A stretch of 64,000 nt of DNA from positions 7,372-71,371 of the forward strand of contig CAYNVS010000002.1 in NCBI GenBank assembly GCA_964400725.1. The letters run 5' to 3'. Below the pieces are notes generated by a model. It searched no databases. It was not told the origin of the DNA and saw nothing but the letters and a program-made list of their open reading frames with translations. The translations under genes and the position numbers were made by a program. Each line of letters begins with the position of its first letter. Positions within the stretch are counted from its first letter, which is position 1. The DNA is from an uncultured Myxococcales bacterium. Lineage in GTDB: Bacteria; Myxococcota_A; SURF-8; CAYNVS01. Of this stretch, positions 1 through 64,000 are shown piece by piece.

Positions 1-2
1 GC

Positions 3-1181
3 GGCCGCTGCGAAGAGGTCTGCCCGCCCTTTTTGGCCAAACAGGACTTCTCCCCGCGCAAGCTCATTCAGTCGCTAAAAAAATCCGTGCTGGAACACGA
101 CGCGGCTTTCCTAAAGGCCAAAGCGCAGCCCGCTAAAAGCGTCGGAGCCGCCGCCGAAGCGCGGATGGAAGAAGAGAAGGAAATCGTCGGCAACGCGTTC
201 GATACGGAATACGTTTGGCTGTGCCGCACTTGTACCGCCTGCATGGAAGTCTGCCCCGGATACATCGAGCATATGGATACAATAGTCGAAATTCGCCGCA
301 ACGAAGTTATTATGCAGGAGCGCATTCCGGCGGAAGCGGCGCGCTCGCTTAAAACGCTGGAGCGCATGGGGAACCCCTTCGGCCCGCAATCCACCCGCAA
401 CGACTGGGTAAAGACGCTCGACGCTAAGATAGTGGAAGAAGGCGATGAAGTTGACGTTCTTTACTGGCCCGGCTGCTGCTCCACCTTCGACCCGACCAAG
501 CAGCGCATCGCAAGCGATTTAATTAAACTGCTGCGCAAGTGCAATATCGACTACGGCATTCTTGGAAGCGAGGAAAGATGCTGCGGCGACCCGGCGAGGC
601 TTATCGGTCAGGAACATCTATTCCAGTCCATCGCCAAAGAGACGGTGGAAAAGCTCAACGCCCGCAAGTTTAAAATTTTCCTCACCAGCTGCCCTCACTG
701 CTACAACGTTTTTAAAAACGAATATCCGCAGTTCGGCGGCAATTACAACGTGGTTCACCACAGCGAATTCATTCACGAAATGATTTGGAGCGGCGATTTG
801 AAGCCTGTAATAGGCGAGCGCAGCAACGTAACCTACCACGATCCGTGCTATTTAGGCCGCTACCAGAAAATATTCGATTCCACCCGCGAAGCGATTAAGG
901 CTATACCGGGCAGCAAGCTAGTCGAGATGGCCAACAACAAGGAAAAGAGCCTTTGCTGCGGCGGAGGCGGCGGCCACTTCTGGATGGACATTAAAAAAGG
1001 CGAGCGCATCAACAACCTGCGCGTTCAGCAGGCAAAGGACGTCGGAGCCGACACAATCGTAACTTCGTGCGCGTACTGCATGCAGATGCTCGACGACAGC
1101 GTTAAAATAATGAACATGGACAACGAGCTGCGCGTAATAGACATCGCGACTCTGGCGCTGCGCAGCCTCGGAGAGAACTAG
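3..1181 (+). CDS. Fe-S oxidoreductase of the GlcF/GlpC/HdrD type (4Fe-4S ferredoxin motifs + two CCG cysteine-rich domains); 5' end cut by window edge
   Basis: Frame 3 is open from nt 3 and reads ...CGRCEEVCP at the edge, then CRTCTACMEVCP (CxxCxxCxxxCP). Two CCG-type motifs follow: WPGCCSTFD...ERCCGDP and DPCYLG...SLCCGGGGG. Stop at 1179-1181. The TTG at 33 in the ORF track is internal to a longer gene. Confidence 0.75.
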   Translation, partial: GRCEEVCPPFLAKQDFSPRKLIQSLKKSVLEHDAAFLKAKAQPAKSVGAAAEARMEEEKEIVGNAFDTEYVWLCRTCTACMEVCPGYIEHMDTIVEIRRNEVIMQERIPAEAARSLKTLERMGNPFGPQSTRNDWVKTLDAKIVEEGDEVDVLYWPGCCSTFDPTKQRIASDLIKLLRKCNIDYGILGSEERCCGDPARLIGQEHLFQSIAKETVEKLNARKFKIFLTSCPHCYNVFKNEYPQFGGNYNVVHHSEFIHEMIWSGDLKPVIGERSNVTYHDPCYLGRYQKIFDSTREAIKAIPGSKLVEMANNKEKSLCCGGGGGHFWMDIKKGERINNLRVQQAKDVGADTIVTSCAYCMQMLDDSVKIMNMDNELRVIDIATLALRSLGEN

Positions 1182-1213
1182 TTAATAAAACTTAACTTTC
1201 GGCTACACCGTAA

Positions 1214-1257
1214 AAGCCGCGACGCGGGAATTGGTTCCGCGCTGCGGCTTTTTTTAT
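1214..1257 (+). terminator. Rho-independent terminator after the Fe-S oxidoreductase gene
   Basis: aagccgcgacgcgg / ccgcgctgcggctt imperfect 14-bp inverted repeat with a 9-nt loop, followed by T7. An A-run precedes it, so it could act bidirectionally. Confidence 0.6.
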
Positions 1258-1515
1258 TTCGGCCAGCCGCGCGGACGCCCCTGCGGGTTATAGCGCTTCT
1301 TGAAAGTCTTTTACGATTTAAATTACTTTTCTCGTCCAATCCCTCAATACGTTTTGCCTTCGGCAAAGCGCTTGTGATGCACGGGAATAACTGCGCAATT
1401 TCAACGAATTATAAAAGCAAAAATCCGTGCGCCCCGCGTAAACGCGCAAGCGTTTGTATCGAGGAACTTTCCTGAAATAAAGGACAAAACTTTTGAAAGC
1501 CGCTATTAGCGATAA

Positions 1516-2460
1516 TTACCGCTTGCCGCGGCGTTTTTTATGATGGTCTATGTAAACGTCGGTATTCTGCCGCATTTTCTTCTGCTCGTCCTTGCGGGCG
1601 AAGGCTTCCTTTGCGGCGTTGAGATAAACTTGAGCTATTTGCGGCTTGGCCGAAACCGACACCGCCTTTTTAAAAATTTCAATCGCCTTTTCGGTCAGTC
1701 CTTTTTCAAGCGCGCACCGTCCGTAAAGAACGAAGGCGGCCGTCCACGCATCTTTCGGAATATTCTCGTTCTTTATCATCGGGTCCAGCGTTTTTTCCGC
1801 CTCGTCGTATCTTTCGGCCATAAAATAGGCGTTGGCCAAATCCAAAGTAACGTCCATATAAAGCGCGTCGTTAGGATAATTGGTGAGAAACTCAAGCGCG
1901 TCGGCCTGCGCGTCGTTGAGCCGGCCGTTGGTCATGGAGCAGCGTATCCCTTCCCGCAGAAGCGCCGGCGTATGCTGGTCTTTGGGGAACGATTTGGCGT
2001 ACCGCTTAATAAAAGGCGCCGCGAGCACGCAGTTTTGCGCAAACTGCGTCAGCATTTCCACAAGGCGTATCTGCGCGTATTTTCCATGCTCGCTTGCAGG
2101 GTGGCGCTCGGCGAGCTTAAAGTAATCCTTCAATCCGTCGTTGAGCTTGCTCAACTTGAGCGTATTAATGTCGCCCGCCGCTTTCAGCGACTTCGTTTCA
2201 ACGTCTTTCGCGTCTTCGGCGCCCGCTCCCGCAATAGCCGCTTCGCTCGCCGCCTTCTCGTATTCGACAATAGCTTTGTCCCACAGCTGCTTCTGTTCGT
2301 ACTTTACGGCTCGGTTGTAAAAACGAACGTATATCGGCGGAGTAAGAAGATAAACAATGGCTCCGGCTACGCCGGCCACGCCCATAATTATGAAAAAAAA
2401 CTTAAGCGACGCCCAAATTTTCCCGCCGAAAAGGTCGTGAACTAGGTTATGAGCCTGCAT
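1516..2460 (-). CDS. Membrane-anchored TPR-repeat protein (hypothetical)
   Basis: 314-aa ORF with an N-terminal hydrophobic segment (FFFIIMGVAGVAGAIVYLL) and TPR-like helical repeats (YAQIRLVEML..., LANAYFMAERYDEAEKTL..., AIEIFKKAV...). The opposite-strand ORF 1540..2445 is an antisense artefact. Confidence 0.55.
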   Translation of the reverse strand: MQAHNLVHDLFGGKIWASLKFFFIIMGVAGVAGAIVYLLTPPIYVRFYNRAVKYEQKQLWDKAIVEYEKAASEAAIAGAGAEDAKDVETKSLKAAGDINTLKLSKLNDGLKDYFKLAERHPASEHGKYAQIRLVEMLTQFAQNCVLAAPFIKRYAKSFPKDQHTPALLREGIRCSMTNGRLNDAQADALEFLTNYPNDALYMDVTLDLANAYFMAERYDEAEKTLDPMIKNENIPKDAWTAAFVLYGRCALEKGLTEKAIEIFKKAVSVSAKPQIAQVYLNAAKEAFARKDEQKKMRQNTDVYIDHHKKRRGKR

Positions 2461-2535
2461 TTTTCTTTATTCATAGCGCCTTTAGAGCGCGGCAAACGTC
2501 TCGCGACCTGCCGAACGTCCTACTAAAACGCAAGT

Positions 2536-5076
2536 TTATTCCTCCGTCTCGCCGCCTTCCGGTTCTGTTTTTGCGGCGGTTTCCAGCTGCGCGCCGTTTT
2601 CCTCGCCCGCTTCAAACTCGCCTTCCGCCGCATTTTCGTCGTCGTCGCGCTCGGCGAGTTTTGCAATCGCCGTTACGCGGTTGTTTTCTTCCAGCGCTAT
2701 CAGCCGTACGCCTTGCGTGTTGCGGCCTATTATGCGCAGTTCCTTCATTTTAAGGCGGATTAGTATTCCCTCGCTTGTGATTATCATCAGGTGGTCGTCG
2801 TCGGAGACCTGCTTTATGCCGCGGATGGTTCCGGTTTTCTCGGTAACTTTAAGCGTGATGACGCCGAGGCCGCCGCGAGTCTGCACTCTGTATTCGTCCA
2901 GTTCGGTGCGTTTGCCGTAACCTTTTTCGGTAACGGTCAGAACGCTGGCTCCCTGCTGCAGAACTTCCATTCCGATTACTTCGTCCCCTTCGCGCAGCTC
3001 GATTCCTTTAACTCCGCGCGTCGCTCTGCCGATAGCTCTGACGTCGCTGTCCTTGAACCTTATGCTCATGCCGTTCTTGGTGGCAAGCAGTATCTCGGCG
3101 TTGCCGTCGGAGAGCCTTACGTCGATAAGCTCGTCCCCTTCGTCCAGCACGACCGCGACGATTCCCTTGCTGCGCGCGTTCTCGAACTGGGTTATTTCCG
3201 TCTTCTTAATGGTTCCCTGCCGCGTCGCGAAAATAAGATACCGGTCGGGCTTGAATTCTCTGATCGGCACGATTGCCGCTACGGTCTCGCCTTCCTCCAT
3301 CTTCAACAGGTTGACGATGGCTTTTCCTTTTGTGGCGCGCCCTCCCTGCGGTATGTCGAATACCCGCAGAGCGTAACACTGCCCCTTTCCGCTGAAGACC
3401 AGCACCATATCGTGCGTGCTTGCGACGAACAAATCGGTTACGATGTCGTCTTCTTTGGTCGCCATACCGGTCTTTCCTCGCCCTCCGCGTCGCTGCGCGC
3501 GGTACAGGCTCACCGCGTTGCGCTTGATGTAGCCGGTGTGAGACACGGTTACCACGACGTCCTCTTCTACGATTAGGTCTTCGAGGCTGAATTCCTTCGT
3601 TTCCGAAACGATTTCAGTGCGGCGCGGGTTGTCGAACTCGTTCTTAACGTCGATAAGCTCCCGCTCTATCACTTCCATTAATTTAATCTCGCTAGCGAGA
3701 ATTTCCTCAAGGCGCAGGATGAGAGCGCGCACGTCGGCGAGTTCCGCCTCTATTTTGTCGCGCTCTAAGCCGGTTAAGCGCTGAAGTCTAAGGTCGAGTA
3801 TCGCCTGCGCCTGCCGCTCCGAAAGAGAAAATCGGGTTATGAGTCCTTCCTTGGCTTCCGGCGGCGTTTTTGACGAGCGGATTATTTCGATGACTTCGTC
3901 GATGTTGTCGATGGCTATTTTAAGGCCGATTAAAATATGCTCGCGCTCGCGCGCCGCCTTCAGATCGAACTGCGTGCGTCTGGTTACAACCACGCGGCGG
4001 TGTTCTATAAAGTGCTGCAAAACCTGTTTTAAATTAAGCACTTTCGGCTGGCCGCCGACGATGGCCAGCATTATAATGCCGAAGCTTGTCTGCATCGGCG
4101 TCAGCTTGTAAAGCTGGTTGATAATAACCTGCGGCGTCGCGTCGCGCTTCAGCTCCATCACTATTCGCATACCGTCGCGGTCTGACTCGTCTCTAAGCTC
4201 CGAAATTCCTTCTATTTTCTTTTCTTTTATCAATTCGGCTATTTTTTCGATTAACCGCGTCTTATTGAGCTGATAAGGGATTTCGGTTACTACAATCGAC
4301 TCTCTTCCGCTGCGCTTGTCGCGCTCTATCATCGCTTTGCTGCGAATTTGCAGGCTTCCGCGGCCGGTTCGGTACGCCTCGCGGATTCCTTCGTCGCCGT
4401 AAATAATTGCGCCCGTCGGAAAGTCCGGCCCCTTTACATGCTCCATCAGCTCTTCGATTTCCGCGTTCGGGTTGCGGATGAGACTGACGGTCGCGTCGAT
4501 TACTTCGCCGAGGTTGTGCGGCGGTATGTTTGTGGCCATTCCAACGGCTATTCCGGCGCTGCCGTTCACCAGAAGGTTGGGTATGCGCGTCGGCAGAACG
4601 AGCGGCTCTTCGAGTGTGTTGTCGTAGTTAGGCCCCCAATCGACGGTGTCTTTTTCCAAATCGTTCAACAACGCGGTAGAAACTTTTGCGAGCCTTACCT
4701 CCGTGTAACGCATGGCGGCGGCCGGATCTCCGTCCACCGATCCGAAGTTTCCCTGCCCGTTGACCAGCGGGTAACGCATTGAGAAGGGTTGAACGAGGCG
4801 GACGATTGTGTCGTAAACCGCGCTGTCGCCGTGCGGGTGATATTTACCTATTACGTCTCCGACGATTCTGGCGCTTTTACGGAAAGGCTGGTTGTAAAAG
4901 TTCTTTCCTTCGTGCATGGCGTAAAGGCAGCGCCTATGAACCGGTTTAAGTCCGTCGCGGACGTCCGGCAGCGCGCGGCCTATAATGACCGACATGGCGT
5001 ATTCCATGTAGCTGGTCTTCATCTCCTCTTCGATGGACACCTTAATCTTGTGCTGCTGATCCATGGGGTTCATCAA
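2536..5076 (-). CDS. gyrA: DNA gyrase subunit A
   Basis: 846 aa. N-terminus matches GyrA closely ([34 protein letters not shown], active-site region AAAMRYTE). C-terminal beta-pinwheel repeats and an acidic tail are present. Confidence 0.97.
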
Positions 5077-5284
5077 TAATTTCCTTCCGTTTTGAGCTTA
5101 AAAGTAGTAAATTTTAAATCTCTCATACATAATAATATAAACTGGTATAAATTACTTATGACCAGAAAATAAGTCAAACCAAATTCCGGCCCGACTTGTT
5201 CCAATCCGCAGCCTCGGTTTTAATTTTCTTGACGCTTCCGCCCGCTCAACGTAAAATTATACTTCAGAAGTATCGGAGGAAAGT

Positions 5285-7702
5285 ATGATTAAATGCCCAA
5301 AATGCAATTCGATGAATTTAGACTTCATGCTGTCGTGCTCGACTTGCGGACAGCGGCTGTGGGCTGCGTGCTCGAATTGCAAAGCTCTTATGCCGCACGA
5401 GGCAAAATTCTGCGGCTCCTGCGGAAGACGCAGGAAAGAAGAGGAAGCGCTGCAAACGGAGCGCGTTTCGCTCGCCAGCGCGGTAATAGAGCCTGAAGAA
5501 TGGTTCAAAGGGCGGAAAAATATTTTAGCAAAGCTCCCCGCGGCGCTGGAAGAAGCCGCGAACGGAGAGGGAAGGGCGGTTTTTATCCAGGGGCCTGCGG
5601 GCTGCGGAAAATCGGCCATTATAAGACAGTTTGAAAACTTCGCGAGGGATAACGGCTTTAAAGTAATTTCGGCCAAATGCACGGTAACAACCCGCAACAT
5701 CGTGTTTTATCCGCTGTTGGAGGTCGTCCGCCAAATTGCGGGCATAAACAACGAGGACGACAAAAATCAAATCGGCCTTAAAATGTCCGGTTTGGTAAAA
5801 TACGGATTGACTCAGGACGAAATATCGGTTTTGGCGCAGTATTTCGGCGTCGAATATTCGGTAGCCTCGTTCGCCGCAAGCGAGCGGGAGCATTCGGTTT
5901 CTTCCTTCTTCTACTGCGTCGTCAGGCTTACGCGCAATCTGGCGATGAAAACGCCGACGGTAATAATTATCGACGACTTGCAGCACATAGACGCGTTGAC
6001 GCGCAAACTTTTGGCTCCGATAATCAGCGTCATAAAAGGAATGAGAGCGCTTCTAATGCTCGGCTCGCGAGAGCTTGCCCAGACGGAACCGGAGGAAAAG
6101 CACGTCTATTACATAAAAGCTCCCAGCCTTGAGGCGCGCGAGCTGCTGCGCATGATTGAGGAGCGTCTGAAAGTCGAAACGCTGCCCAAGGAAATAGCGC
6201 AGGAGTTGTTTATGAGCAGCGAAGGAAACCCCGGTTTCGCCGCTCAGCTTATAAATTATTTGTTCGAGGCCGGAATTGCGGTAAGAGACGGAGGAACCCT
6301 CAGGCTCGATCCGCAGAACGCAAACGCGAAACGCCCCGCCACGTTCGAGGCTCTTCTGAAGGCGAGGCTGGAGCTGCTCAGCGGCAGCCAGAAAGAGCTC
6401 TTAATGCTGGCGTCAATACTGGGCGACGAATCGACGCCGGAAAATCTGCATATGCTTTTCCGCCATAAAAACGTTTTCCGCGACGACTGCGAGGCGCTCG
6501 TTGCAAAAGGCTTTATAGAAAGACGCGGCGAGGAGGGACGCGAAAGGCTGGTAATAAAAGAAAGCGTTGTGGCGCAGATACTCGACGCGTTCATATCAAG
6601 CGAAGTGCGCCAGTCGCTCGAACCTGTGGTGGGCAAAATTATACAGGAAAAAGGCGCCTATATTAAATGGACTAAAGATTTCATGGTCGCCTATCATATG
6701 TCTTATCTTCCGCCGACCGCGACCGAATCCGTCTATACGATAGAGCGGCTCGCGTGGGCTATGCTCGACGCGCGCCAGTCTGGCTTGGCCATTTCCGCCT
6801 TTCAAACGGCCTCGCAGATATTAAGATCCATAATTCAAAAACGCCCCAAAGGGAGCGAAGAAGCGGCGGTGATGGAGCAAAAACTCGCGCACGCGCTTTT
6901 AGGTTTGGGCAAGGCTTACTTGGATTTCGGCAACTCCGAAAACGTTATGAAGACGCTGGAACTTTCGCTAAAGCTCGCCCGCAAAGGAAATTTCCATTTC
7001 CTCGCTCTGGACGTAATAGCGAGGCAGCTTGACTTGATGAAAAACGAAAAACGCTTTTCGGAGGCGCACGCGGTCGCCGACGTCGCGATACAAATCGCCA
7101 AAGGGGTTAAATTCAACCCCGGCGTAGCCCGAATGTACTTCCTGAAAGGGCAGCTTTACGAAAGCGAAGGGAAGGAGGATATTGCGATAGGAATGTACAG
7201 CGAGGCTTTGCGCATCGCGGAGCAAAAGAAAATCCGAATACGCGCCGACGATTCGTTCGCTCATAAGGCGGCGCTCGCCATCGCCTCCATCATGCTGCGC
7301 AGGGAAATGTCCGCTTCCGCCGACGAGGCGAAAACGTATTTGGGCAAGGCGCTCGACTACATTTTCATCAGCCGCGACATCAACGCGCTTCAAGGCTTGA
7401 TGGACTTGTACGGCCGCTATTACTACGAGAAAAAAGACAACGCCAGCGCCATAAAGTATTGCGACATCGCGCTGAAAGTCGCGCGCGCAAGGCTTGATTA
7501 CCGCGACATGGCGAGACTCTCTTACACGATGGGTTATTACTACGGCCTGCTGGGCAAGGACGAAGAATCGGAGTTGTATTTCGGAGAAAGCCTTTCGATG
7601 GCGATTCAGTGCAACTGGCCGGCCGGAATCGAAACGGCGCAGAAGGCTCTGCGCAGATTAAAGTCGAAGCGGAACATAAGCGCTTCGTTTAAGAACTCTT
7701 AA
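5285..7702 (+). CDS. STAND-like NTPase: N-terminal double zinc ribbon + AAA_16-type P-loop ATPase + C-terminal TPR repeats
   Basis: N-terminus has CPKC...CSTC...CSNC...CGSC (two zinc ribbons). Walker A GPAGCGKSAI and Walker B VIIIDDLQH are present. The C-terminal ~300 aa is TPR/helical-repeat rich. A GGAGG RBS lies 9 nt upstream of the ATG at 5285. Confidence 0.7.
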   Translation: MIKCPKCNSMNLDFMLSCSTCGQRLWAACSNCKALMPHEAKFCGSCGRRRKEEEALQTERVSLASAVIEPEEWFKGRKNILAKLPAALEEAANGEGRAVFIQGPAGCGKSAIIRQFENFARDNGFKVISAKCTVTTRNIVFYPLLEVVRQIAGINNEDDKNQIGLKMSGLVKYGLTQDEISVLAQYFGVEYSVASFAASEREHSVSSFFYCVVRLTRNLAMKTPTVIIIDDLQHIDALTRKLLAPIISVIKGMRALLMLGSRELAQTEPEEKHVYYIKAPSLEARELLRMIEERLKVETLPKEIAQELFMSSEGNPGFAAQLINYLFEAGIAVRDGGTLRLDPQNANAKRPATFEALLKARLELLSGSQKELLMLASILGDESTPENLHMLFRHKNVFRDDCEALVAKGFIERRGEEGRERLVIKESVVAQILDAFISSEVRQSLEPVVGKIIQEKGAYIKWTKDFMVAYHMSYLPPTATESVYTIERLAWAMLDARQSGLAISAFQTASQILRSIIQKRPKGSEEAAVMEQKLAHALLGLGKAYLDFGNSENVMKTLELSLKLARKGNFHFLALDVIARQLDLMKNEKRFSEAHAVADVAIQIAKGVKFNPGVARMYFLKGQLYESEGKEDIAIGMYSEALRIAEQKKIRIRADDSFAHKAALAIASIMLRREMSASADEAKTYLGKALDYIFISRDINALQGLMDLYGRYYYEKKDNASAIKYCDIALKVARARLDYRDMARLSYTMGYYYGLLGKDEESELYFGESLSMAIQCNWPAGIETAQKALRRLKSKRNISASFKNS

Positions 7703-7707
7703 CCCTT

Positions 7708-8319
7708 ATGCCGTTTAACGCAGCGAGCGCCGGGGATAACGCGGGCAAAGGCTCGCGCGCGCCTTTACTCAACCGCAGACGCCTGATAATAGCCGCGGCG
7801 GCCGGGTGCGTCGCGCTGGCCGCGCTAATCGCATATCTGGCGCTGCGCGAAACGAAAGCCGATCGTTTTTTAAAATGGATTGAGAAAACGGCGGCGGTCC
7901 TGCCGCAGGTTTCGCACGACGATTATTTGAAGTTTACGGTTTTCCCCGAAAAGGAATTCGCGCTTTATTACAACGCCGTCTCGTACGTTCTGAAGCCGAA
8001 CGACTTTAAAGCGTATCTCGAACGAGCCCGCGACGTACGCAAATACTTGGCCGGCGCAAAAATTACCGTCGTCGCATCCGACGTAACCGTCGAGCCCAGA
8101 CCCTGCGGCGCGGAGGCCGTCGCAAAGGTTCTGATAAAATGGGTTCCGGCCGACAAAGCGGAAATCCCAATTGAATATCAAACGCTGGGCGTCGAAATAG
8201 AGGGAAGCGAAACCGCGGACGGATGGAAGGCGTATTCGGTAAAGGTTTACACTACGAGCGAAGTAATGAACCTCATGAAATCCCGCGCTTTCGAGCTGCT
8301 GCGTAGAAAGGAGCCGTAA
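7708..8319 (+). CDS. Hypothetical membrane-anchored protein (N-terminal TM helix, possible NTF2/SnoaL-like periplasmic domain)
   Basis: 203-aa ORF starting 6 nt after the previous stop. TM segment LIIAAAAGCVALAALIAYLAL. No recognisable catalytic motifs. Followed 6 nt later by the next gene, so likely co-transcribed. Confidence 0.45.
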   Translation: MPFNAASAGDNAGKGSRAPLLNRRRLIIAAAAGCVALAALIAYLALRETKADRFLKWIEKTAAVLPQVSHDDYLKFTVFPEKEFALYYNAVSYVLKPNDFKAYLERARDVRKYLAGAKITVVASDVTVEPRPCGAEAVAKVLIKWVPADKAEIPIEYQTLGVEIEGSETADGWKAYSVKVYTTSEVMNLMKSRAFELLRRKEP

Positions 8320-8325
8320 TCCTGA

Positions 8326-9498
8326 ATGGATTCGGAAGCTAAGGGACGCCGCGAAAAAATATGGATAGACTGGGACATAATCGAGGTCATGGTAAGCGGC
8401 AAGAGCGCCATAGACCTTCCGCGTCTGCACGTTGACACCGAAGAGAAGGCAAAGGCTTTCGCGAAGGCTTACGGCTTCGACTTGGACGACCCGGAACAAA
8501 AGGACGAAGCGGAAAAAATACTGGCAAAAGCCAAAGATTTCGCTAAAAATACGCTCGCCGCGGACCCCGAATTTAAATCGCCGCCGCTGGTAATGCCCAA
8601 GTCGATAGAAGACGAAACCGATCTCGTAAAACTGATGATAATGGCTTCGGTGCGCAGCGATTACGAATCGCTTTGGGCGTGCGCCGCTCTGAAGCTGTGC
8701 CACACCATAACCCACATCGACAACCATTTTTCCTCGTTTTGGTTCCCGATAATTCAGGAGCAGATTACCGACAACTTCGAGAGGCGCATATTCACGGCGC
8801 CCAACGGCTTCAAATACCTCGGAACGTCGGAGCGCGGCATTCGGCTTTACGACTTTGAAGTGAAAAGCAAAAAGCCGTTTGAAAGCACCGCGCTTAAACT
8901 GCTGCACAAAGCCGACAGCGCCACCGCCGACATCTTCGATAGAATCGGAGTGCGCTTCGTTACCTACACTAAACTCGACGCAATGCTGGCTATTAAATAC
9001 CTGATAGACCGCAACATTGTGGTATTTCCGAACGTTAAGGCGAGCCGCAGCCGCAACACGCTGCTTAACATGGATTACGTAAAGAGCGAGCTTGACAAAT
9101 TCGTTCCGCTTTACAACAACGATGCGATAACGCTTCAGGAGTTGATGAATTTGGCGCACCTCACCAGCGAGGCGGAACAGGCTAAGGTTAAAATCAAGGA
9201 AGTCGATTTGCGCGAGCGGAACGCCTTTTCGAGCGCGTCTTATTCTTCGATGCAGTTCACCGTCAGGCAGCTGATTACGGCCAAACTTCCCGGAGCCGAC
9301 GACCCCGGCTTGGACGAAGAAGCCAGAAAACAGAAAATCTTTCGTTTCTATTTCCCTTACGAAATACAAATACTCGACCGCGAATCGTACATCGAAAGCC
9401 GCAAGGGTCGCGCAAGCCACGAGGAATACAAACGCCAGCAGCTAATCGCCGCCCGCAAGCGCGTCTTCGGCGCTTTGCTTAACGGCGGACGCAGGTAA
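8326..9498 (+). CDS. Hypothetical protein with a divergent RelA/SpoT (RSH) synthetase-like nucleotidyltransferase core
   Basis: 390 aa with an AAGGAG RBS. The core shows an RSH-like motif order: EVKSKKPFES (cf. RVKxxxS), DRIGVRFVTYTKLD (cf. DIAGIRII...D), KASRSRNTLLNMDY, then MQFTVRQL (cf. EVQIRT, but lacking the Glu). Fold assignment is by eye only. Confidence 0.5.
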   Translation: MDSEAKGRREKIWIDWDIIEVMVSGKSAIDLPRLHVDTEEKAKAFAKAYGFDLDDPEQKDEAEKILAKAKDFAKNTLAADPEFKSPPLVMPKSIEDETDLVKLMIMASVRSDYESLWACAALKLCHTITHIDNHFSSFWFPIIQEQITDNFERRIFTAPNGFKYLGTSERGIRLYDFEVKSKKPFESTALKLLHKADSATADIFDRIGVRFVTYTKLDAMLAIKYLIDRNIVVFPNVKASRSRNTLLNMDYVKSELDKFVPLYNNDAITLQELMNLAHLTSEAEQAKVKIKEVDLRERNAFSSASYSSMQFTVRQLITAKLPGADDPGLDEEARKQKIFRFYFPYEIQILDRESYIESRKGRASHEEYKRQQLIAARKRVFGALLNGGRR

Positions 9499-9654
9499 AA
9501 CCGCCCGGCCGCGTCGCCGCGGGCGTAAAATTTCATAAAAAATCGCGCGGGTTTTTAACTTTTCGGCTTTCCCGTTTGTCGTACGTTCGTAAAAACGATT
9601 CGTTTTTTAAAATTAACGATTTATCCGAAGTCGATTGTCGAAAGGAGTTATATA

Positions 9655-10689
9655 ATGAGAAGACACGCTTTAACGGTCGCTTTGGCGGCGGCATTGATTA
9701 TCGCGGGAATATGCGGCGCGGCAAGCGCGGGCGACAAAGAAAAAAAGGGGCCTAAGTTCGACGGCAAGCGCGGCGGCCCCCGCATGCAAATGATGGAAGG
9801 GATGAGCGGCGGCATGGGAATGGGAGCGCCGGGCGCGATGGACATCGAGTTCGGTTTGTGGCGCGCCGACAAACTTTCAGACGCCGTGGACGAGGCGATG
9901 GGGCTTGAAATATACGGAGCCCTCAATTTGGACGCGAAGCAAAAGGCGCAGCTTAAGGAGCAAATCGAAAAGGTTAAGAAAATAAGAGAGAAAGCGAAGA
10001 GTCTGCTTAACGAATACGAAGGGAAACTTCTGCCGCTTGTAAACGACGCCAAGAGCGAAATTAAAGCGACCGGAATGGAATCGGACAAAACCCGCGGCGA
10101 AATGGACAAACTTGTCCGCGCTTACAGAGACGCCGTAAAGCCTCTGCGAGAGGAATCGTTCGACGCCATGAAAAAAATTCACGACGTTTTTAAAAAAGAG
10201 CAGATTGACAAACTTTGGCGGATTAAGCCTCTTTGGGCAAAAGTGTCGCCCGACGCGAACGAAATGGAAGTCCATCCGGTCGCGCTCGCCTTCTTAGACA
10301 GGCTCCGCATAATGCCCGGCTCCAAGCTCGACCAGATAAAAGGCAAAATCAAGGACAGAATGGAGAAGCCCGGCTTTCCGCTGACGAAAAAACAAAGCGA
10401 CGACTTCTTCGCCATGGTTGATAAGATTCGCGCCCTTTCTTCCGACGAATACGAATCGCAGCGCGAAACGCTCGCATCCGGTCTCGACCCCGCGATAGTG
10501 CTTCTGGTCAATAAGCGCCATCACGGCGCGGGCGGAGGCATGGGGCCGGATAAAATTTCTAAGAGCGACGGAGACGAAGGCCCGGACAAGGACGACGAAG
10601 CCGACCCTCCCCCGTTCGTCAAGCACATGGCCATGAAACACTTCCTTCACGTCATCACCGGCGATTACTTCTATTCCCTCATAAAGTAA
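9655..10689 (+). CDS. Secreted periplasmic coiled-coil protein, possibly Spy/CpxP-like (LTxxQ motif)
   Basis: AAGGAG RBS. Signal peptide MRRHALTVALAAALIIAGICGAASA. Gly/Met-rich low-complexity stretch, coiled-coil region and LTKKQSDDFF motif. Followed by a clear terminator. Confidence 0.55.
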   Translation: MRRHALTVALAAALIIAGICGAASAGDKEKKGPKFDGKRGGPRMQMMEGMSGGMGMGAPGAMDIEFGLWRADKLSDAVDEAMGLEIYGALNLDAKQKAQLKEQIEKVKKIREKAKSLLNEYEGKLLPLVNDAKSEIKATGMESDKTRGEMDKLVRAYRDAVKPLREESFDAMKKIHDVFKKEQIDKLWRIKPLWAKVSPDANEMEVHPVALAFLDRLRIMPGSKLDQIKGKIKDRMEKPGFPLTKKQSDDFFAMVDKIRALSSDEYESQRETLASGLDPAIVLLVNKRHHGAGGGMGPDKISKSDGDEGPDKDDEADPPPFVKHMAMKHFLHVITGDYFYSLIK

Positions 10690-10747
10690 TCCGACAAATC
10701 CCTATAGCGGTAAACCCTCCTCTCAAACCTGTTCAACCCTGCACTCG

Positions 10748-10782
10748 CCCCTCTTTGCCGATCAAAGAGGGGCTTTTCGTTT
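10748..10782 (+). terminator. Rho-independent terminator
   Basis: cccctcttt-gccgatc-aaagagggg perfect 9-bp stem with 7-nt loop, followed by cttttcgttt. Confidence 0.7.
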
Positions 10783-10831
10783 GAGAATTTATTTTGAAAG
10801 CGGCTTGATTGTCGTGTATATTTTAACTTCA

Positions 10832-11284
10832 ATGCTGCGCAGAAGATTTATCGTTCCCTCTCTTGGGGTACTGTTCGCGCTGGCGGCGTTCGTCTATCCG
10901 CCTTCTCTTAACTATTTATGGACGTTTTTGCGCACTCCGTACGATTTGTTCGTCGCCGACGCCATGGGACTGGAGATGCTGGCGCTCGAAAAAGAGATTT
11001 GGGCGTTTTACGACAAAGAAGGAAAGTTTCCGATGGAGCCGCACGTTTACGCCTTAATGGCGGGAATGCAGCGGTTTGAATTGCCGCAGCCAAATACGCG
11101 GCTTAAATTCAAAACTCTCGATCCGTGGGGAAAGCCTTATTGTTACAGAAGACTGACGCGGCCGGAAGGGTACGAGTTGTCCAGTTCCGGCCCCGACGGC
11201 GTAACCGGCACGAAAGACGACGTTATTTTCAGGCGGACGACGGCAAACGGCAGGGACGAGCCGCAGTTTTGGAAAAGCCCATGA
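10832..11284 (+). CDS. Type II secretion GspG-like pseudopilin C-terminal domain protein (no canonical prepilin leader)
   Basis: C-terminal DPWGKPYCYRRLTRPEGYELSSSGPDGVTGTKDDVIF matches the GspG/pseudopilin signature (DPWGxPYxY...GPDGxxGTxDD). The ATG at 10832 is preferred over the TTG at 10781, which lies inside the upstream terminator. The N-terminus is hydrophobic but lacks a G/F(T)LIE prepilin cleavage motif. Confidence 0.5.
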   Translation: MLRRRFIVPSLGVLFALAAFVYPPSLNYLWTFLRTPYDLFVADAMGLEMLALEKEIWAFYDKEGKFPMEPHVYALMAGMQRFELPQPNTRLKFKTLDPWGKPYCYRRLTRPEGYELSSSGPDGVTGTKDDVIFRRTTANGRDEPQFWKSP

Positions 11285-11814
11285 AAACTAAAAACGAATA
11301 TAAAAAGATGCGCAGGCGGTACATCGTCAATAAACCGTTTCAATACCGTTATATATTGCGCATGCTGGCGCATCAAATCGCCGCCGCCGCTTTCGCCGGA
11401 CTTTTCGGCGTCTTTTTGGTGGTGTACGTCTTTCATTCGACGGCCGTAAGCGCCGGAGTTTGGAGAAACGTCGTCGCCGCCGGCAGCGTTATTATGCTGA
11501 CTCTGATTTTTTTAACCGCGACGCTGCGCGGCGTTTATTTGAGCCACCGCATAGCCGGGCCTATGAAGCGCTTTGAAATGGCTTTCGGCAAGGTTAAAAA
11601 CGGCGACTTCTCGATAAGAATAGAATTGCGCAACAAGGACGAAATGCACGATCTCGCCGGCGCCTTTAACAAAATGATGGACGAGCTTGACAGCCGCAAC
11701 TCCCTCATTTTGGATTATATGGCAAAAGCTAAAAAGAAAGCGGAGGACGGGGATAAGGAGGGATGCGTCCGCCTGATAGGCGAGGCCGAAGCCTTGATTG
11801 AAAAAACGGAATAG
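11281..11814 (+). CDS. HAMP-domain membrane protein
   Basis: The ORF track entry 11125..11814 has a long Arg-rich N-extension overlapping the previous gene. The start MKTKNEYKK at 11281 is more plausible. Two TM segments followed by HAMP (RIAGPMKRFEMAFGKVKNGDFSIRIE...LAGAFNKMMDEL). No output domain. Confidence 0.55.
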   Translation: MKTKNEYKKMRRRYIVNKPFQYRYILRMLAHQIAAAAFAGLFGVFLVVYVFHSTAVSAGVWRNVVAAGSVIMLTLIFLTATLRGVYLSHRIAGPMKRFEMAFGKVKNGDFSIRIELRNKDEMHDLAGAFNKMMDELDSRNSLILDYMAKAKKKAEDGDKEGCVRLIGEAEALIEKTE

Positions 11815-11833
11815 TCCATAAGACAAATTCGCA

Positions 11834-12472
11834 ATGAATCGACTGAAAATTTCATCTCGGCTGATCAGCGCGGTTGTAGTTTACGGCTCAATGCTTTTAG
11901 CGGCGTATTTATGGACGCGGCGCGAAGGCCGTTCCGATATGTTTTTCATGCCGGAAGCGAAGAACCCTTTTGCGCAGGCCGGATTCCATATTCATATTTT
12001 GGCGGGAGTTATCGCCGCGGTCAGCTGCGCAGCCGCGCTTTCGCTGCTTTCGCAAAAATTTGAGCGGCTGCGTTTGCTGGACGAATTTATGACGTCCATG
12101 GCGAAGGATTTCGGACGCGTCGAACTGGTTATAATTCTGGCCTTAGGAAGCGTCGTCGAGGAATATTTTTTTAGAGGAGCGCTGCTGCCGAGTTTTGGCA
12201 TAGCGGTTCAAGCGGTAATTTTCGGTCTTCTTCACGCCGGTCCGCTGCGTTATTTCAGGCTTTTGTATTTATGGAGCCTTATCGCGGCGGCTTTCGGCCT
12301 GCTGCTGGGCTGGCTGTTCATTTCCACCGGAACGCTCGCCGCGCCCATCGCCGCGCATCTTACCTTTAACGCAATAAGCGCGGTTCAAATACAAAAACGG
12401 GTCGCATCCGGCAAAGTGCGGGCTCCGGACGAAATTATCGCCGACATCGAACCGGACGACGACGACTGGTAG
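11834..12472 (+). CDS. CPBP-family (CAAX/Abi-type) intramembrane glutamic protease
   Basis: All three CPBP motifs are present: EEYFFRG (EExxxR), FGLLHAG (FxxxH) and AHLTFNA (HxxxN). Multiple TM helices. Acidic C-terminus. Confidence 0.8.
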   Translation: MNRLKISSRLISAVVVYGSMLLAAYLWTRREGRSDMFFMPEAKNPFAQAGFHIHILAGVIAAVSCAAALSLLSQKFERLRLLDEFMTSMAKDFGRVELVIILALGSVVEEYFFRGALLPSFGIAVQAVIFGLLHAGPLRYFRLLYLWSLIAAAFGLLLGWLFISTGTLAAPIAAHLTFNAISAVQIQKRVASGKVRAPDEIIADIEPDDDDW

Positions 12473-12865
12473 AGACGGCCTGCCGCGGCGGCTTGCGTTT
12501 ACGCGTATTATCCCGACTGCATTAGCGGAATTTTTAAAGTTCGTTGCAGCGCGGGCATTTATCAATCGACTGCCGCTCTTTCGCTTTCTTTGCGCTCCCA
12601 AAGAAAGGCCGGCTCCGCAAAACCGCGGCGCGGCGAACGGGCTTTGAAGCGCGGCTTTTCTTGCCGCAGCCCGCCCGTAAGCGAAGGAAGAATACGGTAT
12701 TAATTATAACTTCGCCTTCTCGGCGTTTTTTGCCAAAACTATAGATTGAGCGCGGTTTAACCGCAAATTAATACCGATATGTTTGCCGCCTTTTACAATG
12801 CGTGTTATCTTTAATCGGCAGTAAAATATGTATGTTGCGAATTTTTATGCAAAAAGGCGGATATT

Positions 12866-14941
12866 ATGGCAAATAGAATTTTTAAAACTAGTCGGGTAAA
12901 ATTGCCGAGCGCGCCGGTTATGTTTGTCTTCGCGGCGGTCTGTTTATTAACTCTTCTTCCCGAACGAAACGCCTCGGCGTGGGGCGCCGGAATGCACGCG
13001 ACGCTTAACGCCCGCGCCTACGAGCGCATGACTCAAAGATGGAAACGGGCGATAGACCCCGACTTGATTATTTACGCCGCGTGGACGCCCGACGCTTGGT
13101 ACATTCTCGCGGAGGAAATGCTCTCCGGATCGTGCGGAATAGCCTGCGGCGCCCCTGACGCCTCGATGAGCAACGAGTGTTTCAACGACTACATACCCGA
13201 CAGATATTATTCGTACACGCGGCATTTATTGGCGAACGCCGACGGATTGAAGGCAATATCGTACGCGCTGGGATACGGCGGACACGCGGTCGGAGATTAC
13301 CGCGGACATTTGGAATACATTATACCGGACTGGAGAGACCCGCAGGGCAACGGAACGATACCGATTTCGCGCCACACTTTCGCGGACAGCGTCGGCGATA
13401 CGCTTGCCTTCAACGTTGAGGGGCTTTACGGTTACCCGACAAAATACCTTACAGACAAAGCTCTTTACGGCTATCCGAGCGAAATATTAAGCGAAGCGAA
13501 CTACGCCTCGACCGGCTCGCGCAATCCGTACGGCGGATTGGTTTTAATCGTCGAGACAAACTACGCCGGAAAGCGCAAGGCGGTTTTTAAAGGAATACTG
13601 GACGAGACGGCGAAAGGATTGTCAATATCGTCGGTCGTCTCCATGATGGACGGTTCGGCGCTTAGTTCCGTTTCCGAGGGGCTGGTTGCCGCGCTATACG
13701 GCTTGAACGATTACGACGGCGGCGGCCGTCCCTTTCCCGTCGTCATAGAAAACGGTTCCGTCGCGATTAATTGCTCGACCGATTTGAAGCAGCGCATGGA
13801 GTCCGAGGCGGGCTTCGGCAATTCGATGCCGTGCCAGGTAACTTTGGCCAACGTAAGCGGTTTGGCCCAATGGACTAGTTTTCTCAAACCGGCGGGCGAC
13901 GAGGGACAGGAGGTTGTCGTTGACAAAGAAAAGGTCGCCGAATGGATGCGAAATCTCGCGGTTGAGTTCAAATCGGGCGACGTATATCTCGACGACCCGC
14001 ACGTTTTTCAAATCGACGCTCAGACCGGAAAATCGAAGGCCGACCTTAAGGGAATTGACGGCCGCAGTTTCACTCTCGGCAAAACCATGCCGGAGATACT
14101 GGACGAAGTTTTGGATAAAAATATACAGGATATAACCGACCGCCTATTGGAAAACCCCCACGTAATCGGCACGATTTTGCAAAGCAAGGCGGGCGCGCTG
14201 GACAAATCGCGATTCGTTTCCTTCGGCTTCCCGCTCCGTCCGCGCCTGACCGCTTGGGGGGCCGCGGTAAAATACAAAGGAGCCGACGTAAGAACGCTGC
14301 CGGAGGCTCCGGGCGTTTTCGCCGACTTTGAAATTCCGTTCGATATGAGCCCGAAGGCGGAGAACCTTGCGCCCGAAATGGTTTACCCTTATTACGTCGC
14401 CGTAATTCAGGCGGACTCGGCGAAGATGAAAGGGAAGGGAACGCTGGAAGCGGAGGTCGTTTACGAAGACGCTTCGGGCGCGGAGCTTGAAAAAAAGGCC
14501 TCGTTCTCGCTGAATCTCGAAACCGGCGAAATGAGCGGCGGGGAAGGATTCGCGAGCTTGGAAAAAAACGACGCAGGCTACGCCGTTAAAATTCTGGCCG
14601 ATAATTCAAACGGCGGCGGATACTTTTACGCGAAAGATTCGGCTAAGGCGGCGCTTGTTGTAAAGATTAAGCTGGCGGCAATCGACCCTGCAAATCCTCC
14701 GTACGATTTGCAGCTGAACGCGGCAGTTCAACCTTACTGCGAAAAGCCCGATTTGTCGAAGAGCGAAACGCCGTCCGCGGACAACTCGGCTTGTCCTCTC
14801 GCGGAGCCGAAGGCGGAAGAAAAGAAAGAAACCGGCGGCGGATGTTCGTCGAACGCTTCGCCGCTTTCGGCGCTATTTTCGGTTTTGTTGGCGGCCTTTT
14901 GCGCGGCGAGAGCCTGCTGGCGCCGACCGCGGGAATATTGA
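12866..14941 (+). CDS. Secreted zinc-hydrolase-like protein (S1/P1-nuclease or phospholipase-C-like N-terminus) with MYXO-CTERM-like C-terminal sorting tail
   Basis: The signal peptide is predicted to be cleaved before WGAGMHATLNARAY, which resembles the N-terminal Trp/His zinc site of P1 nuclease/PLC (WGxxGH). It is followed by ~600 aa of unknown domains. The C-terminus GGGCSSNASPLSALFSVLLAAFCAARACWRRPREY has the GC motif, hydrophobic helix and basic cluster. Confidence 0.7.
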   Translation: MANRIFKTSRVKLPSAPVMFVFAAVCLLTLLPERNASAWGAGMHATLNARAYERMTQRWKRAIDPDLIIYAAWTPDAWYILAEEMLSGSCGIACGAPDASMSNECFNDYIPDRYYSYTRHLLANADGLKAISYALGYGGHAVGDYRGHLEYIIPDWRDPQGNGTIPISRHTFADSVGDTLAFNVEGLYGYPTKYLTDKALYGYPSEILSEANYASTGSRNPYGGLVLIVETNYAGKRKAVFKGILDETAKGLSISSVVSMMDGSALSSVSEGLVAALYGLNDYDGGGRPFPVVIENGSVAINCSTDLKQRMESEAGFGNSMPCQVTLANVSGLAQWTSFLKPAGDEGQEVVVDKEKVAEWMRNLAVEFKSGDVYLDDPHVFQIDAQTGKSKADLKGIDGRSFTLGKTMPEILDEVLDKNIQDITDRLLENPHVIGTILQSKAGALDKSRFVSFGFPLRPRLTAWGAAVKYKGADVRTLPEAPGVFADFEIPFDMSPKAENLAPEMVYPYYVAVIQADSAKMKGKGTLEAEVVYEDASGAELEKKASFSLNLETGEMSGGEGFASLEKNDAGYAVKILADNSNGGGYFYAKDSAKAALVVKIKLAAIDPANPPYDLQLNAAVQPYCEKPDLSKSETPSADNSACPLAEPKAEEKKETGGGCSSNASPLSALFSVLLAAFCAARACWRRPREY

Positions 14942-15082
14942 TAAGATAATTTAAGCCGCCCGCCAACGAATCGGGCAAAACCGCCGATAAGCAAGTTTTA
15001 AGTAAATAAATGTTGTCAAACGCGCGTTTATATGGTTAATATAATGTTTCAAAGCGTTAATTTTTTCGTTTGAGAAAAAACT

Positions 15083-16165
15083 ATGTTGTGGCCGTTTAAC
15101 AGACAACGATTAAGCATTTATAAAACGAACCCCGAATTTCTCACTACAATCGTCGGCGACATGTGCCAGCGCATTGAGAATTTTCAAGGGTACGTTTCCG
15201 TCGTCGGAGACGACAAGAACCTCACAATACTCGTAACCGAAGGCAAACCGGTTTACAGCGCGCTTTGCACGATAAACGGAGAAATTCTTCCCCTTCAAAC
15301 CTGCTCGCCGGTCAACGCGCTAAAAGATTTCGGCGTTGAAGCGACGATACTCGTCATGGAGCTCGATCAGCTGCTCGCGGCAGTCATGTCTATTTTTTTC
15401 TCCACGCCGCCCGACATAAGCGCCGCGGGCGACGTCATGCACTATTCCACCGGGTTGGAAGCCGCCGCCGCGGGAGGCGAGCTGTTCGCGTTAAATCTGG
15501 TTCACGACGGAGTTTCTATGCCCGCCGTGTTCGAGCGCGGCAATCTGTCGGCTTGGTTTTACTTCGACCGCGAAAAGGGAGAATTCGTACAAACCAAGGA
15601 CGAAGCTCTCTTCAGAGGCTTCGTAGAGGCGAATCACGCTTCGTGCAAATTCGACTTTTACCTGGGAGCGGCGGGCGAGCCGAAACCGTTTGAAGTAAAC
15701 GAAGAGAGCGATCCGTTCATACAAACCGCGAAAACGTATTTCGCGCTTTACGAAGAAATACGACGCGTGATTATCCGCGCTACCGGCCAGCGCGGCAACG
15801 CCGAGTTCCAACAGATTTTAAACGCTTTCCGCGAAAAATACCCTCCTTTATATCAAGGGCTTTTCGTAAATCCGGAGACGAACGAAATATGGTGGGAACA
15901 GCTGCTTGAAAACCGGAAAAAAATCACGCATAAATTCCGCTACGATTCCTACTTCCTCTATTTGGACGAATTCCTTCTCACCCTCATCCGCAAGCTGTTT
16001 CAAACCGCCGGCGTGCAGGGAATAGTGGAAATTATCCGATTCCTAGACAAACGCAGAAGGGTCGAGTTCCAGCCTTCCTACAACATGAGCAAAATACTTT
16101 ATACAAAGCTCAATAATCTGCTCAGGCTGGACCGTTACACGAACGTCCAGCCCGCGGGCAAATGA
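15083..16165 (+). CDS. Hypothetical cytoplasmic protein
   Basis: 360-aa ORF with no recognisable motifs. Its stop lies 4 nt before ksgA, so likely co-transcribed. Confidence 0.5.
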   Translation: MLWPFNRQRLSIYKTNPEFLTTIVGDMCQRIENFQGYVSVVGDDKNLTILVTEGKPVYSALCTINGEILPLQTCSPVNALKDFGVEATILVMELDQLLAAVMSIFFSTPPDISAAGDVMHYSTGLEAAAAGGELFALNLVHDGVSMPAVFERGNLSAWFYFDREKGEFVQTKDEALFRGFVEANHASCKFDFYLGAAGEPKPFEVNEESDPFIQTAKTYFALYEEIRRVIIRATGQRGNAEFQQILNAFREKYPPLYQGLFVNPETNEIWWEQLLENRKKITHKFRYDSYFLYLDEFLLTLIRKLFQTAGVQGIVEIIRFLDKRRRVEFQPSYNMSKILYTKLNNLLRLDRYTNVQPAGK

Positions 16166-16169
16166 GCTT

Positions 16170-17042
16170 TTGCGCGGCCTCATGTCGCAGTGGCAAAATC
16201 CGATTGAAGTTTTAAAACATATCGACGCCCGGCCGAACGGGTCGCTGTCGCAGAATTTTATGATTTCTCAGGACGCGGCGCGGAAGGCGGCCTCGGAACT
16301 GGGCGGCGTCCGCCCCGGCGAAACCGTTTTGGAAATCGGCGCGGGAACCGGAAGCCTCACCGCGGTTCTTGCGGAAAAATTCCATAAAGTAATCGCCGTC
16401 GAAATAGACGCTCGGCTTGCGGCAAACCTTGCGGAGCGGTTCGAGGGCTCCAACGTCGAAGTTGTAAACGCGGACGCGCTTAAACTCGACTTTTGCCTGA
16501 CGGCGAAGGAAAACGGAGGCGCGATGCGGTTCGCGGGCAACCTGCCTTACGACGCATCCACGCCGATTATAGAAAAATTTCTGCGCGAAAAAGACGCCGC
16601 GAGCGGAGCCTCTTTTTTGCTGCAAAAGGAGTTCGTCGCCAAAATGACGACGCCGCCCGGCCGCAGAGAATCTTCGCCCGCCGCAATCTTTTGCGCCGTT
16701 TACTTCGAGGCTAAAAAAGGCGCGGCCTTTCCGCCGTCGGTTTTTACGCCGCAGCCTAAAGTCGATTCGGCCGTGTTGAATTTGTTTCCGAGAGAAAATC
16801 CGCTCATCGAAGCGCGGCCGCGGGATTTGTACAAACTGATTTACGCCGCCTTTTCCCGAAGAAGACGACTGCTTTCAAACAACCTGACATCCGCGGGAAT
16901 CCCAAAAGAGGCGGTCGAAGCGGCTTATCGCGCCGCGTCCCTGCCCCGCGGCCTGCGCGCCGAGGAAGCCGACTTTAAAACGTGGCGGGCTCTTTATGAA
17001 GAGCTTGAAAAGAGTTTGCCAAATCTTCCCTTCAGGCGGTAG
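16170..17042 (+). CDS. rsmA: 16S rRNA (adenine1518/1519-N6)-dimethyltransferase
   Basis: SAM-binding VLEIGAGTGSLT and the hallmark GNLPY motif. Whole-length KsgA/RsmA architecture. TTG at 16170 or ATG at 16182 as start. Confidence 0.85.
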   Translation: MRGLMSQWQNPIEVLKHIDARPNGSLSQNFMISQDAARKAASELGGVRPGETVLEIGAGTGSLTAVLAEKFHKVIAVEIDARLAANLAERFEGSNVEVVNADALKLDFCLTAKENGGAMRFAGNLPYDASTPIIEKFLREKDAASGASFLLQKEFVAKMTTPPGRRESSPAAIFCAVYFEAKKGAAFPPSVFTPQPKVDSAVLNLFPRENPLIEARPRDLYKLIYAAFSRRRRLLSNNLTSAGIPKEAVEAAYRAASLPRGLRAEEADFKTWRALYEELEKSLPNLPFRR

Positions 17043-17089
17043 CGCCTTATTTATCGGCGTCGGCTTTTTTTTGCGAAACGAGTTCATCC

Positions 17090-20000
17090 ATGAAAAAATC
17101 GCTGTTCATAATCGCCTGCGCCGCTTCAATCGCGGCGGCGGTCTCGGTCGGCGGGGGCTCGGAACAATCCGCTCGCCCGTTTATGCTTTACGACGGCCGC
17201 AGAATTGAAATGAATTACGTTTACGACCGCGTAAGCGTAATTTCGGAGGACGCTTCGGAAGAAGATTTGAGCCGCCGTTTATCGGAGATCGACGACCGCG
17301 TCGTTTCGGCAAAAAAAATAAACGGCTCCGGCGTTTGGAGCGCGGCTTTCGCCGAACCCCTGTCCGAAAAAAGCTACATTTCCGCGGTTTCCGCCTTATC
17401 GCGCGCGCGGGGGGTTAAAACGGCGCAGCCGGTTTATGCAATAGGCGAGAAGGCGCTCTTTTATCCAAACGGCGAATTGTTCGTCAAATTCAAACCGGGA
17501 ACTACTTTCAACGACGTTCTCGGCTTCGCGCAAAAGCGCGGACTTAAGCCTCTGAGCTCTTTAGACTTCTCTCCGTTCGTCCGGGTTTTCGAGCTCAAAG
17601 CCCCGTCGCAGCGCGCGCTCGACGCGGCCAACGGAGCGCATTCCAGCCCGTTTGTTGAGTGGGCTGCGCCTGAGTTCGCCCATAACGTTCAAAAAAAGTT
17701 CGTCCCAAACGACCCGTTGTTTCCAAACCAGTGGCATCTGCGCAACGTCGGACAGAACGGCGCGACCGCGGGCGCGGACGTCAAAGCCGACAAAGCGTGG
17801 GATAAAACCAAGGGGGAAGGCGCGGTAATCGCGGTCGTTGACGACGGAGTAGATTGCCCGCATCCTGATTTGGCGCCAAACTGTCTCGACGGATACGATT
17901 ACGTTGACGACGACGACGAACCGGCTCCGGGCGAGTACGACGGCCACGGCACTTGCGTCGCGGGAACGGCGGCGGCGAAAGGAAACGACGGGATAGGCGT
18001 TTCGGGAGTATGCCCGGAGTGCAAAATTATTCCGATACGCCTTTTGGGCGAATACCTTTTGACTCGGGACGAAGCGAACGCGTTCGTTTTTGCGGTTAAA
18101 AACGGCGCATGGGTTATTTCAAACAGCTGGGGCGTTCCCGACAACAACCGCGCCGCCGTCCCCATCCCCAAGCCGACCGCCGAGGCGGTAGATTACGCGC
18201 TTAATTACGGGCGCGGCGGGCTTGGAACTTTGGTCGTTTTCGCGGCGGGCAACGGCTCCGAGCCGGTAAATACGGACGGCTATCCGGCGTATAAAAACTC
18301 GATCGCCGTCGCGGCGAGCGACGATCAAGGAATCCGCTCGGATTACAGCGACTACGGCGCCGAGATAGAAATCAACGCGCCTTCCAGCGGCGGAATCAAC
18401 GGAATAACGACGGTCGATAACGCCGGCTCTTCGGGCTACTCTTACGGCGATTACGCGGACGATTTCGGCGGCACAAGCGGCGCGGCGCCTCTGGCGTCGG
18501 GCGTTTACGCGCTTATTATGTCGGCGCGCCCCGGCTTGTCTTGGAAACAGGTAAAAAAAATCGCCCGCGATACCGCCGACAAAATAGACGCGGCCCGCGG
18601 CGCGTACGACCAAAACGGCCGCTCAAACCTTTACGGTTACGGCCGCATTAACGCCCAAAAAGCGGTTGAAGCCGCCTTATTATTCGACGACGGCTGCGTT
18701 CCGCAAACGGAAATCTGCGACGCTCGCGACAACGACTGCGACGGCTTGAAGGACGAAGGGCTTGTATGCTACGTTTGCGCTCCCTCGGAAGAAATATGCG
18801 ACGGCATGGACGACGACTGCGACGGATACGTCGACGAGGACGGCGTCTGCGGGGCGGGCAAGGCCGGAACCTGCATGACTTGCGCGGTCAATTCCGATTG
18901 TTTTGAAGGCGTATGCCTTGAGCTGTACGGCGACCCTATGCACAAATATTGCGTCCGCAGGTGCAACCCCGATAAAACCTGCCCAAACCCGGATTTATAC
19001 GCCTGCAACGGCTCGTACTGCCTGCCCCGCAACAAGAGCTGCGACCAAACGCAGTGCCTCGGCAGACCGGAACTTTGCAACAACCTTGACGACAACTGCA
19101 ATTCGCGGACCGACGAAGGGAACGTCTGCTGCGTTCCTACCGTCCCGCCCGAAGAGATATGCGACGGGCTCGACAACGACTGCGACGGCAAAACCGACAA
19201 CGTTGACGTTTTAAAAAATCCGCCTCCGATAACCTGCCTTTATAAAGGCGTATGCGAAGGAACCGCGCCTAAATGCGACCAAGCGCTGTGGATTTGCGAA
19301 TATCCGCAAACCTACGAGCCTGAAGAAATATCGTGCGACGGGTTCGACAACGACTGCGACGGTTGCGTCGATGAAAACTGCGCGGCGCGGGACGGCGACG
19401 AAGAAGCGGAAGACGACGCCTCGGAGGCGGAACTCGACGACGACGACGGAGAGTTATTGACGGACGCAGACGAGGACGAGGCTCAAACGGAAGCGGACGC
19501 GAAGCCTGAAATCGAACCGCCGCCTGAAGAAGCCGCCGAAACCGAAAACGCCGACTTGGCCGACTTGGCCGACTTGGCCGACTTAACCGACTTCGACGAA
19601 GAGACGCTTGACGCGCCGGAAGAACGGGACGACGCCGAATTAGAATACGCCGATAACTCTAAGAAAAAATCATCATCCGACGGATGCGCCGGGCAGTCGG
19701 ACGGCTTCGCCTTCGCCCCGCTCGCAGTCGCGGCCGTATTGTTTATTTCGCGAAAAAAAATTTGCGCGCGCAAAACAAATAATATCTTTTGGGCGTTCGC
19801 CGCGGCGCCGGCGTTTTTCGCTTTCGCCTCGGCGTCGTGCGCTTCCGGTCTAAACGACGAGGCAAATTCTAGTTGTGAAATCGCCGTAACGTACGAAATG
19901 TACGAAAAGAACGTTTCGGTCGCTTACGCCGCGCAGAATCCTTTCGACAAAGAAGAAGCGGAAGTTTACGCTAAAATAAAACGTCCGGACGGCGCGGAGC

Positions 20001-21592
20001 AAAAACTCTCCGCGTTTTATTATCAAGGTTTTGACCGCGCGTTAAAAAACGGCTCGGAGGTTTTGACAAAAAACGGCGAGCCCCTCTGGAAGCTGCGGTT
20101 TACGCCGAACGCCGCGGGAAGATACGAGCTTTCTTTTTTCGTAAAAACGGCTTTGGGCGAGTCGTTTATTGAAAAAAGCTGCATTGAGGCGAAAGCTTCC
20201 GCCGAGCATAAAAAAGGGTTTGCGCGCGCAAGCGAATCCGGCGCTCGATGCGTAGAATTCGACGACGGAAGCTCTTTTTTCGCGATAGGCGAAAATATGG
20301 GCTGGTACGACTCCCGCGGAACGGCGGCGTACGAAGATTGGATTAAAAAACTCGCGGATAACGGCGGCAATTACATTCGGGTATGGATGTCGAGCTGGGC
20401 ATTCGGCCTTGAATGGACGAGCGCGGACGGCTCGGCGTCTCCCGTTCTCGGAAACTACTCGCATAGGCTGGACAGAGCCTTTCAGCTTGATTATCTTTTT
20501 TCATTGGCCGCAAAATACGACGTTTACGTAATGCTCTGTCTCGTAAATCACGGCGCTTTTTCAATCAACAACAATTCCGAGTGGGACGCCAATCCGTACA
20601 ACGCGAAAAACGGCGGTCCGCTCGACTCGCCGTCAAAATTCTTTACCGACGAGGAAGCGAAGAAACTGACGAAGCGAAAGCTCGATTATATAGTCGCGCG
20701 GTGGGGTTACAGCCCCAACCTGCTGGCGTGGGAGCTTTTCAACGAAGTCGATTTGACGGACAAGCCTAAAGCCGAGCCCATAGCGGCGTGGCACGAGGAA
20801 ATGGCCGCTCATATTAAAGCCGCCGACCCCTACGGCCATATGGTTACTACAAGCAACTCGGGCTTCATAGCCTCGCTTATAGGATTGGACGACGCTCTTT
20901 TTTCTCTGCCGAACATCGACTTTTCGCAGTTTCACATTTACGGATACGAAGGCTTCGACCCCGATTTCACCGCGGTTATACCTAATACGATAAACGATTT
21001 CGTCTCGCGCTTCGGCAAGCCGTGTCTTGCGTCGGAGCTCGGCGTAGATTACCGCGGCCCCGCGGAAACCAAAGCGCGCGATCCTTACAACGTCGCCTTC
21101 CACGATATTCTGTGGAGCGGCTTAATCGGAGGATCTTTTGGAGTCGGAATGCACTGGTGGTGGGATAACGTCGTCGATCCCGGCGACCTTTATTTTCACT
21201 TCGCGCCGATTGCTAAAATAGTGGAAGGAATAAATTTCAGCGAAAGCGGCCTGAAAAAAATAGACGCGCTCGCTTCGGCTGACGAAGACGCAAAGCTGTC
21301 GGTTTTCGCCCTTTGCGGAAAAAGCGTATGCCTGGGCTGGGTTAAAAACGCAAAAAACGTTTGGACGAACCGCGCCGACGACTCGCAGACCAAAGCTCTG
21401 ATAACCGGCGCAAAAATCGAGCTTTACGGCCTGGAAGGCGGGACGTGGAGCGTCAAATTCATAAACGCTTACGACTCGTCCGTCTCTCAGGGCGCGGCGA
21501 TTAATGTCGGAAGCGGCGGAAAGGCGTCGTTCGAGCTTCCTTCCTTCGTTCAGGACGCCGCGTTCCGCATGGAGAAAGGAATTAAACCGTGA
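17090..21592 (+). CDS. 1500-aa composite ORF: S8 subtilisin-like protease + MopE-type Cys/Asp repeats + acidic linker + MYXO-CTERM-like tail + signal-peptide-like segment + GH5-like TIM-barrel glycoside hydrolase (probable fusion or frameshifted pair)
   Basis: Signal peptide present. S8 triad motifs VIAVVDDGVD, HGTCVAG, GTSGAAP. Five CxxDNDCDG-type repeats (ICDARDNDCDGLKDEG etc.). Asp/Glu-rich linker with ADLADLADL. Then SSDGCAGQSDGFAFAPLAVAAVLFISRKK (sorting-tail-like), immediately followed by KTNNIFWAFAAAPAFFAFASASCASG (signal/lipobox-like). C-terminal domain has NGGNYIRVWM and LAWELFNEVD, resembling the GH5 NEP region. See the finding on the A8 tract. Confidence 0.6.
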   Translation: MKKSLFIIACAASIAAAVSVGGGSEQSARPFMLYDGRRIEMNYVYDRVSVISEDASEEDLSRRLSEIDDRVVSAKKINGSGVWSAAFAEPLSEKSYISAVSALSRARGVKTAQPVYAIGEKALFYPNGELFVKFKPGTTFNDVLGFAQKRGLKPLSSLDFSPFVRVFELKAPSQRALDAANGAHSSPFVEWAAPEFAHNVQKKFVPNDPLFPNQWHLRNVGQNGATAGADVKADKAWDKTKGEGAVIAVVDDGVDCPHPDLAPNCLDGYDYVDDDDEPAPGEYDGHGTCVAGTAAAKGNDGIGVSGVCPECKIIPIRLLGEYLLTRDEANAFVFAVKNGAWVISNSWGVPDNNRAAVPIPKPTAEAVDYALNYGRGGLGTLVVFAAGNGSEPVNTDGYPAYKNSIAVAASDDQGIRSDYSDYGAEIEINAPSSGGINGITTVDNAGSSGYSYGDYADDFGGTSGAAPLASGVYALIMSARPGLSWKQVKKIARDTADKIDAARGAYDQNGRSNLYGYGRINAQKAVEAALLFDDGCVPQTEICDARDNDCDGLKDEGLVCYVCAPSEEICDGMDDDCDGYVDEDGVCGAGKAGTCMTCAVNSDCFEGVCLELYGDPMHKYCVRRCNPDKTCPNPDLYACNGSYCLPRNKSCDQTQCLGRPELCNNLDDNCNSRTDEGNVCCVPTVPPEEICDGLDNDCDGKTDNVDVLKNPPPITCLYKGVCEGTAPKCDQALWICEYPQTYEPEEISCDGFDNDCDGCVDENCAARDGDEEAEDDASEAELDDDDGELLTDADEDEAQTEADAKPEIEPPPEEAAETENADLADLADLADLTDFDEETLDAPEERDDAELEYADNSKKKSSSDGCAGQSDGFAFAPLAVAAVLFISRKKICARKTNNIFWAFAAAPAFFAFASASCASGLNDEANSSCEIAVTYEMYEKNVSVAYAAQNPFDKEEAEVYAKIKRPDGAEQKLSAFYYQGFDRALKNGSEVLTKNGEPLWKLRFTPNAAGRYELSFFVKTALGESFIEKSCIEAKASAEHKKGFARASESGARCVEFDDGSSFFAIGENMGWYDSRGTAAYEDWIKKLADNGGNYIRVWMSSWAFGLEWTSADGSASPVLGNYSHRLDRAFQLDYLFSLAAKYDVYVMLCLVNHGAFSINNNSEWDANPYNAKNGGPLDSPSKFFTDEEAKKLTKRKLDYIVARWGYSPNLLAWELFNEVDLTDKPKAEPIAAWHEEMAAHIKAADPYGHMVTTSNSGFIASLIGLDDALFSLPNIDFSQFHIYGYEGFDPDFTAVIPNTINDFVSRFGKPCLASELGVDYRGPAETKARDPYNVAFHDILWSGLIGGSFGVGMHWWWDNVVDPGDLYFHFAPIAKIVEGINFSESGLKKIDALASADEDAKLSVFALCGKSVCLGWVKNAKNVWTNRADDSQTKALITGAKIELYGLEGGTWSVKFINAYDSSVSQGAAINVGSGGKASFELPSFVQDAAFRMEKGIKP
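19550..19594 (+). repeat. 9-bp tandem repeat (GCCGACTTG x3 perfect + 2 degenerate) encoding ADLADLADLTDF
   Basis: Direct inspection of 19550-19594 within the acidic linker of the 17090 ORF. Confidence 0.8.
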
Positions 21593-21855
21593 GCCGCTCT
21601 TCCGGCGGCCTCGTTTTGCGCTACGTATGCGTTCCGAAGGAGCGCGTGGGAATGTTTCACTTCATATGCGAGGGACACGACGGACTGCTTACGCAATCGA
21701 CTTTATGCGGCGATCCGTTTGTGCTTAAACTTAGGGTGGCGGAGGATATGCTCGAAGATTACGAGATATTGACGGCGGATTTAAAGAAGAAACTTTGCCT
21801 TGTTGAAATAAGCGAGGAAGAGGCGCTGCGCATTGCGGCTAAAAACGTCAAGTAG
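21589..21855 (+). CDS. Small DUF4911-like protein, translationally coupled (GTGA overlap) to the preceding gene
   Basis: 88 aa with RYVCVPKERVGMFHFICEGHDGLLTQSTL...VLKLRVAEDMLEDYEILTADL, resembling the DUF4911 pattern (x-P-x-EI-x-F...LEGYDGLA). Family assignment is from memory. Confidence 0.4.
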   Translation: MSRSSGGLVLRYVCVPKERVGMFHFICEGHDGLLTQSTLCGDPFVLKLRVAEDMLEDYEILTADLKKKLCLVEISEEEALRIAAKNVK

Positions 21856-22309
21856 CCTCGATTTCTTCTTTCGTCAAGCGCTCCGAAAGTATCGCGAGCG
21901 CGGCGTCGGCCTCAACGCGGACGTTGTATTCCCTCAAATTTTGGCCGTAAACTATAAGATCGTAAAGCAGGCCGAAACCTATAAAACCCAGCGTGAACAA
22001 AAAAAGAAATCCGCCTTTTCGGTCTCGCAGATAAAATCTGTGCGCTCCAAAAATTCCGGCGGAAGCCCAAAGCGTCCAAGCTCTTATTACGTCTTTGGAG
22101 CTCTCTTTAATTTTTTCGCAAAAGCTTGAATATTCCTCGTCGTTCATAAACGAAACCGCGTCGGAAAGCCATTCTTCGAGGCCGCCGGAAGAGCCGCGGC
22201 TTTTTAAAAACCGCTCCAAACTTTCGCGGTAGGGCGAGCTCATGCGGCGGGCTATTTGGCGCAGCCGAAAGAAGCGCATCCGAGCTCGTCGTAGCACTTT
22301 TTCAGCCAC
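21848..22309 (-). CDS. TM2-domain membrane protein
   Basis: GIFGAHRFYLRD plus a second hydrophobic helix is typical of the TM2 domain. Start uncertain: internal Met at 22279 or 22243 would remove the overlap with the downstream lipoprotein gene. Confidence 0.55.
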   Translation of the reverse strand: MAEKVLRRARMRFFRLRQIARRMSSPYRESLERFLKSRGSSGGLEEWLSDAVSFMNDEEYSSFCEKIKESSKDVIRAWTLWASAGIFGAHRFYLRDRKGGFLFLFTLGFIGFGLLYDLIVYGQNLREYNVRVEADAALAILSERLTKEEIEAT

Positions 22310-23145
22310 GAGCAGTAAATAATGTCGTTATCGTAAAACAGGTGGCAGCGGACGTTCTGATCGGGGAGCGTGGAAAGAAAGCGCCGGAAATTTTGCATGC
22401 GCGTTTTTTCGTTCGGGTCCGCGTCGGTCGTGCAGCAAATCGAGGCGGGCGACGCTTTGGAGACTACGCATCCTTTGCAAATATTCAGCCCGTAGGCGAA
22501 GGTTCCTCTGATTTCCGCGCCGGACTGCGCGTAGCCGACGAGCGTAATGTTGGCGCGCATTCCAGCCCACATTTCCTTGGGCGGATTGAGATTGGGCGAG
22601 TCGAGAATTGAGCTTATTAGTTTCGCCGACTGCCCGTCGAACAACTCGAAAGAAAGCGTCGAGGTTCCGCCGACGGGAACCTCGGCCGCAAGCTCGATTG
22701 TTTGGTCGGGGATGGCCGTCGTCGCCCACGTCGGGGGAGCGTCGTATTTTATTTCTATTCGGTTAAGTTTGACGACCTCGTCCGCGGGCTCCTCGTCCTC
22801 CGCCGCGCCGCCCACCCTCTCGGCGTAAACAAAAAGGTTCATCCCGTATCGCTTTTCGCCGTAATCAAACGAAAGCGCGTCGAACTCACCCTCCGCCTGA
22901 AAGTATTTAGCCGGGTCTTCTCCAGCCACGGGAACCGGCGCGCTGCAAACGTCCATGTTGTAGTCGTAAACCTGCTTGAGATTTCCTTTTATGCGAAGAG
23001 TAATTATTTTAGCGGCGGCTTCTTCCGCCGCCTCTTCGTCGGCGTCTCCTCCGTTAGAGCCGGTTCCGCCTCCGCCGCATCCCGCCGCGGCCAAGGCGGC
23101 CAGCGACGACGCAATAAAGAAAAATGCCAAGCGGTTAATTTTCAT
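22252..23145 (-). CDS. Lipoprotein, hypothetical (Cys-rich C-terminus)
   Basis: Lipobox LAAAGC after the signal peptide. Gly-rich linker. Eight Cys in the last 80 aa. No known domain recognised. Confidence 0.55.
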   Translation of the reverse strand: MKINRLAFFFIASSLAALAAAGCGGGGTGSNGGDADEEAAEEAAAKIITLRIKGNLKQVYDYNMDVCSAPVPVAGEDPAKYFQAEGEFDALSFDYGEKRYGMNLFVYAERVGGAAEDEEPADEVVKLNRIEIKYDAPPTWATTAIPDQTIELAAEVPVGGTSTLSFELFDGQSAKLISSILDSPNLNPPKEMWAGMRANITLVGYAQSGAEIRGTFAYGLNICKGCVVSKASPASICCTTDADPNEKTRMQNFRRFLSTLPDQNVRCHLFYDNDIIYCSWLKKCYDELGCASFGCAK

Positions 23146-23160
23146 TTGTTCCTCGCGCTA

Positions 23161-24906
23161 CTACATATTAAACGACTTCCTGAACTCCTCGACGGCGGCG
23201 TTTCCGCGTTTTTCTACTTCGCCAAGCAGTATGCGCGTTTCGGCGTTGAGCTTGTCGGCCGTCGAAGGCGTCTTAAGCGAACTCGTATTGATGAATACGT
23301 TCATCGCCGCGCCTTGAGCGCACGCTACGGCCTGAGCAGCCGCGACGGCCGCGTCCGACGCGGAATTTTTATTTCCTTTGCTTAAAACCGTCTCGATGCA
23401 GGTCATAAGTTCGCGGGCAAGACGGACGCTCTCCAACGGAACCTCGCTCGCCAGAACTGTCGCCTCTTCAATCGCGGCGGCGCGTTTGGCTTTGTCTTCG
23501 TCGCTCTCTTTGGGCAGCGCAAAAGCGGCCATAACCTTGTCGAACGCGGCGGTATCCTCGTCGATGAGTTCGACGAAACGGTCTTTTATTTTGTCCGCGG
23601 CTTCGGCTGTCCGCCTCATCAGCTCCTCGACCTCGACGTACTTCTTTTTTCCTACAGTCAGCCTTGCGACCATCGCGCAAAGCGCGGCGGCGTTTGCGCC
23701 CGAAAGCGCGCTTATCGAACCCCCGCCGGGAGCGGGCGCGTCGCTTGCCGTCAAATCTACGAACTCGCGCAGCTTCATCGATGCCAAGCGGCCGTTTTTG
23801 ACGCAGCCGCAGCATCCCGCGTCGTTTTTAATTTGGTATTCGATGATTTTTTCCGCGGGAACGAACGGCGCGAGGCTTGAAAGGCCGAGCGATTTTACCG
23901 CCGCGTCTATCAGTTCCTCTTCCGACGCCTCGGATGGATTGCCGCCGGCTTTCTCGACGTAGAATTTGCCGGCCAGAAGCAGAGCTTCCAGCGGTATGAG
24001 GCCGACCAGCTCGCTGCCCATCGTTTCCACTCCGCGCTCCGCGGCGAGTTTCTTTACCGTCTCGAACGCGACGTGCGGCGGCGTTGCGTTGTAGTTCAGC
24101 AGGTTCATGGAAACCTGCGTAATTCCGTGCGCCGAAAGCTCGATTCCTTTCGCCTGAGTCGCCGGAAGAATGCCCGGCTGACGCTTCGCCTTGCCGAATT
24201 CGTCGAGTATTTTATTCCCCTGCGCGTCTTTCAGGATGCGTCCGGACTCGCGAACCGTCTGCGCGATGTCGTCCGCCAGCGCGACGTCGGCGGTTTTCAA
24301 ATTAATGTTGTAAGCGATGAGGAAAAAGCGCGCGCCGGTAACGGTCGCGCCGGACTTGGCGTTAAAAACCGGCTCTCCGAAGTCGGGAGCCCATTCCGGA
24401 TTTTGCAGTTTTTGCGGCAGCCCTTCGTATTCGCCCTCGCGAATGGTCGGCAGTTTGACGCGGTCTTTCTTCTGCGCGGCTTCGGCGTAAAGGTAAACGG
24501 GAATTTTAAGCTCTTCGGCTACTCTTTTGCCGAGTTTTTTCGACAATTCCACGCAGTCCTGCATTGTAACTCCCTGAAGAGGAATGAACGGCACGACGTC
24601 GGTCGCGCCCAAACGCGGATGTTCGCCCTTATGCTTGGTCATGTCGATAAGCTCCGACGCCTTTTTTACCGCGTTGAATGCGGCGTTTACCGCCGAATCT
24701 GGGTCTCCTACGAAAGTTACGACGACGCGGTTGTAATCGCCGTCCGGATCGACTCCGAGCAGCTTTACGCCGCCGGATTCCCTAACCGCGGACGCTATCG
24801 CGTCGATGACGCATTTATCTTTGCCTTCAGAAAAATTAGGAACGCATTCAACCAGCTTCAGCATTATTTCCTCCGATGCGCGAGAATTAAAAAGAGCCTC
24901 TTTCAA
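23161..24906 (-). CDS. ftcD: Bifunctional glutamate formimidoyltransferase / formimidoyltetrahydrofolate cyclodeaminase
   Basis: N-terminus LVECVPNFSEGKD...HPRLGATDVVPFIP is the formiminotransferase signature. C-terminus DLTASDAPAPGGGSISALSGANAAALCAMV is the cyclodeaminase (FTCD_C) signature. True start is probably the Met at 24864 (MLKLVECVPNF). Confidence 0.85.
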   Translation of the reverse strand: MKEALFNSRASEEIMLKLVECVPNFSEGKDKCVIDAIASAVRESGGVKLLGVDPDGDYNRVVVTFVGDPDSAVNAAFNAVKKASELIDMTKHKGEHPRLGATDVVPFIPLQGVTMQDCVELSKKLGKRVAEELKIPVYLYAEAAQKKDRVKLPTIREGEYEGLPQKLQNPEWAPDFGEPVFNAKSGATVTGARFFLIAYNINLKTADVALADDIAQTVRESGRILKDAQGNKILDEFGKAKRQPGILPATQAKGIELSAHGITQVSMNLLNYNATPPHVAFETVKKLAAERGVETMGSELVGLIPLEALLLAGKFYVEKAGGNPSEASEEELIDAAVKSLGLSSLAPFVPAEKIIEYQIKNDAGCCGCVKNGRLASMKLREFVDLTASDAPAPGGGSISALSGANAAALCAMVARLTVGKKKYVEVEELMRRTAEAADKIKDRFVELIDEDTAAFDKVMAAFALPKESDEDKAKRAAAIEEATVLASEVPLESVRLARELMTCIETVLSKGNKNSASDAAVAAAQAVACAQGAAMNVFINTSSLKTPSTADKLNAETRILLGEVEKRGNAAVEEFRKSFNM

Positions 24907-25084
24907 ACTTTAAAACGTATAACAGTTTGACAAAAATCAGTCAATAAAACAAACCTAATCGCCGAAAAGCCGAAAAGGCGAAAAGGTTAACGGCCTTGAC
25001 AAATTGCGTTTTGCATTTTAAAAGATACCGCTTTTTATTGATTGGCATTATAATATTTGCCTGTTAATTAAACGATTAATAAAA

Positions 25085-27121
25085 ATGATTAAGAAAACGG
25101 CCAAACTCGGATTGATGGTCGGGGCGCTGGGCGTGGTGTACGGAGACATCGGCACCTCGCCGCTTTACGTCATGTCCGAAACGTTCTTCGGCCACTACGA
25201 TATGGAGCGTTCGCCCGAAAACATTCTCGGCGTTCTTTCGCTTATCTTTTGGTCGCTGATGATGGTTGTTACCGTCAAGTACGTCATGCTTATTATGAAA
25301 GCCGACAACGGAGGCGAGGGAGGAATTTTCGCGCTTTTAGGGTTGTTCGTCAAAAGGAGCAAAGCCTCGCCCGCGGCGGACGCAAACGAAGCGGAATCCT
25401 CCGGCAAAAAAAACGCGGCGAAATCGAATTCGATTTTTAAAAAGAAAGTAGTAATTCCGGAAGGCAAAAGCGCCGCAGAAACGGTTCATCCTTTCTTGAA
25501 ATCAATGGTTACAATCGCGATACTCATCGGCGCCGCGCTGCTTTACGGCGACGGAATGATTACGCCCGCCATTTCAGTTCTTTCCGCGGTCGAAGGGCTC
25601 AAAATCATCGCGCCCGGCGCGAAAGATTTAGTAATTCCCTTAACCATACTAATATTGTTGGCTTTATTCGCCATTCAAAAATACGGAACTCACAAAATCG
25701 GCTGGCTTTTCGGTCCGGCCATGGTGGTTTGGTTTGCGACGATAGCGGTGTTGGGCGTTTTAAACGTCGTCCAACGCCCGGCGATTTTAGCCGCCTTCAA
25801 CCCGATTTACGCGGCCGCTCTAATAAAGGCGCATTCCTACCATTCCGCCTTCATTCTCGGCGCGGTGGTGCTGTGCGTTACCGGAGTCGAGGCTATGTAC
25901 GCCGACATGGGGCATTTCGGGCGCGGAGTTATAGCAAAAGCGTGGCTTTTCATGGTTCTGCCGTGCCTGTGTCTAAATTATTTTGGGCAGGGAGCCGTGC
26001 TTTTATCGGGCAAGGCGATAGCCGAAAACCACGTTTTTTACTCGCTCGCTCCGTCGTGGGCGCTCATACCGGTGGTAATAATAGCCACGATAGCCACTGT
26101 AATAGCCAGCCAAGCCTTGATTTCCGGCGCGTTCTCTCTCACTCAGCAGGCTATGGCTCTTGGTCTGTTCCCTCGACTCAAAATCATTCACACAAACTCC
26201 GAAATAAAAGGACAGATTTATCTGCCGTTCATCAACGGAGTATTGTTTATCGGCTGCATTTGGCTGGTGTTCGCGTTTAAAAACAGCGGCGCGCTCGCGG
26301 CGGCGTACGGAATCGCCGTTACCGGAACGATGGTCGTAACCACTTTCGCCTTCGCGGTCATCGCCCGCACGGTTTGGCATTGGAAGCTGCGCATTCTGCT
26401 GCCGATAATCATACCCATTTTCATCGTCGATTTGTCGTTCTTCGGCGCAAACATGGTTAAATTCGTTGACGGCGGCTACGTGCCGGTCGTCATCGGGTTG
26501 GGAGTTTTTATAATAATGGACACGTGGCGGTTCGGGCGGGCGTGGATAGGAAAGATGTACCAGAAACGCCAGCCGGGCTACAACCTGACGGTCAAGGAAA
26601 TCATCGAGCATAAGCCGCAATACCTCGACATGGGAAACTCGGTGTCGCTGGTAGTCATGGCTTCCCGCCCTATTAACAACAAGGAAGACACCGTTCCGCC
26701 GGTGATGGCGGAGCATTACCACAACTGGAAGCGGCTTCCAAAGCACCTTATATTCCTGTCGATTATTCAAACCGGCAGCCCGTATGTCGCGGAGGAGGAA
26801 CGTTATAAAATAATAACCTTCTCTCAGGACGGCTACGGCACCGTCGTATCCGTCCAAGGCTATTACGGCTACATGGAGCAGCCGAACATCCGCAAAAGCC
26901 TGCTTGATTTAAAGCTTTCTCACCGCATAAAAATTCCGAACGAGCCTAAAAAGTGGCTTATTCTAATCGGCTCCGAGCGCATTGTGAGCAAAGGAAACGG
27001 CATAATCGAGCAGCTGCGCGTGAGCTTATTTTCCCGAATGAACCGCCTCGCCAAACCCATTACCGATTACTTCGGCCTAGAAACCGATTCCGGCGTTACG
27101 ATGGAGACGATTAACGTATAA
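25085..27121 (+). CDS. kup: KUP/HAK/KT-family potassium uptake transporter
   Basis: GALGVVYGDIGTSPLYV signature and 12-TM core, with a cytoplasmic C-terminal domain. Contains a ~50-aa Lys/Ala/Ser-rich insertion after TM2. Confidence 0.9.
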   Translation: MIKKTAKLGLMVGALGVVYGDIGTSPLYVMSETFFGHYDMERSPENILGVLSLIFWSLMMVVTVKYVMLIMKADNGGEGGIFALLGLFVKRSKASPAADANEAESSGKKNAAKSNSIFKKKVVIPEGKSAAETVHPFLKSMVTIAILIGAALLYGDGMITPAISVLSAVEGLKIIAPGAKDLVIPLTILILLALFAIQKYGTHKIGWLFGPAMVVWFATIAVLGVLNVVQRPAILAAFNPIYAAALIKAHSYHSAFILGAVVLCVTGVEAMYADMGHFGRGVIAKAWLFMVLPCLCLNYFGQGAVLLSGKAIAENHVFYSLAPSWALIPVVIIATIATVIASQALISGAFSLTQQAMALGLFPRLKIIHTNSEIKGQIYLPFINGVLFIGCIWLVFAFKNSGALAAAYGIAVTGTMVVTTFAFAVIARTVWHWKLRILLPIIIPIFIVDLSFFGANMVKFVDGGYVPVVIGLGVFIIMDTWRFGRAWIGKMYQKRQPGYNLTVKEIIEHKPQYLDMGNSVSLVVMASRPINNKEDTVPPVMAEHYHNWKRLPKHLIFLSIIQTGSPYVAEEERYKIITFSQDGYGTVVSVQGYYGYMEQPNIRKSLLDLKLSHRIKIPNEPKKWLILIGSERIVSKGNGIIEQLRVSLFSRMNRLAKPITDYFGLETDSGVTMETINV

Positions 27122-27157
27122 CGGTTAATTTCTAAAAAAATGCCGCGGAGAACGCTA

Positions 27158-27460
27158 TTATCTTTTAATCTTGGCCATTACTTCCGATACGTCCACGACC
27201 GTTTCGCCGCGCAAAATCCTCGTTACGCACGCCAGCCGCGCGTTTTCGCGCCCCATAATTTCAAGCGTGTTTTCTTCGTCCGGATCGGGCGCGCTGAGGT
27301 TCTCCATTCCCGATACAATTTCTACAAGGTCGGTTATGCAGCGGCCGATTTTACACGAGTAAACCAGCGGAACTCCGTTTTCAATCGCCGCGTCCAAAAT
27401 GGTCGTTCCGGCTTTTACCTCGAATGACGCCTTCTGCGGAAGGAAAGTAATTACGGGCAT
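27158..27460 (-). CDS. 2Fe-2S ferredoxin-like protein (third cluster Cys replaced)
   Basis: Beta-grasp ferredoxin-like sequence (TILDAAIENGVPLVYSCKIGRCITD...ARLACVTRI). Only three of the four canonical Cys are present (C-x4-C-x2-I). Confidence 0.45.
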   Translation of the reverse strand: MPVITFLPQKASFEVKAGTTILDAAIENGVPLVYSCKIGRCITDLVEIVSGMENLSAPDPDEENTLEIMGRENARLACVTRILRGETVVDVSEVMAKIKR

Positions 27461-28828
27461 TTACAACGCTCCTCTGGTTTTTACGTCGAGATACTTCTCA
27501 AGCAGCGCAAGCGACAGCCGCGACGCGGCTACGTCCAGCACGTTCGCGCCCTCGGACGCTAGCCTGCCAAGCGCAAGCGCGCGTTCCCTGTTTTGTCTTG
27601 AGGCAAAGATTCTACGCAGTCTTTCCTCGTCGTCCCGCGGCTCCGATTCGACTATAGAGATTAGTTCCGGGTCTTTTAAACAGGCGGCCACGACGAGATG
27701 TCTTCCGTACAAAAGACGCAGGCCTTTCGCAATATTGTCTCCAGAAGGCGCGTCCGGCGCGTCGCTTATTACGACCACCAGAGCCCTTCGTTTGAGGAGT
27801 CGTTTCAACTGCGACATGCCGGTCTCGAAGTCCGCGTCAATATCGCCGGGTTGTACGTCGAACAAGGCGTCGCGTATTACTTTTAGCTGGTTTGCGCCGG
27901 AAGCCGGAGGAGCGACCCTTTCAAGCCCGCGCCCCACCAGAGCGAAGCCTACCCTGTCGCCCGCCTTGATTCCTTCGTGCGCAAGAGTTATCGCCGCGGC
28001 GACGGCTTTTTCAAACCGCGAGGTTCCGCCCTCCTCGCCGAGCGACTGGCGGCCTTTGTCGAGGCATATCATTACGGTTTGGTCTTTCTCGAACGACTGC
28101 TGGCGGACGATAAGCCCGCCGATGCGCGCCGTCGCCTTCCAGTCGATAAGCCTGCGGTCGTCTCCGGTTTGATACGGGCGCAAATTCTCGAATTCGCCGC
28201 CGGCGCCAACCCGGCGAACCGGCTTTTTGCCGGCGCTTCCAGACAGTCTGCGCGCGAGGCCGAACCGTCCCAAATCGAGCGGCGAGGCGGGATAAATTCT
28301 TACAGGGCGCTCTTCTTCAAAAGCGAAAACCGCCTTGACGAGCCCCAAAAAACCAGTCGTTCCAACGTAAAACGCTCCGAAGGCGAAATCGCCGCGTTCA
28401 TGCGATACGAGTTTAAAGCTCGTCTTAAACTCGCTTCTCGCCTCGATTCGAGCCCGGCCTTCCGCCGCGCTTCCGCCGTACGCGGAGAACCGCTGCGGGA
28501 AACTGTCGAGCCAGTCCAGCGTTATGGGACGGTCGGAAAGATTTGCGATCGAAACAAAAACGTCGAAGGCTCTGCCGGCCTGCTGGCCTGCGCCGCAAAG
28601 CCGCCTGACCTCCAGTTTAACCGCCGAAGAAAGCCGGAAATAGTCGAACGCCGCAAGAGCCAGCGCGGCAATGTTAATCGCCGCGGCGACGTAAAGCCAA
28701 TCCCGGTTGAAGACGGCGGCGAGGAGGGGCGCCGAGACGGCGCAGATTATCGCGCCTAGTCTGACGGTCGGAGCGCGGGAAAGTCTTTTTAGCGGAAGCG
28801 GCCGCGACGCGGAGACCGGGTCAACCAT
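27461..28828 (-). CDS. DUF58 (vWA-like, MoxR-associated) membrane protein
   Basis: N-terminal TM helices plus LRPYQTGDDRRLIDWKATAR (the DUF58 hallmark) and a vWA-like region. Confidence 0.7.
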   Translation of the reverse strand: MVDPVSASRPLPLKRLSRAPTVRLGAIICAVSAPLLAAVFNRDWLYVAAAINIAALALAAFDYFRLSSAVKLEVRRLCGAGQQAGRAFDVFVSIANLSDRPITLDWLDSFPQRFSAYGGSAAEGRARIEARSEFKTSFKLVSHERGDFAFGAFYVGTTGFLGLVKAVFAFEEERPVRIYPASPLDLGRFGLARRLSGSAGKKPVRRVGAGGEFENLRPYQTGDDRRLIDWKATARIGGLIVRQQSFEKDQTVMICLDKGRQSLGEEGGTSRFEKAVAAAITLAHEGIKAGDRVGFALVGRGLERVAPPASGANQLKVIRDALFDVQPGDIDADFETGMSQLKRLLKRRALVVVISDAPDAPSGDNIAKGLRLLYGRHLVVAACLKDPELISIVESEPRDDEERLRRIFASRQNRERALALGRLASEGANVLDVAASRLSLALLEKYLDVKTRGAL

Positions 28829-29432
28829 TGGTCTTGCGTTCCTTCCAATGGCGCCGGCAAAGCGAAATATAATCTTCGGCGCCTATCTTCATCTGCTCGC
28901 CTTCGGTAATCATACGGCCGGTAGAGCGGTCAACGCGGGCGTTGAAAGTCGCCTTGCGGTTGCACCAGCAAATCGTTTTAATTTCCTCGATTGAGTCGGC
29001 CCACGCCAGAAGCCACATGGCTCCCTCGAAGAGCTCGCCGCGGAAGTCGGTGCGCAGACCGTAACAAATCGCGGGAATTTTTAGTTTGTCCGCTATTTCA
29101 GTGAGCTGGAGAACCTGCTCCTTTTTTAAAAACTGCGCTTCGTCCACGAATACGCACGCTACGCCTCCGTCTTCGGCGCGGCTTTTGGTTTCGGCAAAAA
29201 AGTCGGTGTCCGCGTCGAAGGGAATCGAAGCGCGGGTTATGCCGACGCGGGAGGCGACGACGCCCTCGCCGAAACGAACGTCCTTTGCAAAGTTGAACAG
29301 CAGCGATCGCATGCCGCGTTCCTCGTAATTGTGCGCGCTCATCAGCAGGTTGGCGCTTTTGCTTGCGCTCATCGCCCCGTAGCGGAAATAAACTTTGGCC
29401 ATTGCGAGCCTCCTAAAAAGTAAGTAATCCAA
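28821..29432 (-). CDS. tdk: Thymidine kinase
   Basis: VYFRYGAMSASKS (P-loop), FVDEAQF, a Cys-rich zinc ribbon (CWCNRKA...C) and the TK lasso region. Likely start at MAKVYF (29402). Overlaps the DUF58 gene by 8 nt, consistent with an operon. Confidence 0.85.
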   Translation of the reverse strand: MDYLLFRRLAMAKVYFRYGAMSASKSANLLMSAHNYEERGMRSLLFNFAKDVRFGEGVVASRVGITRASIPFDADTDFFAETKSRAEDGGVACVFVDEAQFLKKEQVLQLTEIADKLKIPAICYGLRTDFRGELFEGAMWLLAWADSIEEIKTICWCNRKATFNARVDRSTGRMITEGEQMKIGAEDYISLCRRHWKERKTNG

Positions 29433-29725
29433 GCCGCGGCATTAGTCAATGCAAGTCGCTTAACGAGTCCGTCAACGCGATCCGTATAAAGTTTTCTTAA
29501 TCCGCGGGACGGCGCGTTCGCCGCCCAATTGGATAACGACAATCTAGGCGCTTGCGAGCCGGGTTATTGACTTTCAATCCCTTCAAGATTTTGTTTTAAG
29601 GCTTCGGCGCGTCCTTCTACAAAAACGAAAATATGCCGCAATCGTTTGCGCGCTCGACAAGCGGTTCGCTTTGTGGTATATTCCTTACAATTTCTTCACA
29701 ATTATTAATCTTACGGAGACGCCGT

Positions 29726-31084
29726 ATGAAAAGCTCAACTTTTTTACGCTTAGCGCTCGCCGCGTTGACCGCAGCGTTTTTTAATTACGCCGACGCGAAA
29801 GATATGATTTTGGCTCCGTCCGATTCGGGCGACGCGCAGCAGACTTCAAAAAAAGAAAAGTTCAACGATCCGGTTCCTAAAATCGCCGTGATTACTTATA
29901 TGACCTACGAGGGAGCAAGCGCCGCCTACCACGACGCAAGCGATAAATTCGCGTCCGAACTGAAAGCTAGAGGAGCTATTGCGGCGGACCGCAACGAATT
30001 GTCCGGTCTGATTGAAGCCGGGCTGGAAAAAATTAAGGAAGGCAAGTTCGTCGATTCTTTTTCCAGCGCCTCCGCCGACTACGTTCTGCTTATAGACGGC
30101 TCGGTAAAAATGACCGACAAAAACGTAAACGAGCAAAAGCAAAATCTTTACGTCTCGGAATATACGGCGTACGTTTTTAATGTCGATACCGGCGACAAGG
30201 TAAACTCGCACATGCGCGCGGCCAAAGAGTTGGGCGACTCGCCAAAGATAAAGTTTACTGAATTGATTGATAAATATTTCAAAGAAACGGCGAATTGGGC
30301 GGCGGGAACCATTAACAGCCACAGAACGCGGGAGTTTACGGTCAAACTGACCGTAACCGGCGTGGAAGACGCCGATCACAACAACGACCTGCTTGAAAAC
30401 CTCGCCAACAATCCGAGGGTGGCGGAAGTCAGGGCCGTTAAATTGGCCAAAGGGAAAGATACGACGAGCGAATTCGACATTATCGTTAAAGGAATAAGCG
30501 CCGGCGCGCTGTCGAAAATCCTCAACGGTCAGGGGTACGGCCTGACTACCGAAAAAATAGAAAAAGGCTCCGTTTGGGCGCGTTACGACGCTCAAAAGGG
30601 TTTTGCGATAAAAATATACGTTTCGCTTTTCGACAACCTTACCAAGAACGCGGACAACGACAGATACGTCGATACCATGCCCGCAAAGTTTGAGGCCGAG
30701 CTTGAAAAGATTGATTTTATTTGGATAAAGCGATTTAAGGACGGCAGGCTCGACTTTCCGAAGGGGACAAACCTTAAAAAGGTTATGACGGCCGCGTCCG
30801 ACGAAACCGGCAATCCTTTCCTGCTCGCATGCGAGCTAAAAATAGGCGCGAAGGACAAAAAGGAACTTGCGGAATGCAAACTTTATTTTGCCGCAACCGG
30901 TCAGGCGGTTCACTCATTCGCGCTGGAAGGGCAATTTATGGACGCCGATTCCTTCGCGGGCCAGTTGTCGGCGCAGACAGCGGCGATAATGACCGCCGTG
31001 AAGAAAAAGTGCGCGTCTAAATTTTCCAAGCGGTTTCTCAAAGAGATGAGCCTTTACGAGAAAAACCTCCAGCCTAAAAAATAA
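29726..31084 (+). CDS. Secreted hypothetical protein
   Basis: The ORF track starts at 29633, but a typical signal peptide begins at the Met at 29726 (MKSSTFLRLALAALTAAFFNYADA). No known domain recognised. Sits immediately upstream of the giant gene. Confidence 0.5.
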   Translation: MKSSTFLRLALAALTAAFFNYADAKDMILAPSDSGDAQQTSKKEKFNDPVPKIAVITYMTYEGASAAYHDASDKFASELKARGAIAADRNELSGLIEAGLEKIKEGKFVDSFSSASADYVLLIDGSVKMTDKNVNEQKQNLYVSEYTAYVFNVDTGDKVNSHMRAAKELGDSPKIKFTELIDKYFKETANWAAGTINSHRTREFTVKLTVTGVEDADHNNDLLENLANNPRVAEVRAVKLAKGKDTTSEFDIIVKGISAGALSKILNGQGYGLTTEKIEKGSVWARYDAQKGFAIKIYVSLFDNLTKNADNDRYVDTMPAKFEAELEKIDFIWIKRFKDGRLDFPKGTNLKKVMTAASDETGNPFLLACELKIGAKDKKELAECKLYFAATGQAVHSFALEGQFMDADSFAGQLSAQTAAIMTAVKKKCASKFSKRFLKEMSLYEKNLQPKK

Positions 31085-31294
31085 AAATTATTTCAAATTT
31101 GCAAATACAGGCCAAGGGATTCGCTGCGGCTAAATAAGAATATTATTCTGATTTTATTGTCTAATAGTAAAAGTAGCCTTGTATTTTTGACTAAGCGATT
31201 AAAAAATTATAGACTTAAGTAAAATGTTGTAAGAACCATGCGCCGTTTGCATTATTAAATGCTTTAACGCGGTTAGCGCTTTACGGAGGGCCTC

Positions 31295-34200
31295 ATGCTG
31301 CCTAATAGTTTGCGTTTGGGTTTTGTTTTTTCATTTTTGGCCGGTTTTGGAGCGTTAGCGGTTTCGTGCAATATGCCGCTGGATATTCAGCCGGACGTAA
31401 CGATTACGTGCAAATCCGATTCGGACTGCCCCGGCGGATACACTTGCAAAACGGAAATAGGCTGCGTGCTCGCGACCGGCGGAGACAAAACCGCGCCGCA
31501 GCTTTCGGAAAAAACCTTGACTCCGGCGACGGTCAAAGCCGACGGAAAAATCTCGGCCGGTTTTACGGTTGACGAACGGCTTTTTATGACTCCCAAAGTC
31601 GTATTTAAAAAGGGAGAAACCGTCGGCGGCGAATTTACGGTCGTTAAGGAGCCGAAGGCGGACGACGCCGAGCAGAAATACGCTTTTGAATATTCCGTCA
31701 AGGGAAACGAAACCGAAGGTTCGATGAACGTCGCGGCGGAAGGCGTCGTCGATAAAAGCGGCAATACGCCCGGAGAGATTATATTGGGTGAAGTAACTTT
31801 TGATTTTACGCCGCCTCAGATAGCCAGCTGCAGCGTAAGCGAAAACGCCAACAAACCCGCGAAAGAAAGCGACGCCTTAGAGGTTAAGATAGGCGTCACC
31901 GAAGAGCTTGGCGCGGATCCTGCGGTTATTCTAATCAACGCCGATTCGAGCGACGGAGCGGCATTTTTTAAAACGAACTACGATTCGGTCTCGAAAGTTT
32001 ATACTTATTCTCTCGCGGTCGATAAATCTATGGGCGAAGGGGCGCGGGGGTTGAGAATTAAAATGAGCGACGCCGCGGGAAACAAAAAGGCGGTCGATTT
32101 CGCCTCGGCATGGTCGTTCGATTTCACGCCGCCCGCGCTTGTAAATTCGCAGGTCGCGCCTGAAATAGCCGGGCCGTCGGCCAGCGTCTCGGCGCAGTTC
32201 GACGCCAGCGAAGAGCTTGCCTTCGTCTCGTCGGTCGTTCTCTCCTCGGACGCTTCGGGCGAGGAAGAGATCGAAATGGAGCTCGCAGGCGCTCCTGTTG
32301 GGCTGCATTACGCGTACCGCTACGACGCGAAGAAAATTTCCGATAAAATAACGAAAATTTACAAAGTCATCGCGAAGAAAATCGCGGATAAAGCGGGGAA
32401 TGAAACTGAGAGCGTAGAGATTGGAACCGTAACGATCGACACGATTCCGCCCAAATTTACGGGAAATCCGGTTTCCGTAAACAAAACGCGCTTCAAGGAA
32501 AGCGAGGAGCTGATTGTTTCATTTACGGCGGACGAGACGCTTTTATCGGCGGCGGCGTACGTCGATTTCGGGAGCAGGCGCGTCGAGCTGACCAAAAAGT
32601 CGGTTTCGCAGGACGGCCTTACTTTCGAGTATTCGCACGTCGCGGCGTCGGACGATCCGGAAGGAAGCGGAATGGTCGCCGTGGTAATTACCGACCTTGC
32701 AGGCAACAACGGAGAAGAGGCGCGTATCGGGCCGGTAATATTCGACTTCACCGCGCCCTCGGTAATGAGCTCAGACGCCCAGCCCGCATTCGCCAAGCTG
32801 TCCGATTCCCTGTATTATTCTCTCACCGCCAGCGAGGAAATCGCCGAGGCGCCGACTCTTATCGTCAACCCGCCTCTCGATCTCGGCGCCGCCGAGAAGC
32901 AGAGCGGCTCGAACGCGTACGTCTGGCGCCTTAAAATCGCCGACGGCTCGCTTGACGGCTCTTACGAGGTAAAGGCGGTTTTCTGCGATTTGGCGGGAAA
33001 TTGCGCTCCGCAGGAGGGGCTTGCGGCCAAAGGGTTCCGCATCGACGGAACTTTGCCGAAAATTACCGAGCCTAAAGTTTATCCGCAGCTTGCCAAGGAA
33101 GGCGACGAAGTTACGGTGGAATTCGTTCTTGACGACAAGCTGTCGGGCGATCCTTCGGTTAAAATCGGCGGCGCGCCGGCCGATTCTTTTACCTTCGACG
33201 ACCGGACGAAAACGTATAAGTTTATTTACGCCGCAAAAAAAACCGACCGCGACGGAGTTAAAAACGTTTATATTACGGCGACCGACGAAGCGCTCAATTC
33301 GACGAGCGAGCTTTTAAGCCAGACGGTCGCTTTCGACTTTACAGCGCCCGCGGCGATAAGCGCCTACGCGACCCCTTCCAAACAAAAAGTCGGCGGCGAC
33401 GTCGTAATTACGATTACCGTCAGCGAAGAGCTGTCGCAGACGGACGGAATAACCGTAACTATAAATCCGCCGTTGTCTTTAAAGTCCGGCGCGCCGCTCG
33501 GCAGAACCTACGTTTATACGCATAACGTCAAGGACGAAGACGCCGCTGGAATCTACTCGTTCGCCGTCGCGCTGAAAGACGCCGCCGGAAACGATTCCGG
33601 CGAATTGACCGACGCGGCGTGGACTTTCGAGATAGACAAGACGACGCCCGAAGTGAGCGACGTCGAGGTGGGACGCAAAAACGAAGCGGGCGAAATAGTC
33701 GCCGGTTTTATTAAAGGCGGCGACGTTCTATGGGCGCTCTTTAAAGTAAATAAAGAGCTCGCTCAGGAGCCGATAGTAAAATGCGGCGACCTTTTAATGA
33801 ACGGCGGATTTAACGAAGAATCCGGCCTTTACGAGTTTTCTCGTCCGATCGCTTCGTCGGACGCGGACGGCTCCTTCGCCGTTACGACGGAGCTGAGGGA
33901 TAAAATAGGGAACGTGAAATTTTTCAATCTCGGCGCGGTAACCATCGACAATCTGGCTCCGTTCGTCGCGGATTCCTCGGCTCAGCCTTCTTTCGCAAAG
34001 CTGTCCGCCATGGTCGTTCTCACAATTACCGCCAACGAGCTGTTGGACGAGTCAACCCTCGCGCTTTTAGTCGAGCCGAAAGACGGCTCCAACGGACTCG
34101 CCGAGGCTTTCGTTTACGCGGGACGGTCGGGGCTTAGCTATTCCTACAAACGCAAAATCGCCGACGAAGATTCGGCGGGCGAGTACGCCGCGAAAATCAA

Positions 34201-37200
34201 ATTCTGCGACCTCGCCGGTAATTGTTTGGAAAATTACCAAAACATACAGGGTTTCACCGTTGACAAGACGGCTCCGGAAGTAACCGACAAACTAGTCGAG
34301 CCGCAAAAAGCCAATTTGAAGGAAGGCGACGCGGTAAAGGTAAGTTTCAACGTCGCTAAACCGCTCGAAACCCCTCCCGTAGTCGCGCTGGGGAAATCGA
34401 CCATGACGCTAGCCGAAACGCCGGACGAAGGTTACGTTTACACTTTTAACTATACCGTTAAAAAAGAAGACGGCGAAGGCGTCGCGCTGGCAATGGCCGA
34501 GCTTCACGATCAAGCGGGCAACGTCAAGTTCGAGGAGCTCGCCCGTTTCCGTTTCGATTTTACCAAGCCCTACATCGTTTCGTCGGTTCCTCAGCCCCCG
34601 TTGGGAAGGGCTAACTCGGTTATAATATACTCTTTAACGGTCAGCGAGGAGCTTGCGGGGAACCCGGCGCACATCCTCGTTCCGCAGTCGCCCGACTTTG
34701 CCGGACCGACGGCCAACGGCGCGGAATTCCGTTACTCTTACTACGTTGCGGAATCGACGCCGAAAACGAAGTACGAGCTTAAATTCGACTTATGCGATTT
34801 GGCCGGAAACTGCGCGTACGGTTTAGACGCCTCTTCGTTCGAGGCCGACGGAGTCGCGCCTTGGTATTACGATCTTGAAATTCCGCAGACGCTTTTCAAA
34901 CGAGGCGAAACGGTCGTCGTAAGGTTTAAGGCGTCCGAGGAGCTCGCCAAAGAGCCTGCGGTAATTCTCGGCTCGATTCAAATGGATTTGAATTCTTCCG
35001 ACGGTCTCGCCTTCGAGTACGTCCACCAAACCGATCAGTACGACCTCGACGGTTCGTATCAAGTCAGAATAGAGCTTGAGGATAAAGCGGGCAACCAATT
35101 TTCCGTCGTCGCCGGAGGGAACGTCGTTTTCGACTTTTCCAAACCCGGCGCAGCGAGCGCGGGCGCAAGCCCCGACCCCGCTAAAAAGGGCGCGGAGATT
35201 AAGTATCTCGTAACTTTGACGGAACCGATAGCAAACGAAGTCTCCATGACCGCCGCAACCATCGACGGCGCGGGCGCGGTTATCGACTTTGGAAAAGCGT
35301 CGGCCAACGGCTTGAACCTTGTATGGAAAAAAACGGTCGGCGCGAATTTTGTCTCCGGAGAATACGGCGTTACGCTCGACTCGCTTTGCGACGCGGCGGG
35401 AAACTGCGACTTTAACGTAAAGACAACCGGCTTCGTCGTAGACGTCTCGCCTCCTTCTATCGCTTCTTCCCCCGCATTTTCGCTGACTCCCGCGGCCGGA
35501 ACAAAACTCAAAAAAGACGACTCGCTTACGCTTTCCTTTTCCGTAACCGAAGATATGAAACAAATGTACGGCGGAACCGGACTTGCCGAAGGGTATCCCA
35601 TCGTCCGAGCGGGATCGTACGAAGCGAATCAGGTTCAGGCCGCCGAGGGCTTCGACTATACTTTCGTTTATCAAGCCAAAGGAACCGAGTCCGAAGGAGC
35701 CGCCGGAGTCGTCGTCGAGCTCATGGACAAAGCGGGAAACACCGCGAGCTTCAACCTCGGAGCGTTCGTCTTCGATTTCACGAAGCCGATTCTGCTTTCC
35801 TCGTCCGCGGCGCCGAAGAACGCCAAGGCCGGAACGCGGATAGTTTACGAAATTTCGACGAGCGAAAAATTGAAACAACCGCCCGCGCTCGTAATCGGCG
35901 GAACGAAACAGCTTAATTTCGTTTACCTTGAGGGAACTACCTATAAATTCGAGTACACAGCGGCTTTGAACGATTCGGGCGACTACTCCGCTACGATTTC
36001 GCTCGTTGACGAGGCCGGCAACGAAAACAAAGGTCTCGCCGGCGACGCGTTTAAAATCGACGCGATCGTTCCGACTCTTGCCAACGCCTCGACCGACCGC
36101 GCGAAATACAGCAAGACGGAGGGATACAACCTCGTAACTTTGAAATTCGACTTGAGCGAAGACGTCGGCGCGGGGCTGTCGGTCAAACTTTCGGGCGAGG
36201 ATATGACCTGCAACGCCTACCAGCCGGGAGCGCGCGACAACCATACCTGCACATACAACGCAACGACGAGTTCGCAGAGCGAAGGAACCAAAAACATAAT
36301 AATTACCGCGACTGACGCCGCTGGAAACTCGGCGACTTCAAGCGTTGCGGTCGCATTCGACTTTACCAAGCCGACGCCTCTGTCCTCTTCGGTTTCTCCG
36401 AAAAACGCCAAAGAAGGAGCGTCGATTGTTTATGAAATCTCGCCCAGCGAGCCGCTCCTTTCGCCTCCGGTTCTTTACGTCGCCGGCCCTAAATCTCTTA
36501 ATTTCCAGCGCATCAACGGAACGACTTACAAGTTCGGCTATTCGGCGAAATACGGCGACGACGGCGATTATTCTGTTGTATTCGACTTGACCGACGAGGC
36601 CGGCAACGAAAACAAAGGTCTCGCCGGCGACGGGTTTAAAATCGACGCGATCGTTCCGACTCTTGCCAACGCCTCGACCGACCGCGCGAAATACAGCAAG
36701 ACGGAGGGATACAACCTCGTAACTTTGAAATTCGACTTGAGCGAAGACGTCGGCGCGGGGCTGTCGGTCAAACTTTCGGGCGAGGATATGACCTGCAACG
36801 CCTACCAGCCGGGAGCGCGCGACAACCATACCTGCACATACAACGCAACGACGAGTTCGCAGAGCGAAGGAACCAAAAACATAATAATTACCGCGACTGA
36901 CGCCGCTGGAAACTCGGCGACTTCAAGCGTTGCGGTCGCATTCGACTTTACCAAGCCGACGATAATTACAGCGGGCGTTACGCCTCTTCACGCCAAGGAA
37001 GGACAGAAAATTTACTATGAATTAACGCCGGACGAACCGTTGGCTTCGGTTCCGGATTTTACCGCGCTAGGCCCTTCCCAACTTAATTTCTTTTACGTCG
37101 GCGGCACGGCGTATAAATTTATGCACAACCCGTTTAACGGCGGGGACGGTCATTATACGGTCGAGATAACGCTTATCGACGAAGCCGGAAACAAGGCCGA

Positions 37201-40200
37201 AAACCTGACGACCGATAAAACGGGCGCCGCTTTGCCGGCTTTCAACATCGACACCGCGATACCGACGATAACCGGAATGAGAATCGTTAATAAATCGCTG
37301 GGAACTACGGCGGATTCGTTCAGCGCGCAGCCGGGTTACAACGAAATTTCTCTCTTTTTCAAGGTGGCCGAAAATCTGGGGCCGGGCGCGTCGGGTTTAA
37401 CGCTTTACATTAATATTCCAAACGGAGACGACGCTTTCGAGCTGGTGAACCGGGCGAACAATCCCGACGGCACGGTCGATTACGAGTTCAAGCACGAAGT
37501 AGTTTTGGCCGACGGCGAAGGAATGCGCACGATTTCGGTAACGACCGCCGACGCCGCTGGCAATTCGGACTCCGGCCAAGCCAACCTGACCTTCGACTTT
37601 ACGCCTCCCCGAATTGTCTCCTCTTCGGCGAGCCCCAACCCGGCCGGAATGTCGGCGACGATTAAATACCAGATAACCGTTTCCGAGCCTTTGGCGCACT
37701 ATCCTCAAATGTCCGCAAGCCCGCCCACAAGCGAAGGCGGCTGGGACTTAATAGCCGATTCCGCGCTGTCTTACACGTACAGGCACGTCGTAGCGGCTGG
37801 CGACACCGGCGACTATTTCGGCTCCATAACAAATTTATGCGACAAGCTGTACAACTGCGCCTCCGCCGCGCAAATCGGCGACGGCTTCTCCATCGACGCC
37901 ATTAGCCCGCAGGTGGCGGGCAAGACGATGGAGCCGGACAGCGGCTCCTATTTGAAGACCGGAGGACGCGTTAAAGTAAACTTTATAGTCAACGAAAATA
38001 AAGAACTCGACGGCTTCCCCTCCGTCAAGCTCGGCCCATTCGCTATGATTAGGCAGATACCTAACGACGTCGGGTTCCAGCATACCTATTATTACGATTT
38101 CGGCGGAAGCGAACCGGAAACGATGTACGTCGCGCTGATAGAGCTTCGAGACAAGGCGGGAAATCAGTCCAGCACGGCCGCCGGCAACGTAATATACGAT
38201 CGGACAAATCCGAGCGTGATAAGCGCCAACCCCAGTCCGCTTTACGCCAAGAAGGGGGATACGCTTTATTACGACATTCTGACGAACGAACCGCTCGGCT
38301 CGCATCCGACCGTTGTGGTCGAGCACGAGACTCTCGGCGTTATAGCGGACTTTTTTGATTACGTGGCCGATACGTCGTATAAATTCTCGCGTTTGATAGG
38401 CGCCGGAGACGCAAACGGCCGTTACAGAGTTTATATTACAATTTACGACAAGGCTCTGAACTCGTACTACACGGACGCCGGAAGCGGTTTCAACGTAGAT
38501 ATAACGAAGCCGGAAATCTCGAACGTGGAGCTCAACGGCGGAGCGACGCATCTGTTCAGCGACGCGATGAACCACGACCTTATGGAGATAAAGTTCGACG
38601 TTTCGGAAAATCCGTACAATCTTGAAGTAACGCTCGACAGTCAGGAGCAGATATTTGGAACTACTTGGCTGGACGGATCGGTTTACAAAAACGTTTTCTA
38701 CAAGCAGGTCGAAAAGGCGTTCGGAGAAGGAACGCATATTATCGCGATTAAAACGCTCGACGCGGCCGGGAATTCCGACTTCAAATCAATCGCCGCCACC
38801 TTCGACTTCACCAAGCCCGACCTCGTTTCCGGCTCCGCCGCTATGCGGTACGTGCCGGGAAGCGGCAACATGCTGTCCAATCCGAAGGGCGCGAAAGTCG
38901 GCACCAAAGTCGACGTATCGTTCATCGTAACCGAGCTTCTAAGCCAAAACCCAATCGTTTCGTTCGGAGGAATTTACCAATTCAAGCTGACGAGCGCGCT
39001 CAGCTACGCTTACCAATACGAATACGAAACGAAGGCGAATCCGCCGGAAGGAGCATGGACGGTTCAAGCGAAACTTTACGATTTGGCCGGAAATATGAAC
39101 GAGATTAATTTCCCGTTCGACCCTCTGGTTATAGATTCAACTCCTCCGTCCGCGCCCGACACCGCTACCGACGGCATGGTCGTAATAAAGCGCGTCCCAT
39201 GGGGAGCCGAAGAAACGGACTACAACGGAGAGCTGCACGCGGTATTCGCGCCCGCGTCTCTCGATGAAGGAACTTACGTAAATATTTGGGAATCGGCCGT
39301 GAAAACGACGCCGATGTACACGGGGCAAATTGAAGCCAACGGCGGAGCCGACTTCAATTTGGGTTACGTCGATAAAACCGGATTGTGGGTTTCGGCGATG
39401 GACGGTTCGGGCAACGAGTCGCCCAGAGTAAAAATTTACGACGGGAAATGGATCGCCACGCTCAACGGAAAAATCGCCGGATCGCGCTATGAAAATCCTC
39501 ACAACCTTTTATACGCAAACCATAACGTCCTGCTGAATAACGCTTCGACGCCCATAGCCGGCTGGCCTGCGCCCGACCAATTCCTTTCCGAAACGAAACA
39601 GTCGAAACTGGACGCGCTTTATTTCAAAGGAGACGGGAACAAGGCGGCGCATTATACGGCCGAGTGTCTCGCGTGGGTGAACGACATACCGAGAACCGAC
39701 AGAGCCAAGTTCGAGCCGTATAGAGGAACTTTCTCGGAATGGACGGCGAACAGCGGCGGCAGCGAGGCGGTTCTCTCCAAAGGGTTCGAGGCCGGCAAAC
39801 GCCTCAAAACTTTGGTGAATTTTTCGGAAAACGGAACGTACTCGTGGGCTGATTTCGTTGCGGAGCTTATAAACCCCGACTGCCAGTATTTCGGCTACAA
39901 CGGCCATTCTTCCATAAGATACGACTTCTGCACCGCGGTATCAATATCTATCGAAACGACCGATACGCCGCCGGTTCGCGCTCAAGCGTCGATGATTTAC
40001 CTGCCGAAAAAGGCCAAAGCCTTCATGTTCGGCGGGACGGGACTTGGCGGAGCCGAGCTGCGCGACGCGTGGCTGTGGGACTCGCTGGGCTCGCAATGGA
40101 TCGTCCTGCCGACGACGAACGCGCCTTTCGGACGCGAAAAACCCGCGCTCGCCTACGACGACCATAACGACAGGGTTTACATGTTTGGCGGCAGCGCGGA

Positions 40201-43200
40201 CGGCGTGAATTACCGAGACTTTTGGTATTACGATTTCGCTCTTGAAGGCTGGGTTGAGGTGGAGAAAAACGGAGCATGGCCGGAAGCCAGACCCGAACCG
40301 GCTTTGGCGTACGACCCGGCGCGAAGGTTGATATATCTGACGGGTTATTCCGAGCCGGACGACGGACAGGTATGGACGTGGAACGGCGCCCAGTGGAACG
40401 CCGTCGGAAGCGCGTCGGGCGAGCGCTACTTCTTCAACCGCGCCAACGGCTATTTCTTCGGGTATTCTCAACGCGGCGGCGTCTTCTTCCCGGATACGAA
40501 CGACTATTTCCCGATAGTTTCGGAGTACAGCGGAGGCGCGTTGCGCGGAACTCCGGCTATTGCGGTCGATCCGAACGGCAAGACGTACCTCTTCGGCGGA
40601 AAATACAGCTATCCGTCTTGGCCTCAACAAAGCGCCGATCATTTTTACGAGCTCGATTTCTTCCAGACAAAGAAGATTAATCCGTCTAACAAGCCTCCCG
40701 GCGGCAGCGTAATTGCGAGCGCGTTCAACCCGTACTACGGCTACCTTATGGTCGTCGGCGCGGGCGACGGCAACCCGAATACCTACATTTACGACGGGAA
40801 CGACTGGACGCTTAAATCCGATTCGGCTCCAATGGTTACGACTTGGGGCGCGCTGGGTTACAATCCCGACGACAACTCGATGATTTTCTACAACAATAAC
40901 AAAACCACCTACCAATACGATTATGCGACGAACACTTGGCGCGAGGTTTGCGTTTCGGCCGAATGCGGACAATCTCTTCCGCCCGTCGGAGGATGGTTCG
41001 TGCAGGACGGAAAACGAAACAGGCTGGTTTACGCGGTAAACAACCCCGGCCCCGGAACCTCGATGAGCTTTTACCGCTGGGACGGAACCGCGGCTAAATG
41101 GAGCATTATTTGCAACGAACAGATTTGCAGCTTCCCGCTTTCCAACCAGATTCAGGAAATTTCCGAATTCAACGGCGGAACGCTGATAATCAACCCGACT
41201 TACACGCCTTTAGTCTGGAATTTCGACGATTTCTCGCTGCGGCAGCTTTGCGTGGACGAGGCTTGGACGGTTGATTCGGATTGGTACTGGTCGCACACGC
41301 AGAAAACCACTTTCTCTTACGCCAGAAACAGGCTTGAAAGCCTTTATTTCGGCGACACGTTCAGCACCGGCGGCATGATGGGATACTTTAAGCCGTACGT
41401 GAAAATCGGCGTAATGTCGGAAAGAAGGCCGAACGCGATGCTTTCCTTCTCGATCGCCGACGCGAAAATATTATCGAATTACAGCCGCGCAAAAATTAAG
41501 AACTTCATAAAAAGCATGACTCTCAAATTAACGGTCGGAGCGGAAAGCCGCTCGTCCGACGGATCGCAATACTTCGCCGGAGGGTACGTTTTCGCTTACT
41601 CGCCGCAGGGCGAAGTCTGGGTTCCTCTCGCTCAGTTCGCGGGAGTTCCCGGAAGCCTCGAAAACGTCTCGGCAACGGCGGGGCAGGACTTCGACTGCAA
41701 TAATCTGCCCGCCTTTACGCCCAACGAACATTACTATTTTAACGGCGGCAGAGCCTACTGCGCGGGGCTGGGGCTGACCGACTTAATAGGATACGACGGA
41801 ACGATTAAAATACTCGTCTCGCCCATAGGCGTAAACGGCTCGTTCGCCGGAGCGCAGGTCGTTTTGGATTACGCGGAACTGATTATCGACTACACCAGCG
41901 ATCCGTCGAACTGCGTTCCTTATTGCGAAAAATTCAGCTGCGCCGACGACGGATGCGGAAACCCCTGCCCGTGTCCGGCGGGATACTCCTGCGGCTCGAC
42001 CGGCTCATGCACTCTTTCAATTCCCGACGGCGACGAGGAAACCGACGGCGACGTCGAAGAGACCGAGGGAGAAACCGAAGTCGAGGAAGAAGCTCCGGCC
42101 TGCCCCAACGACGACCCCAACACGCCTTCGGCGATTACGCTTTCGAGCGGAATTCAGACGTTTACCGGCTCGACCTGCGGATGCTCGGACGATTACTCGG
42201 CGGGATGCGGCGGCGATCACGCTCCGGACGCGGTCTTTTTAATCTCCGCTCCGACCGGCGTCAAAGGTAAATTTACCGCGCAGGTTTCGGGCTTCGACAC
42301 GGTCATGTATATAGTCATAGACGATATGTCGAACAGCCCGATAGAATGCAACGACGACGCGGATCCGCCGGGCGGATACGGCAGCGCGCTTTCGGAATAC
42401 GAGCTTAAAGCCGGCGGAAAAGCGTATATCTTCATCGACGGTTACGGCGATTCGTGCGGCTCCTATACGCTCACCGTCAACGGAACTATAACCGGAACCT
42501 GCGGCAACGACGTATGCGCAACCGCCGCCGTCATTCCCGCGTCCAGTTCTGGAACGTATAATTATAACGGCGAGATGTGCGCATGTTCCGACCATTATAA
42601 TATAAACGGAACCTACGGAGTAAACGCCCGCGACGCGGTTTACGCCTTTACGACAAGCTCGACGCAGGACACGTGGGGCGAGTTCTCAAGTCTGGGAACC
42701 GGCTTTACCTCTATCGTTTCGCTTTGGGAAACGTGCCCGAATACCGGCTCTCCCGCAGCTTATACGTGGGGCGAAGGACAGAAAATTTCGAGACTTCTTA
42801 ACCGCGGCGCGACGTATTACGTAATGCTCGACAGTTATTGGTCGGATTCCTGCGGAGCCTATACCTTCGACGCTAAAATAGACCTGCTGAGCTGCCCGAA
42901 CGACACCTGCGCCGCGGCTACAATTATTCCTTTCGTAACGGACGTCGATAGGCATTACCGCAACAATTACTGCCCGTGCTCCGCGGACTATTACGCCTAT
43001 TTCGGCTACGATACGAAGGACGCGGTTTACAAATTCACCGTTCCGCAAAACGGCAGGAAATACCTGTTTACCGCCGATTTGGATTCCGATTACGGAAACG
43101 AGCTTTCGTTGTGGAACGGATGCCCCAGTTCGGCGTCGCAGGAGGCGAGGGACAGCGGCTGGGATAAAGTGTACATTTACAGTCTGCTGAACAATATGTT

Positions 43201-43708
43201 CGCGACGACGTATTACGTTCTGGTTGACGGTTACTCGTCCAGCGGCGGCTGCAACTACTACGATTTCAACGCCCGCATATCAGACGTTACGTGCGCAAAC
43301 GATACGAAAGCGTCGGCGACAACGATTTCGGGCTCGCCGGGAACGAACGTTTACAACGGCTACACCTACGCCTGCGTAAACAACTACAGCGGCTCCTGCG
43401 GCGGAGCTTCATACGACGCATTCTTCAAGTTTACCGGCAACGCCGGCTACGATTACAATTTTAAAATCGAGGGATATTTAGTCGGACGACCCGATTATAC
43501 CTACAGCCCGATTATTACGCTGTTCAAAGACGGCTCGCCGGAAGTTGAGATCGCCTGCTCGGCCGCATCCGGAAAAGAAACCGAGTTGACTCCCTCAATG
43601 ATCGGGACTCTTACGACGGGCGCAACGTATTATATCGTCGTTGACGGAGGAAGCGCCGGAGCTACTGTCGGAGGTTACAAACTGACAAGCTCGATAACGG
43701 TAAAATAA
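31295..43708 (+). CDS. Giant (4137 aa) cell-surface protein with >25 Ig-like domains, Kelch-type beta-propeller and four PPC-like C-terminal domains
   Basis: GGAGGG RBS. Signal peptide with lipobox-like LAVSC. Cys-rich N-terminal module (TCKSDSDCPGGYTCK). A ~100-aa repeat recurs, ending in the motif FDFT(K/A)P and containing D(K/E)AGN. Kelch-like repeats are present (FMFGG, VYMFGG, TYLFGG). A Cys-rich segment (CPCPAGYSCGSTGSC) is followed by four ~150-aa repeats with C-x-C-SDxY...DAV(Y/F)xFT resembling pre-peptidase C-terminal (PPC) domains. Confidence 0.8.
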   Translation: MLPNSLRLGFVFSFLAGFGALAVSCNMPLDIQPDVTITCKSDSDCPGGYTCKTEIGCVLATGGDKTAPQLSEKTLTPATVKADGKISAGFTVDERLFMTPKVVFKKGETVGGEFTVVKEPKADDAEQKYAFEYSVKGNETEGSMNVAAEGVVDKSGNTPGEIILGEVTFDFTPPQIASCSVSENANKPAKESDALEVKIGVTEELGADPAVILINADSSDGAAFFKTNYDSVSKVYTYSLAVDKSMGEGARGLRIKMSDAAGNKKAVDFASAWSFDFTPPALVNSQVAPEIAGPSASVSAQFDASEELAFVSSVVLSSDASGEEEIEMELAGAPVGLHYAYRYDAKKISDKITKIYKVIAKKIADKAGNETESVEIGTVTIDTIPPKFTGNPVSVNKTRFKESEELIVSFTADETLLSAAAYVDFGSRRVELTKKSVSQDGLTFEYSHVAASDDPEGSGMVAVVITDLAGNNGEEARIGPVIFDFTAPSVMSSDAQPAFAKLSDSLYYSLTASEEIAEAPTLIVNPPLDLGAAEKQSGSNAYVWRLKIADGSLDGSYEVKAVFCDLAGNCAPQEGLAAKGFRIDGTLPKITEPKVYPQLAKEGDEVTVEFVLDDKLSGDPSVKIGGAPADSFTFDDRTKTYKFIYAAKKTDRDGVKNVYITATDEALNSTSELLSQTVAFDFTAPAAISAYATPSKQKVGGDVVITITVSEELSQTDGITVTINPPLSLKSGAPLGRTYVYTHNVKDEDAAGIYSFAVALKDAAGNDSGELTDAAWTFEIDKTTPEVSDVEVGRKNEAGEIVAGFIKGGDVLWALFKVNKELAQEPIVKCGDLLMNGGFNEESGLYEFSRPIASSDADGSFAVTTELRDKIGNVKFFNLGAVTIDNLAPFVADSSAQPSFAKLSAMVVLTITANELLDESTLALLVEPKDGSNGLAEAFVYAGRSGLSYSYKRKIADEDSAGEYAAKIKFCDLAGNCLENYQNIQGFTVDKTAPEVTDKLVEPQKANLKEGDAVKVSFNVAKPLETPPVVALGKSTMTLAETPDEGYVYTFNYTVKKEDGEGVALAMAELHDQAGNVKFEELARFRFDFTKPYIVSSVPQPPLGRANSVIIYSLTVSEELAGNPAHILVPQSPDFAGPTANGAEFRYSYYVAESTPKTKYELKFDLCDLAGNCAYGLDASSFEADGVAPWYYDLEIPQTLFKRGETVVVRFKASEELAKEPAVILGSIQMDLNSSDGLAFEYVHQTDQYDLDGSYQVRIELEDKAGNQFSVVAGGNVVFDFSKPGAASAGASPDPAKKGAEIKYLVTLTEPIANEVSMTAATIDGAGAVIDFGKASANGLNLVWKKTVGANFVSGEYGVTLDSLCDAAGNCDFNVKTTGFVVDVSPPSIASSPAFSLTPAAGTKLKKDDSLTLSFSVTEDMKQMYGGTGLAEGYPIVRAGSYEANQVQAAEGFDYTFVYQAKGTESEGAAGVVVELMDKAGNTASFNLGAFVFDFTKPILLSSSAAPKNAKAGTRIVYEISTSEKLKQPPALVIGGTKQLNFVYLEGTTYKFEYTAALNDSGDYSATISLVDEAGNENKGLAGDAFKIDAIVPTLANASTDRAKYSKTEGYNLVTLKFDLSEDVGAGLSVKLSGEDMTCNAYQPGARDNHTCTYNATTSSQSEGTKNIIITATDAAGNSATSSVAVAFDFTKPTPLSSSVSPKNAKEGASIVYEISPSEPLLSPPVLYVAGPKSLNFQRINGTTYKFGYSAKYGDDGDYSVVFDLTDEAGNENKGLAGDGFKIDAIVPTLANASTDRAKYSKTEGYNLVTLKFDLSEDVGAGLSVKLSGEDMTCNAYQPGARDNHTCTYNATTSSQSEGTKNIIITATDAAGNSATSSVAVAFDFTKPTIITAGVTPLHAKEGQKIYYELTPDEPLASVPDFTALGPSQLNFFYVGGTAYKFMHNPFNGGDGHYTVEITLIDEAGNKAENLTTDKTGAALPAFNIDTAIPTITGMRIVNKSLGTTADSFSAQPGYNEISLFFKVAENLGPGASGLTLYINIPNGDDAFELVNRANNPDGTVDYEFKHEVVLADGEGMRTISVTTADAAGNSDSGQANLTFDFTPPRIVSSSASPNPAGMSATIKYQITVSEPLAHYPQMSASPPTSEGGWDLIADSALSYTYRHVVAAGDTGDYFGSITNLCDKLYNCASAAQIGDGFSIDAISPQVAGKTMEPDSGSYLKTGGRVKVNFIVNENKELDGFPSVKLGPFAMIRQIPNDVGFQHTYYYDFGGSEPETMYVALIELRDKAGNQSSTAAGNVIYDRTNPSVISANPSPLYAKKGDTLYYDILTNEPLGSHPTVVVEHETLGVIADFFDYVADTSYKFSRLIGAGDANGRYRVYITIYDKALNSYYTDAGSGFNVDITKPEISNVELNGGATHLFSDAMNHDLMEIKFDVSENPYNLEVTLDSQEQIFGTTWLDGSVYKNVFYKQVEKAFGEGTHIIAIKTLDAAGNSDFKSIAATFDFTKPDLVSGSAAMRYVPGSGNMLSNPKGAKVGTKVDVSFIVTELLSQNPIVSFGGIYQFKLTSALSYAYQYEYETKANPPEGAWTVQAKLYDLAGNMNEINFPFDPLVIDSTPPSAPDTATDGMVVIKRVPWGAEETDYNGELHAVFAPASLDEGTYVNIWESAVKTTPMYTGQIEANGGADFNLGYVDKTGLWVSAMDGSGNESPRVKIYDGKWIATLNGKIAGSRYENPHNLLYANHNVLLNNASTPIAGWPAPDQFLSETKQSKLDALYFKGDGNKAAHYTAECLAWVNDIPRTDRAKFEPYRGTFSEWTANSGGSEAVLSKGFEAGKRLKTLVNFSENGTYSWADFVAELINPDCQYFGYNGHSSIRYDFCTAVSISIETTDTPPVRAQASMIYLPKKAKAFMFGGTGLGGAELRDAWLWDSLGSQWIVLPTTNAPFGREKPALAYDDHNDRVYMFGGSADGVNYRDFWYYDFALEGWVEVEKNGAWPEARPEPALAYDPARRLIYLTGYSEPDDGQVWTWNGAQWNAVGSASGERYFFNRANGYFFGYSQRGGVFFPDTNDYFPIVSEYSGGALRGTPAIAVDPNGKTYLFGGKYSYPSWPQQSADHFYELDFFQTKKINPSNKPPGGSVIASAFNPYYGYLMVVGAGDGNPNTYIYDGNDWTLKSDSAPMVTTWGALGYNPDDNSMIFYNNNKTTYQYDYATNTWREVCVSAECGQSLPPVGGWFVQDGKRNRLVYAVNNPGPGTSMSFYRWDGTAAKWSIICNEQICSFPLSNQIQEISEFNGGTLIINPTYTPLVWNFDDFSLRQLCVDEAWTVDSDWYWSHTQKTTFSYARNRLESLYFGDTFSTGGMMGYFKPYVKIGVMSERRPNAMLSFSIADAKILSNYSRAKIKNFIKSMTLKLTVGAESRSSDGSQYFAGGYVFAYSPQGEVWVPLAQFAGVPGSLENVSATAGQDFDCNNLPAFTPNEHYYFNGGRAYCAGLGLTDLIGYDGTIKILVSPIGVNGSFAGAQVVLDYAELIIDYTSDPSNCVPYCEKFSCADDGCGNPCPCPAGYSCGSTGSCTLSIPDGDEETDGDVEETEGETEVEEEAPACPNDDPNTPSAITLSSGIQTFTGSTCGCSDDYSAGCGGDHAPDAVFLISAPTGVKGKFTAQVSGFDTVMYIVIDDMSNSPIECNDDADPPGGYGSALSEYELKAGGKAYIFIDGYGDSCGSYTLTVNGTITGTCGNDVCATAAVIPASSSGTYNYNGEMCACSDHYNINGTYGVNARDAVYAFTTSSTQDTWGEFSSLGTGFTSIVSLWETCPNTGSPAAYTWGEGQKISRLLNRGATYYVMLDSYWSDSCGAYTFDAKIDLLSCPNDTCAAATIIPFVTDVDRHYRNNYCPCSADYYAYFGYDTKDAVYKFTVPQNGRKYLFTADLDSDYGNELSLWNGCPSSASQEARDSGWDKVYIYSLLNNMFATTYYVLVDGYSSSGGCNYYDFNARISDVTCANDTKASATTISGSPGTNVYNGYTYACVNNYSGSCGGASYDAFFKFTGNAGYDYNFKIEGYLVGRPDYTYSPIITLFKDGSPEVEIACSAASGKETELTPSMIGTLTTGATYYIVVDGGSAGATVGGYKLTSSITVK
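36008..36961 (+). repeat. Two 369-bp segments (36008..36376 and 36593..36961) identical except for 1 nt, period 585 bp, inside the giant gene
   Basis: Direct comparison of the two segments shows only A/G differing, at the codon giving DAF vs DGF. Minus-strand artefact ORFs 35983..36213 and 36568..36798, and the starts of 34823..36244 and 36338..36829, are identical, which confirms it. Flanking repeat units are only ~50% identical. Confidence 0.9.
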
Positions 43709-43920
43709 AAAACGCCGATTCGTTCTCGAAGGGCGCCGAACGCGCGCGCCTTTCGAGGACGAAGAAGCGGCGGGCAGTTACGCGTCCTGCGTTTTTTCGC
43801 CCGGCTATAAAAATAGTCCCTTCAAAAAGCCGTTCATGCTTACGACGAACGCTCCGCTTTTAACGGAATAACTCTTTATTTTATTTTGGCGCGCATGACA
43901 AAACGGTTATAATATATTTT

Positions 43921-45216
43921 ATGAATACTAATCGACCGATAAAGATATTAGCGCTAATCGCCGTCGCAGCCGCGCTCGTCCCGCTTTTTTCCTGCAAAGA
44001 GAAAACCCAAGAGGATTTCTTCTCGCTGCCCAGAAGCAAAAAAAACGACCAAAAAGCGGGGCGCATCCCGTCGGAGTGCGACGACCCGAAGCATTTTGAA
44101 AAAATCGAAAAAGCCGCGGCGTTGAACGAAGAAGGCATGCAATACATGAACAAAGGCGATCTGGGGCAGGCCGAAACGCTGTTCAACGAAGCCTTGAAAA
44201 TCATTCCGGTTTACGGCGACGCGCGCTTTAACCTCGGCCTTGTTTACGCGCGAAAGAACATGAGCGACAAAGCGCTGGAAGAGTTCGACAAAGTGATTAA
44301 GGACGTTCCGGACTGGCCAGACGCTTACGTTAACAAAGCGACGCTGCTCATGCGCCAGCGCAAATACTCCGAAGCCGAAAAAAATCTGTTCGAGGCGCTC
44401 AAGCTCGACTCGACCGACCCCAACGGCTGGATAGCTCTGGGGCGGCTTTATTTCTCGGACAACAAACCCGACCGCGGCTACAACGCTTTCGCCGAAGGGA
44501 TTAAGCGCGCCCCCAAAGAATTGGCGCTTAGAACCGCGATGCTTGAAGAGCTGATTAACGCCCGCAAGTTCAAAGAGGCGGCGGCGGCGTGCGAGGAAGC
44601 GATTAAGGCGTTTCCGTCGGAGATTAAATTATACGAAACGCTCGTTCAGATTTACGTGGACGCGCGCAGCCTGGACAAAGCCGAGGAAACTTTAAAGTCG
44701 CCGGGAGCGTCCGCGATGGAGGCGAAGAAAAAAAGCTATTTTCAAGCGTTGATTTTGGAAAACCGAAAAAAGTACGCGGAAGCGATTAAAATTTACAGAC
44801 AACTAGTTGAAGAAATGAGCGCCGATACAGCGAAGCCGGCGGGCGACGACCGGCCGCAGGAAGAGAATGCTAAGCCCGAAACGAGCCTTCAAGGCGGCGT
44901 CAATCCCGAAAGAAGGCTTGCGGACATACGCGTTCATCTAGCCGGCGCCCTTTTTTATACGGGCAAATTCAAGGAAGCCGTAGAGACGCTTGAGCCCGCC
45001 AAAGGAAAGACCGACGATTCGTTTTATTTTATATACCTCGGAGCGGCGTTGATAAGCCTCAATAAGGGATTTGAAGCCGCCGCCGTGTACCAGGAATTTT
45101 TTAACAGCCCCAAAGCCGTCGAAAACCTCGTAAACACCAACCGTGATGAAATCATAGCGGCGATTGACGCTTTAAAGGCGGGCAAAAAGATTAAGCCGAT
45201 AGGGCTCGACAAATAA
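43921..45216 (+). CDS. TPR-repeat lipoprotein
   Basis: Signal peptide with lipobox LFSC. Multiple 34-aa TPR repeats (AETLFNEALKIIPVYGDARFNLGLVYARKNM...). Confidence 0.6.
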   Translation: MNTNRPIKILALIAVAAALVPLFSCKEKTQEDFFSLPRSKKNDQKAGRIPSECDDPKHFEKIEKAAALNEEGMQYMNKGDLGQAETLFNEALKIIPVYGDARFNLGLVYARKNMSDKALEEFDKVIKDVPDWPDAYVNKATLLMRQRKYSEAEKNLFEALKLDSTDPNGWIALGRLYFSDNKPDRGYNAFAEGIKRAPKELALRTAMLEELINARKFKEAAAACEEAIKAFPSEIKLYETLVQIYVDARSLDKAEETLKSPGASAMEAKKKSYFQALILENRKKYAEAIKIYRQLVEEMSADTAKPAGDDRPQEENAKPETSLQGGVNPERRLADIRVHLAGALFYTGKFKEAVETLEPAKGKTDDSFYFIYLGAALISLNKGFEAAAVYQEFFNSPKAVENLVNTNRDEIIAAIDALKAGKKIKPIGLDK

Positions 45217-45277
45217 AATCGCGCGGGTTTATTCATTGAGCCGCCGACGAGTTTGGGTCGGAATGCGAGGTTAAAAT

Positions 45278-46417
45278 ATGCGGTCGGATTATGAAATAAA
45301 GAAAAAAATATTGCTGCTGGGATACCCCGATTTCCTTGGACGCAAGCTCGCGGAAAAAATTTTAGCGGACGAAGATTCGCTTTTGGCCGCGATTGTAAGC
45401 TCCGGCAGAATGGACGAGGCGAGAACGGAGATAAACGGCTATCCGCCTTCTTACCGCGCGCGCGTAAAACTCTACGAAGGAGAGATTTCGTCGTTGGATT
45501 TCGGACTGAAAGGCCCCGAATACGACGAGCTTTTATCGAGCGCAACGCATATGTATCACGCCGGCATGGGTTTTCAGCTCAGGTTCTCCGAGCGTTATCT
45601 GCGCGAGCGCAACGTTATTGGAACCCGCAACGCGGTAGATTTCTGCCGCGAATCGAAGAAGCTGGAGCGCTTCTTTTTCTTTTCGTCCGTGCACGCGTCG
45701 GGAACGGCAAAGGGAACGGTTTTGGAAACCGATTTCAACGAAAACGCCTCGTTTAAAAGCTATTTAGAAAAATCGTTTCACACCGCCGAAAAAATGATTC
45801 GCGGCGGCGCAAAGAAAGCGCCCTACACAATCTTCAGGCTCGCCAACATGATAGGCGACAGTAAAACCGGCGAAATAGACGGTTTCGACGGCCCGTACCT
45901 TTTCGTAAAGCTGATGTCGATGCGCAAAGGGCTGCCGCTTCTTTTGCCGGGTTCGTGCGCGGCCAAAAGCCATTTAATTCCCGTAGATTACGCCGTCGCG
46001 GCGGCTTACTACATATCGACGCTGAAAAATTCGGAATGGAAAACCTATCATATAATCGACGAGCGCAGCCTGCCGGTCAACCGCGTTCTGCGAATAGTGT
46101 GCGATTATCTCGGCCACAAACAGCCGATATTCAACGTCCCGGCGCCGGCGCTTAAAGCTCTTTACCTTCTTCCTTCGATGCGCGGCAAACTCGGCCTTCC
46201 CAAAGACGTTGCGCGCTACCTAAACCATAACGTAACTTACGATAATTCTTTGGCAAAAGAGGCGCTTGCGGACTCCGGAATCGTCTGCCCCAAGTTCGAG
46301 ACGTACTTCCCCGCGACGCTTGAGAGCGCCGAGCGGAAACTGAAAGAGGAAAAGGACAAAAAAGAGGAAGCCGAGACAGCCGACCCGCTTGCCGAAAGCA
46401 TGGAAGAGGAGACTTAA
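45278..46417 (+). CDS. NAD(P)-dependent epimerase/dehydratase or thioester-reductase-like protein (extended SDR fold, degenerate Gly motif)
   Basis: GAGG RBS. N-terminal ILLLGYPDFLGRKL occupies the Rossmann GxxGxxG position. Overall length and motif order resemble the NAD_binding_4/epimerase family. C-terminal Lys/Glu-rich tail. Confidence 0.5.
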   Translation: MRSDYEIKKKILLLGYPDFLGRKLAEKILADEDSLLAAIVSSGRMDEARTEINGYPPSYRARVKLYEGEISSLDFGLKGPEYDELLSSATHMYHAGMGFQLRFSERYLRERNVIGTRNAVDFCRESKKLERFFFFSSVHASGTAKGTVLETDFNENASFKSYLEKSFHTAEKMIRGGAKKAPYTIFRLANMIGDSKTGEIDGFDGPYLFVKLMSMRKGLPLLLPGSCAAKSHLIPVDYAVAAAYYISTLKNSEWKTYHIIDERSLPVNRVLRIVCDYLGHKQPIFNVPAPALKALYLLPSMRGKLGLPKDVARYLNHNVTYDNSLAKEALADSGIVCPKFETYFPATLESAERKLKEEKDKKEEAETADPLAESMEEET

Positions 46418-46420
46418 AAC

Positions 46421-47662
46421 TTAGAATATTTCCTCCGCTATCATGTCCGCGTAAGTCTGCCTGCGTCTTATTACCTTAAACGAGCCGCCGTCAACAAGAA
46501 CTTCCGCGCATTTGGGGCGGGAATTGTAGTTCGAGCTCATAGCCGCGCCGTACGCGCCCGCGCTCATAACCGCGACGAAATCGCCCCGGCGAAACGCGGG
46601 CAGAGGCCTGTCTTTCGCGAAAAAATCTCCCGATTCGCACACCGGTCCGACTAAGTCCGCAATCTGCGTTTCCGCCCCTATGGGAGCAACCGGAGTTACC
46701 GCGTGGTAGGCTCCGTAAAGCGTCGGCCTTATAAGGTCGTTCATTCCCGAATCGACGATTACGAACTTCTTGTTTTTCGTCTGCTTTACGAAAAGAACTT
46801 TCGTAATCAACGCGCCCGAATTGCCCGAAATAAAACGCCCCGGCTCCATTACGAGAGTTACGGGCAAATCTTTTACCAAGTGTTCGATTTCCTTGCGGAA
46901 GTTCGCCGCGGTAGAAGGCTGTTCGTCTTGATAAATTATTCCGAGCCCGCCGCCGATGTTGAGATACTGCAGATTGATTCCGGCGTCCGCCAATTGAAAG
47001 ATTAAAGCCCGCAGCGCCGCTATGCTCTCGACGTACGGCTCCGGCGTAAGTATCTGCGATCCGATGTGGCAATCAACTCCCAGTATTTTAACGTTCGGCA
47101 GCCGCGCCGCTTTTTTATACTCCGCCAGAGCGTCGGCAAGCGGTATTCCGAATTTATTTTCGGCTTTGCCGGTCGTTATTTTCTCGTGCGTATGCGCGTC
47201 CACGTCGGGGTTCACGCGAAGCGCGACGCCGGCCGTCTTCCCCATTTTCCCCGCTATTTCGCTTAAAACCTCGGCTTCCTGAGAGCTTTCTACGTTGAAC
47301 GTCAAAATGCCGGCATCTATCGCCTCGGCCAGCTCTTGGTCGGTTTTACCGACTCCGGAATAAACGATTTTCTTCGCGTCTATGCCCGCGGCGAGAGCTC
47401 TGTACAGCTCTCCGCCCGAAACGATGTCGGCGCCGCAGCCCAGCTCCGCCAGCGTTTTGAGTATTGCGACGTTGGAGCAGGATTTGACGGAATAGCATAT
47501 CAGCCGTTTCATGTCCGCAAAGGCGGCGTCCAGCTTGAGATAATGCTCGCAAATCGTCCGTTTGCTGTAAAGGTAAAAGGGCGTTCCTACGCTTTCGCAA
47601 ACGTCCGCCGCTTTTACGTCCTCGCAGTATAAATAGCCGTCAACCGATTTGAAATAGTGCAT
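46421..47662 (-). CDS. lysA: Diaminopimelate decarboxylase
   Basis: 413 aa with the PLP-dependent fold III. YSVKSCSN...GADIVSGGEL, EPGRFISGNSG and CESGD motifs present. Confidence 0.9.
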   Translation of the reverse strand: MHYFKSVDGYLYCEDVKAADVCESVGTPFYLYSKRTICEHYLKLDAAFADMKRLICYSVKSCSNVAILKTLAELGCGADIVSGGELYRALAAGIDAKKIVYSGVGKTDQELAEAIDAGILTFNVESSQEAEVLSEIAGKMGKTAGVALRVNPDVDAHTHEKITTGKAENKFGIPLADALAEYKKAARLPNVKILGVDCHIGSQILTPEPYVESIAALRALIFQLADAGINLQYLNIGGGLGIIYQDEQPSTAANFRKEIEHLVKDLPVTLVMEPGRFISGNSGALITKVLFVKQTKNKKFVIVDSGMNDLIRPTLYGAYHAVTPVAPIGAETQIADLVGPVCESGDFFAKDRPLPAFRRGDFVAVMSAGAYGAAMSSNYNSRPKCAEVLVDGGSFKVIRRRQTYADMIAEEIF

Positions 47663-47677
47663 GCCGCAGCCTCTAAC

Positions 47678-48946
47678 CTATTTTCCGTTTTTGCCGAAAC
47701 GCTCCTTCAACACTTTCAAGCTCTTATCCATGTCGGCGCTCTTCACGTAAACGACGATGTCGGTATGAGCCGTAACCATTTCGATAATGTTTACGCCCGC
47801 TTTAGTCAGCGCGTCGCTTATCGCGGAAATCACCCCCGGCGATTGAAGAAAGATATGGTTTGACAAGGTAATTTCGCCTATGTTTTTAACGGTTGAAAGC
47901 GACTCGAACAGCCCGCGTCCTTCCACGAATTCCTCGTGAAGCTCGTTTAAAAGCGAGGATTGAAGCTCGCCGTTCATATAAAGAGACAAAAAATTGTCGG
48001 AGGCGCTAAGCGCGTGAATGGTTTTTCCTTTATTTTCCATCCACGCGAAAACCGGAGCCGCAACGCCGCTTTTTTCCGCGAGCTTTTTTCCCATAAAGGT
48101 CAGCAGCGACAGCGGGCGCGGATGCGCGGATACCTTCGAGCCGACGGCGCCGGTAACTCTGGTTCCGGTTTCGGCAAGTTTGTGCAAATCTTTGTAATGC
48201 GCTATTTTCGCTTTGCAGTTTTCCGTTTTGAAACGCAGCGCGTTGGGATGTATCACCTGCGCCCCGGCGCGGGACAGCAGCGCAAGATCGGCGGCGGTTA
48301 CCTCTTGGAGCAGGCGCGCCTTTTCCACAACCCGCGGGTCGCTCGACAGCACTCCGTTTACGTCCGTTACGATGACGACCTCGTCGCAGTTTAAATACTT
48401 GCCGCATAAAAAAGCGGTTATATCGCTTCCGCCGCGCCCCAGCGAAACCAGTCCGCCTTCCGCGTCCGAAATGAAAAATCCGGCGACGACCGGTATGACT
48501 CCTTTGGATAAAAGCGGCTCGACGAATTTCTTAGCCCTCGCCCGCGTCGCTTTCTCGTCGATGCTTATATCTACGAGTTCGTTGGTTTTTTCCTTGCTCG
48601 TTCTGCCCCCGCGCCCCGCTTCGATTCGCGAAATCAGAAAAAATTTTTTGCAGTCCTGCGTAATCGCTTCGGCCTCGGCGCCTTTTTCGCGCAGCGCCAT
48701 CGTTAAAAGGTGCGCGCTCATTTTTTCGCCGCTGGCTAGAAATTCGGCGTAGGAACGGGTCTCAAACTGCCTGCCGCCGACTCTGCTCGCCTTCTGAACC
48801 AGTTTGCTCGTAGTGGCGCCCTGCGCCGAAACCACCGCAATCACCTCGTTTCCGGCCGACTGCAGCTTGATTAAATTCTTCGCCGCGAGGTTTATGCGTT
48901 CTTCGTTCTTTACGCTTGTTCCGCCGAATTTTACGACTATTCTCAT
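47678..48946 (-). CDS. lysC: Aspartate kinase
   Basis: MRIVVKFGGTSV N-terminus and aspartokinase catalytic core with C-terminal ACT domains. The ATG at 48946 is preferred over the ORF-track start at 49021. 15 nt upstream of lysA, so likely a lysC-lysA operon. Confidence 0.9.
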   Translation of the reverse strand: MRIVVKFGGTSVKNEERINLAAKNLIKLQSAGNEVIAVVSAQGATTSKLVQKASRVGGRQFETRSYAEFLASGEKMSAHLLTMALREKGAEAEAITQDCKKFFLISRIEAGRGGRTSKEKTNELVDISIDEKATRARAKKFVEPLLSKGVIPVVAGFFISDAEGGLVSLGRGGSDITAFLCGKYLNCDEVVIVTDVNGVLSSDPRVVEKARLLQEVTAADLALLSRAGAQVIHPNALRFKTENCKAKIAHYKDLHKLAETGTRVTGAVGSKVSAHPRPLSLLTFMGKKLAEKSGVAAPVFAWMENKGKTIHALSASDNFLSLYMNGELQSSLLNELHEEFVEGRGLFESLSTVKNIGEITLSNHIFLQSPGVISAISDALTKAGVNIIEMVTAHTDIVVYVKSADMDKSLKVLKERFGKNGK

Positions 48947-49018
48947 CTTTTTTTCCTTTCGCAAAATATTTTGAAAAGAAAAATTTATTTTTGAGCTAAT
49001 GTCAAGAAAATATTGCGT

Positions 49019-49045
49019 CAAAAAAAGCGCCCGTCGGCGCCTAAA
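49019..49045 (-). promoter_or_regulatory. Orphan intrinsic-terminator-like hairpin in the lysC 5' leader (candidate attenuator or riboswitch expression platform)
   Basis: On the minus strand: AGGCGCC-GACG-GGCGCUU stem-loop followed by U8, about 70 nt upstream of the lysC ATG. There is no upstream minus-strand gene to terminate. Confidence 0.45.
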
Positions 49046-49214
49046 AAATCGAAGGACGGCAAAGCGGGAGTCGTTCGATTTAGCTTAAACAGGGAGTTTT
49101 ATTGAAGCGTCTTTTGCGGCGACAAGGTTTTAAGCCGCCGCGCCGAGTCCGCGGCTGTGAATGAGAATTCATTCATAGCAAGCAAATCTAATAAACATCA
49201 CGTTTAAATTTAAT

Positions 49215-49243
49215 TTGACTGTTTTATTTAAAACGTGTTAAAT
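49215..49243 (+). promoter_or_regulatory. Sigma-70-like promoter for the atp module
   Basis: TTGACT - 17 nt - TTAAAT, about 20 nt upstream of the atpZ-like start. Confidence 0.35.
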
Positions 49244-49263
49244 CAAAATTCGCCAGTCGGAGA

Positions 49264-49485
49264 TTATAATAAATGGCGAGGAACATATACCGTAAGCTGG
49301 GTTATACGCTCGCCATGGGAGCCGAAATAGGAGGCTTGGTCGGAGGATGCGCTTGGTTGGGCGCATACCTTGACGCCAGGTACGGGTCGAGCCCGGCGCT
49401 TACGCTTTGCGGCCTGTTTTTCGGAATAATCGCCGCGGGCTTCCGCATCTGGTTTTACATCAAGCTGCTTACAAAAGACGATTAG
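49264..49485 (+). CDS. AtpZ/AtpR-like small membrane protein (ATP synthase operon gene 1)
   Basis: 70 aa with two TM helices. Located immediately upstream of the atpI-like, atpB and atpE genes. GGAG RBS. Confidence 0.5.
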
Positions 49486-49539
49486 CGTCGCATCTTTTAA
49501 GTTTAACGATTTCAATCGGTTGCAAGTTGGCGCAAGGCG

Positions 49540-49932
49540 ATGAAGGCTATTAAAACGCAGACCGACAGACTTCTTCTCATCTCGATTATATTCATTCCTA
49601 TAATGGTCTGCGCGGCGCTCGTTTTGGCTAAGCCTTCTTTTGCGGCGGGCGTGCTGGCCGGCGGAATAGTCGCAAGCGCCAATCTTTACGCGCTGATACG
49701 CCTTGGCAAAGGGCTTGTAAGGCTCGCAAAAGGCGAAGAAGGAAACAAACTGTTTTTCGCGCTTAAATTCGCCGGCAAATACGGCCTCGTTTTTGCGATA
49801 ATAAGCGCTTTGATTTTCGCGGCTCGTCTTTCGCCTGTTGCGATCGCAATCGGCATAAGCAACGTTCCGCTGGCTGTGGCCCTCGAAATAACGCTTCCTC
49901 CGATAGTAGAAAAATCGGAGCAAAAGGAGTGA
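49540..49932 (+). CDS. atpI: ATP synthase protein I-like membrane protein
   Basis: 130 aa with four hydrophobic segments. Assigned by position directly upstream of atpB and by size and topology typical of AtpI. Confidence 0.5.
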   Translation: MKAIKTQTDRLLLISIIFIPIMVCAALVLAKPSFAAGVLAGGIVASANLYALIRLGKGLVRLAKGEEGNKLFFALKFAGKYGLVFAIISALIFAARLSPVAIAIGISNVPLAVALEITLPPIVEKSEQKE

Positions 49933-49934
49933 CC

Positions 49935-50672
49935 ATGCACCATGTAAACCTTATTGAATATCTGCTCGGCTTCGTCGTAAGCGATCCGCATACGTTCATG
50001 TTCGACTCTTACGCGTCGATGTCGCAGTTTATCGGCGCAATATTAGTTACGCTTCTCTTTGTCGTCATCGCGCTGGCCGTGCGGTCGCACTATAAAAAAA
50101 TCGGAATCGACAAAGCCGTCGTCCCCTCCGGTAAAATCGGGCTTGTAAACCTTATGGAGTTCGCCATCGGCTCGCTGGAAGATTTCGCCGTCGGCATCAT
50201 CGGTCCGCATCACGGCCCCAAGTTCGCTCCTCTTATTATTACAATTTTCATGTTCATTCTGTTTATGAACCTTCTAGGCAACATTCCCGGCATGCCCGCG
50301 GCCAGCGCCAACATCAGCCTTAACGCCGGTATGGCCGTTTTCGTCTTCCTCACCTACAATTTTTACGGCTTTAAAGAGCACGGCTTCGGGTATATCAAAC
50401 ATTTTATGGGGCCGGTTATCTGGCTTGCGCCGCTTATGTTCGCCATCGAAATCGTCAGCCATTTCGTCCGTCCGGCTTCGCTCTCCATCCGTCTTTTCGG
50501 AAACATCAACGGCGACCATATCGCCGTCGGCATCTTCAGCGGAATGGTGCCGGTTTTAATTCCGGCGATATTCATGGCTTTGGGTTTGTTCGTCGCGTTC
50601 ATTCAGGCGCTTGTTTTCAGCATGCTGAGCGCCGTTTACATACAACTTGCGACTTCACACGAAGAACACTGA
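49935..50672 (+). CDS. atpB: F0F1 ATP synthase subunit a
   Basis: Conserved LSIRLFGNINGDH (essential Arg) and the C-terminal helix pair. AAGGAG RBS lies 5 nt upstream of the ATG at 49935; the GTG at 49929 abuts the RBS. Confidence 0.85.
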   Translation: MHHVNLIEYLLGFVVSDPHTFMFDSYASMSQFIGAILVTLLFVVIALAVRSHYKKIGIDKAVVPSGKIGLVNLMEFAIGSLEDFAVGIIGPHHGPKFAPLIITIFMFILFMNLLGNIPGMPAASANISLNAGMAVFVFLTYNFYGFKEHGFGYIKHFMGPVIWLAPLMFAIEIVSHFVRPASLSIRLFGNINGDHIAVGIFSGMVPVLIPAIFMALGLFVAFIQALVFSMLSAVYIQLATSHEEH

Positions 50673-50734
50673 TATAAAGCGATATTTAACTGTAAACTGG
50701 AACTGAAATTAACGAGCACGAAAGGAGAACGGTA

Positions 50735-51058
50735 ATGAAAAAAGGGTTGATCATCGCACTGTCCTTGATACTGGCGCAGGTTCTGTTCATCGCGACCGCC
50801 ATGGCGGGCGAAGGCGGCAACGCCAAGGATTATCTTGGTCTGGTCGGCCTCGGCGCGGGCGTAGCCATCGGCTTTGCGGCGATGGGCGGCGGCATCGGAC
50901 AGGGCCGCGCGGTAGCCAGCGCGCTTGACGGCATCGCGCGCAATCCCAGCGCGTCGGGCAAAATTATGACCCCGATGATCATCGGCTTGGCTCTTATCGA
51001 GTCCTTGGTCATTTACGCTCTGGTCGTCGCGATTATGCTCATCGGCAAAATCGTCTAA
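50735..51058 (+). CDS. atpE: F0F1 ATP synthase subunit c
   Basis: 107-aa hairpin proteolipid with the GxGxGxG helix (GLGAGVAIGFAAMGGGIGQG) and the conserved carboxylate in LALIESLVIYALVVA. Strong RBS. Confidence 0.9.
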   Translation: MKKGLIIALSLILAQVLFIATAMAGEGGNAKDYLGLVGLGAGVAIGFAAMGGGIGQGRAVASALDGIARNPSASGKIMTPMIIGLALIESLVIYALVVAIMLIGKIV

Positions 51059-51075
51059 TATCGGCTTTATCGGCG

Positions 51076-51111
51076 AAAAAAGCGCTTTCGCAAGAAGGCG
51101 CTTTTTTTTTT
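51076..51111 (+). terminator. Strong rho-independent terminator after atpE
   Basis: aaaagcgcttt-cgcaag-aaggcgctttt 11-bp stem (one G-U pair) followed by T10. Confidence 0.75.
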
Positions 51112-51336
51112 GCGCCATGAATGAAGATTGCGGCGGTTCTAAATATGTTTCGCCGCAGGCTAAATCTATCGAGGGATAAGAAAAATGAAATCGCAGTCGA
51201 ACAAACTTCTAAGAATCTCTAAAAATCTCCGCGGCGCGCCGTTTTTTCAAGCGCTTTACTTCTTCCGCGGCATTGTTTATAATTAAATCTTAAATTGAAC
51301 ATGAGATTCGCTAATTTTACGCGGTAAAATATTGCC

Positions 51337-53214
51337 ATGAACATATTTTCGCCGGCAAAATCGAGCCGATTCGACTCGAACCACCCGATTAAAGAGCAAG
51401 TTCTGCAAAGCGCAAATTGGTTTATCAAGCTGCGCTGGGCCGCCGCCGCGGGAATGGCCGCGGGCGGAGGGGCCGCTTATCTGCTCAGCTACGACATCTC
51501 TATCCCGTGGATAGCCGGTTTGACCGTTTATCTTCTTGCGGCAAACGCGGCGCTATTGTCGGCGTCCCGCTTTTTTATCGGCAAAGAAGCGCAGGGCTTC
51601 TCCATCCGCGTCTTTACCAACTTCCAAATATTCATAGATTGGCTCGCCGTGCTGGGGCTGATTCACATCACCGGCGGCGTTGACAGCCCGTTCGTCTTCT
51701 TCTTTTTCTTTCACATCGTAATGGCGTCGATACTCCTGCCGGCGCAAAATATGTACGTAAACGCGACGATCGCCGTTTTCTTCATTTCGGCGGTTTTCTT
51801 CCTCGAATTCGCCGGAGCCATAAGCCATTATTCAATTTCGGGCGGCGCGGGCGACGCCTACTCTTCGGCGAAGTACGTCTTCGCCTACATTGCGTCCTTC
51901 GCCATCGCGGTTTACTTCACCGTTTTCCTTTCAAGCTTCGTCAGCGAGCTATTGCGGCGCAGACTGCGCGAGCTGTTCGAAGCGACCCGCAGTTTGGAAT
52001 ACGCGGGCGCGAGGCTTGAGGCCATATATAAGGTTATGGGGCTGGTCGGCGCGTCGCTGGACTTCAACCGGCTGACTAAAGAAATGGCGGTTCAGGCGGC
52101 GAAACTGATGGGCATAAAGGGCGCGTTCATAGCGCTTTCCGATAAAAACGAAAAAAAATGCGCGGCCGCATCGCAGCACGGCTTGTCCGAGGAAGGGATG
52201 CCGAAAAGAATGCTTTTCATGGAGCGCGGGGAAATCGCCGCGAGGCTTGCGGCCAACGAAACTGTTTTTATCGACGACGTATCGCGCTATCCGCAGACCG
52301 GCGACTTCGAGGCGTTCGCATGGCTTTCTTCGCAGGGAATAAAATCGCTTTTAATCGCGCCTCTTTCCGCCGACGGAACCGGAATAGGCGGCTTCTGCCT
52401 GTGCTCCAACTTTGAGAAGCGTTTCGAGGAAGAGGACGGCGATTATTTCAGGCTCTTCTGCGACATAGCCGCGGTGCAAATAGAGCTTGCGCGTATGAAC
52501 GAGCTTTTAAAGCTGCACAACGAGACGCGCGCATGGTTTTACCGCAAGGCCGCGCACGACTTGCGCTCGCCGCTCGCCGCGGCCAAAAGCATGCTCGATC
52601 TCGTTACCGGCGGGTTCGTTGACGACTGCGGAAAGATGAGGGAGCTTAACGAAAGAATTTCGGGCAGGATAAAGGGACTTTCGGAGATGGTGGACGACCT
52701 GCTGCTTTTAGCGCAGGACAGGCTCGACTCGGCGCTCGACGCCAAAGAGAACGTTGACGCGGCGGCGGCGGCCAAGAACGCCTACGAAATGTTTTTGCCT
52801 CTTGCGGAAAAGAAAAAAATCGCCTTCTCTTTCGAGTCGTCCGAAGACGCCCCTAAAGCGTACGCGTCCCGCGACGCGATCGCGCGGATAATTAACAACC
52901 TCGTTTCAAACGCTATAAAATACACCCCGGAAGGAGGCTCAGCCTCAATCGCAATCGCCGAAGCGGGCGGACGGCTCGAAATTAAAATCTCCGATACCGG
53001 AATCGGCGTGCCCGAAGAGTCGCGAAAATATTTGTTTCATGAATTCTTCAGGGCTCCCAACGCTAAAAAATCATCCGAACCGGGCACCGGTTTAGGGCTG
53101 ACAATCGTTAAAAAGCTCGCCGAAGAAAACGGCGGAACTGTTGAATACGCGCCGAACGAGCCAAAGGGCTCGGTCTTTACCGTTTCGTTTCCCGCGGTAA
53201 GAAAGCAGGATTAA
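51337..53214 (+). CDS. Sensor histidine kinase (multi-TM sensor + GAF + HisKA + HATPase_c)
   Basis: N-terminal ~200-aa polytopic region, GAF-like middle, the H-box AHDLRSPL, then the N/G-boxes ending GTGLGLTIVKKLAEENGG. Confidence 0.8.
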   Translation: MNIFSPAKSSRFDSNHPIKEQVLQSANWFIKLRWAAAAGMAAGGGAAYLLSYDISIPWIAGLTVYLLAANAALLSASRFFIGKEAQGFSIRVFTNFQIFIDWLAVLGLIHITGGVDSPFVFFFFFHIVMASILLPAQNMYVNATIAVFFISAVFFLEFAGAISHYSISGGAGDAYSSAKYVFAYIASFAIAVYFTVFLSSFVSELLRRRLRELFEATRSLEYAGARLEAIYKVMGLVGASLDFNRLTKEMAVQAAKLMGIKGAFIALSDKNEKKCAAASQHGLSEEGMPKRMLFMERGEIAARLAANETVFIDDVSRYPQTGDFEAFAWLSSQGIKSLLIAPLSADGTGIGGFCLCSNFEKRFEEEDGDYFRLFCDIAAVQIELARMNELLKLHNETRAWFYRKAAHDLRSPLAAAKSMLDLVTGGFVDDCGKMRELNERISGRIKGLSEMVDDLLLLAQDRLDSALDAKENVDAAAAAKNAYEMFLPLAEKKKIAFSFESSEDAPKAYASRDAIARIINNLVSNAIKYTPEGGSASIAIAEAGGRLEIKISDTGIGVPEESRKYLFHEFFRAPNAKKSSEPGTGLGLTIVKKLAEENGGTVEYAPNEPKGSVFTVSFPAVRKQD

Positions 53215-53397
53215 GGCCGCGAGCGCCGGATCCCGCCAAGGGACGGGGCGGCTTCTAAAAGATGGATTAAAAAAATTTTTATTGCGGGCGGGCAAAGCGC
53301 GTGTTAAAAATTTTCAACGACCGGCGCGGACCGGCCTCAAAAGCGTTAAAATTTGCGCGGCGCGAAAACCGATCGCAGCCGCGGACGGGAGCGAACG

Positions 53398-54789
53398 ATG
53401 AAAAAACTCGCAATCTGCGTTTTAGCGCAGGCTTTGGCTTTCTCTTTTGCCGCGGCCTCCCAGCAAACCGACGCGAAGCCCGAAACAAAACCGGACGAAT
53501 ATATCGAAGGGGACGTTAAGCCCAAGCTTTCCGCCTCAAAATATTTCGACCTAAATTTGGAGCTCGTAAACGTTTTCGTTCTGCGCAACGACGCGGACTT
53601 CGACAGGAGCGAACCGTCGTACAACGGCTACGGCCAAATGGTCGGCTTTTTCGGAACCTTCCTCAAGCCGATGTTCGCGCTCAAGCTGGGCGATAAAATA
53701 AAATTTTATTACGAGGCAGAAATAGGCCTCGACTTGTGGGGACGCAACACTCCCGAAAAAGGGCTCGGCAGCAAAGAGGGGACGGAGCTTTCGTTCAAGC
53801 AGCGAGAAATATGGGGAGAAGTCTTTCTCGGCGCGTTCTTTTTCAAGGCAGGGTTCATGCGCGTAAGCGACGTATCGGGTCTTTTTCTAAACCATTGGAT
53901 AGGCGCCGCTCGCGCGGGCGTAGGAAGCGAAACTTCCTCGCGCCTCGTTTTGTCGGCCGGGCAGCTGCCCGACCAGACGTATAAAGGGTTCGCGCTCGAC
54001 GGCCAGTCGTTTAAAACCGACAAGCTCTTCTTCGCGCTCGACGGCGCTTATTACTTTGATAAAGAGTTTCATTTCGACGCCGGCGTTTATTACCTGCTCG
54101 ACTCCTCGACCGTTAATCGGCGCAGGCATACCGCCAGCGCTCAGGCGGGGCTCGCCTACGACGACGAAACGATTTACGGCTCGATTTTCTTCGCCGCGCA
54201 GTTCGGGCGCGCCGAAAACTGGGGCGCCGATAATACCGACAACCAGCTGCTGGCCTTCGGCGGAGCGGCAAAAGCGGGAATTCGGCTCGGGCCTATAGGG
54301 CTTGAGTTTGCGGCGGCGGTTTTGAGCGCCGACGACGAATTCAGCGGCAACGACGAGTTCGGCTTCAAGTGGTCGGGGAAGCGGCCGGGATTCGCTTCGC
54401 TTGTAAACGAGAACCGCCTGCGCGCCATGGGAGACAATATTGATTTGCGGATGGGGAGCTTCGACGGCTCGCTTTACGATATGACGGCCGGATTGTGGGG
54501 AGCGGACTTTCAGCTTTATTACAAGCCCGCGGGATGGCTCAAGGCGGGCGCGGTCGAGGGGCTGCTCGGCGTTTTAAACCCGGACAACGCCTACGGAAGC
54601 TCTTTCGCGGCGAGCGAAACGGCGCTCTTCGCCGAAGCGAAATTCCTTGAAGACATGTGCCGCTTTCATTTAACGGTAGGAATTCTAGTCCCCGGAATCG
54701 CGGGCTCGTCAAAGGTAAACGCGCTTTCAAATCTGGAGGCGACCGATAAAATTTATTTCATGCAGGCGGCTTTTACGCTTAACATTTAA
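53398..54789 (+). CDS. Secreted hypothetical protein, possibly an outer-membrane beta-barrel
   Basis: GGAG RBS. Signal peptide MKKLAICVLAQALAFSFAAAS. Alternating aromatic/Gly-rich strands throughout. No terminal Phe. Confidence 0.5.
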   Translation: MKKLAICVLAQALAFSFAAASQQTDAKPETKPDEYIEGDVKPKLSASKYFDLNLELVNVFVLRNDADFDRSEPSYNGYGQMVGFFGTFLKPMFALKLGDKIKFYYEAEIGLDLWGRNTPEKGLGSKEGTELSFKQREIWGEVFLGAFFFKAGFMRVSDVSGLFLNHWIGAARAGVGSETSSRLVLSAGQLPDQTYKGFALDGQSFKTDKLFFALDGAYYFDKEFHFDAGVYYLLDSSTVNRRRHTASAQAGLAYDDETIYGSIFFAAQFGRAENWGADNTDNQLLAFGGAAKAGIRLGPIGLEFAAAVLSADDEFSGNDEFGFKWSGKRPGFASLVNENRLRAMGDNIDLRMGSFDGSLYDMTAGLWGADFQLYYKPAGWLKAGAVEGLLGVLNPDNAYGSSFAASETALFAEAKFLEDMCRFHLTVGILVPGIAGSSKVNALSNLEATDKIYFMQAAFTLNI

Positions 54790-54951
54790 ACCTTTCAGCC
54801 GCTTTTGCCCGCAAGCCGGCGCCGCGCGGTCGAGGGTCTTCTTTTGGACGCGATTAATTTTTTGAATTTGACTAAACGCCGCTTTTCCGCGAGCATTACG
54901 CTTCAACAACGCGCGCCGGAACCTTATAAGCCGGATTGAAAGCGAGCCGTA

Positions 54952-55737
54952 TTGAAACCTAACAGGCTTACAAAATCGTTCAAAGGAATCCCGTACGGGA
55001 AAAATCGTCTTTACGAGCTTTTCGGCGCGGGCGGCGACTCGCCGGATTGGAGCGCCGCGCGAAGCATGCTTTACGCGATATTGATTCCCGCGCTTTTATC
55101 ATTCTGGCTCAACAAGGTTTACGGAAACCTTCTGCTCGGCGCTTCGACCAAAGCGTGGTTCAACGTCTGGCTGTTCCTTTACGGAATGAAAAAAGATTTA
55201 TATCACTTAAATCAGTTGAACGACATCGCCGGAGCCTTTTTGAAAGGCGTCTTCGCGTGGGGAATGTACCTGGTCGTTTTTACCAAAATGAAACGACGCG
55301 GCTTTTTCGCGCAGTTCGCCGTAATGGCGGCGGCGGCGGCGCTTTACGTTTTTATGTGGTTTATAATATCCGGCTTCCGCTGGACGCTTCTTATAAGGTT
55401 TATTAGTCATAATTACGCGTTCGTTATATTAGACGCTTTCACAACCGCAATATTTCCGGCGTTCGTCGTTATTTCATTCGGAGAGATTAAAAGATCGGGC
55501 AGGGCGGTATTGACGGCTTTCCTCGGCTACTACGTATTCGTCGCCTGCGTTTACACCGTTTATAAAATCGTTCATCTTTACTACGCGTATAAAATCATCG
55601 ACGCCGTCGATTTGCACTCCGTGGCCTTTTCGATCTTTTTCGCCGTATTTAAGGGACTGACGGCATACTTTATAATCCGCTTTTTGCGCCCCGATTACAT
55701 GAGCCGCGTAAATCCGGAGCCGGTTTCTTTAAAATAA
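54952..55737 (+). CDS. Polytopic membrane protein, hypothetical
   Basis: 261 aa with 6-7 hydrophobic helices and no recognisable motif. Start uncertain. Confidence 0.4.
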   Translation: MKPNRLTKSFKGIPYGKNRLYELFGAGGDSPDWSAARSMLYAILIPALLSFWLNKVYGNLLLGASTKAWFNVWLFLYGMKKDLYHLNQLNDIAGAFLKGVFAWGMYLVVFTKMKRRGFFAQFAVMAAAAALYVFMWFIISGFRWTLLIRFISHNYAFVILDAFTTAIFPAFVVISFGEIKRSGRAVLTAFLGYYVFVACVYTVYKIVHLYYAYKIIDAVDLHSVAFSIFFAVFKGLTAYFIIRFLRPDYMSRVNPEPVSLK

Positions 55738-55793
55738 TAAAAAAGAGGCCTGCGGCTCCTTTTATTAGGTCAAACTCCGATAAAATACCGCTC

Positions 55794-57680
55794 TTAAAAT
55801 CTTCTTCTGGCCGCCGCTAATCCCGCAATCGCCGCCGCCGCAAGCCATTCGACGCATCCCGCCGCGCATCCGCCGGAGCTTTTCTTTCCCGCGATTTCGC
55901 TCTGAGTCTCCATGTCGGCGTCCCCGCCTTCGTTCTCTTCTTCCGGCTCAACGTTTCCGCCGACGGGTATGTGCGCGCGCGCAAACGGCGACACGTTTAC
56001 TTCTCCCGGCGCGGTCGCCTTCATGTAGCGGGCAATCCAATAGCTCGCGAGCAAATCTCCTCCGGGGTTAAGCGTAAGCCCGCCGCCGCCGTTCACGTCG
56101 AAGGGATTGGAGCGCGCGTTGAAATTGGACGTCGGCCTTATAGAAGGGTGCAAAGCCTCCTTAGATTGGTATTTCTTGTCGCTGCGCGGTCCTTCGAGGT
56201 ATATTACCGTTTTGCCGTCAATCGCAAGACACCGCTTCGCGGCTATTTCCGCCTCGTCGCAGTTGATTCTTTCCTCTTCCCAGTAGGGGCCGAGCTTAAA
56301 ACCCTTCAACAAATCGACGAACTCGGCGACCAGAGCGCCGCTTACTCCGCGGTCGGTCAACGTCATGTAAACGGCGTGCCACAGCGGCTGTTTGCAATTC
56401 TTCGCCGAATGCGGTTCGTTCGGTCTGTCCCACCAGAATTCTTCGAGAAACCGGCGCATGACGTCCGCGACGGCCTTGTCTTTCTCAAGGTAAATGTTGA
56501 GCCACAGCGCGACGCTAATCAGGTCGGGGTCGTCGTAGTTGGTGTTTACCCCCATGTAAATGTAGTCGGTCGCGCCCGCCGTGCGCAGAACCATATCTAA
56601 GTAACCCCGCGCGCTTAAAAGCTCGTTGTAATAATACCGCTCTATTTCCGCGTCGCCCGCCATGTGGTAAAGCCCTTTCATAATGCCCATGGCCATTATG
56701 AGGTTGAACTTATTGAACGTCTTTCCTTCTTGGTTGAGATAGAACGACTCGATGGAGTAAGGATTTAGGTCGCTGTATTTCGTCGCTCTGCCGTCGGCGT
56801 CCATTATTATGAGATCGTATTCGCCTTCGCCCGCAAGCCCAGGCAGCTGGGAGACTTCGCGCTTTTTCATCAACATTCCGGCTATAAGGCGCGCGTCCGC
56901 CGAGAGCTGTTCGACGAGGCTCTGGTCGATGTCCGGATCGCCTTTCATCGCGTCGTAAAGCGAGACCATCGCGAATATCTGCCCAACGAGCTGATCCTTG
57001 CTGGCCGAATCAATCCAGCTCCATACGCCCGCCGGCAGTTCGCCGTTTGAGTTGTCGGCGCGCTCCGTGCCGTTGCTTTTCGGCTGAGGCAGCGGAACGC
57101 CGTCTTTGTCGAACAGCGGCATGGTCTCTGTCGGCTCGCCGGGGACGGGCGGATCGTTGGGGTTTTCGGGAACCAGCCTGCGCACGCCGCGCGCAACAAG
57201 CCCGTTTCCGCCTGTAACTACTTTAAAAACGTGCCACGATTTGGCGGCGCGGACGACCCGGTCGCGCGCCGTTTTAAGCTCGTCCGCCGGCGCTCCTTCG
57301 CGCTTCAGCGTCAAGTATTCGTAAGCCGTTCCGACAAGCGCGACGCCGCCGAAGAAGCCGAGGTCTCCGTGCTCCCCAAAATATGAAATCAGCTCGTAAG
57401 GATGTTTGCCGGTTACGGCCTTTACGTCTTCGCTTTCCGTCTGCGCGAGGAACTGCGTAATAAGATCGGCGCTCTCTTTATCCTTGGGGATTACGTCCAG
57501 CGACAGGCCGAACGGATAGGCGTTGAAAGAGTAAAATTGGCGGCCGTGATTTTTCATCATCGCGTCGAGGGCTGAGTCGGCGCCTTTGGAAATTATCGGC
57601 GAATCGGACTGCGCGAAAGCGGCGAAGGCGGCCAGCGCCGCGGCGCAAACGCCCAAGATTAAAGACTTTTTCAAGTTCAT
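55794..57680 (-). CDS. Secreted hypothetical protein with MYXO-CTERM-like C-terminal sorting tail
   Basis: Signal peptide MNLKKSLILGVCAAALAAFAAFA. Ends KKSSGGCAAGCVEWLAAAAIAGLAAARRRF (GC motif, hydrophobic helix, RRR, then stop). Confidence 0.65.
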   Translation of the reverse strand: MNLKKSLILGVCAAALAAFAAFAQSDSPIISKGADSALDAMMKNHGRQFYSFNAYPFGLSLDVIPKDKESADLITQFLAQTESEDVKAVTGKHPYELISYFGEHGDLGFFGGVALVGTAYEYLTLKREGAPADELKTARDRVVRAAKSWHVFKVVTGGNGLVARGVRRLVPENPNDPPVPGEPTETMPLFDKDGVPLPQPKSNGTERADNSNGELPAGVWSWIDSASKDQLVGQIFAMVSLYDAMKGDPDIDQSLVEQLSADARLIAGMLMKKREVSQLPGLAGEGEYDLIIMDADGRATKYSDLNPYSIESFYLNQEGKTFNKFNLIMAMGIMKGLYHMAGDAEIERYYYNELLSARGYLDMVLRTAGATDYIYMGVNTNYDDPDLISVALWLNIYLEKDKAVADVMRRFLEEFWWDRPNEPHSAKNCKQPLWHAVYMTLTDRGVSGALVAEFVDLLKGFKLGPYWEEERINCDEAEIAAKRCLAIDGKTVIYLEGPRSDKKYQSKEALHPSIRPTSNFNARSNPFDVNGGGGLTLNPGGDLLASYWIARYMKATAPGEVNVSPFARAHIPVGGNVEPEEENEGGDADMETQSEIAGKKSSGGCAAGCVEWLAAAAIAGLAAARRRF

Positions 57681-57785
57681 GCAAAAGCTCCTGAGTTTGA
57701 TTTAACGGGCAAAAAATAGATTTTGCATCGGGCGCGGACGGCGTCAAATAAGATTTGAAAATCGCTTTATCGCGGCAATGCGGAA

Positions 57786-57840
57786 TTCTACCATGATGCA
57801 CTTTTTGTTCATTATATTCATTATGTACATTTTGTACATT
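57786..57840. promoter_or_regulatory. AT-rich 9-bp periodic repeat block with paired TGTACA palindromes upstream of the 55794..57680 gene
   Basis: ttcattata/ttcattatg/tacattttg/tacattatt and TGTACA-ttt-TGTACA at 57823..57837, in the 158-nt gap between the radical-SAM gene and the secreted-protein gene. Confidence 0.4.
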
Positions 57841-59128
57841 ATTGCTGCTTTTCCGTCAGAGGTCTCAGCTCGGACGTTCCTCTGCGCTCCGCGTATTCCT
57901 TCCACAGCCCTCCGCACGCCTCGTCCGCCGCGCAGCCGGCGCAGACCGGAGCTTTTACGCGCTCTTCCGACCACGCCGTCGCGGTCTCTTCCAGCTCCGC
58001 GCCTTCCGGCTCCGCCTTCGAATGAGAAACGCAATAGTCTCTAAACTGCGCCCGCATCCGGGCCGGCGCGGCGCACAGAGGGAGATCGTGCATCAAAACG
58101 GGAACGGGAATTTTCTCCGCCTCGGCCAGCAGCCGCTCAAGCGGCTCGCGCATCGCCGTAAGAGTAGGGACGACGTCTTCAAAGCTCTCCGCCGCCGCTC
58201 CGTAAGGATAAACGAAAAAAAAGTCCATCGCGTCGAGCTCGTATTGAGAAAGAAAGCGCGCCGCGGCGTCGAGCCCGCCTAAGTTGTAATTGCAAATTAC
58301 CGTATTTGTAAAAAGCTGCGGCCCGCGCGGGCCGGCCTCTTTGCGGACTCGCAAAATTGCGCTCAGGTTCTCAAGCGCGCGCCGCTTCTGGTCGAACGCC
58401 CTCTTGTTGCGGGTAATTGCCGCCTCTACCGCCTCGTCGCCGGAATGAACGGACAGCGTAATTCTGTCAAGCCCCGCTTCTATCAGCTCGAGCGCGTAAT
58501 CCGGCTCGCAAAGCCTGGCTCCGTTTGAAATTACTTTTACTTCCTTAAAACCCGCCTCGCGCGAAAACCGCGCAAGGTTTGGCAAATCCTCGCGCAGCGT
58601 CGGCTCCATTGCCGAGAACGTAACGCTTTTAAACCCCTTCCTCAGCAGCGATTCGAGCTCCCGCTTCGCTTCGTCCGTCGATATTTCGGCTATCGGCAGA
58701 CGCGCGTCGGTGCAGAAGACGCAGCGGTTCTGGCAGCGCCGCGAAATGAGAAGAACGGTCTGCTCGTTTTTGGGTATGTCGGCCCGCGCGGGAATAAGCG
58801 CTTTCCACGGCGTACCGCAAAGACGCGCTTCGTTGCGCTCGAAGATCGCCGCCACCGCCAGCGCGAGCGTCTTCGCCGCCTCCGACGGCCTCGCTCGTCC
58901 GCCGAAGGCGAACTTTGCGGCGCGGGCGGCCTTCCAATGAGCGGCGTCCGCGTAAGGAGGATACAGCAGAAGAGCGAGCTCGTCGCCGTCGTCCCGCTTA
59001 AAAAGCAGCGACGACTGCGTTTCTCCTTCGGTTAGTTCCGCCAGCCGCCAGCCGCCCATGAACGGCTTCCCCTTAACGATCGGCGCGATGAACGCCGACA
59101 GCGGCTTTTGGGAGAAATTCACGGGCAT
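57839..59128 (-). CDS. Radical SAM enzyme with C-terminal SPASM-like Cys cluster
   Basis: CQNRCVFC (CxxxCxxC) about 135 aa from the N-terminus. C-terminal Cys cluster C...CVSHS...CAGCAADEAC. Start is 4 nt after the stop of the upstream 1081-aa gene, so translationally coupled. Confidence 0.75.
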   Translation of the reverse strand: MPVNFSQKPLSAFIAPIVKGKPFMGGWRLAELTEGETQSSLLFKRDDGDELALLLYPPYADAAHWKAARAAKFAFGGRARPSEAAKTLALAVAAIFERNEARLCGTPWKALIPARADIPKNEQTVLLISRRCQNRCVFCTDARLPIAEISTDEAKRELESLLRKGFKSVTFSAMEPTLREDLPNLARFSREAGFKEVKVISNGARLCEPDYALELIEAGLDRITLSVHSGDEAVEAAITRNKRAFDQKRRALENLSAILRVRKEAGPRGPQLFTNTVICNYNLGGLDAAARFLSQYELDAMDFFFVYPYGAAAESFEDVVPTLTAMREPLERLLAEAEKIPVPVLMHDLPLCAAPARMRAQFRDYCVSHSKAEPEGAELEETATAWSEERVKAPVCAGCAADEACGGLWKEYAERRGTSELRPLTEKQQ

Positions 59129-59132
59129 TGAG

Positions 59133-62100
59133 CTAATTCGTTTTCTTCATTTCGAGCGGTTTGGCCGGATCGCTTACGGCGCTGATTTTAATCGCGTAGC
59201 TGTCTCGCCGCGCAATGTCGGCGTCGGTTACGATGTGAACGTCGAGCAGCCCTTTGGAAGAAAAGCCCGTTTTAAGGTAATTCGCCTCGCCGAGGCTCGC
59301 GCTCCACCCTTCCAAATAATTTTCCAGCGTTTGCCGCTGAATTTCGTTTCCGTCGAAATGAACTATTATATCGATGTCGCTGCCGGCCCCGGCGGTCGCG
59401 TTTTTAACGCTTCCGAAGAGGTACATTCCTTTGACGCCGTACTTCGCCGGGTCTATCGAGGCCGCGACCTTTTCGGCCATGCGCAGGCGCCAGCGCCAAT
59501 GCTCGTCCTGCTTGGTTTCCTTCGTCTCGAATTTAGACAGCTTCGTAATCGAAGCCTGAGGCTTTTTCTCATCCTCCGCCGCCGCCGCGCCGCCTATCGG
59601 CTCCGAAAGAAAACCGTAGGCTTTCTGCTCGTCGCCGTTGGCGTAAACTTGAAGCGCGAGTCCGCCGGTCGCCGCCGCGACGTCGATTACGCGCACGACC
59701 TCGGAGAATTCCGCGCATTCCGGCAGCAAATCGGCCAGCACGCTTGGGCTGTTTTCAAAGAAAGCGCGGTTGAAGACCGCGTCCGGATCGTCGGGATAAA
59801 GCGGAAGATAGCGTATGGAAGCCTCGACCAAATCTTGAAAAAAGTGCGTTCCGAACGACAAATCGGGCGTGTAGTTTCCTTTGCGGAAAGCCATTTCAAC
59901 CAGCGCCGCCGTGTTGTTGATGTCGGAGTAGCCGACCTGCACGCCGAGCTTCACGTCGCCGCGGCTCCCCCAGCGCCCCGGCCCCATTAGTATGAACTGC
60001 CGCTTAGGCAGCGCGTTGTTAAGCCTGCCGACCGTTCTGGCGACCGCCTTCAGCTCGTAGGAGGTATGAAGCGCGTCGTACTTTTCCGGGTTGACGTAAA
60101 CGATATGCGTTACGTCCCGCAGCGAGCCGTCCGAGACGTACTTGTTTGCCGAAAAGAGAACGCGGTCGGGAGAAAGTTTTTTGGGCGGCTCCACCGTTAT
60201 TTTTTCTCCGGAGCCGCTTTGCGGGCGGCATTGCAGCAGATAAAAATTTTCCCCGTCGCACGCGAATTCTATGTCGATCGGCGAATTGTAAGCCTTTGAG
60301 AGAACCTCAAGCAGCGCGTTGATTTTCTTAACGAAATCGCCGCCGCGCACCAGCCCGTCGAAAGTGGCGACCAGAAAATCTTTCTCGAAATCGACGTAAA
60401 CGCCGCAAGGCCGCGTCATTCCGTCGCGGATTATGGAAAAGACGTCCTGAAGCCCTTTGAACTCGCCGCCGCATTCCTTCAGGAAATCTTCGATTTTAAT
60501 CGTTTCGATGCAGTTCTTTTTAATATTTATCGCGTCTATGTACTTGGGCGCGTACGCGATTACCTCTTCCACTCCCGCGTTTACCCTAAGATGCGGCTGC
60601 CCCGGAGCTATCAGAGCCGGATAGTCGTCGCCGAGCCTGTCAACCGCGCGGGTGCCCAGCCCCGGAACGAGCCTCGCCAGCCCGTCTTCGCGCTTTATCC
60701 GCTGGCTCCATCTGAACTCGTTGCAGCTGAACGCGACTCCGGCGTACGTCGGCAAAAGGTAGTCGCCCGCCCGCGAGCCTACTACTTCCTGAATTAAAAT
60801 CGCCATTTCGTCCTGATAATCCAGCAGGCCGCGCTCGGCGCGGTACTGTATCGGGTCGGGGTTGAACATCGAGGCGTAAACTTCGGCTATCGCGTCAAGC
60901 AGGGCTTCGAGACGCTGCTTTTTCGTTCCTTGGTTGGCGATGAACAGGCTTTTATATTTGCCGGAGAACGCCGCTCCGAGGCTGTCTTCGAGCAGCGAGG
61001 ACGAGCGGACTATAAGCGGGCGGTCGCCGAAGTCGTCCAGCGCCATCGCTATGCCTTTAACCATTTCGGGCGAGAACGACGAATTTTTAAACAGCATGAC
61101 GACGTTGGGATACTCCATCCTTATCTGGTCTATGTCGCGGTACTTGTATTCGAGCAGCTCCTCCAAGTGGTTGTAATTGATGAAGTCCATAAGGCCGTCC
61201 GAGGCGATGTACCACGCCTTGGGAGCCTTTATTTCCGCCAGTTCCGGCCGCTGCGGCGCCGCTTGCCGGATTATCTGCATAGCCAAAAACAACCCAGTTG
61301 ATTTGCCGCCCAGCTTGCCGTTGCTGTGAAGCGGATAAATAATGTGGCTTGAAAGCGCCGCGAAGTCGTCTATCCCGACGTATTGTTTGCCGAAGTTAAT
61401 GAACTCCAGACGACGGCTGAGAAATCTGCGTATGAGCGACACTTTTACGGCGTTCATCGTCGAGACGGAAAGATCCGATTCTTTGACGTCTGAGTGTTTA
61501 TAACGGGTTATCGCGTCGGCTATGTCCGACAGCGAAGTGGAGTGGTCTTCAAGCACGTCGATTAGAAAGCTGACCTTGTTTTCCTTAATCCACTTCTGCA
61601 CGCTCGAATAAATCAGCTCGTCGCTTAAACTGCGCGAGGCGATTTCGAATATTTCCTCGGAAACGTCGGCGGTGATGCGCAGAGAGCGTTTTTTAAACGG
61701 CCTGTTAAGCCCCTCGTGTCCCTCCATGTAGCCGTCGTCGTTCATTTCAAGCGCGAGGCCGCCCAGCCGCTCAAGCAGCCGCTTGGCTTCTTCCACGCCA
61801 ATATAGTAAAGGTAATTAAGCATGCGGCGCGAAACGAGCTGAAACAGAGCTTTGTCGCTGATGCGCAGCATGTCCAGAATGGTGCGCCAGTACTGCCGCT
61901 TGCTTTTGGTAACCGCGTCGTTCGCGGCTTCGAGCTCTTTGAATACCGGCATGAGTTGACGGTGAAAAATGTAATGTCCAAGCCGCTCCGCTACCGTGTT
62001 AAGCAGCTTCCGCTCCTCTTTTAAAAACGGCCCGTCGTCCTGCTCGGCCATTTTTTCGCGGTATGAAACTTCGAGCCGTCCTATTATCGCTCCCTGCGCC

Positions 62101-62378
62101 ACTATGTAGGCGGAGCGCGTCCATTCGGTTTCGGCGTAATTGGGCGTAGAATACGAAACGCCTTCGTAGGTTATTCTCGCCTGACACGATTCCGGATAGC
62201 GCCAGCCCGGAGGAAGAACGTCGCAGACGCGCTGAAATATTTCCGCCAACGGCGCGCTCGCGTCGCGCAGTATTTCCTCGATTTGATAAAGGCAGGCAAG
62301 CTCCTTGGCGCGCTCGTTGAGCGAGTCCAGCAGCTTTATTAACGCGCTGTCGCTTTGGCTCATGCAGTTCTCCTTCAA
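59133..62378 (-). CDS. Multidomain protein: N-terminal GAF-like + PEP/pyruvate-binding (PPDK_N, ATP-grasp) domain + C-terminal Pol-beta-type nucleotidyltransferase
   Basis: N-terminal ~150 aa are GAF-like (EERKLLNTVAERLGHYIF). The PPDK_N region has GGKSTGLFLAMQI and IVRSSSLLEDSLGAAFSGKYKSLFIANQG...VYASMF...QYRAERG (cf. RSSAxxED...SFAGQ...YR..G). The C-terminal LFGSVKNATAGAGSDIDIIVHF is a nucleotidyltransferase minimal motif. Confidence 0.7.
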   Translation of the reverse strand: MKENCMSQSDSALIKLLDSLNERAKELACLYQIEEILRDASAPLAEIFQRVCDVLPPGWRYPESCQARITYEGVSYSTPNYAETEWTRSAYIVAQGAIIGRLEVSYREKMAEQDDGPFLKEERKLLNTVAERLGHYIFHRQLMPVFKELEAANDAVTKSKRQYWRTILDMLRISDKALFQLVSRRMLNYLYYIGVEEAKRLLERLGGLALEMNDDGYMEGHEGLNRPFKKRSLRITADVSEEIFEIASRSLSDELIYSSVQKWIKENKVSFLIDVLEDHSTSLSDIADAITRYKHSDVKESDLSVSTMNAVKVSLIRRFLSRRLEFINFGKQYVGIDDFAALSSHIIYPLHSNGKLGGKSTGLFLAMQIIRQAAPQRPELAEIKAPKAWYIASDGLMDFINYNHLEELLEYKYRDIDQIRMEYPNVVMLFKNSSFSPEMVKGIAMALDDFGDRPLIVRSSSLLEDSLGAAFSGKYKSLFIANQGTKKQRLEALLDAIAEVYASMFNPDPIQYRAERGLLDYQDEMAILIQEVVGSRAGDYLLPTYAGVAFSCNEFRWSQRIKREDGLARLVPGLGTRAVDRLGDDYPALIAPGQPHLRVNAGVEEVIAYAPKYIDAINIKKNCIETIKIEDFLKECGGEFKGLQDVFSIIRDGMTRPCGVYVDFEKDFLVATFDGLVRGGDFVKKINALLEVLSKAYNSPIDIEFACDGENFYLLQCRPQSGSGEKITVEPPKKLSPDRVLFSANKYVSDGSLRDVTHIVYVNPEKYDALHTSYELKAVARTVGRLNNALPKRQFILMGPGRWGSRGDVKLGVQVGYSDINNTAALVEMAFRKGNYTPDLSFGTHFFQDLVEASIRYLPLYPDDPDAVFNRAFFENSPSVLADLLPECAEFSEVVRVIDVAAATGGLALQVYANGDEQKAYGFLSEPIGGAAAAEDEKKPQASITKLSKFETKETKQDEHWRWRLRMAEKVAASIDPAKYGVKGMYLFGSVKNATAGAGSDIDIIVHFDGNEIQRQTLENYLEGWSASLGEANYLKTGFSSKGLLDVHIVTDADIARRDSYAIKISAVSDPAKPLEMKKTN

Positions 62379-62575
62379 TTCGGCGGGCGAATAGTTCGCT
62401 TAACCGCGGTTTATTAATTGTATTGATAAGCCGGACGGAAGGCAAGCGGCGTTTATAAGGCCGAATCGCTCTCGCTTTCAGGCTAAAAGTTTATTATCGG
62501 AAGGGCTCGGCTGCGGCGACGACGCCCGGCCTCCGCCCGCGCGAGGTCGTCGGCGTCCTTGGCTTTAGGCGCGTC

Positions 62576-62917
62576 TTATTGTCCGGCGGTTTTACGCTCC
62601 GTTTTAGACAGGTAGTTCGACAGCTTCGCCTTATCGAGGTCGCTGATGTCTAAGAACTTAACGCCCATGCGCGGGTCTCCGTCCGGCTTGCACCATACGA
62701 CTTCCCCTTTGCAGCTTATCGAGTCCTCGAAATCGGGAAAGTTTACCACAAGTTCGCAGACGGTTCCCACCTCCTCGGCGTACGACGACTTGAGGCTCAG
62801 GCCGCCCAGCGATATGTTTTCGATTTTATGGAAGAGCAAAACTTCGTCGCCGGAACAATCGACGAAAGCGTTTACTTCAATCCGCGGATACCTTCTTTTG
62901 TCTCGCAAGTCGGCCAT
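62576..62917 (-). CDS. PilZ-domain c-di-GMP-binding protein
   Basis: 113 aa with KRRYPRIEV (RxxxR) and ENISLGGLSL (DxSxGG) motifs. Confidence 0.75.
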   Translation of the reverse strand: MADLRDKRRYPRIEVNAFVDCSGDEVLLFHKIENISLGGLSLKSSYAEEVGTVCELVVNFPDFEDSISCKGEVVWCKPDGDPRMGVKFLDISDLDKAKLSNYLSKTERKTAGQ

Positions 62918-63109
62918 GCAATCCTCTCGTTGGCTGCTTCAAACCTTTCGATAATATTACACAGAAAAGAGTTCCGTTCAACATATTTTGAAATCATTTT
63001 TTCAAACATTGTCTTGACAGAACAAGACCGCGGCGGTTAATCTTAGCAAAAGAAAGAATGATATTTACAATAAAACATATTAGCAGAACTGTTTTGCCAG
63101 GAGGAAACA

Positions 63110-64000
63110 ATGTCAGACGCTCGTAAAACGGTAATAGTTTCCGCCGCCAGAACCCCCATCGGGGCGATGAACGGCGCCATGTGCGAAATTCCCGCGGTCA
63201 AACTCGGAGCGACGGCCATAACCGAAGCGGTTAAAAGAAGCGGCGTTCCCCTGGACGCGATAGACGAATGCATAATGGGCAACGTGCTTACGGGCGGCTC
63301 CGGTCAGGCCCCGGCGCGTCAGGCGGCTCTGTACGCCAAGCTGCCGACCAAGGTCGAATGCGCCACAATCGGCAAAGTTTGCGGCTCCGGCGCAAAAGCG
63401 ATAGGCCTGGCGGATCAGGCGATTCGCTGCGGCGACGCCGACGTTATTGTCGCGGGCGGAATGGAGTCGATGTCCAACGCGGCGTTCGCGCTTCTTAACG
63501 CGCGCCGCGGCTACCGCATGGGGAACGGAAATCTCATCGACCTTATGATTTACGACGGCCTGTGGGACCCGTACGGCAACAAGCACATGGGAAACTTCGG
63601 CGATTTATGCGCCAAGGAGAAGGGCTTCACGCGCAAGGATCAGGACGACTTCTCCGTAGAATCGTTCAAACGCGCGCAGGCGGCGCAGGCCAACGGCGCG
63701 TTCAACGACGAAATCGTTCCGGTCGCTCTGCCTTCCAAGAAGGGCGAGCCGGTCATGTTCGCCGAGGACGAAGGGCCGAAGAAGGCGAACTTTGAGAAGA
63801 TGCCGACGCTCAAGCCCGCGTTTTCTCCCGACGGCACGGTAACGGCCGCCAACGCAAGCAGCATTAACGACGGAGCCGCGGCGGTCGTCCTCATGGGCGA
63901 AGACAAGGCCGCGCAGATGGGCTGCAAACCGCTGGCGCGCATCATTTCGCAGGCTTCCTATGCGGAGCCGCCCGAATGGTTCACAATCGCGCCGGTGGGC
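63110..64000 (+). CDS. Acetyl-CoA C-acetyltransferase (thiolase II), 3' end cut by window edge
   Basis: Not in the ORF track because it has no stop. AGGAGG RBS then the ATG at 63110. VIVSAARTPIG, the active-site Cys region GKVCGSG, GGMESMS and ANASSINDGAAAVVL are all present. Confidence 0.85.
   Translation, partial: MSDARKTVIVSAARTPIGAMNGAMCEIPAVKLGATAITEAVKRSGVPLDAIDECIMGNVLTGGSGQAPARQAALYAKLPTKVECATIGKVCGSGAKAIGLADQAIRCGDADVIVAGGMESMSNAAFALLNARRGYRMGNGNLIDLMIYDGLWDPYGNKHMGNFGDLCAKEKGFTRKDQDDFSVESFKRAQAAQANGAFNDEIVPVALPSKKGEPVMFAEDEGPKKANFEKMPTLKPAFSPDGTVTAANASSINDGAAAVVLMGEDKAAQMGCKPLARIISQASYAEPPEWFTIAPVG

Follow-up and report, generated by a model that had tools for sequence, protein, structure and literature searches.

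MYXO-CTERM-type cysteine tails on putative exported clients of an uncultured bacterial lineage, and a neighboring CPBP protease gene of a separate conserved operon, probably unrelated to them

Cysteine-containing C-terminal sorting signals and the CPBP "myxosortases" were defined only between 2023 and 2025, and the class has so far been described from Myxococcota, Bradymonadales, some Proteobacteria, Synergistota, and Thermococcales. In the classical MYXO-CTERM system (models TIGR03901.2 and TIGR03382; enzymes MrtX, MrtC, and MrtP; Myxococcota and Bradymonadales), the tail helix carries no charged or Pro residues, and GCGC-type double Cys motifs are frequent. Proximity to a client gene is not expected for a housekeeping sorting enzyme that serves many clients, and one Mrt-type enzyme does the processing while its paralogues do not (Haft, bioRxiv 10.1101/2023.06.07.544157). 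The sole known case of a CPBP protease adjoining its client is the JDVT-CTERM/MrtJ system, in which each genome has a single client, the helix carries a near-invariant Asp-Pro, and adjacency holds in 16 of 17 cases. In the Synerg-CTERM system, which is linked to type II secretion, the enzyme MrtS is a small CPBP protein of ~170 aa.

The window (the whole 64-kb stretch of DNA analyzed here) belongs to an organism with a GC content of ~53%. A GyrA search of genome contigs gave a best match of 63% identity, to Desulfuromonas MAGs, and revealed no close relative and no usable synteny; since GyrA is at most 63% identical to those sequences, the usual Myxococcota/Bradymonadales enzymes need not apply to this lineage. 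The original prediction had described three Cys-containing tails and one CPBP gene, all of which were found where it had placed them (Table 1). The Gly-Cys motif, the hydrophobic helix, and the Arg/Lys cluster were recovered in all three tails, two of which are C-terminal, whereas the third, as had already been noted, is internal to the longest of the three reading frames. All three tail-bearing proteins have signal-peptide-like N-terminal starts, as judged by eye.

Table 1. Coordinates of the features discussed, numbered from the first letter of the window
Feature	Position	Strand	Details
Terminator and promoter-like site	10747..10773 (terminator); 10794..10822 (promoter-like site)		Directly upstream of the GspG-like gene
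Membrane-anchored GspG-like protein, 150 aa	10832..11284	+	PF08334, E = 1e-6
HAMP-only small 2-TM protein, 177 aa	11281..11814	+	PF00672, E = 5e-11
CPBP (Rce1-like) glutamic intramembrane protease, 212 aa	11834..12472	+	PF02517, E = 3e-13
Client protein 1, exported, 691 aa	12866..14941	+	Signal peptide and Cys tail; ends GGGCSSNASPLSALFSVLLAAFCAARACWRRPREY
Client 1 sorting tail	14834..14938	+	GGGC, spacer SSNASP, hydrophobic helix, WRRPREY
Client 1 tail Cys (residue 660)	14843..14845	+	
ORF of 1500 aa with S8 subtilase	17090..21592	+	
Internal sorting tail of the 1500-aa ORF (residues 864-890)	19679..19759	+	DGCAGQSDGFAFAPLAVAAVLFISRKK
In-frame segment of the 1500-aa ORF	19760..19840	+	ICARKTNNIFWAFAAAPAFFAFASASC; basic loop, hydrophobic core, lipobox-like Cys
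Client protein 2, exported, 628 aa	55794..57680	-	Ends SSGGCAAGCVEWLAAAAIAGLAAARRRF
Client 2 sorting tail	55797..55880	-	SSGGCAAGC, helix, RRRF

The pattern search that had been proposed was run in a strict form, with [GSDNEQ][GSDEA]C followed by a hydrophobic run of 12 residues or more and an R/K cluster close to the protein end. It retrieved 2 of the 35 window ORFs of at least 300 aa, versus none of 666 large control ORFs (1.2 Mb from 72 unrelated genomes). A crude first detector, which gave ~1% false matches on spurious ORFs, was superseded by this pattern and by a lineage tail HMM trained on 15 tails of other organisms and searched against 2210 ORF ends. With the loci of the 691-aa family set aside, the three window tails were the best matches of the HMM: the internal tail of the 1500-aa ORF scored highest (E = 8.6e-7, 25.4 bits), followed by the tails of client 1 (E = 1.5e-3) and client 2 (E = 3.8e-3), while the next unrelated match had an E value of 0.42. 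Retention of the Cys in orthologues, on which the original prediction had staked itself, was evident from an alignment of 19 tails, including those of 14 homologues of the 691-aa protein: the Cys is the sole invariant column (19/19), the preceding Gly is ~90% conserved, and the remaining positions keep only their composition. Within the 15-member 691-aa family itself, C660 is an invariant column and the acidic linker diverges.

Curated models recognize part of this set, with TIGR03901.2 matching 8 and TIGR03382 matching 7 of the 19 tails. The TIGR03901.2 cutoff of 20 bits is passed by P0017 (26.5), P0020 (29.2), and P0021 (20.9), and the TIGR03382 cutoff of 15.85 is passed by P0021 (21.9), the 1499-aa protein of L080 (19.8), and P0015 (16.0). 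None of the window's own three tails matched these models or reached either cutoff, and the suggested TIGR03901 check gave a split outcome, with three orthologous or related tails above the cutoff and no match for the window tails. The need for lineage-specific models and curation has been pointed out by Haft (bioRxiv 10.1101/2023.06.07.544157). At the helix edge, two of the window tails depart from classical MYXO-CTERM tails by a Pro or a Glu. Pro occurs near or inside the helix in the 691-aa tail and in the internal tail, and the 628-aa tail has a GCAAGC double Cys (GCxxGC-like) with no spacer, a Glu after it, and no Pro in the helix.

The same type of tail is attached to unrelated cargo, both in the window (the PLC-like 691-aa protein, the S8 protease, and the 628-aa protein) and in relatives (a GH38 mannosidase in L079 and the 1499-aa protein in L080). 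In the 691-aa protein, Trp is the predicted mature N terminus (ASA↓WGAGMH), the N-terminal region weakly resembles PLC, and the C-terminal region is a beta-sandwich. Its 14 homologues, at 43 to 87% identity, all have the Cys tail. The AF2 model of the 691-aa protein (pLDDT 70.7) gave no significant match in a Foldseek search against the PDB, only jelly-roll-like partial matches, and the family profile retrieved nothing when searched against PDB sequences. The body of the 628-aa protein had no sequence relatives in Pfam, NCBIfam, or the PDB. A metagenome search with the 691-aa family profile returned only 5 loci, with a CPBP gene in 0 of 5 and few further tails. As to the cargo types originally proposed, the S8 protease was correct (PF00082, E = 4e-52), whereas the "Zn-hydrolase-like" label did not hold up beyond a sub-threshold match of the 691-aa protein to Pfam PF00882 (22.9 bits, threshold 26.8). 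Considering the tripartite architecture, the Cys kept in every tail, the unrelated cargo, and the orthologous tails above the TIGR03901.2 and TIGR03382 cutoffs, the sequence evidence supports the view that the tails are, as predicted, genuine MYXO-CTERM-type Cys-containing tripartite sorting signals and not ordinary anchors.

The 1500-aa ORF looks like two former genes fused. Its first part runs from a signal peptide through the S8 subtilase, MopE-like Cys-rich repeats, and an acidic linker to the internal Cys tail. After this tail come another signal-like segment, in which ASAS↓C resembles a lipobox, and a DUF5060/glycosidase-like domain. Neither a stop codon nor a standard start codon occurs between the internal tail and the lipobox-like segment. 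The ORF is identical in a Logan assembly (L001), which may derive from the same reads. An A8 run at 19752..19759 is a candidate site for an assembly frameshift behind the fusion, and the Logan assembly reads the same there. Boxes similar to the lipobox-like one (AVSC, LFSC, and AAGC) occur at other lipoprotein-like starts in the window. Internal MYXO-CTERM tags have been accepted, with MXAN_5598 as a precedent (PMC11980579).

The CPBP protein has the intact EExxxR, FxxxH, and HxxxN motifs that had been predicted, as EEYFFR at residue 109, FGLLH at residue 130, and HLTFN at residue 175. Its scores against the myxosortase models were 14 bits for Mrt_core (NF040914; cutoff 100), 21.8 for MrtJ (cutoff 75), 13.9 for MrtS (cutoff 130), and 10.7 for MrtP (cutoff 250), and its best-scoring models were the non-Mrt models ABC_perm_CPBP and Rv0804. 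Similarly, 10 members of its subfamily scored at most 36 against Mrt_core and were best matched by non-Mrt CPBP models. On these model scores, the CPBP at 11834..12472 is not a recognized myxosortase. The AF2 model of the protein is all-helical (pLDDT 93.2), and a Foldseek search against the PDB placed SpdC (6u0o) and Rce1 (4cad) among the top matches, with E values of 0.14 to 0.58; as these were not significant, they were left out as evidence. A distant CPBP match at 35% identity (L006), with an unrelated-looking context and no tails, was set aside as uninformative.

The CPBP gene is the last of a three-gene operon that starts with the GspG-like gene and has the HAMP gene in between. This gene order, with overlapping genes, is kept in L004, L090, and L095, which represent three lineages beyond that of the window. 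The GspG-like protein and the HAMP protein are 41% and 33% identical, respectively, to their L090 counterparts, and L095 opens with a partial gene whose final motif is that of the GspG-like protein. No prepilin cleavage motif was found in the GspG-like protein, and a full-text literature search found no description of the GspG-like/HAMP/CPBP arrangement. A pseudopilin-like gene in one operon with a CPBP gene could hint at a sorting role linked to type II secretion. From gene order and homology, the three genes, set off by 393 bp from the client 1 gene, constitute a separate conserved operon, putatively with an envelope role, and the CPBP is probably tied to this operon rather than to the tails.

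We considered it unlikely that the Cys tails are cleaved by the CPBP at 11834..12472 as the lineage's cognate myxosortase-like enzyme, with the GspG-like and HAMP proteins possibly serving as its accessory factors and connecting it to type II secretion. The proximity from which this reading starts, a gap of 393 bp between the CPBP gene and the client 1 gene downstream, has to be set against the tail density: genes with tails make up ~3 to 7%, and a tail-bearing neighbor is thus expected by chance in roughly 6 to 13% of cases. Moreover, the adjacency is not conserved. A CPBP gene was present in none of seven loci of the 691-aa family (six of them distinct; 118 kb, flanks of at most 10 kb per side), and scans of 85 kb around five CPBP-subfamily loci and, separately, of L095 gave no strict tail. 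In one relative, on contig ctg38446l, ~230 kb lies between the tail protein P0294 and the nearest CPBP homologue, P0033, and among the loci compared, a CPBP gene adjoins a tail-bearing gene in this species only. The intact catalytic motifs and the occurrence of CPBP proteases in all known Cys-tail systems (bioRxiv 10.1101/2023.06.07.544157; PMC11980579) would fit a cognate enzyme, yet the Mrt_core score is far below its cutoff and below those of non-Mrt models, and the known cognates MrtX, MrtC, MrtP, MrtJ, and MrtS are closer to each other than to paralogues. The distribution of the subfamily points in both directions. Among the matches listed, members occur in MAGs named Polyangia, Myxococcota, or Deltaproteobacteria by NCBI, and one shares a 1.15-Mb contig with a tail protein, but among the 120 listed of 148 matches none lay on the 5.98-, 5.18-, and 2.37-Mb contigs of tail-bearing relatives, a weak argument owing to a word prefilter. 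The GspG-like partner also speaks for this reading, given the ties of MYXO-CTERM and Synerg-CTERM sorting to type II secretion (PMC11980579). The claim that the adjacent CPBP is an MrtX-like processing enzyme is not supported, considering that no Mrt cutoff was neared, that the adjacency was seen in one species only, and that the CPBP has conserved operon partners of its own. A link between this CPBP and the tails is unsupported by the sequence comparisons, and its position beside one client is most likely a coincidence. No Mrt-type gene was detected in the 64-kb window or in flanks of at most 10 kb around the relatives' genes.

A related and distinctly improbable proposal is that the operon is a previously undescribed, non-Mrt sorting module, in which the CPBP would cleave the tails, the pseudopilin-like protein would hand clients to type II secretion, and the HAMP protein would assist, with the 1500-aa ORF yielding two lipid-anchored surface enzymes. 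If true, CPBP proteases would have been recruited independently, with accessory factors, for C-terminal sorting, and the 1500-aa polypeptide would be cut after the Cys of the internal tail and undergo lipoprotein-type processing at ASAS↓C.

It is very unlikely that the tails are plain C-terminal inner-membrane anchors that are not cleaved and whose Cys is left unmodified. Such anchors would account for window tails below the curated MYXO-CTERM cutoffs and for three orthologues (L083, L084, and L087) in which the Arg cluster is lost from the tail while the gene persists. However, an anchor needs no Cys, whereas here it stays invariant while all else drifts; the Gly/Ser/Asp-Gly-Cys motif after a disordered acidic linker matches MYXO-CTERM; and the recurrence of the tail on unrelated cargo points to a shared recognition signal, the more so as one copy is internal and has a second export signal after it. 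Finally, a Synerg-CTERM system processed by an MrtS-type enzyme is largely refuted and extremely improbable, for although the 628-aa tail alone scores 25.6 bits against TIGR04564 (cutoff 22.5) and the CPBP aligns over nearly its full length to the small MrtS model, the full 628-aa protein falls below that cutoff (18.6 bits), TIGR04564 matches only 2 of 19 tails versus 8 for the MYXO-CTERM model and 7 for TIGR03382, most tails have a Cys-helix spacer and lack the invariant Pro that defines Synerg-CTERM, and MrtS remains far below its cutoff. Synerg-CTERM membership was rejected on the full-protein score and the Pro-free helix of the 628-aa tail and on the low number of matching tails.

The reading that we favor, and regard as likely, is that the tails are lineage-specific signals of the MYXO-CTERM class cleaved by a housekeeping CPBP protease encoded elsewhere, with the CPBP at 11834..12472 belonging to a separate operon and adjacent by coincidence. 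By analogy with the Myxococcus model of Guo, Haft, and Wall 2025 (PMC11980579), from which the mechanism is taken, tail-bearing proteins would be exported by Sec, after which the tail helix would keep them in the inner membrane, the Arg/Lys cluster being on the cytoplasmic side. The invariant Cys would be modified, probably by lipidation, and cleavage just after it would be the work of a housekeeping CPBP-type protease of the membrane, whose gene most likely lies elsewhere in the genome. The protein would then be transferred to the cell surface, probably via a type II secretion system. The tails extend the class to an uncultured lineage whose own tails are missed by curated models, and add client families to it, namely, the PLC-like protein family, an S8 protease, and a GH38 mannosidase. 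A note of caution also follows for many-client systems, in which a CPBP gene adjoining a client is no evidence of joint function. The conserved GspG-like/HAMP/CPBP operon, for its part, offers a small new lead on bacterial CPBP protease biology.

Among the described systems, MYXO-CTERM shares with this lineage the tripartite tail, the Gly-Cys motif with one invariant Cys and sometimes two, the disordered linker before the tail, the N-terminal Sec signal, and a large set of unrelated clients of hydrolase or adhesin type in each genome. The internal copy in an apparently fused gene likewise has its counterpart there, and several orthologous tails pass the curated MYXO-CTERM models. The differences lie in the sub-cutoff scores and the Pro or Glu at the helix edge of the window tails, in an uncultured host of ~53% GC, in a neighboring CPBP that is not an Mrt member, and in a window without an Mrt-type enzyme. 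JDVT-CTERM has, like the lineage, a Cys tail with a spacer and of comparable length, and differs from it in that the window lineage has many clients, no DP motif, adjacency in one species, and an MrtJ score well short of the cutoff. The likeness to Synerg-CTERM lies in the 628-aa tail, with a Ser/Gly-rich motif ending in Cys and the helix directly after it, whereas the lineage otherwise shows no invariant helix Pro, a spacer in most tails, and no approach to the MrtS cutoff. The CPBP itself is most readily compared with the uncharacterized CPBP paralogues of Myxococcota (two non-MrtX proteins in M. xanthus), which are likewise small, have intact motifs, occur in genomes with Cys tails, and carry no sequence signal tying them to tail processing; what distinguishes the window CPBP from these paralogues is its place in a conserved GspG-like/HAMP operon.

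The window, from a metagenome-assembled bacterium and also present in Logan SRR6476076 and JGI 3300022666 and 3300023203, encoded chromosomal housekeeping genes (e.g., gyrA, lysA, aspartokinase, and an ATP synthase subunit), with GyrA sharing at most 63% identity with its best matches, which were in Desulfuromonas MAGs. The coordinates and sequences originally predicted for a CPBP/Rce1-like protein and for three tails composed of a Gly-Cys motif, a hydrophobic helix, and an Arg/Lys cluster were correct, and all three tail-bearing proteins (691-aa, 628-aa, and 1500-aa) had signal-peptide-like N termini.

Tail-bearing proteins and genes of the CPBP operon in the window
Feature	Coordinates	Strand	Evidence
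GspG-like membrane-anchored protein, without prepilin motif	10832..11284		
HAMP-only protein, small, 2-TM	11281..11814		
CPBP/Rce1-like protein, 212 aa	11834..12472	+	PF02517, E=3e-13
691-aa tail-bearing protein, C terminus GGGCSSNASPLSALFSVLLAAFCAARACWRRPREY	12866..14941	+	ORF
1500-aa ORF, internal DGCAGQSDGFAFAPLAVAAVLFISRKK at residues 864-890	17090..21592	+	ORF
628-aa tail-bearing protein, C terminus SSGGCAAGCVEWLAAAAIAGLAAARRRF	55794..57680	-	ORF

Homology searching recovered 14 homologues of the 691-aa protein (43 to 87% identity), all 14 of which ended in [G/D/E/S]-[G/S]-C followed by 5 to 10 polar residues, a hydrophobic stretch of ~15 residues, and a cluster of Arg/Lys. The tail Cys (C660) formed an invariant column in the family alignment, and the acidic linker preceding it was not alignable. 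In an alignment of 19 tails, drawn from the window and from relatives, the Cys was the sole invariant column, with the Gly before it being ~90% conserved. The identical tail type also occurred on unrelated proteins of relatives, namely a GH38 alpha-mannosidase (locus L079) and a 1499-aa protein (locus L080). A strict tail pattern was matched by 2/35 window ORFs (≥300 aa) and by 8/70 ORFs in the loci of the 691-aa family, two of these being extra cargo, and by 0/666 ORFs in 1.2 Mb from 72 unrelated genomes. Moreover, when an HMM trained on 15 tails of other organisms was searched against 2210 ORF ends, the three window tails were the best matches outside the 691-aa family loci (internal tail, E=8.6e-7; 691-aa tail, E=1.5e-3; 628-aa tail, E=3.8e-3), followed by the next unrelated ORF at E=0.42. 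Because an ordinary membrane anchor would need no invariant Cys, the three window tails are, on sequence grounds, taken as a sorting signal.

One orthologue of the 691-aa protein, found as one and the same sequence in three metagenome contigs (L083, 7085..9280; L084, 9881..12076; L087, 2..1717), kept GDGC and the start of the helix and ended in 30 unrelated residues without the Arg cluster; this tail may be frameshifted or decaying. Many N-terminal lipoproteins of the relatives carried Asp/Gly-rich acidic linkers directly after the lipobox Cys (L090, 4593..6611; L092, 5473..7227; L094, 12504..15452 and 15581..17800), mirroring the acidic linkers ahead of the C-terminal Cys tails.

Regarding the cargo, the 691-aa protein scored 22.9 bits against the zinc phospholipase C family (PF00882), below the threshold of 26.8, and no structural match for it was found. 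Its signal peptide (window 12866..13000) is predicted to be cut between ASA and WGAGMH, a motif kept across the family, which would leave an N-terminal Trp; enzymes of the zinc phospholipase C and P1 nuclease types have such a residue. The gene for the 628-aa protein lies next to a convergent gene (54952..55737) for a 261-aa multi-pass membrane protein without a family match, with a radical SAM gene (57839..59128) upstream. Elsewhere in the window (31295..43708), a giant 4137-aa ORF begins like a lipoprotein (...LAVSC) and lacks a Cys tail.

The 1500-aa ORF combined an S8 subtilase domain (PF00082, E=4e-52) with MopE-like Cys-rich repeats, and its internal tail was followed in frame by RKK-ICARKTNN, a hydrophobic stretch, ASAS-C, and a DUF5060/glycosidase-like domain. 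The hydrophobic stretch and ASAS-C resemble a lipoprotein signal, and neither a stop codon nor a standard start codon was present between the internal tail and this second signal-like segment. The predicted topology is self-consistent (helix out-to-in, basic loop inside, helix in-to-out) and therefore suggests that the gene of a tail-bearing S8 protease was fused to a downstream gene of a lipoprotein-like DUF5060/glycosidase protein (junction 19679..19840), with two products that the two processing systems could still separate. MXAN_5598 is an earlier example of an internal MYXO-CTERM that arose by gene fusion (PMC11980579). A sequencing artefact is also possible, considering the A8 run (19752..19759) within the junction; the Logan assembly is identical across the fusion, though the same reads may underlie it.

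The original prediction also linked the CPBP protein encoded next to the 691-aa client to the processing of the tails, a link that found no support in comparisons with the myxosortases (Mrt) and with related loci. The protein has the catalytic motifs EEYFFR (residue 109), FGLLH (130), and HLTFN (175) and belongs to a coherent subfamily of ~200-aa proteins, revealed by exhaustive phmmer against 1.84 billion representatives, with P0028 (39%, E=3e-33) and P0029 (34%, E=1e-29) as the best distant members. Its scores on the Mrt models were far below cutoff (Mrt_core, 14 bits against 100; MrtJ, 21.8 against 75; MrtS, 13.9 against 130; MrtP, 10.7 against 250), and it scored higher on non-Mrt CPBP models (ABC_perm_CPBP, 38; Rv0804, 29). 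Mrt_core scores stayed at or below 36 bits for all 10 subfamily members scanned, including proteins of MAGs named by NCBI as Polyangia, Myxococcota, or Deltaproteobacteria. Across the four Cys-tail systems, the cognate enzymes are all closer to one another than to their own paralogues, and the paralogues gave no signal (Haft, bioRxiv 10.1101/2023.06.07.544157).

Adjacency was not conserved either. A subfamily HMM detected no CPBP gene near the 691-aa family within the fetched flanks (≤10 kb per side) of L079, L080, L082, L083, L085, and L086 (with the short L081 counted in, 118 kb were covered), and no tail-bearing ORFs were found in the fetched flanks of the CPBP homologues in L088, L090, L092, L095, and L006. 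On the 1.15-Mb contig ctg38446l (ENA ERZ21862645), the tail-bearing orthologue P0294 (~1.053 Mb) and the nearest CPBP homologue P0033 (~0.823 Mb) were ~230 kb apart. Other relatives with tails are represented by the contigs ctg13255c (ERZ25042269, 5.98 Mb) and ctg24741c (ERZ22147072, 5.18 Mb). In the window, 393 bp separate the CPBP gene from the 691-aa client gene; at a tail density of ~3 to 7% of genes in these genomes (3/~45 window genes, with 2 to 3 extra among ~90 neighbours in relatives), the chance of a client among a gene's two neighbours is ~6 to 13%. Where a housekeeping sorting enzyme serves many clients, its gene is not expected to lie close to theirs (Haft, bioRxiv 10.1101/2023.06.07.544157).

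The CPBP gene instead closes a three-gene operon (10832..12472; GspG-like, HAMP-only, CPBP) whose genes overlap or abut; immediately upstream of it are a terminator, predicted to be strong, at 10747..10773 and a site resembling a promoter at 10794..10822. The same gene order occurred in L004 (an 86% relative), L090, and L095, lineages of 52 to 64% GC, with L090 sharing 41% (GspG-like), 33% (HAMP), and 39 to 46% (CPBP) identity with the window; a full-text literature search found no description of this operon. Thus, the CPBP protein is most likely a bystander belonging to its own conserved module, and its link to the tails is unsupported and quite improbable. In L004, two lspA (Peptidase_A8) genes and lgt (966..3095) lie ~3.4 kb upstream of the operon, and the window has different genes at the corresponding position.

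With the signal itself established, the biochemical steps can be proposed by analogy with Myxococcus (PMC11980579). Clients would be exported by Sec, and the tail helix would then hold them in the inner membrane while the basic cluster faces the cytoplasm. The invariant Cys would next be modified, with Lgt having been proposed as a candidate acyltransferase, and a CPBP-type protease encoded elsewhere would cleave after it, followed by type II secretion-dependent surface display.

Among known signal classes, NCBIfam scanning of the 19 isolated tails gave matches to TIGR03901.2 (MYXO-CTERM; 8/19), TIGR03382 (GC_trans_RRR, also named MYXO-CTERM; 7/19), the C terminus of a family of MYXO-CTERM-anchored proteins (11/19), JDVT-CTERM (3/19), and Synerg-CTERM (2/19). 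The TIGR03901.2 profile recognized orthologous tails above its cutoff of 20 bits (P0017, 26.5; P0020, 29.2; P0021, 20.9) but not the window's own tails, and the TIGR03382 cutoff (15.85 bits) was exceeded by P0021 (21.9), the L080 protein (19.8), and P0015 (16.0). The window tails were more divergent than the orthologous ones, with only the 628-aa tail passing any model, namely Synerg-CTERM (25.6 bits alone against a cutoff of 22.5, and 18.6 bits within the full protein); the invariant Pro that defines that signal is absent from the 628-aa tail. Such 34-residue tail models are sensitive to lineage and have to be rebuilt for each one (Haft, bioRxiv 10.1101/2023.06.07.544157). The window tails are therefore assigned by sequence features to the MYXO-CTERM class in its broad sense, tripartite signals that contain a Cys; they score below the curated MYXO-CTERM cutoffs and are candidate members of the curated family. 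The invariant Cys, the unrelated cargo, the clean controls, and the orthologous tails above curated cutoffs all support the original prediction of a MYXO-CTERM-type sorting signal and extend this signal to a new lineage and to new cargo.

Follow-up and report, generated by a model that had tools for sequence, protein, structure and literature searches.

The DNA window analysed here, 64,000 nucleotides in length, contains a continuous open reading frame (ORF) of 1500 amino acids at 17090..21592 (stop codon within these coordinates; this and all features below lie on the plus strand). Its upstream 890 residues constitute a complete S8 peptidase and its downstream 610 residues (the hydrolase part) a complete DUF5060/GH5-like lipoprotein. 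We lean, with slightly better than even confidence, towards the explanation that the ORF arose by a genuine in-frame fusion, specific to this lineage, of two once-independent genes for exported enzymes. The joint is located exactly between the basic cluster RKK of a sorting tail and the basic n-region of a lipoprotein signal peptide, and a stop codon, an intergenic spacer and a start codon of the second gene are all absent from it. The sequence at this site reads ...SSSDGCAGQSDGFAFAPLAVAAVLFISRKKICARKTNNIFWAFAAAPAFFAFASASCASG... and includes a run of eight adenines (AAAAAAAA, 19753..19760), which in the codons cgA AAA AAA Att encodes R888 K889 K890 I891. A fusion is favoured because a second assembly is identical, because other coding A8 runs are intact, and because a run of nine adenines (A9) would leave the hydrolase without a usable start. 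The first-pass annotation of this DNA had located the A8 tract within the 1500-aa ORF, as we find it, and had proposed that two genes are joined where a sorting tail meets a signal peptide, a proposal that the homologues of both halves fully support: homologues of the S8 type terminate at the equivalent of ORF residue 890 or thereabouts, and the N-termini of hydrolase homologues map to residues 881–899 approximately, which places the module junction far beyond chance.

The upstream module begins with an N-terminal signal peptide predicted from the translation (MKKSLFIIACAASIAAAVSVGGG, 17090..17158), which may include a lipobox-like IIAC. The Peptidase_S8 catalytic domain (PF00082, E=4e-52) covers residues 242–518 (17813..18643) and, with 177.7 bits, exceeds the curated Pfam cut-off of 21.8; motifs of the Asp-His-Ser triad, picked by eye in the translation, are VVDDGVD (D), DGHGTCVAG (H) and GGTSGAAP (S). 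It is followed by Cys-rich MopE-type repeats (PF11617, E=1e-17; four Pfam stretches, residues about 540–775, 18707..19414) and by an acidic low-complexity linker (residues about 776–863, 19415..19678), which is apparent in the translation and aligns with the acidic stretch ahead of the tail in two homologues, P0121 and P0122. Together with P0371 these are the closest S8 and MopE-repeat homologues (946 aa, 945 aa and 874 aa for P0121, P0122 and P0371, respectively, with about 50% identity to the query). All three are encoded on marine-sediment metagenome contigs, have the S8 and MopE-repeat architecture in common, and display the same domain order as the S8 part of the present ORF, including the tail. 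Their tails consist of a GC-motif, a membrane segment and a basic cluster, followed by 3–12 residues and a stop codon. Thus the homologues end after the tail, whereas the present ORF continues. The gene following P0121 and P0122 is a small HTH gene and no hydrolase.

The tail itself (19679..19759) is a Cys-containing sorting signal of the C-terminal type, composed of DGC(866)AGQSDG, the hydrophobic stretch FAFAPLAVAAVLFIS (residues 873–887, recognized as a membrane segment in the hydropathy profile) and the basic cluster RKK (888–890). An alignment with five other tails (P0121, P0122, P0130 and two from the window) shows invariant G, C and R positions. Cys-type sorting signals are tripartite, combining a Cys motif, a membrane segment and a basic cluster, and the MYXO-CTERM, Synerg-CTERM, JDVT-CTERM and CGP-CTERM signals are processed by myxosortases of the CPBP family (Haft 2023, preprint, 10.1101/2023.06.07.544157; Guo, Haft and Wall 2025, PMC11980579). 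Cleavage at MYXO-CTERM persists when a FLAG tag is placed behind the signal (PMC11980579). The present tail resembles the MYXO-CTERM/Synerg-CTERM class in its Gly/Ser-rich Cys motif (SSSDGC), hydrophobic segment and basic cluster, in its location behind an acidic or disordered linker on a secreted enzyme, and in its surroundings, as the window also contains two further proteins with Cys tails, a CPBP gene and a GspG-like gene. One of these two proteins exceeds the Synerg-CTERM cut-off: the tail of a 634-aa protein (55797..57701), scanned alone, scores 25.6 with TIGR04564 (cut-off 22.5). The CPBP/Rce1-like gene (PF02517) is located at 11834..12469, and the nearby GspG-like gene is a pseudopilin gene. 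On the other hand, the present tail differs from this class in being internal and in having a Lys-rich rather than an Arg-rich basic cluster. In a comparison with curated sorting-domain HMMs the S8 tail gave no match with either ending, and the CPBP protein falls below the cut-off of every named myxosortase family (21.8 vs 75 for MrtJ), within a window that covers only 64 kb of the genome. In the sequence as read, the sorting signal is not at the extreme C-terminus, as 610 residues follow it; it would be terminal only in an A9 or −1 reading.

The downstream module starts with an internal signal peptide of the lipoprotein type (19760..19840), with the n-region ICARKTNN, the h-region IFWAFAAAPAFFAFASAS and Cys917. 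In alignments with stand-alone homologues this cysteine falls on their lipobox Cys, and it precedes a conserved NPFD motif by about 34 residues. The lipobox region reads S-A-S-C, which does not match the strict pattern [LVI][ASTVI][GAS]C, and which we take to be compatible with the looser PROSITE-type rule. The segment is similar to signals processed by Lgt and LspA in its basic n-region, its 18-residue h-region and its Cys at the lipobox position of the homologues, and it differs from them in being internal with 890 residues ahead, in the absence of a start of its own after the tract, and in having Ser instead of Leu, Val or Ile at position −3. Residues 918–1500 (19841..21589) form a DUF5060 and GH5-like (clan GH-A) catalytic module with the motifs NE (ELFNEVD) and SELG; the catalytic motifs of both enzymes are intact. 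The structures PDB 9gmj/9gpc ("DUF5060 domain-containing protein") align with E=8e-85 over query residues 15–511. As DUF5060 (PF16586) scores 21.2 bits, under its cut-off of 27.2, and PF00150 was not reported for the ORF product, membership in GH5 proper rests on matches to GH5 mannanases, which are weak (about 1e-7). A total of 741 homologues of this module was found (best 569 bits; up to 48% identity, metagenome proteins). Among the best 120 of these 741 the median length is 600 aa, and those N-termini that were inspected carry signal or lipobox sequences. Similarity to these DUF5060/GH5-like lipoproteins (about 600 aa, many phyla) is full-length, from the lipobox to the C-terminus; however, they stand alone with their own start, whereas the present module makes up the C-terminal portion of a longer reading frame.

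A first question is whether the sequence at the joint is correct. The Logan contig SRR6476076_44504 is 100% identical over window positions 11589..31855 (~20 kb), including the A8 run and the 1500-aa gene call. The Logan short-read assembly of SRR6476076 is the product of a second assembler, possibly from the same reads as the window, and hence does not count as a second sample. A k-mer assembly can join sequences at an 8-nt repeat only with reads that span it. We considered a chimeric assembly at the A-run and ruled it out, since the k-mer assembly displays the identical join. Based on the identical Logan assembly, the in-frame state of the other coding A8 runs, and the loss of a hydrolase start with A9, the A8 sequence is probably correct.

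Further copies of the locus were sought in several collections. A search of metagenome contigs for the exact DNA pattern of the junction with A7 to A10 gave 0 matches, a protein-guided scan of metagenome contigs gave no closer copy than a 32% relative, and among species-representative genomes there was no close relative (best 39%, hydrolase part). One of the closest relatives is the genome that carries GyrA P0252 (73% identity). Proteins with both parts numbered 0 in 1.84 billion representatives, so that, judging from these sequences, the two genes are joined in this genome alone. When genes neighbouring the ORF were looked up as exact matches, the same species was recovered from several JGI samples, namely 3300022666, 3300023203, 3300021561, 3300020812 and 3300010357, from SRR21798932 and from GCA_030154545.1, in contigs that end before the junction; exact look-ups of the 1500-aa product and of a 297-aa neighbour returned no match, though both exist in gene calls. 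The two halves are not adjacent in the homologous loci examined (P0121 and P0122 for the S8 part, P0001 for the hydrolase). In P0001, the closest hydrolase homologue with visible upstream genes, no protease lies ahead, and P0002 starts 70 bases from its contig end. No ancestral two-gene form of the locus was recovered from the homologous loci examined, and a literature search on the run and sample accessions found nothing. Every homologue found for either half is a separate protein.

The separate state of all homologues also bears on the possibility that the true genome, or most cells, carry A9, with A8 reflecting an indel in the reads or the assembly, or else a minority allele, and that there are in fact two genes. 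Homopolymers are a classic site of indel errors. As stated in the first-pass annotation, one extra A takes the upstream module into a frame that ends ...RKKNLRAQNK; we locate its TAA stop (−1 frame, equivalent to an A9 genome) at 19780..19782 and obtain a product of 897 aa, as compared to 920/921 aa with A7 or A10. The tail of the 897-aa product would be laid out as in all homologues, with N immediately after the basic cluster (RRK-NAG and RRRR-NA, each followed by a stop, in homologues), and extensions past this cluster reach 12 residues in homologues. A stop in the −1 frame after seven codons, led by N, is what a true A9 predicts, and this counts against a fusion, as does the fact that the joint is unique and hence untried by selection over time. 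The chance of a stop within eight out-of-frame codons anywhere is roughly 0.3. However, with A9 the TTG at 19739 is out of frame, and the second gene has no ATG, GTG or TTG ahead of its signal peptide; the hydrolase would have to be started at ATT 19760 (MCARKTNNIFW...) or ATC 19784, coupled to the upstream gene. In E. coli, near-cognate starts of this kind reach at most one per cent of the activity of AUG. In addition, the Logan assembly is identical, the remaining coding A8 runs are all in frame, and an A9 would be the sole coding run in the window longer than eight. Taken together, we regard an A9 genome with two genes as unlikely. The peptides predicted for the junction are ICAR, TNNIFWAFAAAPAFFAFASASCASGLNDEANSSCEIAVTYEMYEK, or NLR/AQNK.

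The A8 tract had been put forward as the notable feature, and in this respect our data do not support the first-pass annotation. The 64-kb window contains 10 A/T runs of exactly eight plus one T10, where a mononucleotide shuffle expects 0.8, and three of the A/T runs of length eight or more fall in the 1500-aa ORF. Runs of eight adenines are frequent because AAA is the preferred lysine codon, 3–4 times commoner than AAG. They occur in ordinary genes (a Kup transporter, a histidine kinase, and the S8 domain itself); those at 18553, 25406 and 52151 lie within unbroken Pfam domain matches, and a 4143-aa ORF that contains an A8 is likewise intact, so that nothing points to indel errors in homopolymers here. 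Coding runs top out at eight, with none of length nine vs about four expected, which suggests that a run length of eight is tolerated as stable. The A8 at the joint simply results from two lysine codons (AAA AAA) in the basic cluster and is unremarkable here.

These counts weigh on the notion that the A8 tract is a switch or recoding site, at which phase variation between A8 and A9 by DNA slippage, slippage of RNA polymerase, or −1 ribosomal frameshifting would set the proportion of fused precursor, with hydrolase made, and of protease alone with a normal tail, with no hydrolase made. The register A_AAA_AAA fits a −1 shift (slippery heptamer X_XXY_YYZ, with codon phase checked as cgA AAA AAA att), the shifted frame ends after seven codons, and the hydrolase has no start of its own after the tract, so that its expression would be frame-dependent. 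Register and early stop are formally dnaX-like. The site shares an in-register A-run and a close stop in the shifted frame with frameshifting of the dnaX type (A_AAA_AAG), with transcriptional slippage on A9 runs and with homopolymer contingency loci. In contrast to these systems, the present run is only eight long and one of many in ordinary genes, ceases where all coding runs of the window cease, and comes with neither a stimulatory structure nor conservation: the fold of 19745–19870 is not significant (z = −0.74), Rfam gave no match at the joint, and no relative with this junction was found among the sequences searched. A single further assembly covers the tract, and its sequence there is identical. 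An upstream Shine-Dalgarno-like motif was likewise not found, nor did a search for a promoter or terminator at the joint give anything meaningful. A role of the tract as a switch is consequently highly improbable.

The start codons near the joint deserve separate consideration. It had been stated that the downstream module has no canonical in-frame start before its signal-like segment; this holds after the tract, where only the near-cognates ATT (19760) and ATC (19784) are in frame, but a TTG at 19739..19741, inside the membrane segment of the tail (L of LFISRKK), does precede the signal segment. As the sole canonical in-frame start it raises the alternative that the sequence is real and the hydrolase is produced mainly from this internal TTG (MFISRKKICARKTNNIFW...), with the read-through fusion made in small amounts or unstable, as a side product of stop loss in the protease gene. 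The resulting signal peptide, 33 residues when counted through the lipobox Cys, would be of acceptable length with a basic n-region, and many genes in the window lack a clear Shine-Dalgarno motif. Nevertheless, such a motif is absent upstream of TTG 19739 as well, the site lies within a translated ORF in which elongating ribosomes impede initiation, and the end of the protease gene is left unexplained. We consider main production from this start decidedly improbable. A7 was considered too. With it, an ATG at 19684 would become available to the hydrolase, at the price of a 170-nt gene overlap and of a tail longer by 31 residues, and this reading was judged unlikely.

If the preferred fusion is real, it may have originated in a small deletion between A-runs, one in the tail (CGA AAA AAA) and one at the start of the hydrolase gene (ATG AAA AAA ATT, the typical MKK...); exported proteins in this window begin with ATG AAA AAA or similar. 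Alternatively, one A may have been lost from an A9. Concerning export of the fused product, the N-terminal signal peptide would begin Sec export of the protease part, the tail segment 873–887 would halt transfer, the loop RKKICARKTNN would remain cytoplasmic, and segment 899–916 would restart translocation, placing both catalytic modules outside with a membrane hairpin between them. This topology is self-consistent, as hydrophobic segments of 15–18 residues flank a loop with five basic and no acidic residues. Among the three readings originally offered, a fusion with such a two-helix hairpin is favoured, an indel disfavoured, and phase variation without specific support. The processing motifs are kept, namely Cys866 (CPBP-type sorting protease) and Cys917 (Lgt/LspA), and cleavage of the precursor may still release both mature proteins in their original form, in which case the fusion would be nearly neutral. 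If ribosomes or transcripts slipped on A_AAA_AAA at a rate of a few per cent, protease with its normal end would be made as well. To our knowledge, there is no verified precedent for a lipobox being processed at an internal position, or for a sorting tail being processed with 610 residues behind it.

A more far-reaching proposal, which we consider unlikely, is that of a two-enzyme surface "polyprotein". A single Sec-exported precursor would be threaded out-in-out, with the sorting tail to stop transfer and the lipoprotein signal peptide to restart it. A CPBP-type sortase would then cleave at Cys866 and Lgt/LspA at Cys917, giving lipid-anchored protease and glycosidase at 1:1, while a hairpin peptide of ~50 residues would stay behind in the membrane. 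As the second enzyme lacks its own start codon, occasional slippage at the A8 could optionally tune this ratio.

Should an indel or a polymorphism account for the joint, only one base to check in a metagenome-assembled genome would have been flagged. For annotators, the locus provides an example of how to recognise genes for two exported proteins that are connected through their targeting signals, and of a long A-run at such a joint that can be a coding by-product and not a switch. A real fusion from which both halves are still released would show that C-terminal sorting signals and lipoprotein signal peptides are able to act internally; the locus would then be a natural test of the position dependence of the processing enzymes, and a possible design for the co-display of two enzymes.

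The open reading frame at 17090..21592 (+) encodes 1500 amino acids and carries the A8 run AAAAAAAA at 19753..19760, read there as CGA AAA AAA ATT, in the protein context KKKSSSDGCAGQSDGFAFAPLAVAAVLFISRKKICARKTNNIFWAFAAAPAFFAFASASCASGLNDE. One additional A would end the upstream part after 897 residues (RKKNLRAQNK, stop codon TAA at 19780-19782); removal of one A or addition of two would give 920 or 921 residues. The features described in the first-pass annotation were all found at the coordinates it gave, and its impression of two joined genes is correct: homologues of the two halves are separate proteins. Because these homologues are complete on their own and end or begin here, two whole genes, one encoding a tail-anchored protease and the other a lipoprotein hydrolase, come to within about 10 residues of each other.

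The upstream module contains a Peptidase_S8 domain (Pfam, residues 242-518, E=4e-52) and four MopE-type Cys-rich repeats (Pfam). Comparison of residues 1-890 with 5.8 billion proteins sets two homologues of the same S8+MopE architecture well apart from the remaining matches: P0121 (946 aa; 50% identity) and P0122 (945 aa; 49%), each aligned over 85-86% of the query. Their C-termini, GGSGCAGGAAGGLWVMAAGLMIILRRKNAG and GGSGCAGGGLSGLWMVMVSLIIGFRRRRNA, and that of a third homologue, P0371 (874 aa, ending in DGGCGVASGWSGVLASLLVVIGFLGRRKRWGRNVAKDVADS), align with the segment SSSDGC...FAFAPLAVAAVLFIS...RKK of the window; in this alignment the G, the C and the first basic position never vary. The tail thereby resembles Cys-containing C-terminal sorting signals, with an invariant-Cys signature, a membrane helix and a basic cluster. 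This tripartite layout is known for MYXO-CTERM, Synerg-CTERM, JDVT-CTERM and CGP-CTERM, signals cleaved by "myxosortases" of the CPBP family (10.1101/2023.06.07.544157; PMC11980579). Judged by its sequence, the S8 tail would act like a member of this Cys-type class; it is given no named family, since it reached none of the curated sorting-domain models. The protease N-terminus (17090..17158 (+), MKKSLFIIACAAS) holds a lipobox-like IIAC, whereas P0121 and P0122 have ordinary signal peptides; the protease might for this reason be lipid-anchored at both ends prior to processing.

Further tails of this kind occur in the window. A 691-aa protein at 12866..14941 (+) ends in GGGCSS...CWRRPREY and adjoins a GspG-like pseudopilin (10781..11281 (+)) and a CPBP/Rce1-like intramembrane protease (11834..12469 (+)), which reaches the cut-off of no named myxosortase family. 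A 634-aa protein at 55797..57701 (-) ends in SSGGCAAGC...AARRRF, and this tail, scanned alone, passes the Synerg-CTERM model (25.6 vs 22.5 bits). Together, 10781..14941 and 55797..57701 look like a candidate Cys-type C-terminal sorting system. Elsewhere, an open frame with internal repeats runs unbroken for 4143 codons over 31277..43705 (+), its antisense frames showing repeated SRRVSSGVSRGNYYVFGSFALRTRR segments, and a 1088-aa protein at 59136..62399 (-) shows the unusual pairing of PPDK_N (pyruvate phosphate dikinase ATP-binding) with a C-terminal nucleotidyltransferase (Pol-beta-like).

The downstream module has a weak DUF5060 match (Pfam, residues 935-1013), matches the solved structures 9gmj and 9gpc ("DUF5060 domain-containing protein") with E=8e-85, and matches GH5 mannanases weakly. 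Residues 838-1500 have 741 homologues (best identity 48%); lengths among the top 120 run from 498 to 797 aa, with a median of 600 aa. Most of the first 45 of these begin with a signal peptide that has a lipobox end, such as AGCG, and a conserved NPFD motif follows some 32 residues after the lipobox. Cys917 of the window (FASASC) aligns with the lipobox Cys, and NPFD lies 34 residues beyond. Past the ORF, a small DUF4911-like gene (21589..21855 (+)) may begin at GTG 21589 (88 aa), with a 4-nt overlap with the stop of the 1500-aa ORF, or at TTG 21616 (79 aa), as public gene calls also have it.

The combination of both modules is found nowhere else. Scoring of residues 301-1500 against 1.84 billion representatives gave no protein with both halves: each match was confined to S8/MopE (query 1-462) or to the hydrolase, and the N-termini of the hydrolase matches fall at ORF residues ~881-899. 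The two genes do not lie side by side at the homologous loci examined, and direct scans for the junction gave no match. Identical proteins of the same species occur in JGI 3300010357, 3300020812, 3300021561, 3300022666 and 3300023203, in SRR21798932 and in GCA_030154545.1; none of the contigs from these other public samples extends to the junction. The GyrA encoded at 2539..5097 (-) has a best non-self match of only 73%, the next (~64%) being Desulfuromonadales and Myxococcales proteins, which places the genome in a lineage of the former Deltaproteobacteria that has been little sampled; the absence of a findable orthologous locus is explained by this poor sampling.

The public short-read assembly contig SRR6476076_44504 (Logan, 28,090 bp) is 100% identical to the window over 11589..31855, including the A8, and the 1500-aa gene is called in it. 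It may derive from the same reads, and is counted as a second assembler, not as a second sample. The identity implies accurate short reads, and assembly of the same sequence excludes a chimeric join at the A-run. Moreover, A8 runs at 18553, 25406 and 52151 lie within unbroken Pfam domain matches and the 4143-aa ORF, which also has an A8 run, is intact, which shows an assembly with no tendency to homopolymer indels.

Nor is the A8 tract special in the window. A/T runs of exactly 8 number 10, alongside one T10, against 0.8 in a mononucleotide shuffle; runs of at least 8 are ~13 times commoner than the shuffle predicts, and three of the runs counted here lie inside the 1500-aa ORF. Lysine is encoded by AAA 3-4 times more often than by AAG (32:11 and 32:9 in the two modules); given this preference, Lys-Lys flanked by A yields an A8-type run, and basic clusters are the material of sorting tails and signal-peptide n-regions. 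Run lengths decay geometrically (ratio ~0.37) as far as 8 and no further: length 7 occurs 24 times, length 8 occurs 10 times and length 9 is absent. The single run of 10, the T10 at 51102..51111, lies outside long ORFs in the loop of a GGCGC/GCGCC inverted repeat. With about four runs of length 9 expected, it seems that lengths above 8 are avoided and that 8 is tolerated.

According to the first-pass annotation, no canonical in-frame start precedes the signal-like segment. This holds past the tract, where only ATT 19760 and ATC 19784 are of the start kind, but not before it, where TTG 19739 is the only canonical in-frame start. This TTG lies inside the membrane segment of the tail and has no Shine-Dalgarno motif before it. 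Initiation there as the main source of the hydrolase appears quite improbable. An A9 would restore a normal protease end, but would leave no ATG, GTG or TTG upstream of the tract back to the stop at 19641, and therefore no ordinary translation route for the hydrolase. This disfavours A9 both as true sequence and as recent ancestor, and we regard an A9/A8 error or polymorphism as rather unlikely. An A7 version would make ATG 19684 available, but was judged unlikely, since the genes would then overlap by 170 nt and the tail would grow by 31 residues.

On balance, we lean towards a genuine in-frame fusion specific to this lineage, in which sorting tail and signal peptide would form a membrane hairpin. 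A small deletion between two A-runs could have joined a tail ending in CGA AAA AAA to an ATG AAA AAA ATT start of the type used for exported proteins in this genome (17090..21592 itself starts with ATGAAAAAATCG), removing tail end, stop, spacer and ATG. Such an origin needs no odd start codon. Gene fusion or frameshifting at an A-run in coding sequence is an ordinary kind of event; the interesting twist here is that the targeting signals directly adjoin and that the second gene lacks its start codon.

Programmed slippage or phase variation is very improbable: A_AAA_AAA stands in the -1 register, but neither a significant stimulatory RNA structure (z = -0.74) nor a match to a known RNA family was found at the junction, so that a programmed event lacks support from either. 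Since the shifted frame yields a "normal" protease end, a small protease-only fraction from unprogrammed slippage is likely, as predicted from general knowledge of slippery heptamers.

In the fused protein, hydropathy analysis displays hydrophobic segments at 873-887 and 899-916, on either side of RKKICARKTNN, which has five basic and zero acidic residues. Once the N-terminal signal peptide had opened export, transfer would halt at the first segment; by the positive-inside rule the basic loop would be kept inside, and the second segment would restart translocation, placing both catalytic modules outside. Catalytic motifs are intact in both modules, as are both processing motifs (Cys866 and Cys917). 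A short extension of a sorting tail is tolerated, as TraA with a FLAG tag placed past MYXO-CTERM is still cleaved by MrtX (PMC11980579). Cleavage near Cys866 by a CPBP-type sorting protease and action of Lgt/LspA at Cys917 may release both original mature proteins from the single polypeptide.

Follow-up and report, generated by a model that had tools for sequence, protein, structure and literature searches.

A giant bacterial protein with tandem Ig-like domains, Kelch repeats and PPC-like units: a candidate lipid-anchored fibrillar adhesin

The giant gene and its assembly support

We analyzed a 64-kb stretch of DNA, hereafter the window, which carries a very large open reading frame at 31295..43708. 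It starts with ATG, encodes 4137 amino acids and has no internal stop codon. The gene and all of its features described below lie on the + strand. The mature protein has a computed mass of about 441 kDa and a computed pI of 4.5. An exact-sequence look-up of the protein returned no record. The original prediction placed it among the largest ORFs that a bacterial genome could plausibly have. This is not correct, as far larger predicted bacterial proteins are on record. They reach 85,804 aa (bioRxiv 10.1101/2023.11.21.568195), and 41,754 UniProtKB proteins over all life are 5000 aa or longer, with a sizable bacterial share (PMC11573180).

The gene is preceded by an AT-rich spacer of 210 bp (31085..31294), which is its probable promoter and 5′ leader. 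The GC content of this spacer is 33.8%, slightly above the approximate 30% estimated earlier, and is among the lowest 0.2% of the 210-nt windows in the 64 kb. By consensus match, the spacer contains one sigma-70-like site on the + strand (31187-31215, 9 of 12 matches). No Rfam family matched in the leader or elsewhere in the window, and a tRNA scan of the window, leader included, found none. A terminator-like hairpin followed by a T-run was found by consensus match at 43780..43800, 72 nt past the stop codon. With its own AT-rich upstream region and terminator-like site, the giant gene looks monocistronic.

The ORF upstream of the spacer (29726..31084) encodes a protein of 452 aa with a signal-like start (MKSSTFLRLALAALTAAFFNYADA). 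It had been described as a dedicated secreted protein. The ORF and its signal-like start do exist, but the word dedicated has no support: the protein is an orphan, the spacer with its promoter-like site lies between the two genes, and the homologues of the giant protein have different neighbours. The 452-aa protein had no match in Pfam or NCBIfam, and a database homology search matched only the protein itself; the other matches were non-significant (PHROG, E = 0.079; PDB, E of at least 0.38). Downstream of the giant gene lies a gene for a TPR protein that may be a lipoprotein. We considered it as a Slam-type surface-lipoprotein exporter and rejected this, as TPR_Slam was below its cut-off among generic TPR matches and the protein consists of TPR throughout and has no beta-barrel.

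Independent short-read contigs from Logan and JGI (L084, L085 and L086, the last from JGI) matched the window at 19726-36037 (100%), 28212-32452 (100%) and 36250-51513 (99.99%). They confirmed 12,202 of the 12,414 nt of the giant ORF at 99.99-100%, with the frame intact all along. The segment 36038-36249 (212 nt) is supported by the window alone and lies inside copy 1 of a near-exact repeat of 369 nt. Copy 1 is at 36008..36376 and copy 2 at 36593..36961, with one mismatch between them at 36048. The repeat sits in a diverged 585-bp two-unit duplication, which comprises units 15-16 and 17-18 of the Ig-like array described below. At copy 1, the Logan contig stops 30 nt into the repeat, and the JGI contig begins inside it. 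L086 runs from the last part of copy 1 through the unique spacer and covers copy 2 completely. Thus, at least two copies of the repeat are real.

A near-exact repeat at which both independent contigs break, together with a segment supported by the window alone, might indicate that the ORF is partly an assembly artefact, with a collapsed, expanded or chimeric array, or that the gene is broken in the real genome. We consider this very unlikely. Outside the 369-nt repeat, protein identity between the Ig-like units is only 20-30%, and the giant gene contains no further DNA repeat that reaches 40 nt, so a general collapse is implausible. The giant ORF is real and uninterrupted.

Domain organization

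Only two relatives with the layout of the giant protein were found. Both are uncharacterised and come from metagenomes: P0003, of 1221 aa, from Logan SRR31539051, and P0001, of 1349 aa, from a microbial mat (ENA ERZ922773). A search of genome contigs with aa 2615-4137 found no relatives. A search of metagenome contigs with aa 1300-2300 returned two irrelevant loci only (L087 and L088), each with a single Ig-like segment, from a low-GC organism.

The protein begins with a lipoprotein-type signal peptide (aa 1-25; 31295..31369), MLPNSLRLGFVFSFLAGFGALAVSC25, in which a PROSITE PS51257-type pattern matches MLPNSLRLGFVFSFLAGFGALAVSC and places the lipobox Cys at position 25. This signal, which is the sole hydrophobic segment of the giant protein, had been missed in the original prediction. 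With Ala at -3 and Val at -2, the lipobox departs from the textbook L-[AS]-[GA]-C form. A Cys lies at the same position, at the end of the h-region, in both P0003 (…LLAAGC) and P0001 (…FFAAAC). The signal is followed by a four-Cys knob, C39-x5-C45-x5-C51-x5-C57 (aa 39-57; 31409..31465), which contains the N-terminal Cys motif quoted earlier (C39KSDSDCPGGYTCKTEIGC57). The knob is kept in P0003 (CQSNDDCPGESVCQVALGQC), and BLAST aligned aa 14-176 of the giant protein to residues 11-170 of P0003. In Pfam, it matched small disulfide-rich domains below threshold only.

The stalk (aa 66-2618; 31490..39148) is a tandem array of 25 bacterial Ig-like units, which are 95-115 aa long and each end in DxAGN…[F/I]DxTxP. 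An array of more than 25 such domains had been claimed. The array is real, but the number of units is exactly 25; a possible degenerate 26th unit after them was undetected by the internal profile. In Pfam, the whole protein scored 139.1 bits against Big_13 and 39.3 bits against Big_3_3 (cut-off 27 for both), with a weaker match to Big_3_2 and no match to Big_2 (PF02368). Taken singly, five of the 24 distinct units matched Big_13 (E <= 0.01). The NCBIfam model Ca_tandemer reached 35 bits, under its cut-off of 50. A profile of all the Ig-like units matched a solved bacterial Ig domain of SiiE (2yn3) with E = 1.6e-8. It also matched the RTX adhesin 5irb weakly and the Deinococcus hexagonally packed surface-layer protein 8cka non-significantly (E = 0.044).

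Units 5-24 alternate between two types, A and B, which form a two-domain super-repeat. The average identity is 28% between units of the same parity and 20% between units of different parity (p = 2.5e-17). As the units are only 20-30% identical and the alternation has been kept, the sequences point to an old and maintained array, and not to a recent expansion or an assembly artefact.

The stalk is followed by a connector (aa 2619-2860; 39149..39874), which opens with a degenerate Ig-like segment (…DGSGNES…). The connector is common to P0001 and P0003, with conserved R-x-P-x-G and D-x-x-G-N-x-S motifs. It had no match in Pfam, and a profile search of metagenome contigs with the connector alignment found no relatives. 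Next is the Kelch-repeat region (aa 2861-3330; 39875..41284), presumably a beta-propeller. A Kelch propeller had been predicted, and Pfam agrees on the Kelch region: PF24681 covered aa 2860-3330 with 69.2 bits (cut-off 50), and Kelch_4, Kelch_2 and Kelch_1 were also over their cut-offs (33.7, 25.3 and 25.0 bits against 21.6, 21.3 and 20.1, respectively). A blade profile detected only three canonical Kelch blades (aa 2909-3037); more degenerate ones were seen by eye only. We also considered a galactose-oxidase-like enzyme formed by the Kelch region and the next beta domain. This found no support, as only generic Kelch-repeat models and no enzyme family were matched.

The next segment is a beta-rich mid domain (aa 3331-3535; 41285..41899), which corresponds to the C-terminal domain of the short homologues. 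Weak alignments, with the common ending …LDYxExxxxY, were obtained to the C-terminal parts of P0001, of P0003 and of a tandem paralogue located in L083. It had no Pfam match, and a homology search with the mid domain alone found no database homologue. Its AF2 model, from an alignment of three sequences, was unusable (pLDDT 32). An eight-Cys linker (CVPYCEKFSCADDGCGNPCPCPAGYSCGSTGSC) and then an acidic spacer follow (aa 3536-3600; 41900..42094). The linker has a CGDDGCG-type motif, and the second Cys motif quoted earlier, CPCPAGYSCGSTGSC, was found at aa 3558-3572. The original prediction regarded the Cys-rich caps at the two ends as unusual. Both motifs are present, but they are not peculiar to this protein: the knob recurs in P0003, and the CGDDGCG-type linker motif recurs in P0100, an unrelated protein with a PPC array. 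Altogether, the giant protein has 61 Cys, mostly in local pairs, such as those of the knob and the eight-Cys linker, the four to six Cys in each PPC unit and the C-DLAGN-C of five A-type units. Such paired Cys fit an oxidising, extracytoplasmic compartment.

The protein ends with four units that resemble PPC (pre-peptidase C-terminal) and collagen-binding domains (CBD). Units 1 and 2 span aa 3601-3733 (42095..42493) and aa 3734-3865 (42494..42889), respectively. Unit 3 (aa 3866-3999; 42890..43291) was modelled by AF2, and unit 4 (aa 4000-4137; 43292..43705) runs to the protein end, with no hydrophobic tail after it. The mutual identity of the four units (aa 3601-4137) is 23-34%. No direct match of PF04151 (PPC) to any of the four was found, even at E <= 5, and one unit matched GBD_T9SS_assoc with E = 0.12. 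A weak PDB profile match was to the C-terminal domain of a Vibrio metalloprotease (2luw, E = 0.18). A profile of the four units retrieved 4253 representative proteins at E <= 1e-3. Among the top matches scanned, six of eight had PF04151 and/or PF23759 (GBD_T9SS_assoc) over the cut-off, and the array was at the extreme C-terminus in nearly half of the top matched proteins. The C-x-C motif of the four units was found in none of 597 related domains.

The AF2 model of unit 3 has eight strands (pLDDT 81, pTM 0.81), and its predicted structure is a beta-sandwich of the PPC/CBD kind. In a Foldseek search of the PDB, it matched the collagen-binding domains of ColG (s3b 1nqd) and ColH (3jqw) and the pre-peptidase C-terminal domain 5sv5 of a B. 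anthracis collagenase, with E from 1e-4 to 7e-4, probability 1.00 and target-normalised TM of 0.63-0.69. The C-terminal domain of the C. perfringens enterotoxin also matched. The best E-value was obtained with chlamydial Pgp3 (3.5e-5), yet at a lower TM (0.32-0.46). Profile search and predicted fold place the C-terminal units in the PPC/GBD family, and in sequence terms their domain is that of a large existing family. The four PPC-like Cys-containing domains of the original prediction are thus linked to PPC through profile intermediates and the predicted fold, and not by direct Pfam matches. The eight-stranded beta-sandwich predicted for unit 3 matches the structures of known PPC and collagen-binding domains. 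Unlike known PPC domains, the units of the giant protein have extra Cys and are carried by an Ig/Kelch protein, not by a peptidase.

The giant protein has most of its layout in common with its short homologues. P0001 and P0003 both have a Cys-ending signal, one to three Ig-like units with the DxAGN ending, the connector, Kelch repeats and the terminal beta-rich domain; only P0003 also has the knob. They are 22-30% identical to the giant protein and three to four times shorter, and their Kelch blades are more numerous and more regular. They stop after the mid domain, with neither the Cys-rich linker nor the PPC array, and their gene neighbourhoods are unlike that of the giant gene. From the shared layout, the giant protein looks like a member of the P0001/P0003 family in which the stalk has been lengthened and a tail of four PPC units added.

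Anchoring, export and possible functions

The original prediction stated that the protein has no LPxTG, T9SS or MYXO-like tail. This agrees with our scans. No LPxTG was found in the giant protein, and there is no C-terminal hydrophobic tail, with a maximal 19-residue hydropathy of 1.02 in the last 100 aa. An NCBIfam scan (E <= 0.01) gave just two unrelated weak matches and no model of a C-terminal sorting signal (T9SS, PEP-CTERM/MYXO-CTERM). The lipobox signal means that the missing C-terminal sorting signal is no puzzle. Judged from the signal, the cell anchor is most likely N-terminal, with a lipid at Cys25. The C-terminal quartet, previously discussed as a non-standard anchoring module, would rather be a distal module. 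In the window, none of the scanned ORFs of at least 200 aa encodes a T1SS component (ABC transporter, membrane-fusion or TolC-like protein) or another secretion or surface-lipoprotein export protein.

The host is from a poorly sampled lineage. Its GyrA is 64% identical to that of the nearest representative genome retrieved, a Myxococcota MAG, and it is from this match that a diderm, Myxococcota-like envelope is suggested. An exact-sequence look-up of the GyrA returned no record. No paper was found that mentions the sample accessions SRR6476076, 3300022666 or Ga0248168.

We favor, with moderate confidence, the interpretation that the giant protein serves an uncultivated and possibly Myxococcota-like diderm as a fibrillar adhesin with an N-terminal lipid anchor. 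As predicted from the sequence, the protein would be exported by Sec, cut by signal peptidase II before Cys25 and then lipidated. The lipid would keep the N-terminus, with the adjoining four-Cys knob, in the outer membrane. The 25 Ig-like domains would form a stalk of about 270 kDa. If each Ig-like domain is taken to be 3.3-4.5 nm long, the stalk might extend for roughly 80-110 nm. At its distal end, it would carry a head of about 165 kDa, which comprises the connector, the Kelch region, the beta-rich domain, the disulfide-rich linker with the acidic spacer and the four PPC/CBD-like beta-sandwiches. The head may bind a polymeric ligand, either a glycan or a protein, on a surface or another cell, and four similar binding modules would add avidity. 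The ORF, its domain identities and the layout in common with the short homologues are established; lipidation, the location at the outer membrane and surface, the stalk length and the ligand-binding role of the head are all putative. We know of no route by which a 441-kDa lipoprotein crosses the outer membrane.

It is possible, but in our opinion unlikely, that the giant protein is an extreme member of an unrecognised family of lipid-anchored, Kelch-headed fibrils in Myxococcota-like bacteria. These would have an undescribed export route for giant lipoproteins and a head that recognises the envelope of prey or neighbouring cells. The hallmarks of that family would be the Cys-ending signal, the Ig-like units, the specific connector, the Kelch repeats and the new terminal beta-rich domain.

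Also unlikely is a released or shed extracellular scaffold, in which the protein is cut from its anchor, or the PPC units are cut off, and matrix polysaccharides or proteins are cross-linked. PPC domains (PF04151) are typical of secreted enzymes, and the structural relatives of the units bind collagen or claudin. On secreted proteases, PPC domains often serve in processing or secretion and not in adhesion, which also counts against the adhesin reading. In addition, the Cys-rich linker and a probably flexible acidic spacer (aa 3573-3600) set the PPC array apart, and an S8 subtilase of 1500 aa is encoded 10 kb upstream of the giant gene. However, unrelated housekeeping genes separate the subtilase gene from the giant gene. 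Moreover, the short homologues have no PPC array and keep the lipobox-type Cys, which suggests that the conserved core is the anchored form.

The Ig array might also tile or coat the cell as an S-layer or sheath-like structural protein, without a projecting head. The DxAGN…FDFT ending does recall the Ig-like domains of S-layer proteins (SbsA/Big_5), and the protein is acidic (pI 4.5), like many S-layer proteins. The weak match to 8cka is in line with this, but it was non-significant, whereas the match to the SiiE adhesin was significant. No SLH or other S-layer anchoring domain was matched in Pfam or NCBIfam, and 4137 aa far exceeds the size of typical S-layer subunits. The single predicted lipid anchor lies opposite 1500 aa of binding-type domains without repeats, which is the layout of a stalk and a head. 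We therefore regard an S-layer protein as improbable.

We give very little credence to a structural protein inside the envelope, one that is held in the inner membrane, or in the outer membrane by its inner leaflet, without exposure at the surface. In favor of it, lipoproteins of model diderms mostly face the periplasm, no gene for surface-lipoprotein export was found in the window, and the downstream TPR protein is of a kind common in envelope assembly complexes. Against it, the periplasm is about 25-30 nm wide, and a 25-domain stalk, several times longer, would not fit in it. The +2 residue is Asn, whereas the retention rules are Asp at this position for E. coli and Lys for Myxococcus. Extracellular proteins are also where Kelch and PPC heads and disulfide-rich modules typically occur.

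Comparison with known adhesins

By definition, a fibrillar adhesin has a repeat stalk with an anchor at one end and binding domains that are not repeats at the other (PMC8286594). In the giant protein, the stalk is present and the predicted anchor is opposite a non-repeat head, whose adhesive role is suggested by its relatives only. If the lipid-anchored reading is true, the giant protein is a clean case of a very long adhesin held by an N-terminal lipid, and it raises the question of how a 441-kDa lipoprotein gets to the surface. Better-known adhesin anchors are the T1SS plug, the autotransporter barrel and the sortase signal. The connector, the Kelch region and the terminal domain form a small unannotated family, which is a candidate for the domain databases. 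Many giant surface proteins combine Ig repeats with shuffled binding domains. On the favored reading, the giant protein is an atypical representative of an ordinary class, the bacterial fibrillar adhesins; all of its recognisable modules come from known families, and no new kind of system is involved.

The giant RTX adhesins secreted by type I systems, such as SiiE, LapA and MpIBP, also have a very long Ig-like extender; their ligand-binding modules lie close to the C-terminus, whereas it is the N-terminus that is next to the cell. Unlike them, the giant protein has no RTX nonapeptide repeats, with no GGxGxD motif anywhere in it, and no T1SS genes in the window. It has a Sec/SPII-type signal, whereas SiiE, LapA and MpIBP have an uncleaved N-terminal retention module. 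Thus, its anchoring and export logic seems to be unlike that of the giant RTX adhesins.

The lipoprotein-anchored Ig-array layout is established for the Lig proteins of Leptospira, which are surface-exposed adhesins (PMC7821625). Like the giant protein, LigA, LigB and LigC have an N-terminal lipoprotein signal and tandem, moderately similar bacterial Ig-like domains, and LigB and LigC also have a large non-repeat C-terminal extension. The Lig proteins have 12-13 Big_2 (PF02368) domains, whereas the 25 units of the giant protein match Big_13/Big_3-type models. The C-terminal extension of Lig has neither Kelch nor PPC, and the phyla differ. The giant protein thus stands outside the Lig family, but by analogy the Lig proteins are the best functional counterpart of its putative lipid-anchored Ig stalk.

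Domain architecture of the giant protein

The giant protein begins with MLPNSLRLGFVFSFLAGFGALAVSC25, which matches the PROSITE lipoprotein pattern, and this N-terminal signal is its only hydrophobic segment. In its mature form it has a mass of about 441 kDa and a pI of 4.5. The signal is followed by a knob of four cysteines (C39, C45, C51 and C57) and, at aa 66-2618, by a stalk of exactly 25 units of 95-115 aa each, as delimited by boundary motifs and an internal profile. The units end in DxAGN … [F/I]-D-x-T-x-P, where D, N and D are invariant. Identity between units was 10-45%, except for units 15 and 17 (65%) and units 16 and 18 (100%). Units 5-24 were of two types in alternation, with a mean identity of 28% between units of the same parity against 20% between those of different parity (p = 2.5e-17). 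Five A-type units have a C-DLAGN-C pair. Pfam Big_13 scored 139 bits on the protein, with weaker matches to Big_3_3 (over cut-off) and Big_3_2; taken singly, 5 of the 24 distinct units matched Big_13 at E <= 0.01. The unit profile also matched Ig domains of known structure from the giant adhesin SiiE (2yn3, E = 1.6e-8).

Beyond the stalk lie a connector without a Pfam match (aa 2619-2860), a Kelch region (aa 2861-3330; PF24681, 69 bits, cut-off 50) with only three canonical blades, an unassigned beta-rich mid domain (aa 3331-3535), an eight-cysteine linker with an acidic spacer (aa 3536-3600) and four C-terminal units of about 135 aa each (aa 3601-4137; mutual identity 23-34%). The original prediction called these four units PPC-like (pre-peptidase C-terminal). 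Pfam PPC did not match them, even at E <= 5. A profile of the four units found 4253 proteins at E <= 1e-3 among 1.84 billion representatives, many with 4-19 tandem copies, and six of the eight top matches scanned had Pfam PPC (PF04151) and/or GBD_T9SS_assoc (PF23759) above cut-off. The AlphaFold model of unit 3 has eight strands (pLDDT 81, pTM 0.81); its PDB matches included the ColG and ColH collagen-binding domains (CBD), the B. anthracis pre-peptidase C-terminal domain 5sv5 and the claudin-binding C-terminal domain of C. perfringens enterotoxin. The best E-value was that of chlamydial Pgp3 (3.5e-5), but with lower TM-scores (0.32-0.46). Thus, the PPC-like label was right, because intermediate homologues carry these Pfam domains and the predicted fold of unit 3 matches. 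The C-x-C motif is private to the giant protein (0 of 597 related domains). In about half of the top-match proteins the array likewise lies at the extreme C-terminus, and none of the top 150 shared the giant protein's Ig, Kelch or mid regions.

Proposed role and alternatives

On balance, we lean towards reading the giant protein as an N-terminally lipid-anchored fibrillar adhesin, for which we infer lipidation, surface exposure, export route and ligand. A lipidated Cys25 would be anchored in the outer membrane, and the Ig stalk would point outward for about 80-110 nm, assuming 3.3-4.5 nm per Ig-like domain. With its Kelch region, mid domain and four PPC/CBD-like sandwiches, the distal head would bind avidly to a polymeric ligand. 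The paired cysteine pattern and the sheer length of the stalk argue for an extracellular location.

The protein might instead be a shed matrix scaffold, with which the spacer preceding the PPC array is consistent; we consider this possible, with a rather low probability. An S-layer-like coat seems less likely still, as the only such match, to HPI, was non-significant and there was no SLH domain. A periplasmic structural lipoprotein is improbable, since the stalk would exceed a fitting length.

The gene, its neighbours and its assembly

The open reading frame (31295..43708, + strand) runs uninterrupted from ATG through 4137 codons to the stop. The 210-bp spacer upstream (31085-31294) has 33.8% GC, compared with 54.5% in the gene and 53.7% in the window, and ranks in the lowest 0.2% of the window's 210-nt windows. 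The sole other part of the window with a 210-nt GC of 33% or less (24874-25120) is directly upstream of a kup potassium transporter gene. The gene looks monocistronic because consensus matches alone place a single sigma-70-like site on the + strand of the spacer (31187-31215), a hairpin and T-run 72 nt past the stop and a promoter-like site ahead of the next gene. Rfam and tRNA scans of the whole window gave no matches.

A 452-aa protein whose N-terminus resembles a signal is the product of the upstream gene (29726-31084, +). The original prediction called it dedicated to the giant gene, and we found nothing linking the two. It matched no Pfam or NCBIfam family, and its PHROG and PDB matches were all non-significant. 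With its own sequence as the sole match among 5.8 billion clusters, it is a true orphan. Downstream are genes for a TPR protein, an SDR/thioester-reductase-like protein, lysA, aspartate kinase and the ATP synthase operon. The TPR protein (43921-45216, +; 431 aa) is TPR throughout, with a possible lipoprotein signal (…VPLFSC) and no beta-barrel; against the TPR part of Slam surface-lipoprotein exporters it scored 33.8 bits, under the cut-off of 35.2. The window ORFs scanned included no T1SS, T2SS, T9SS or Slam-like genes.

Another very large secreted-type protein, a 1500-aa S8 subtilase with a mycosin-like catalytic domain and MopE-type putative metal-binding motifs, is encoded 10 kb 5′ of the giant gene (17090-21592, +). 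Five ORFs of 261-691 aa (12866-14941, 15083-16165, 53353-54789, 54952-55737 and 55794-57680) have no Pfam match; two were also scanned against NCBIfam without a match, and two have signal-like N-termini. The gene at 8326-9498 (+), which follows one for a kinase/cyclase-like TPR protein, clearly belongs to the NCBIfam families TIGR04552/TIGR04562 (~340 bits), which are uncharacterised.

No tandem DNA repeats were found in the giant gene. Its only direct repeat of at least 40 nt is 369 nt long (36008-36376 = 36593-36961), with copies 585 bp apart and one mismatch (36048), which is nonsynonymous (Ala to Gly). This core sits in a two-unit (585-bp) duplication (35780-36965) whose flanks are only 55-68% identical, a pattern that suggests recent gene conversion among repeat units that are themselves old. 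Independent assemblies matched the window at 19726-36037 (Logan SRR6476076, 100%), 28212-32452 (JGI 3300022666, 100%) and 36250-51513 (a second JGI 3300022666 contig, 99.99%). Both short-read contigs recovered across the region break exactly at the repeat: the Logan contig ends 30 nt into copy 1, and the JGI contig begins within it. At least two copies are real, because the JGI contig holds part of copy 1, the unique spacer and copy 2; this count is a lower bound, and 212 nt (36038-36249) are supported by the window alone. An assembly artefact, which could affect only how many copies of one 585-bp unit there are, is very unlikely.

Relatives and known systems

Among 5.8 billion clusters, aa 2615-4137 had six matches, every one through the Kelch part. 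The layout recurs in two of them, the metagenomic proteins P0003 (1221 aa) and P0001 (1349 aa): a Cys-ended signal comes first, then 1-3 Ig-like units, the connector seen in the giant protein, Kelch repeats and finally a domain alignable with the mid domain. The four-Cys knob is present in P0003 as well. Both proteins end after the mid-type domain, and the giant protein thus looks like a member of their family whose stalk has been greatly lengthened and to which a linker and a tail of four PPC-like units have been added. Their gene neighbours are unrelated to those in the window. In a microbial mat metagenome (ENA ERZ922773; positions 1-4697 of its contig), P0001 comes after a tandem paralogue that has this Kelch region and terminal domain at its end; therefore, the family can occur as adjacent gene copies. 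No relatives of aa 2615-4137 were found among 185,579 species representatives, nor by two metagenome scans, one with the connector and one with aa 1300-2300. In a non-exhaustive search seeded on shared 8-residue peptides, the window's GyrA (2536-5076, -) was at most 64% identical to the GTDB species representatives retrieved, the best being a Myxococcota MAG, followed by Nitrospirota (58-60%). The source lineage seems to be sparsely represented.

The gene had been ranked among the largest plausible bacterial ORFs; 4137 aa is unremarkable beside predicted bacterial proteins of up to 85,804 aa (bioRxiv 10.1101/2023.11.21.568195). UniProtKB lists 41,754 proteins of 5000 aa or more across all life, a considerable fraction of which are bacterial (PMC11573180). 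Each recognisable module has its place in a known family, and the protein as a whole follows the logic of a known class; this exact combination was found nowhere else, and neither the connector nor the mid domain is annotated. An RTX/T1SS adhesin was rejected because RTX repeats are absent and the signal is of the Sec/SPII type. The arrangement of predicted anchor, stalk and putative binding head agrees with how fibrillar adhesins are defined (PMC8286594). The Leptospira Lig adhesins are a lipoprotein-anchored parallel (PMC7821625), although their Ig subfamily and head are not the same.
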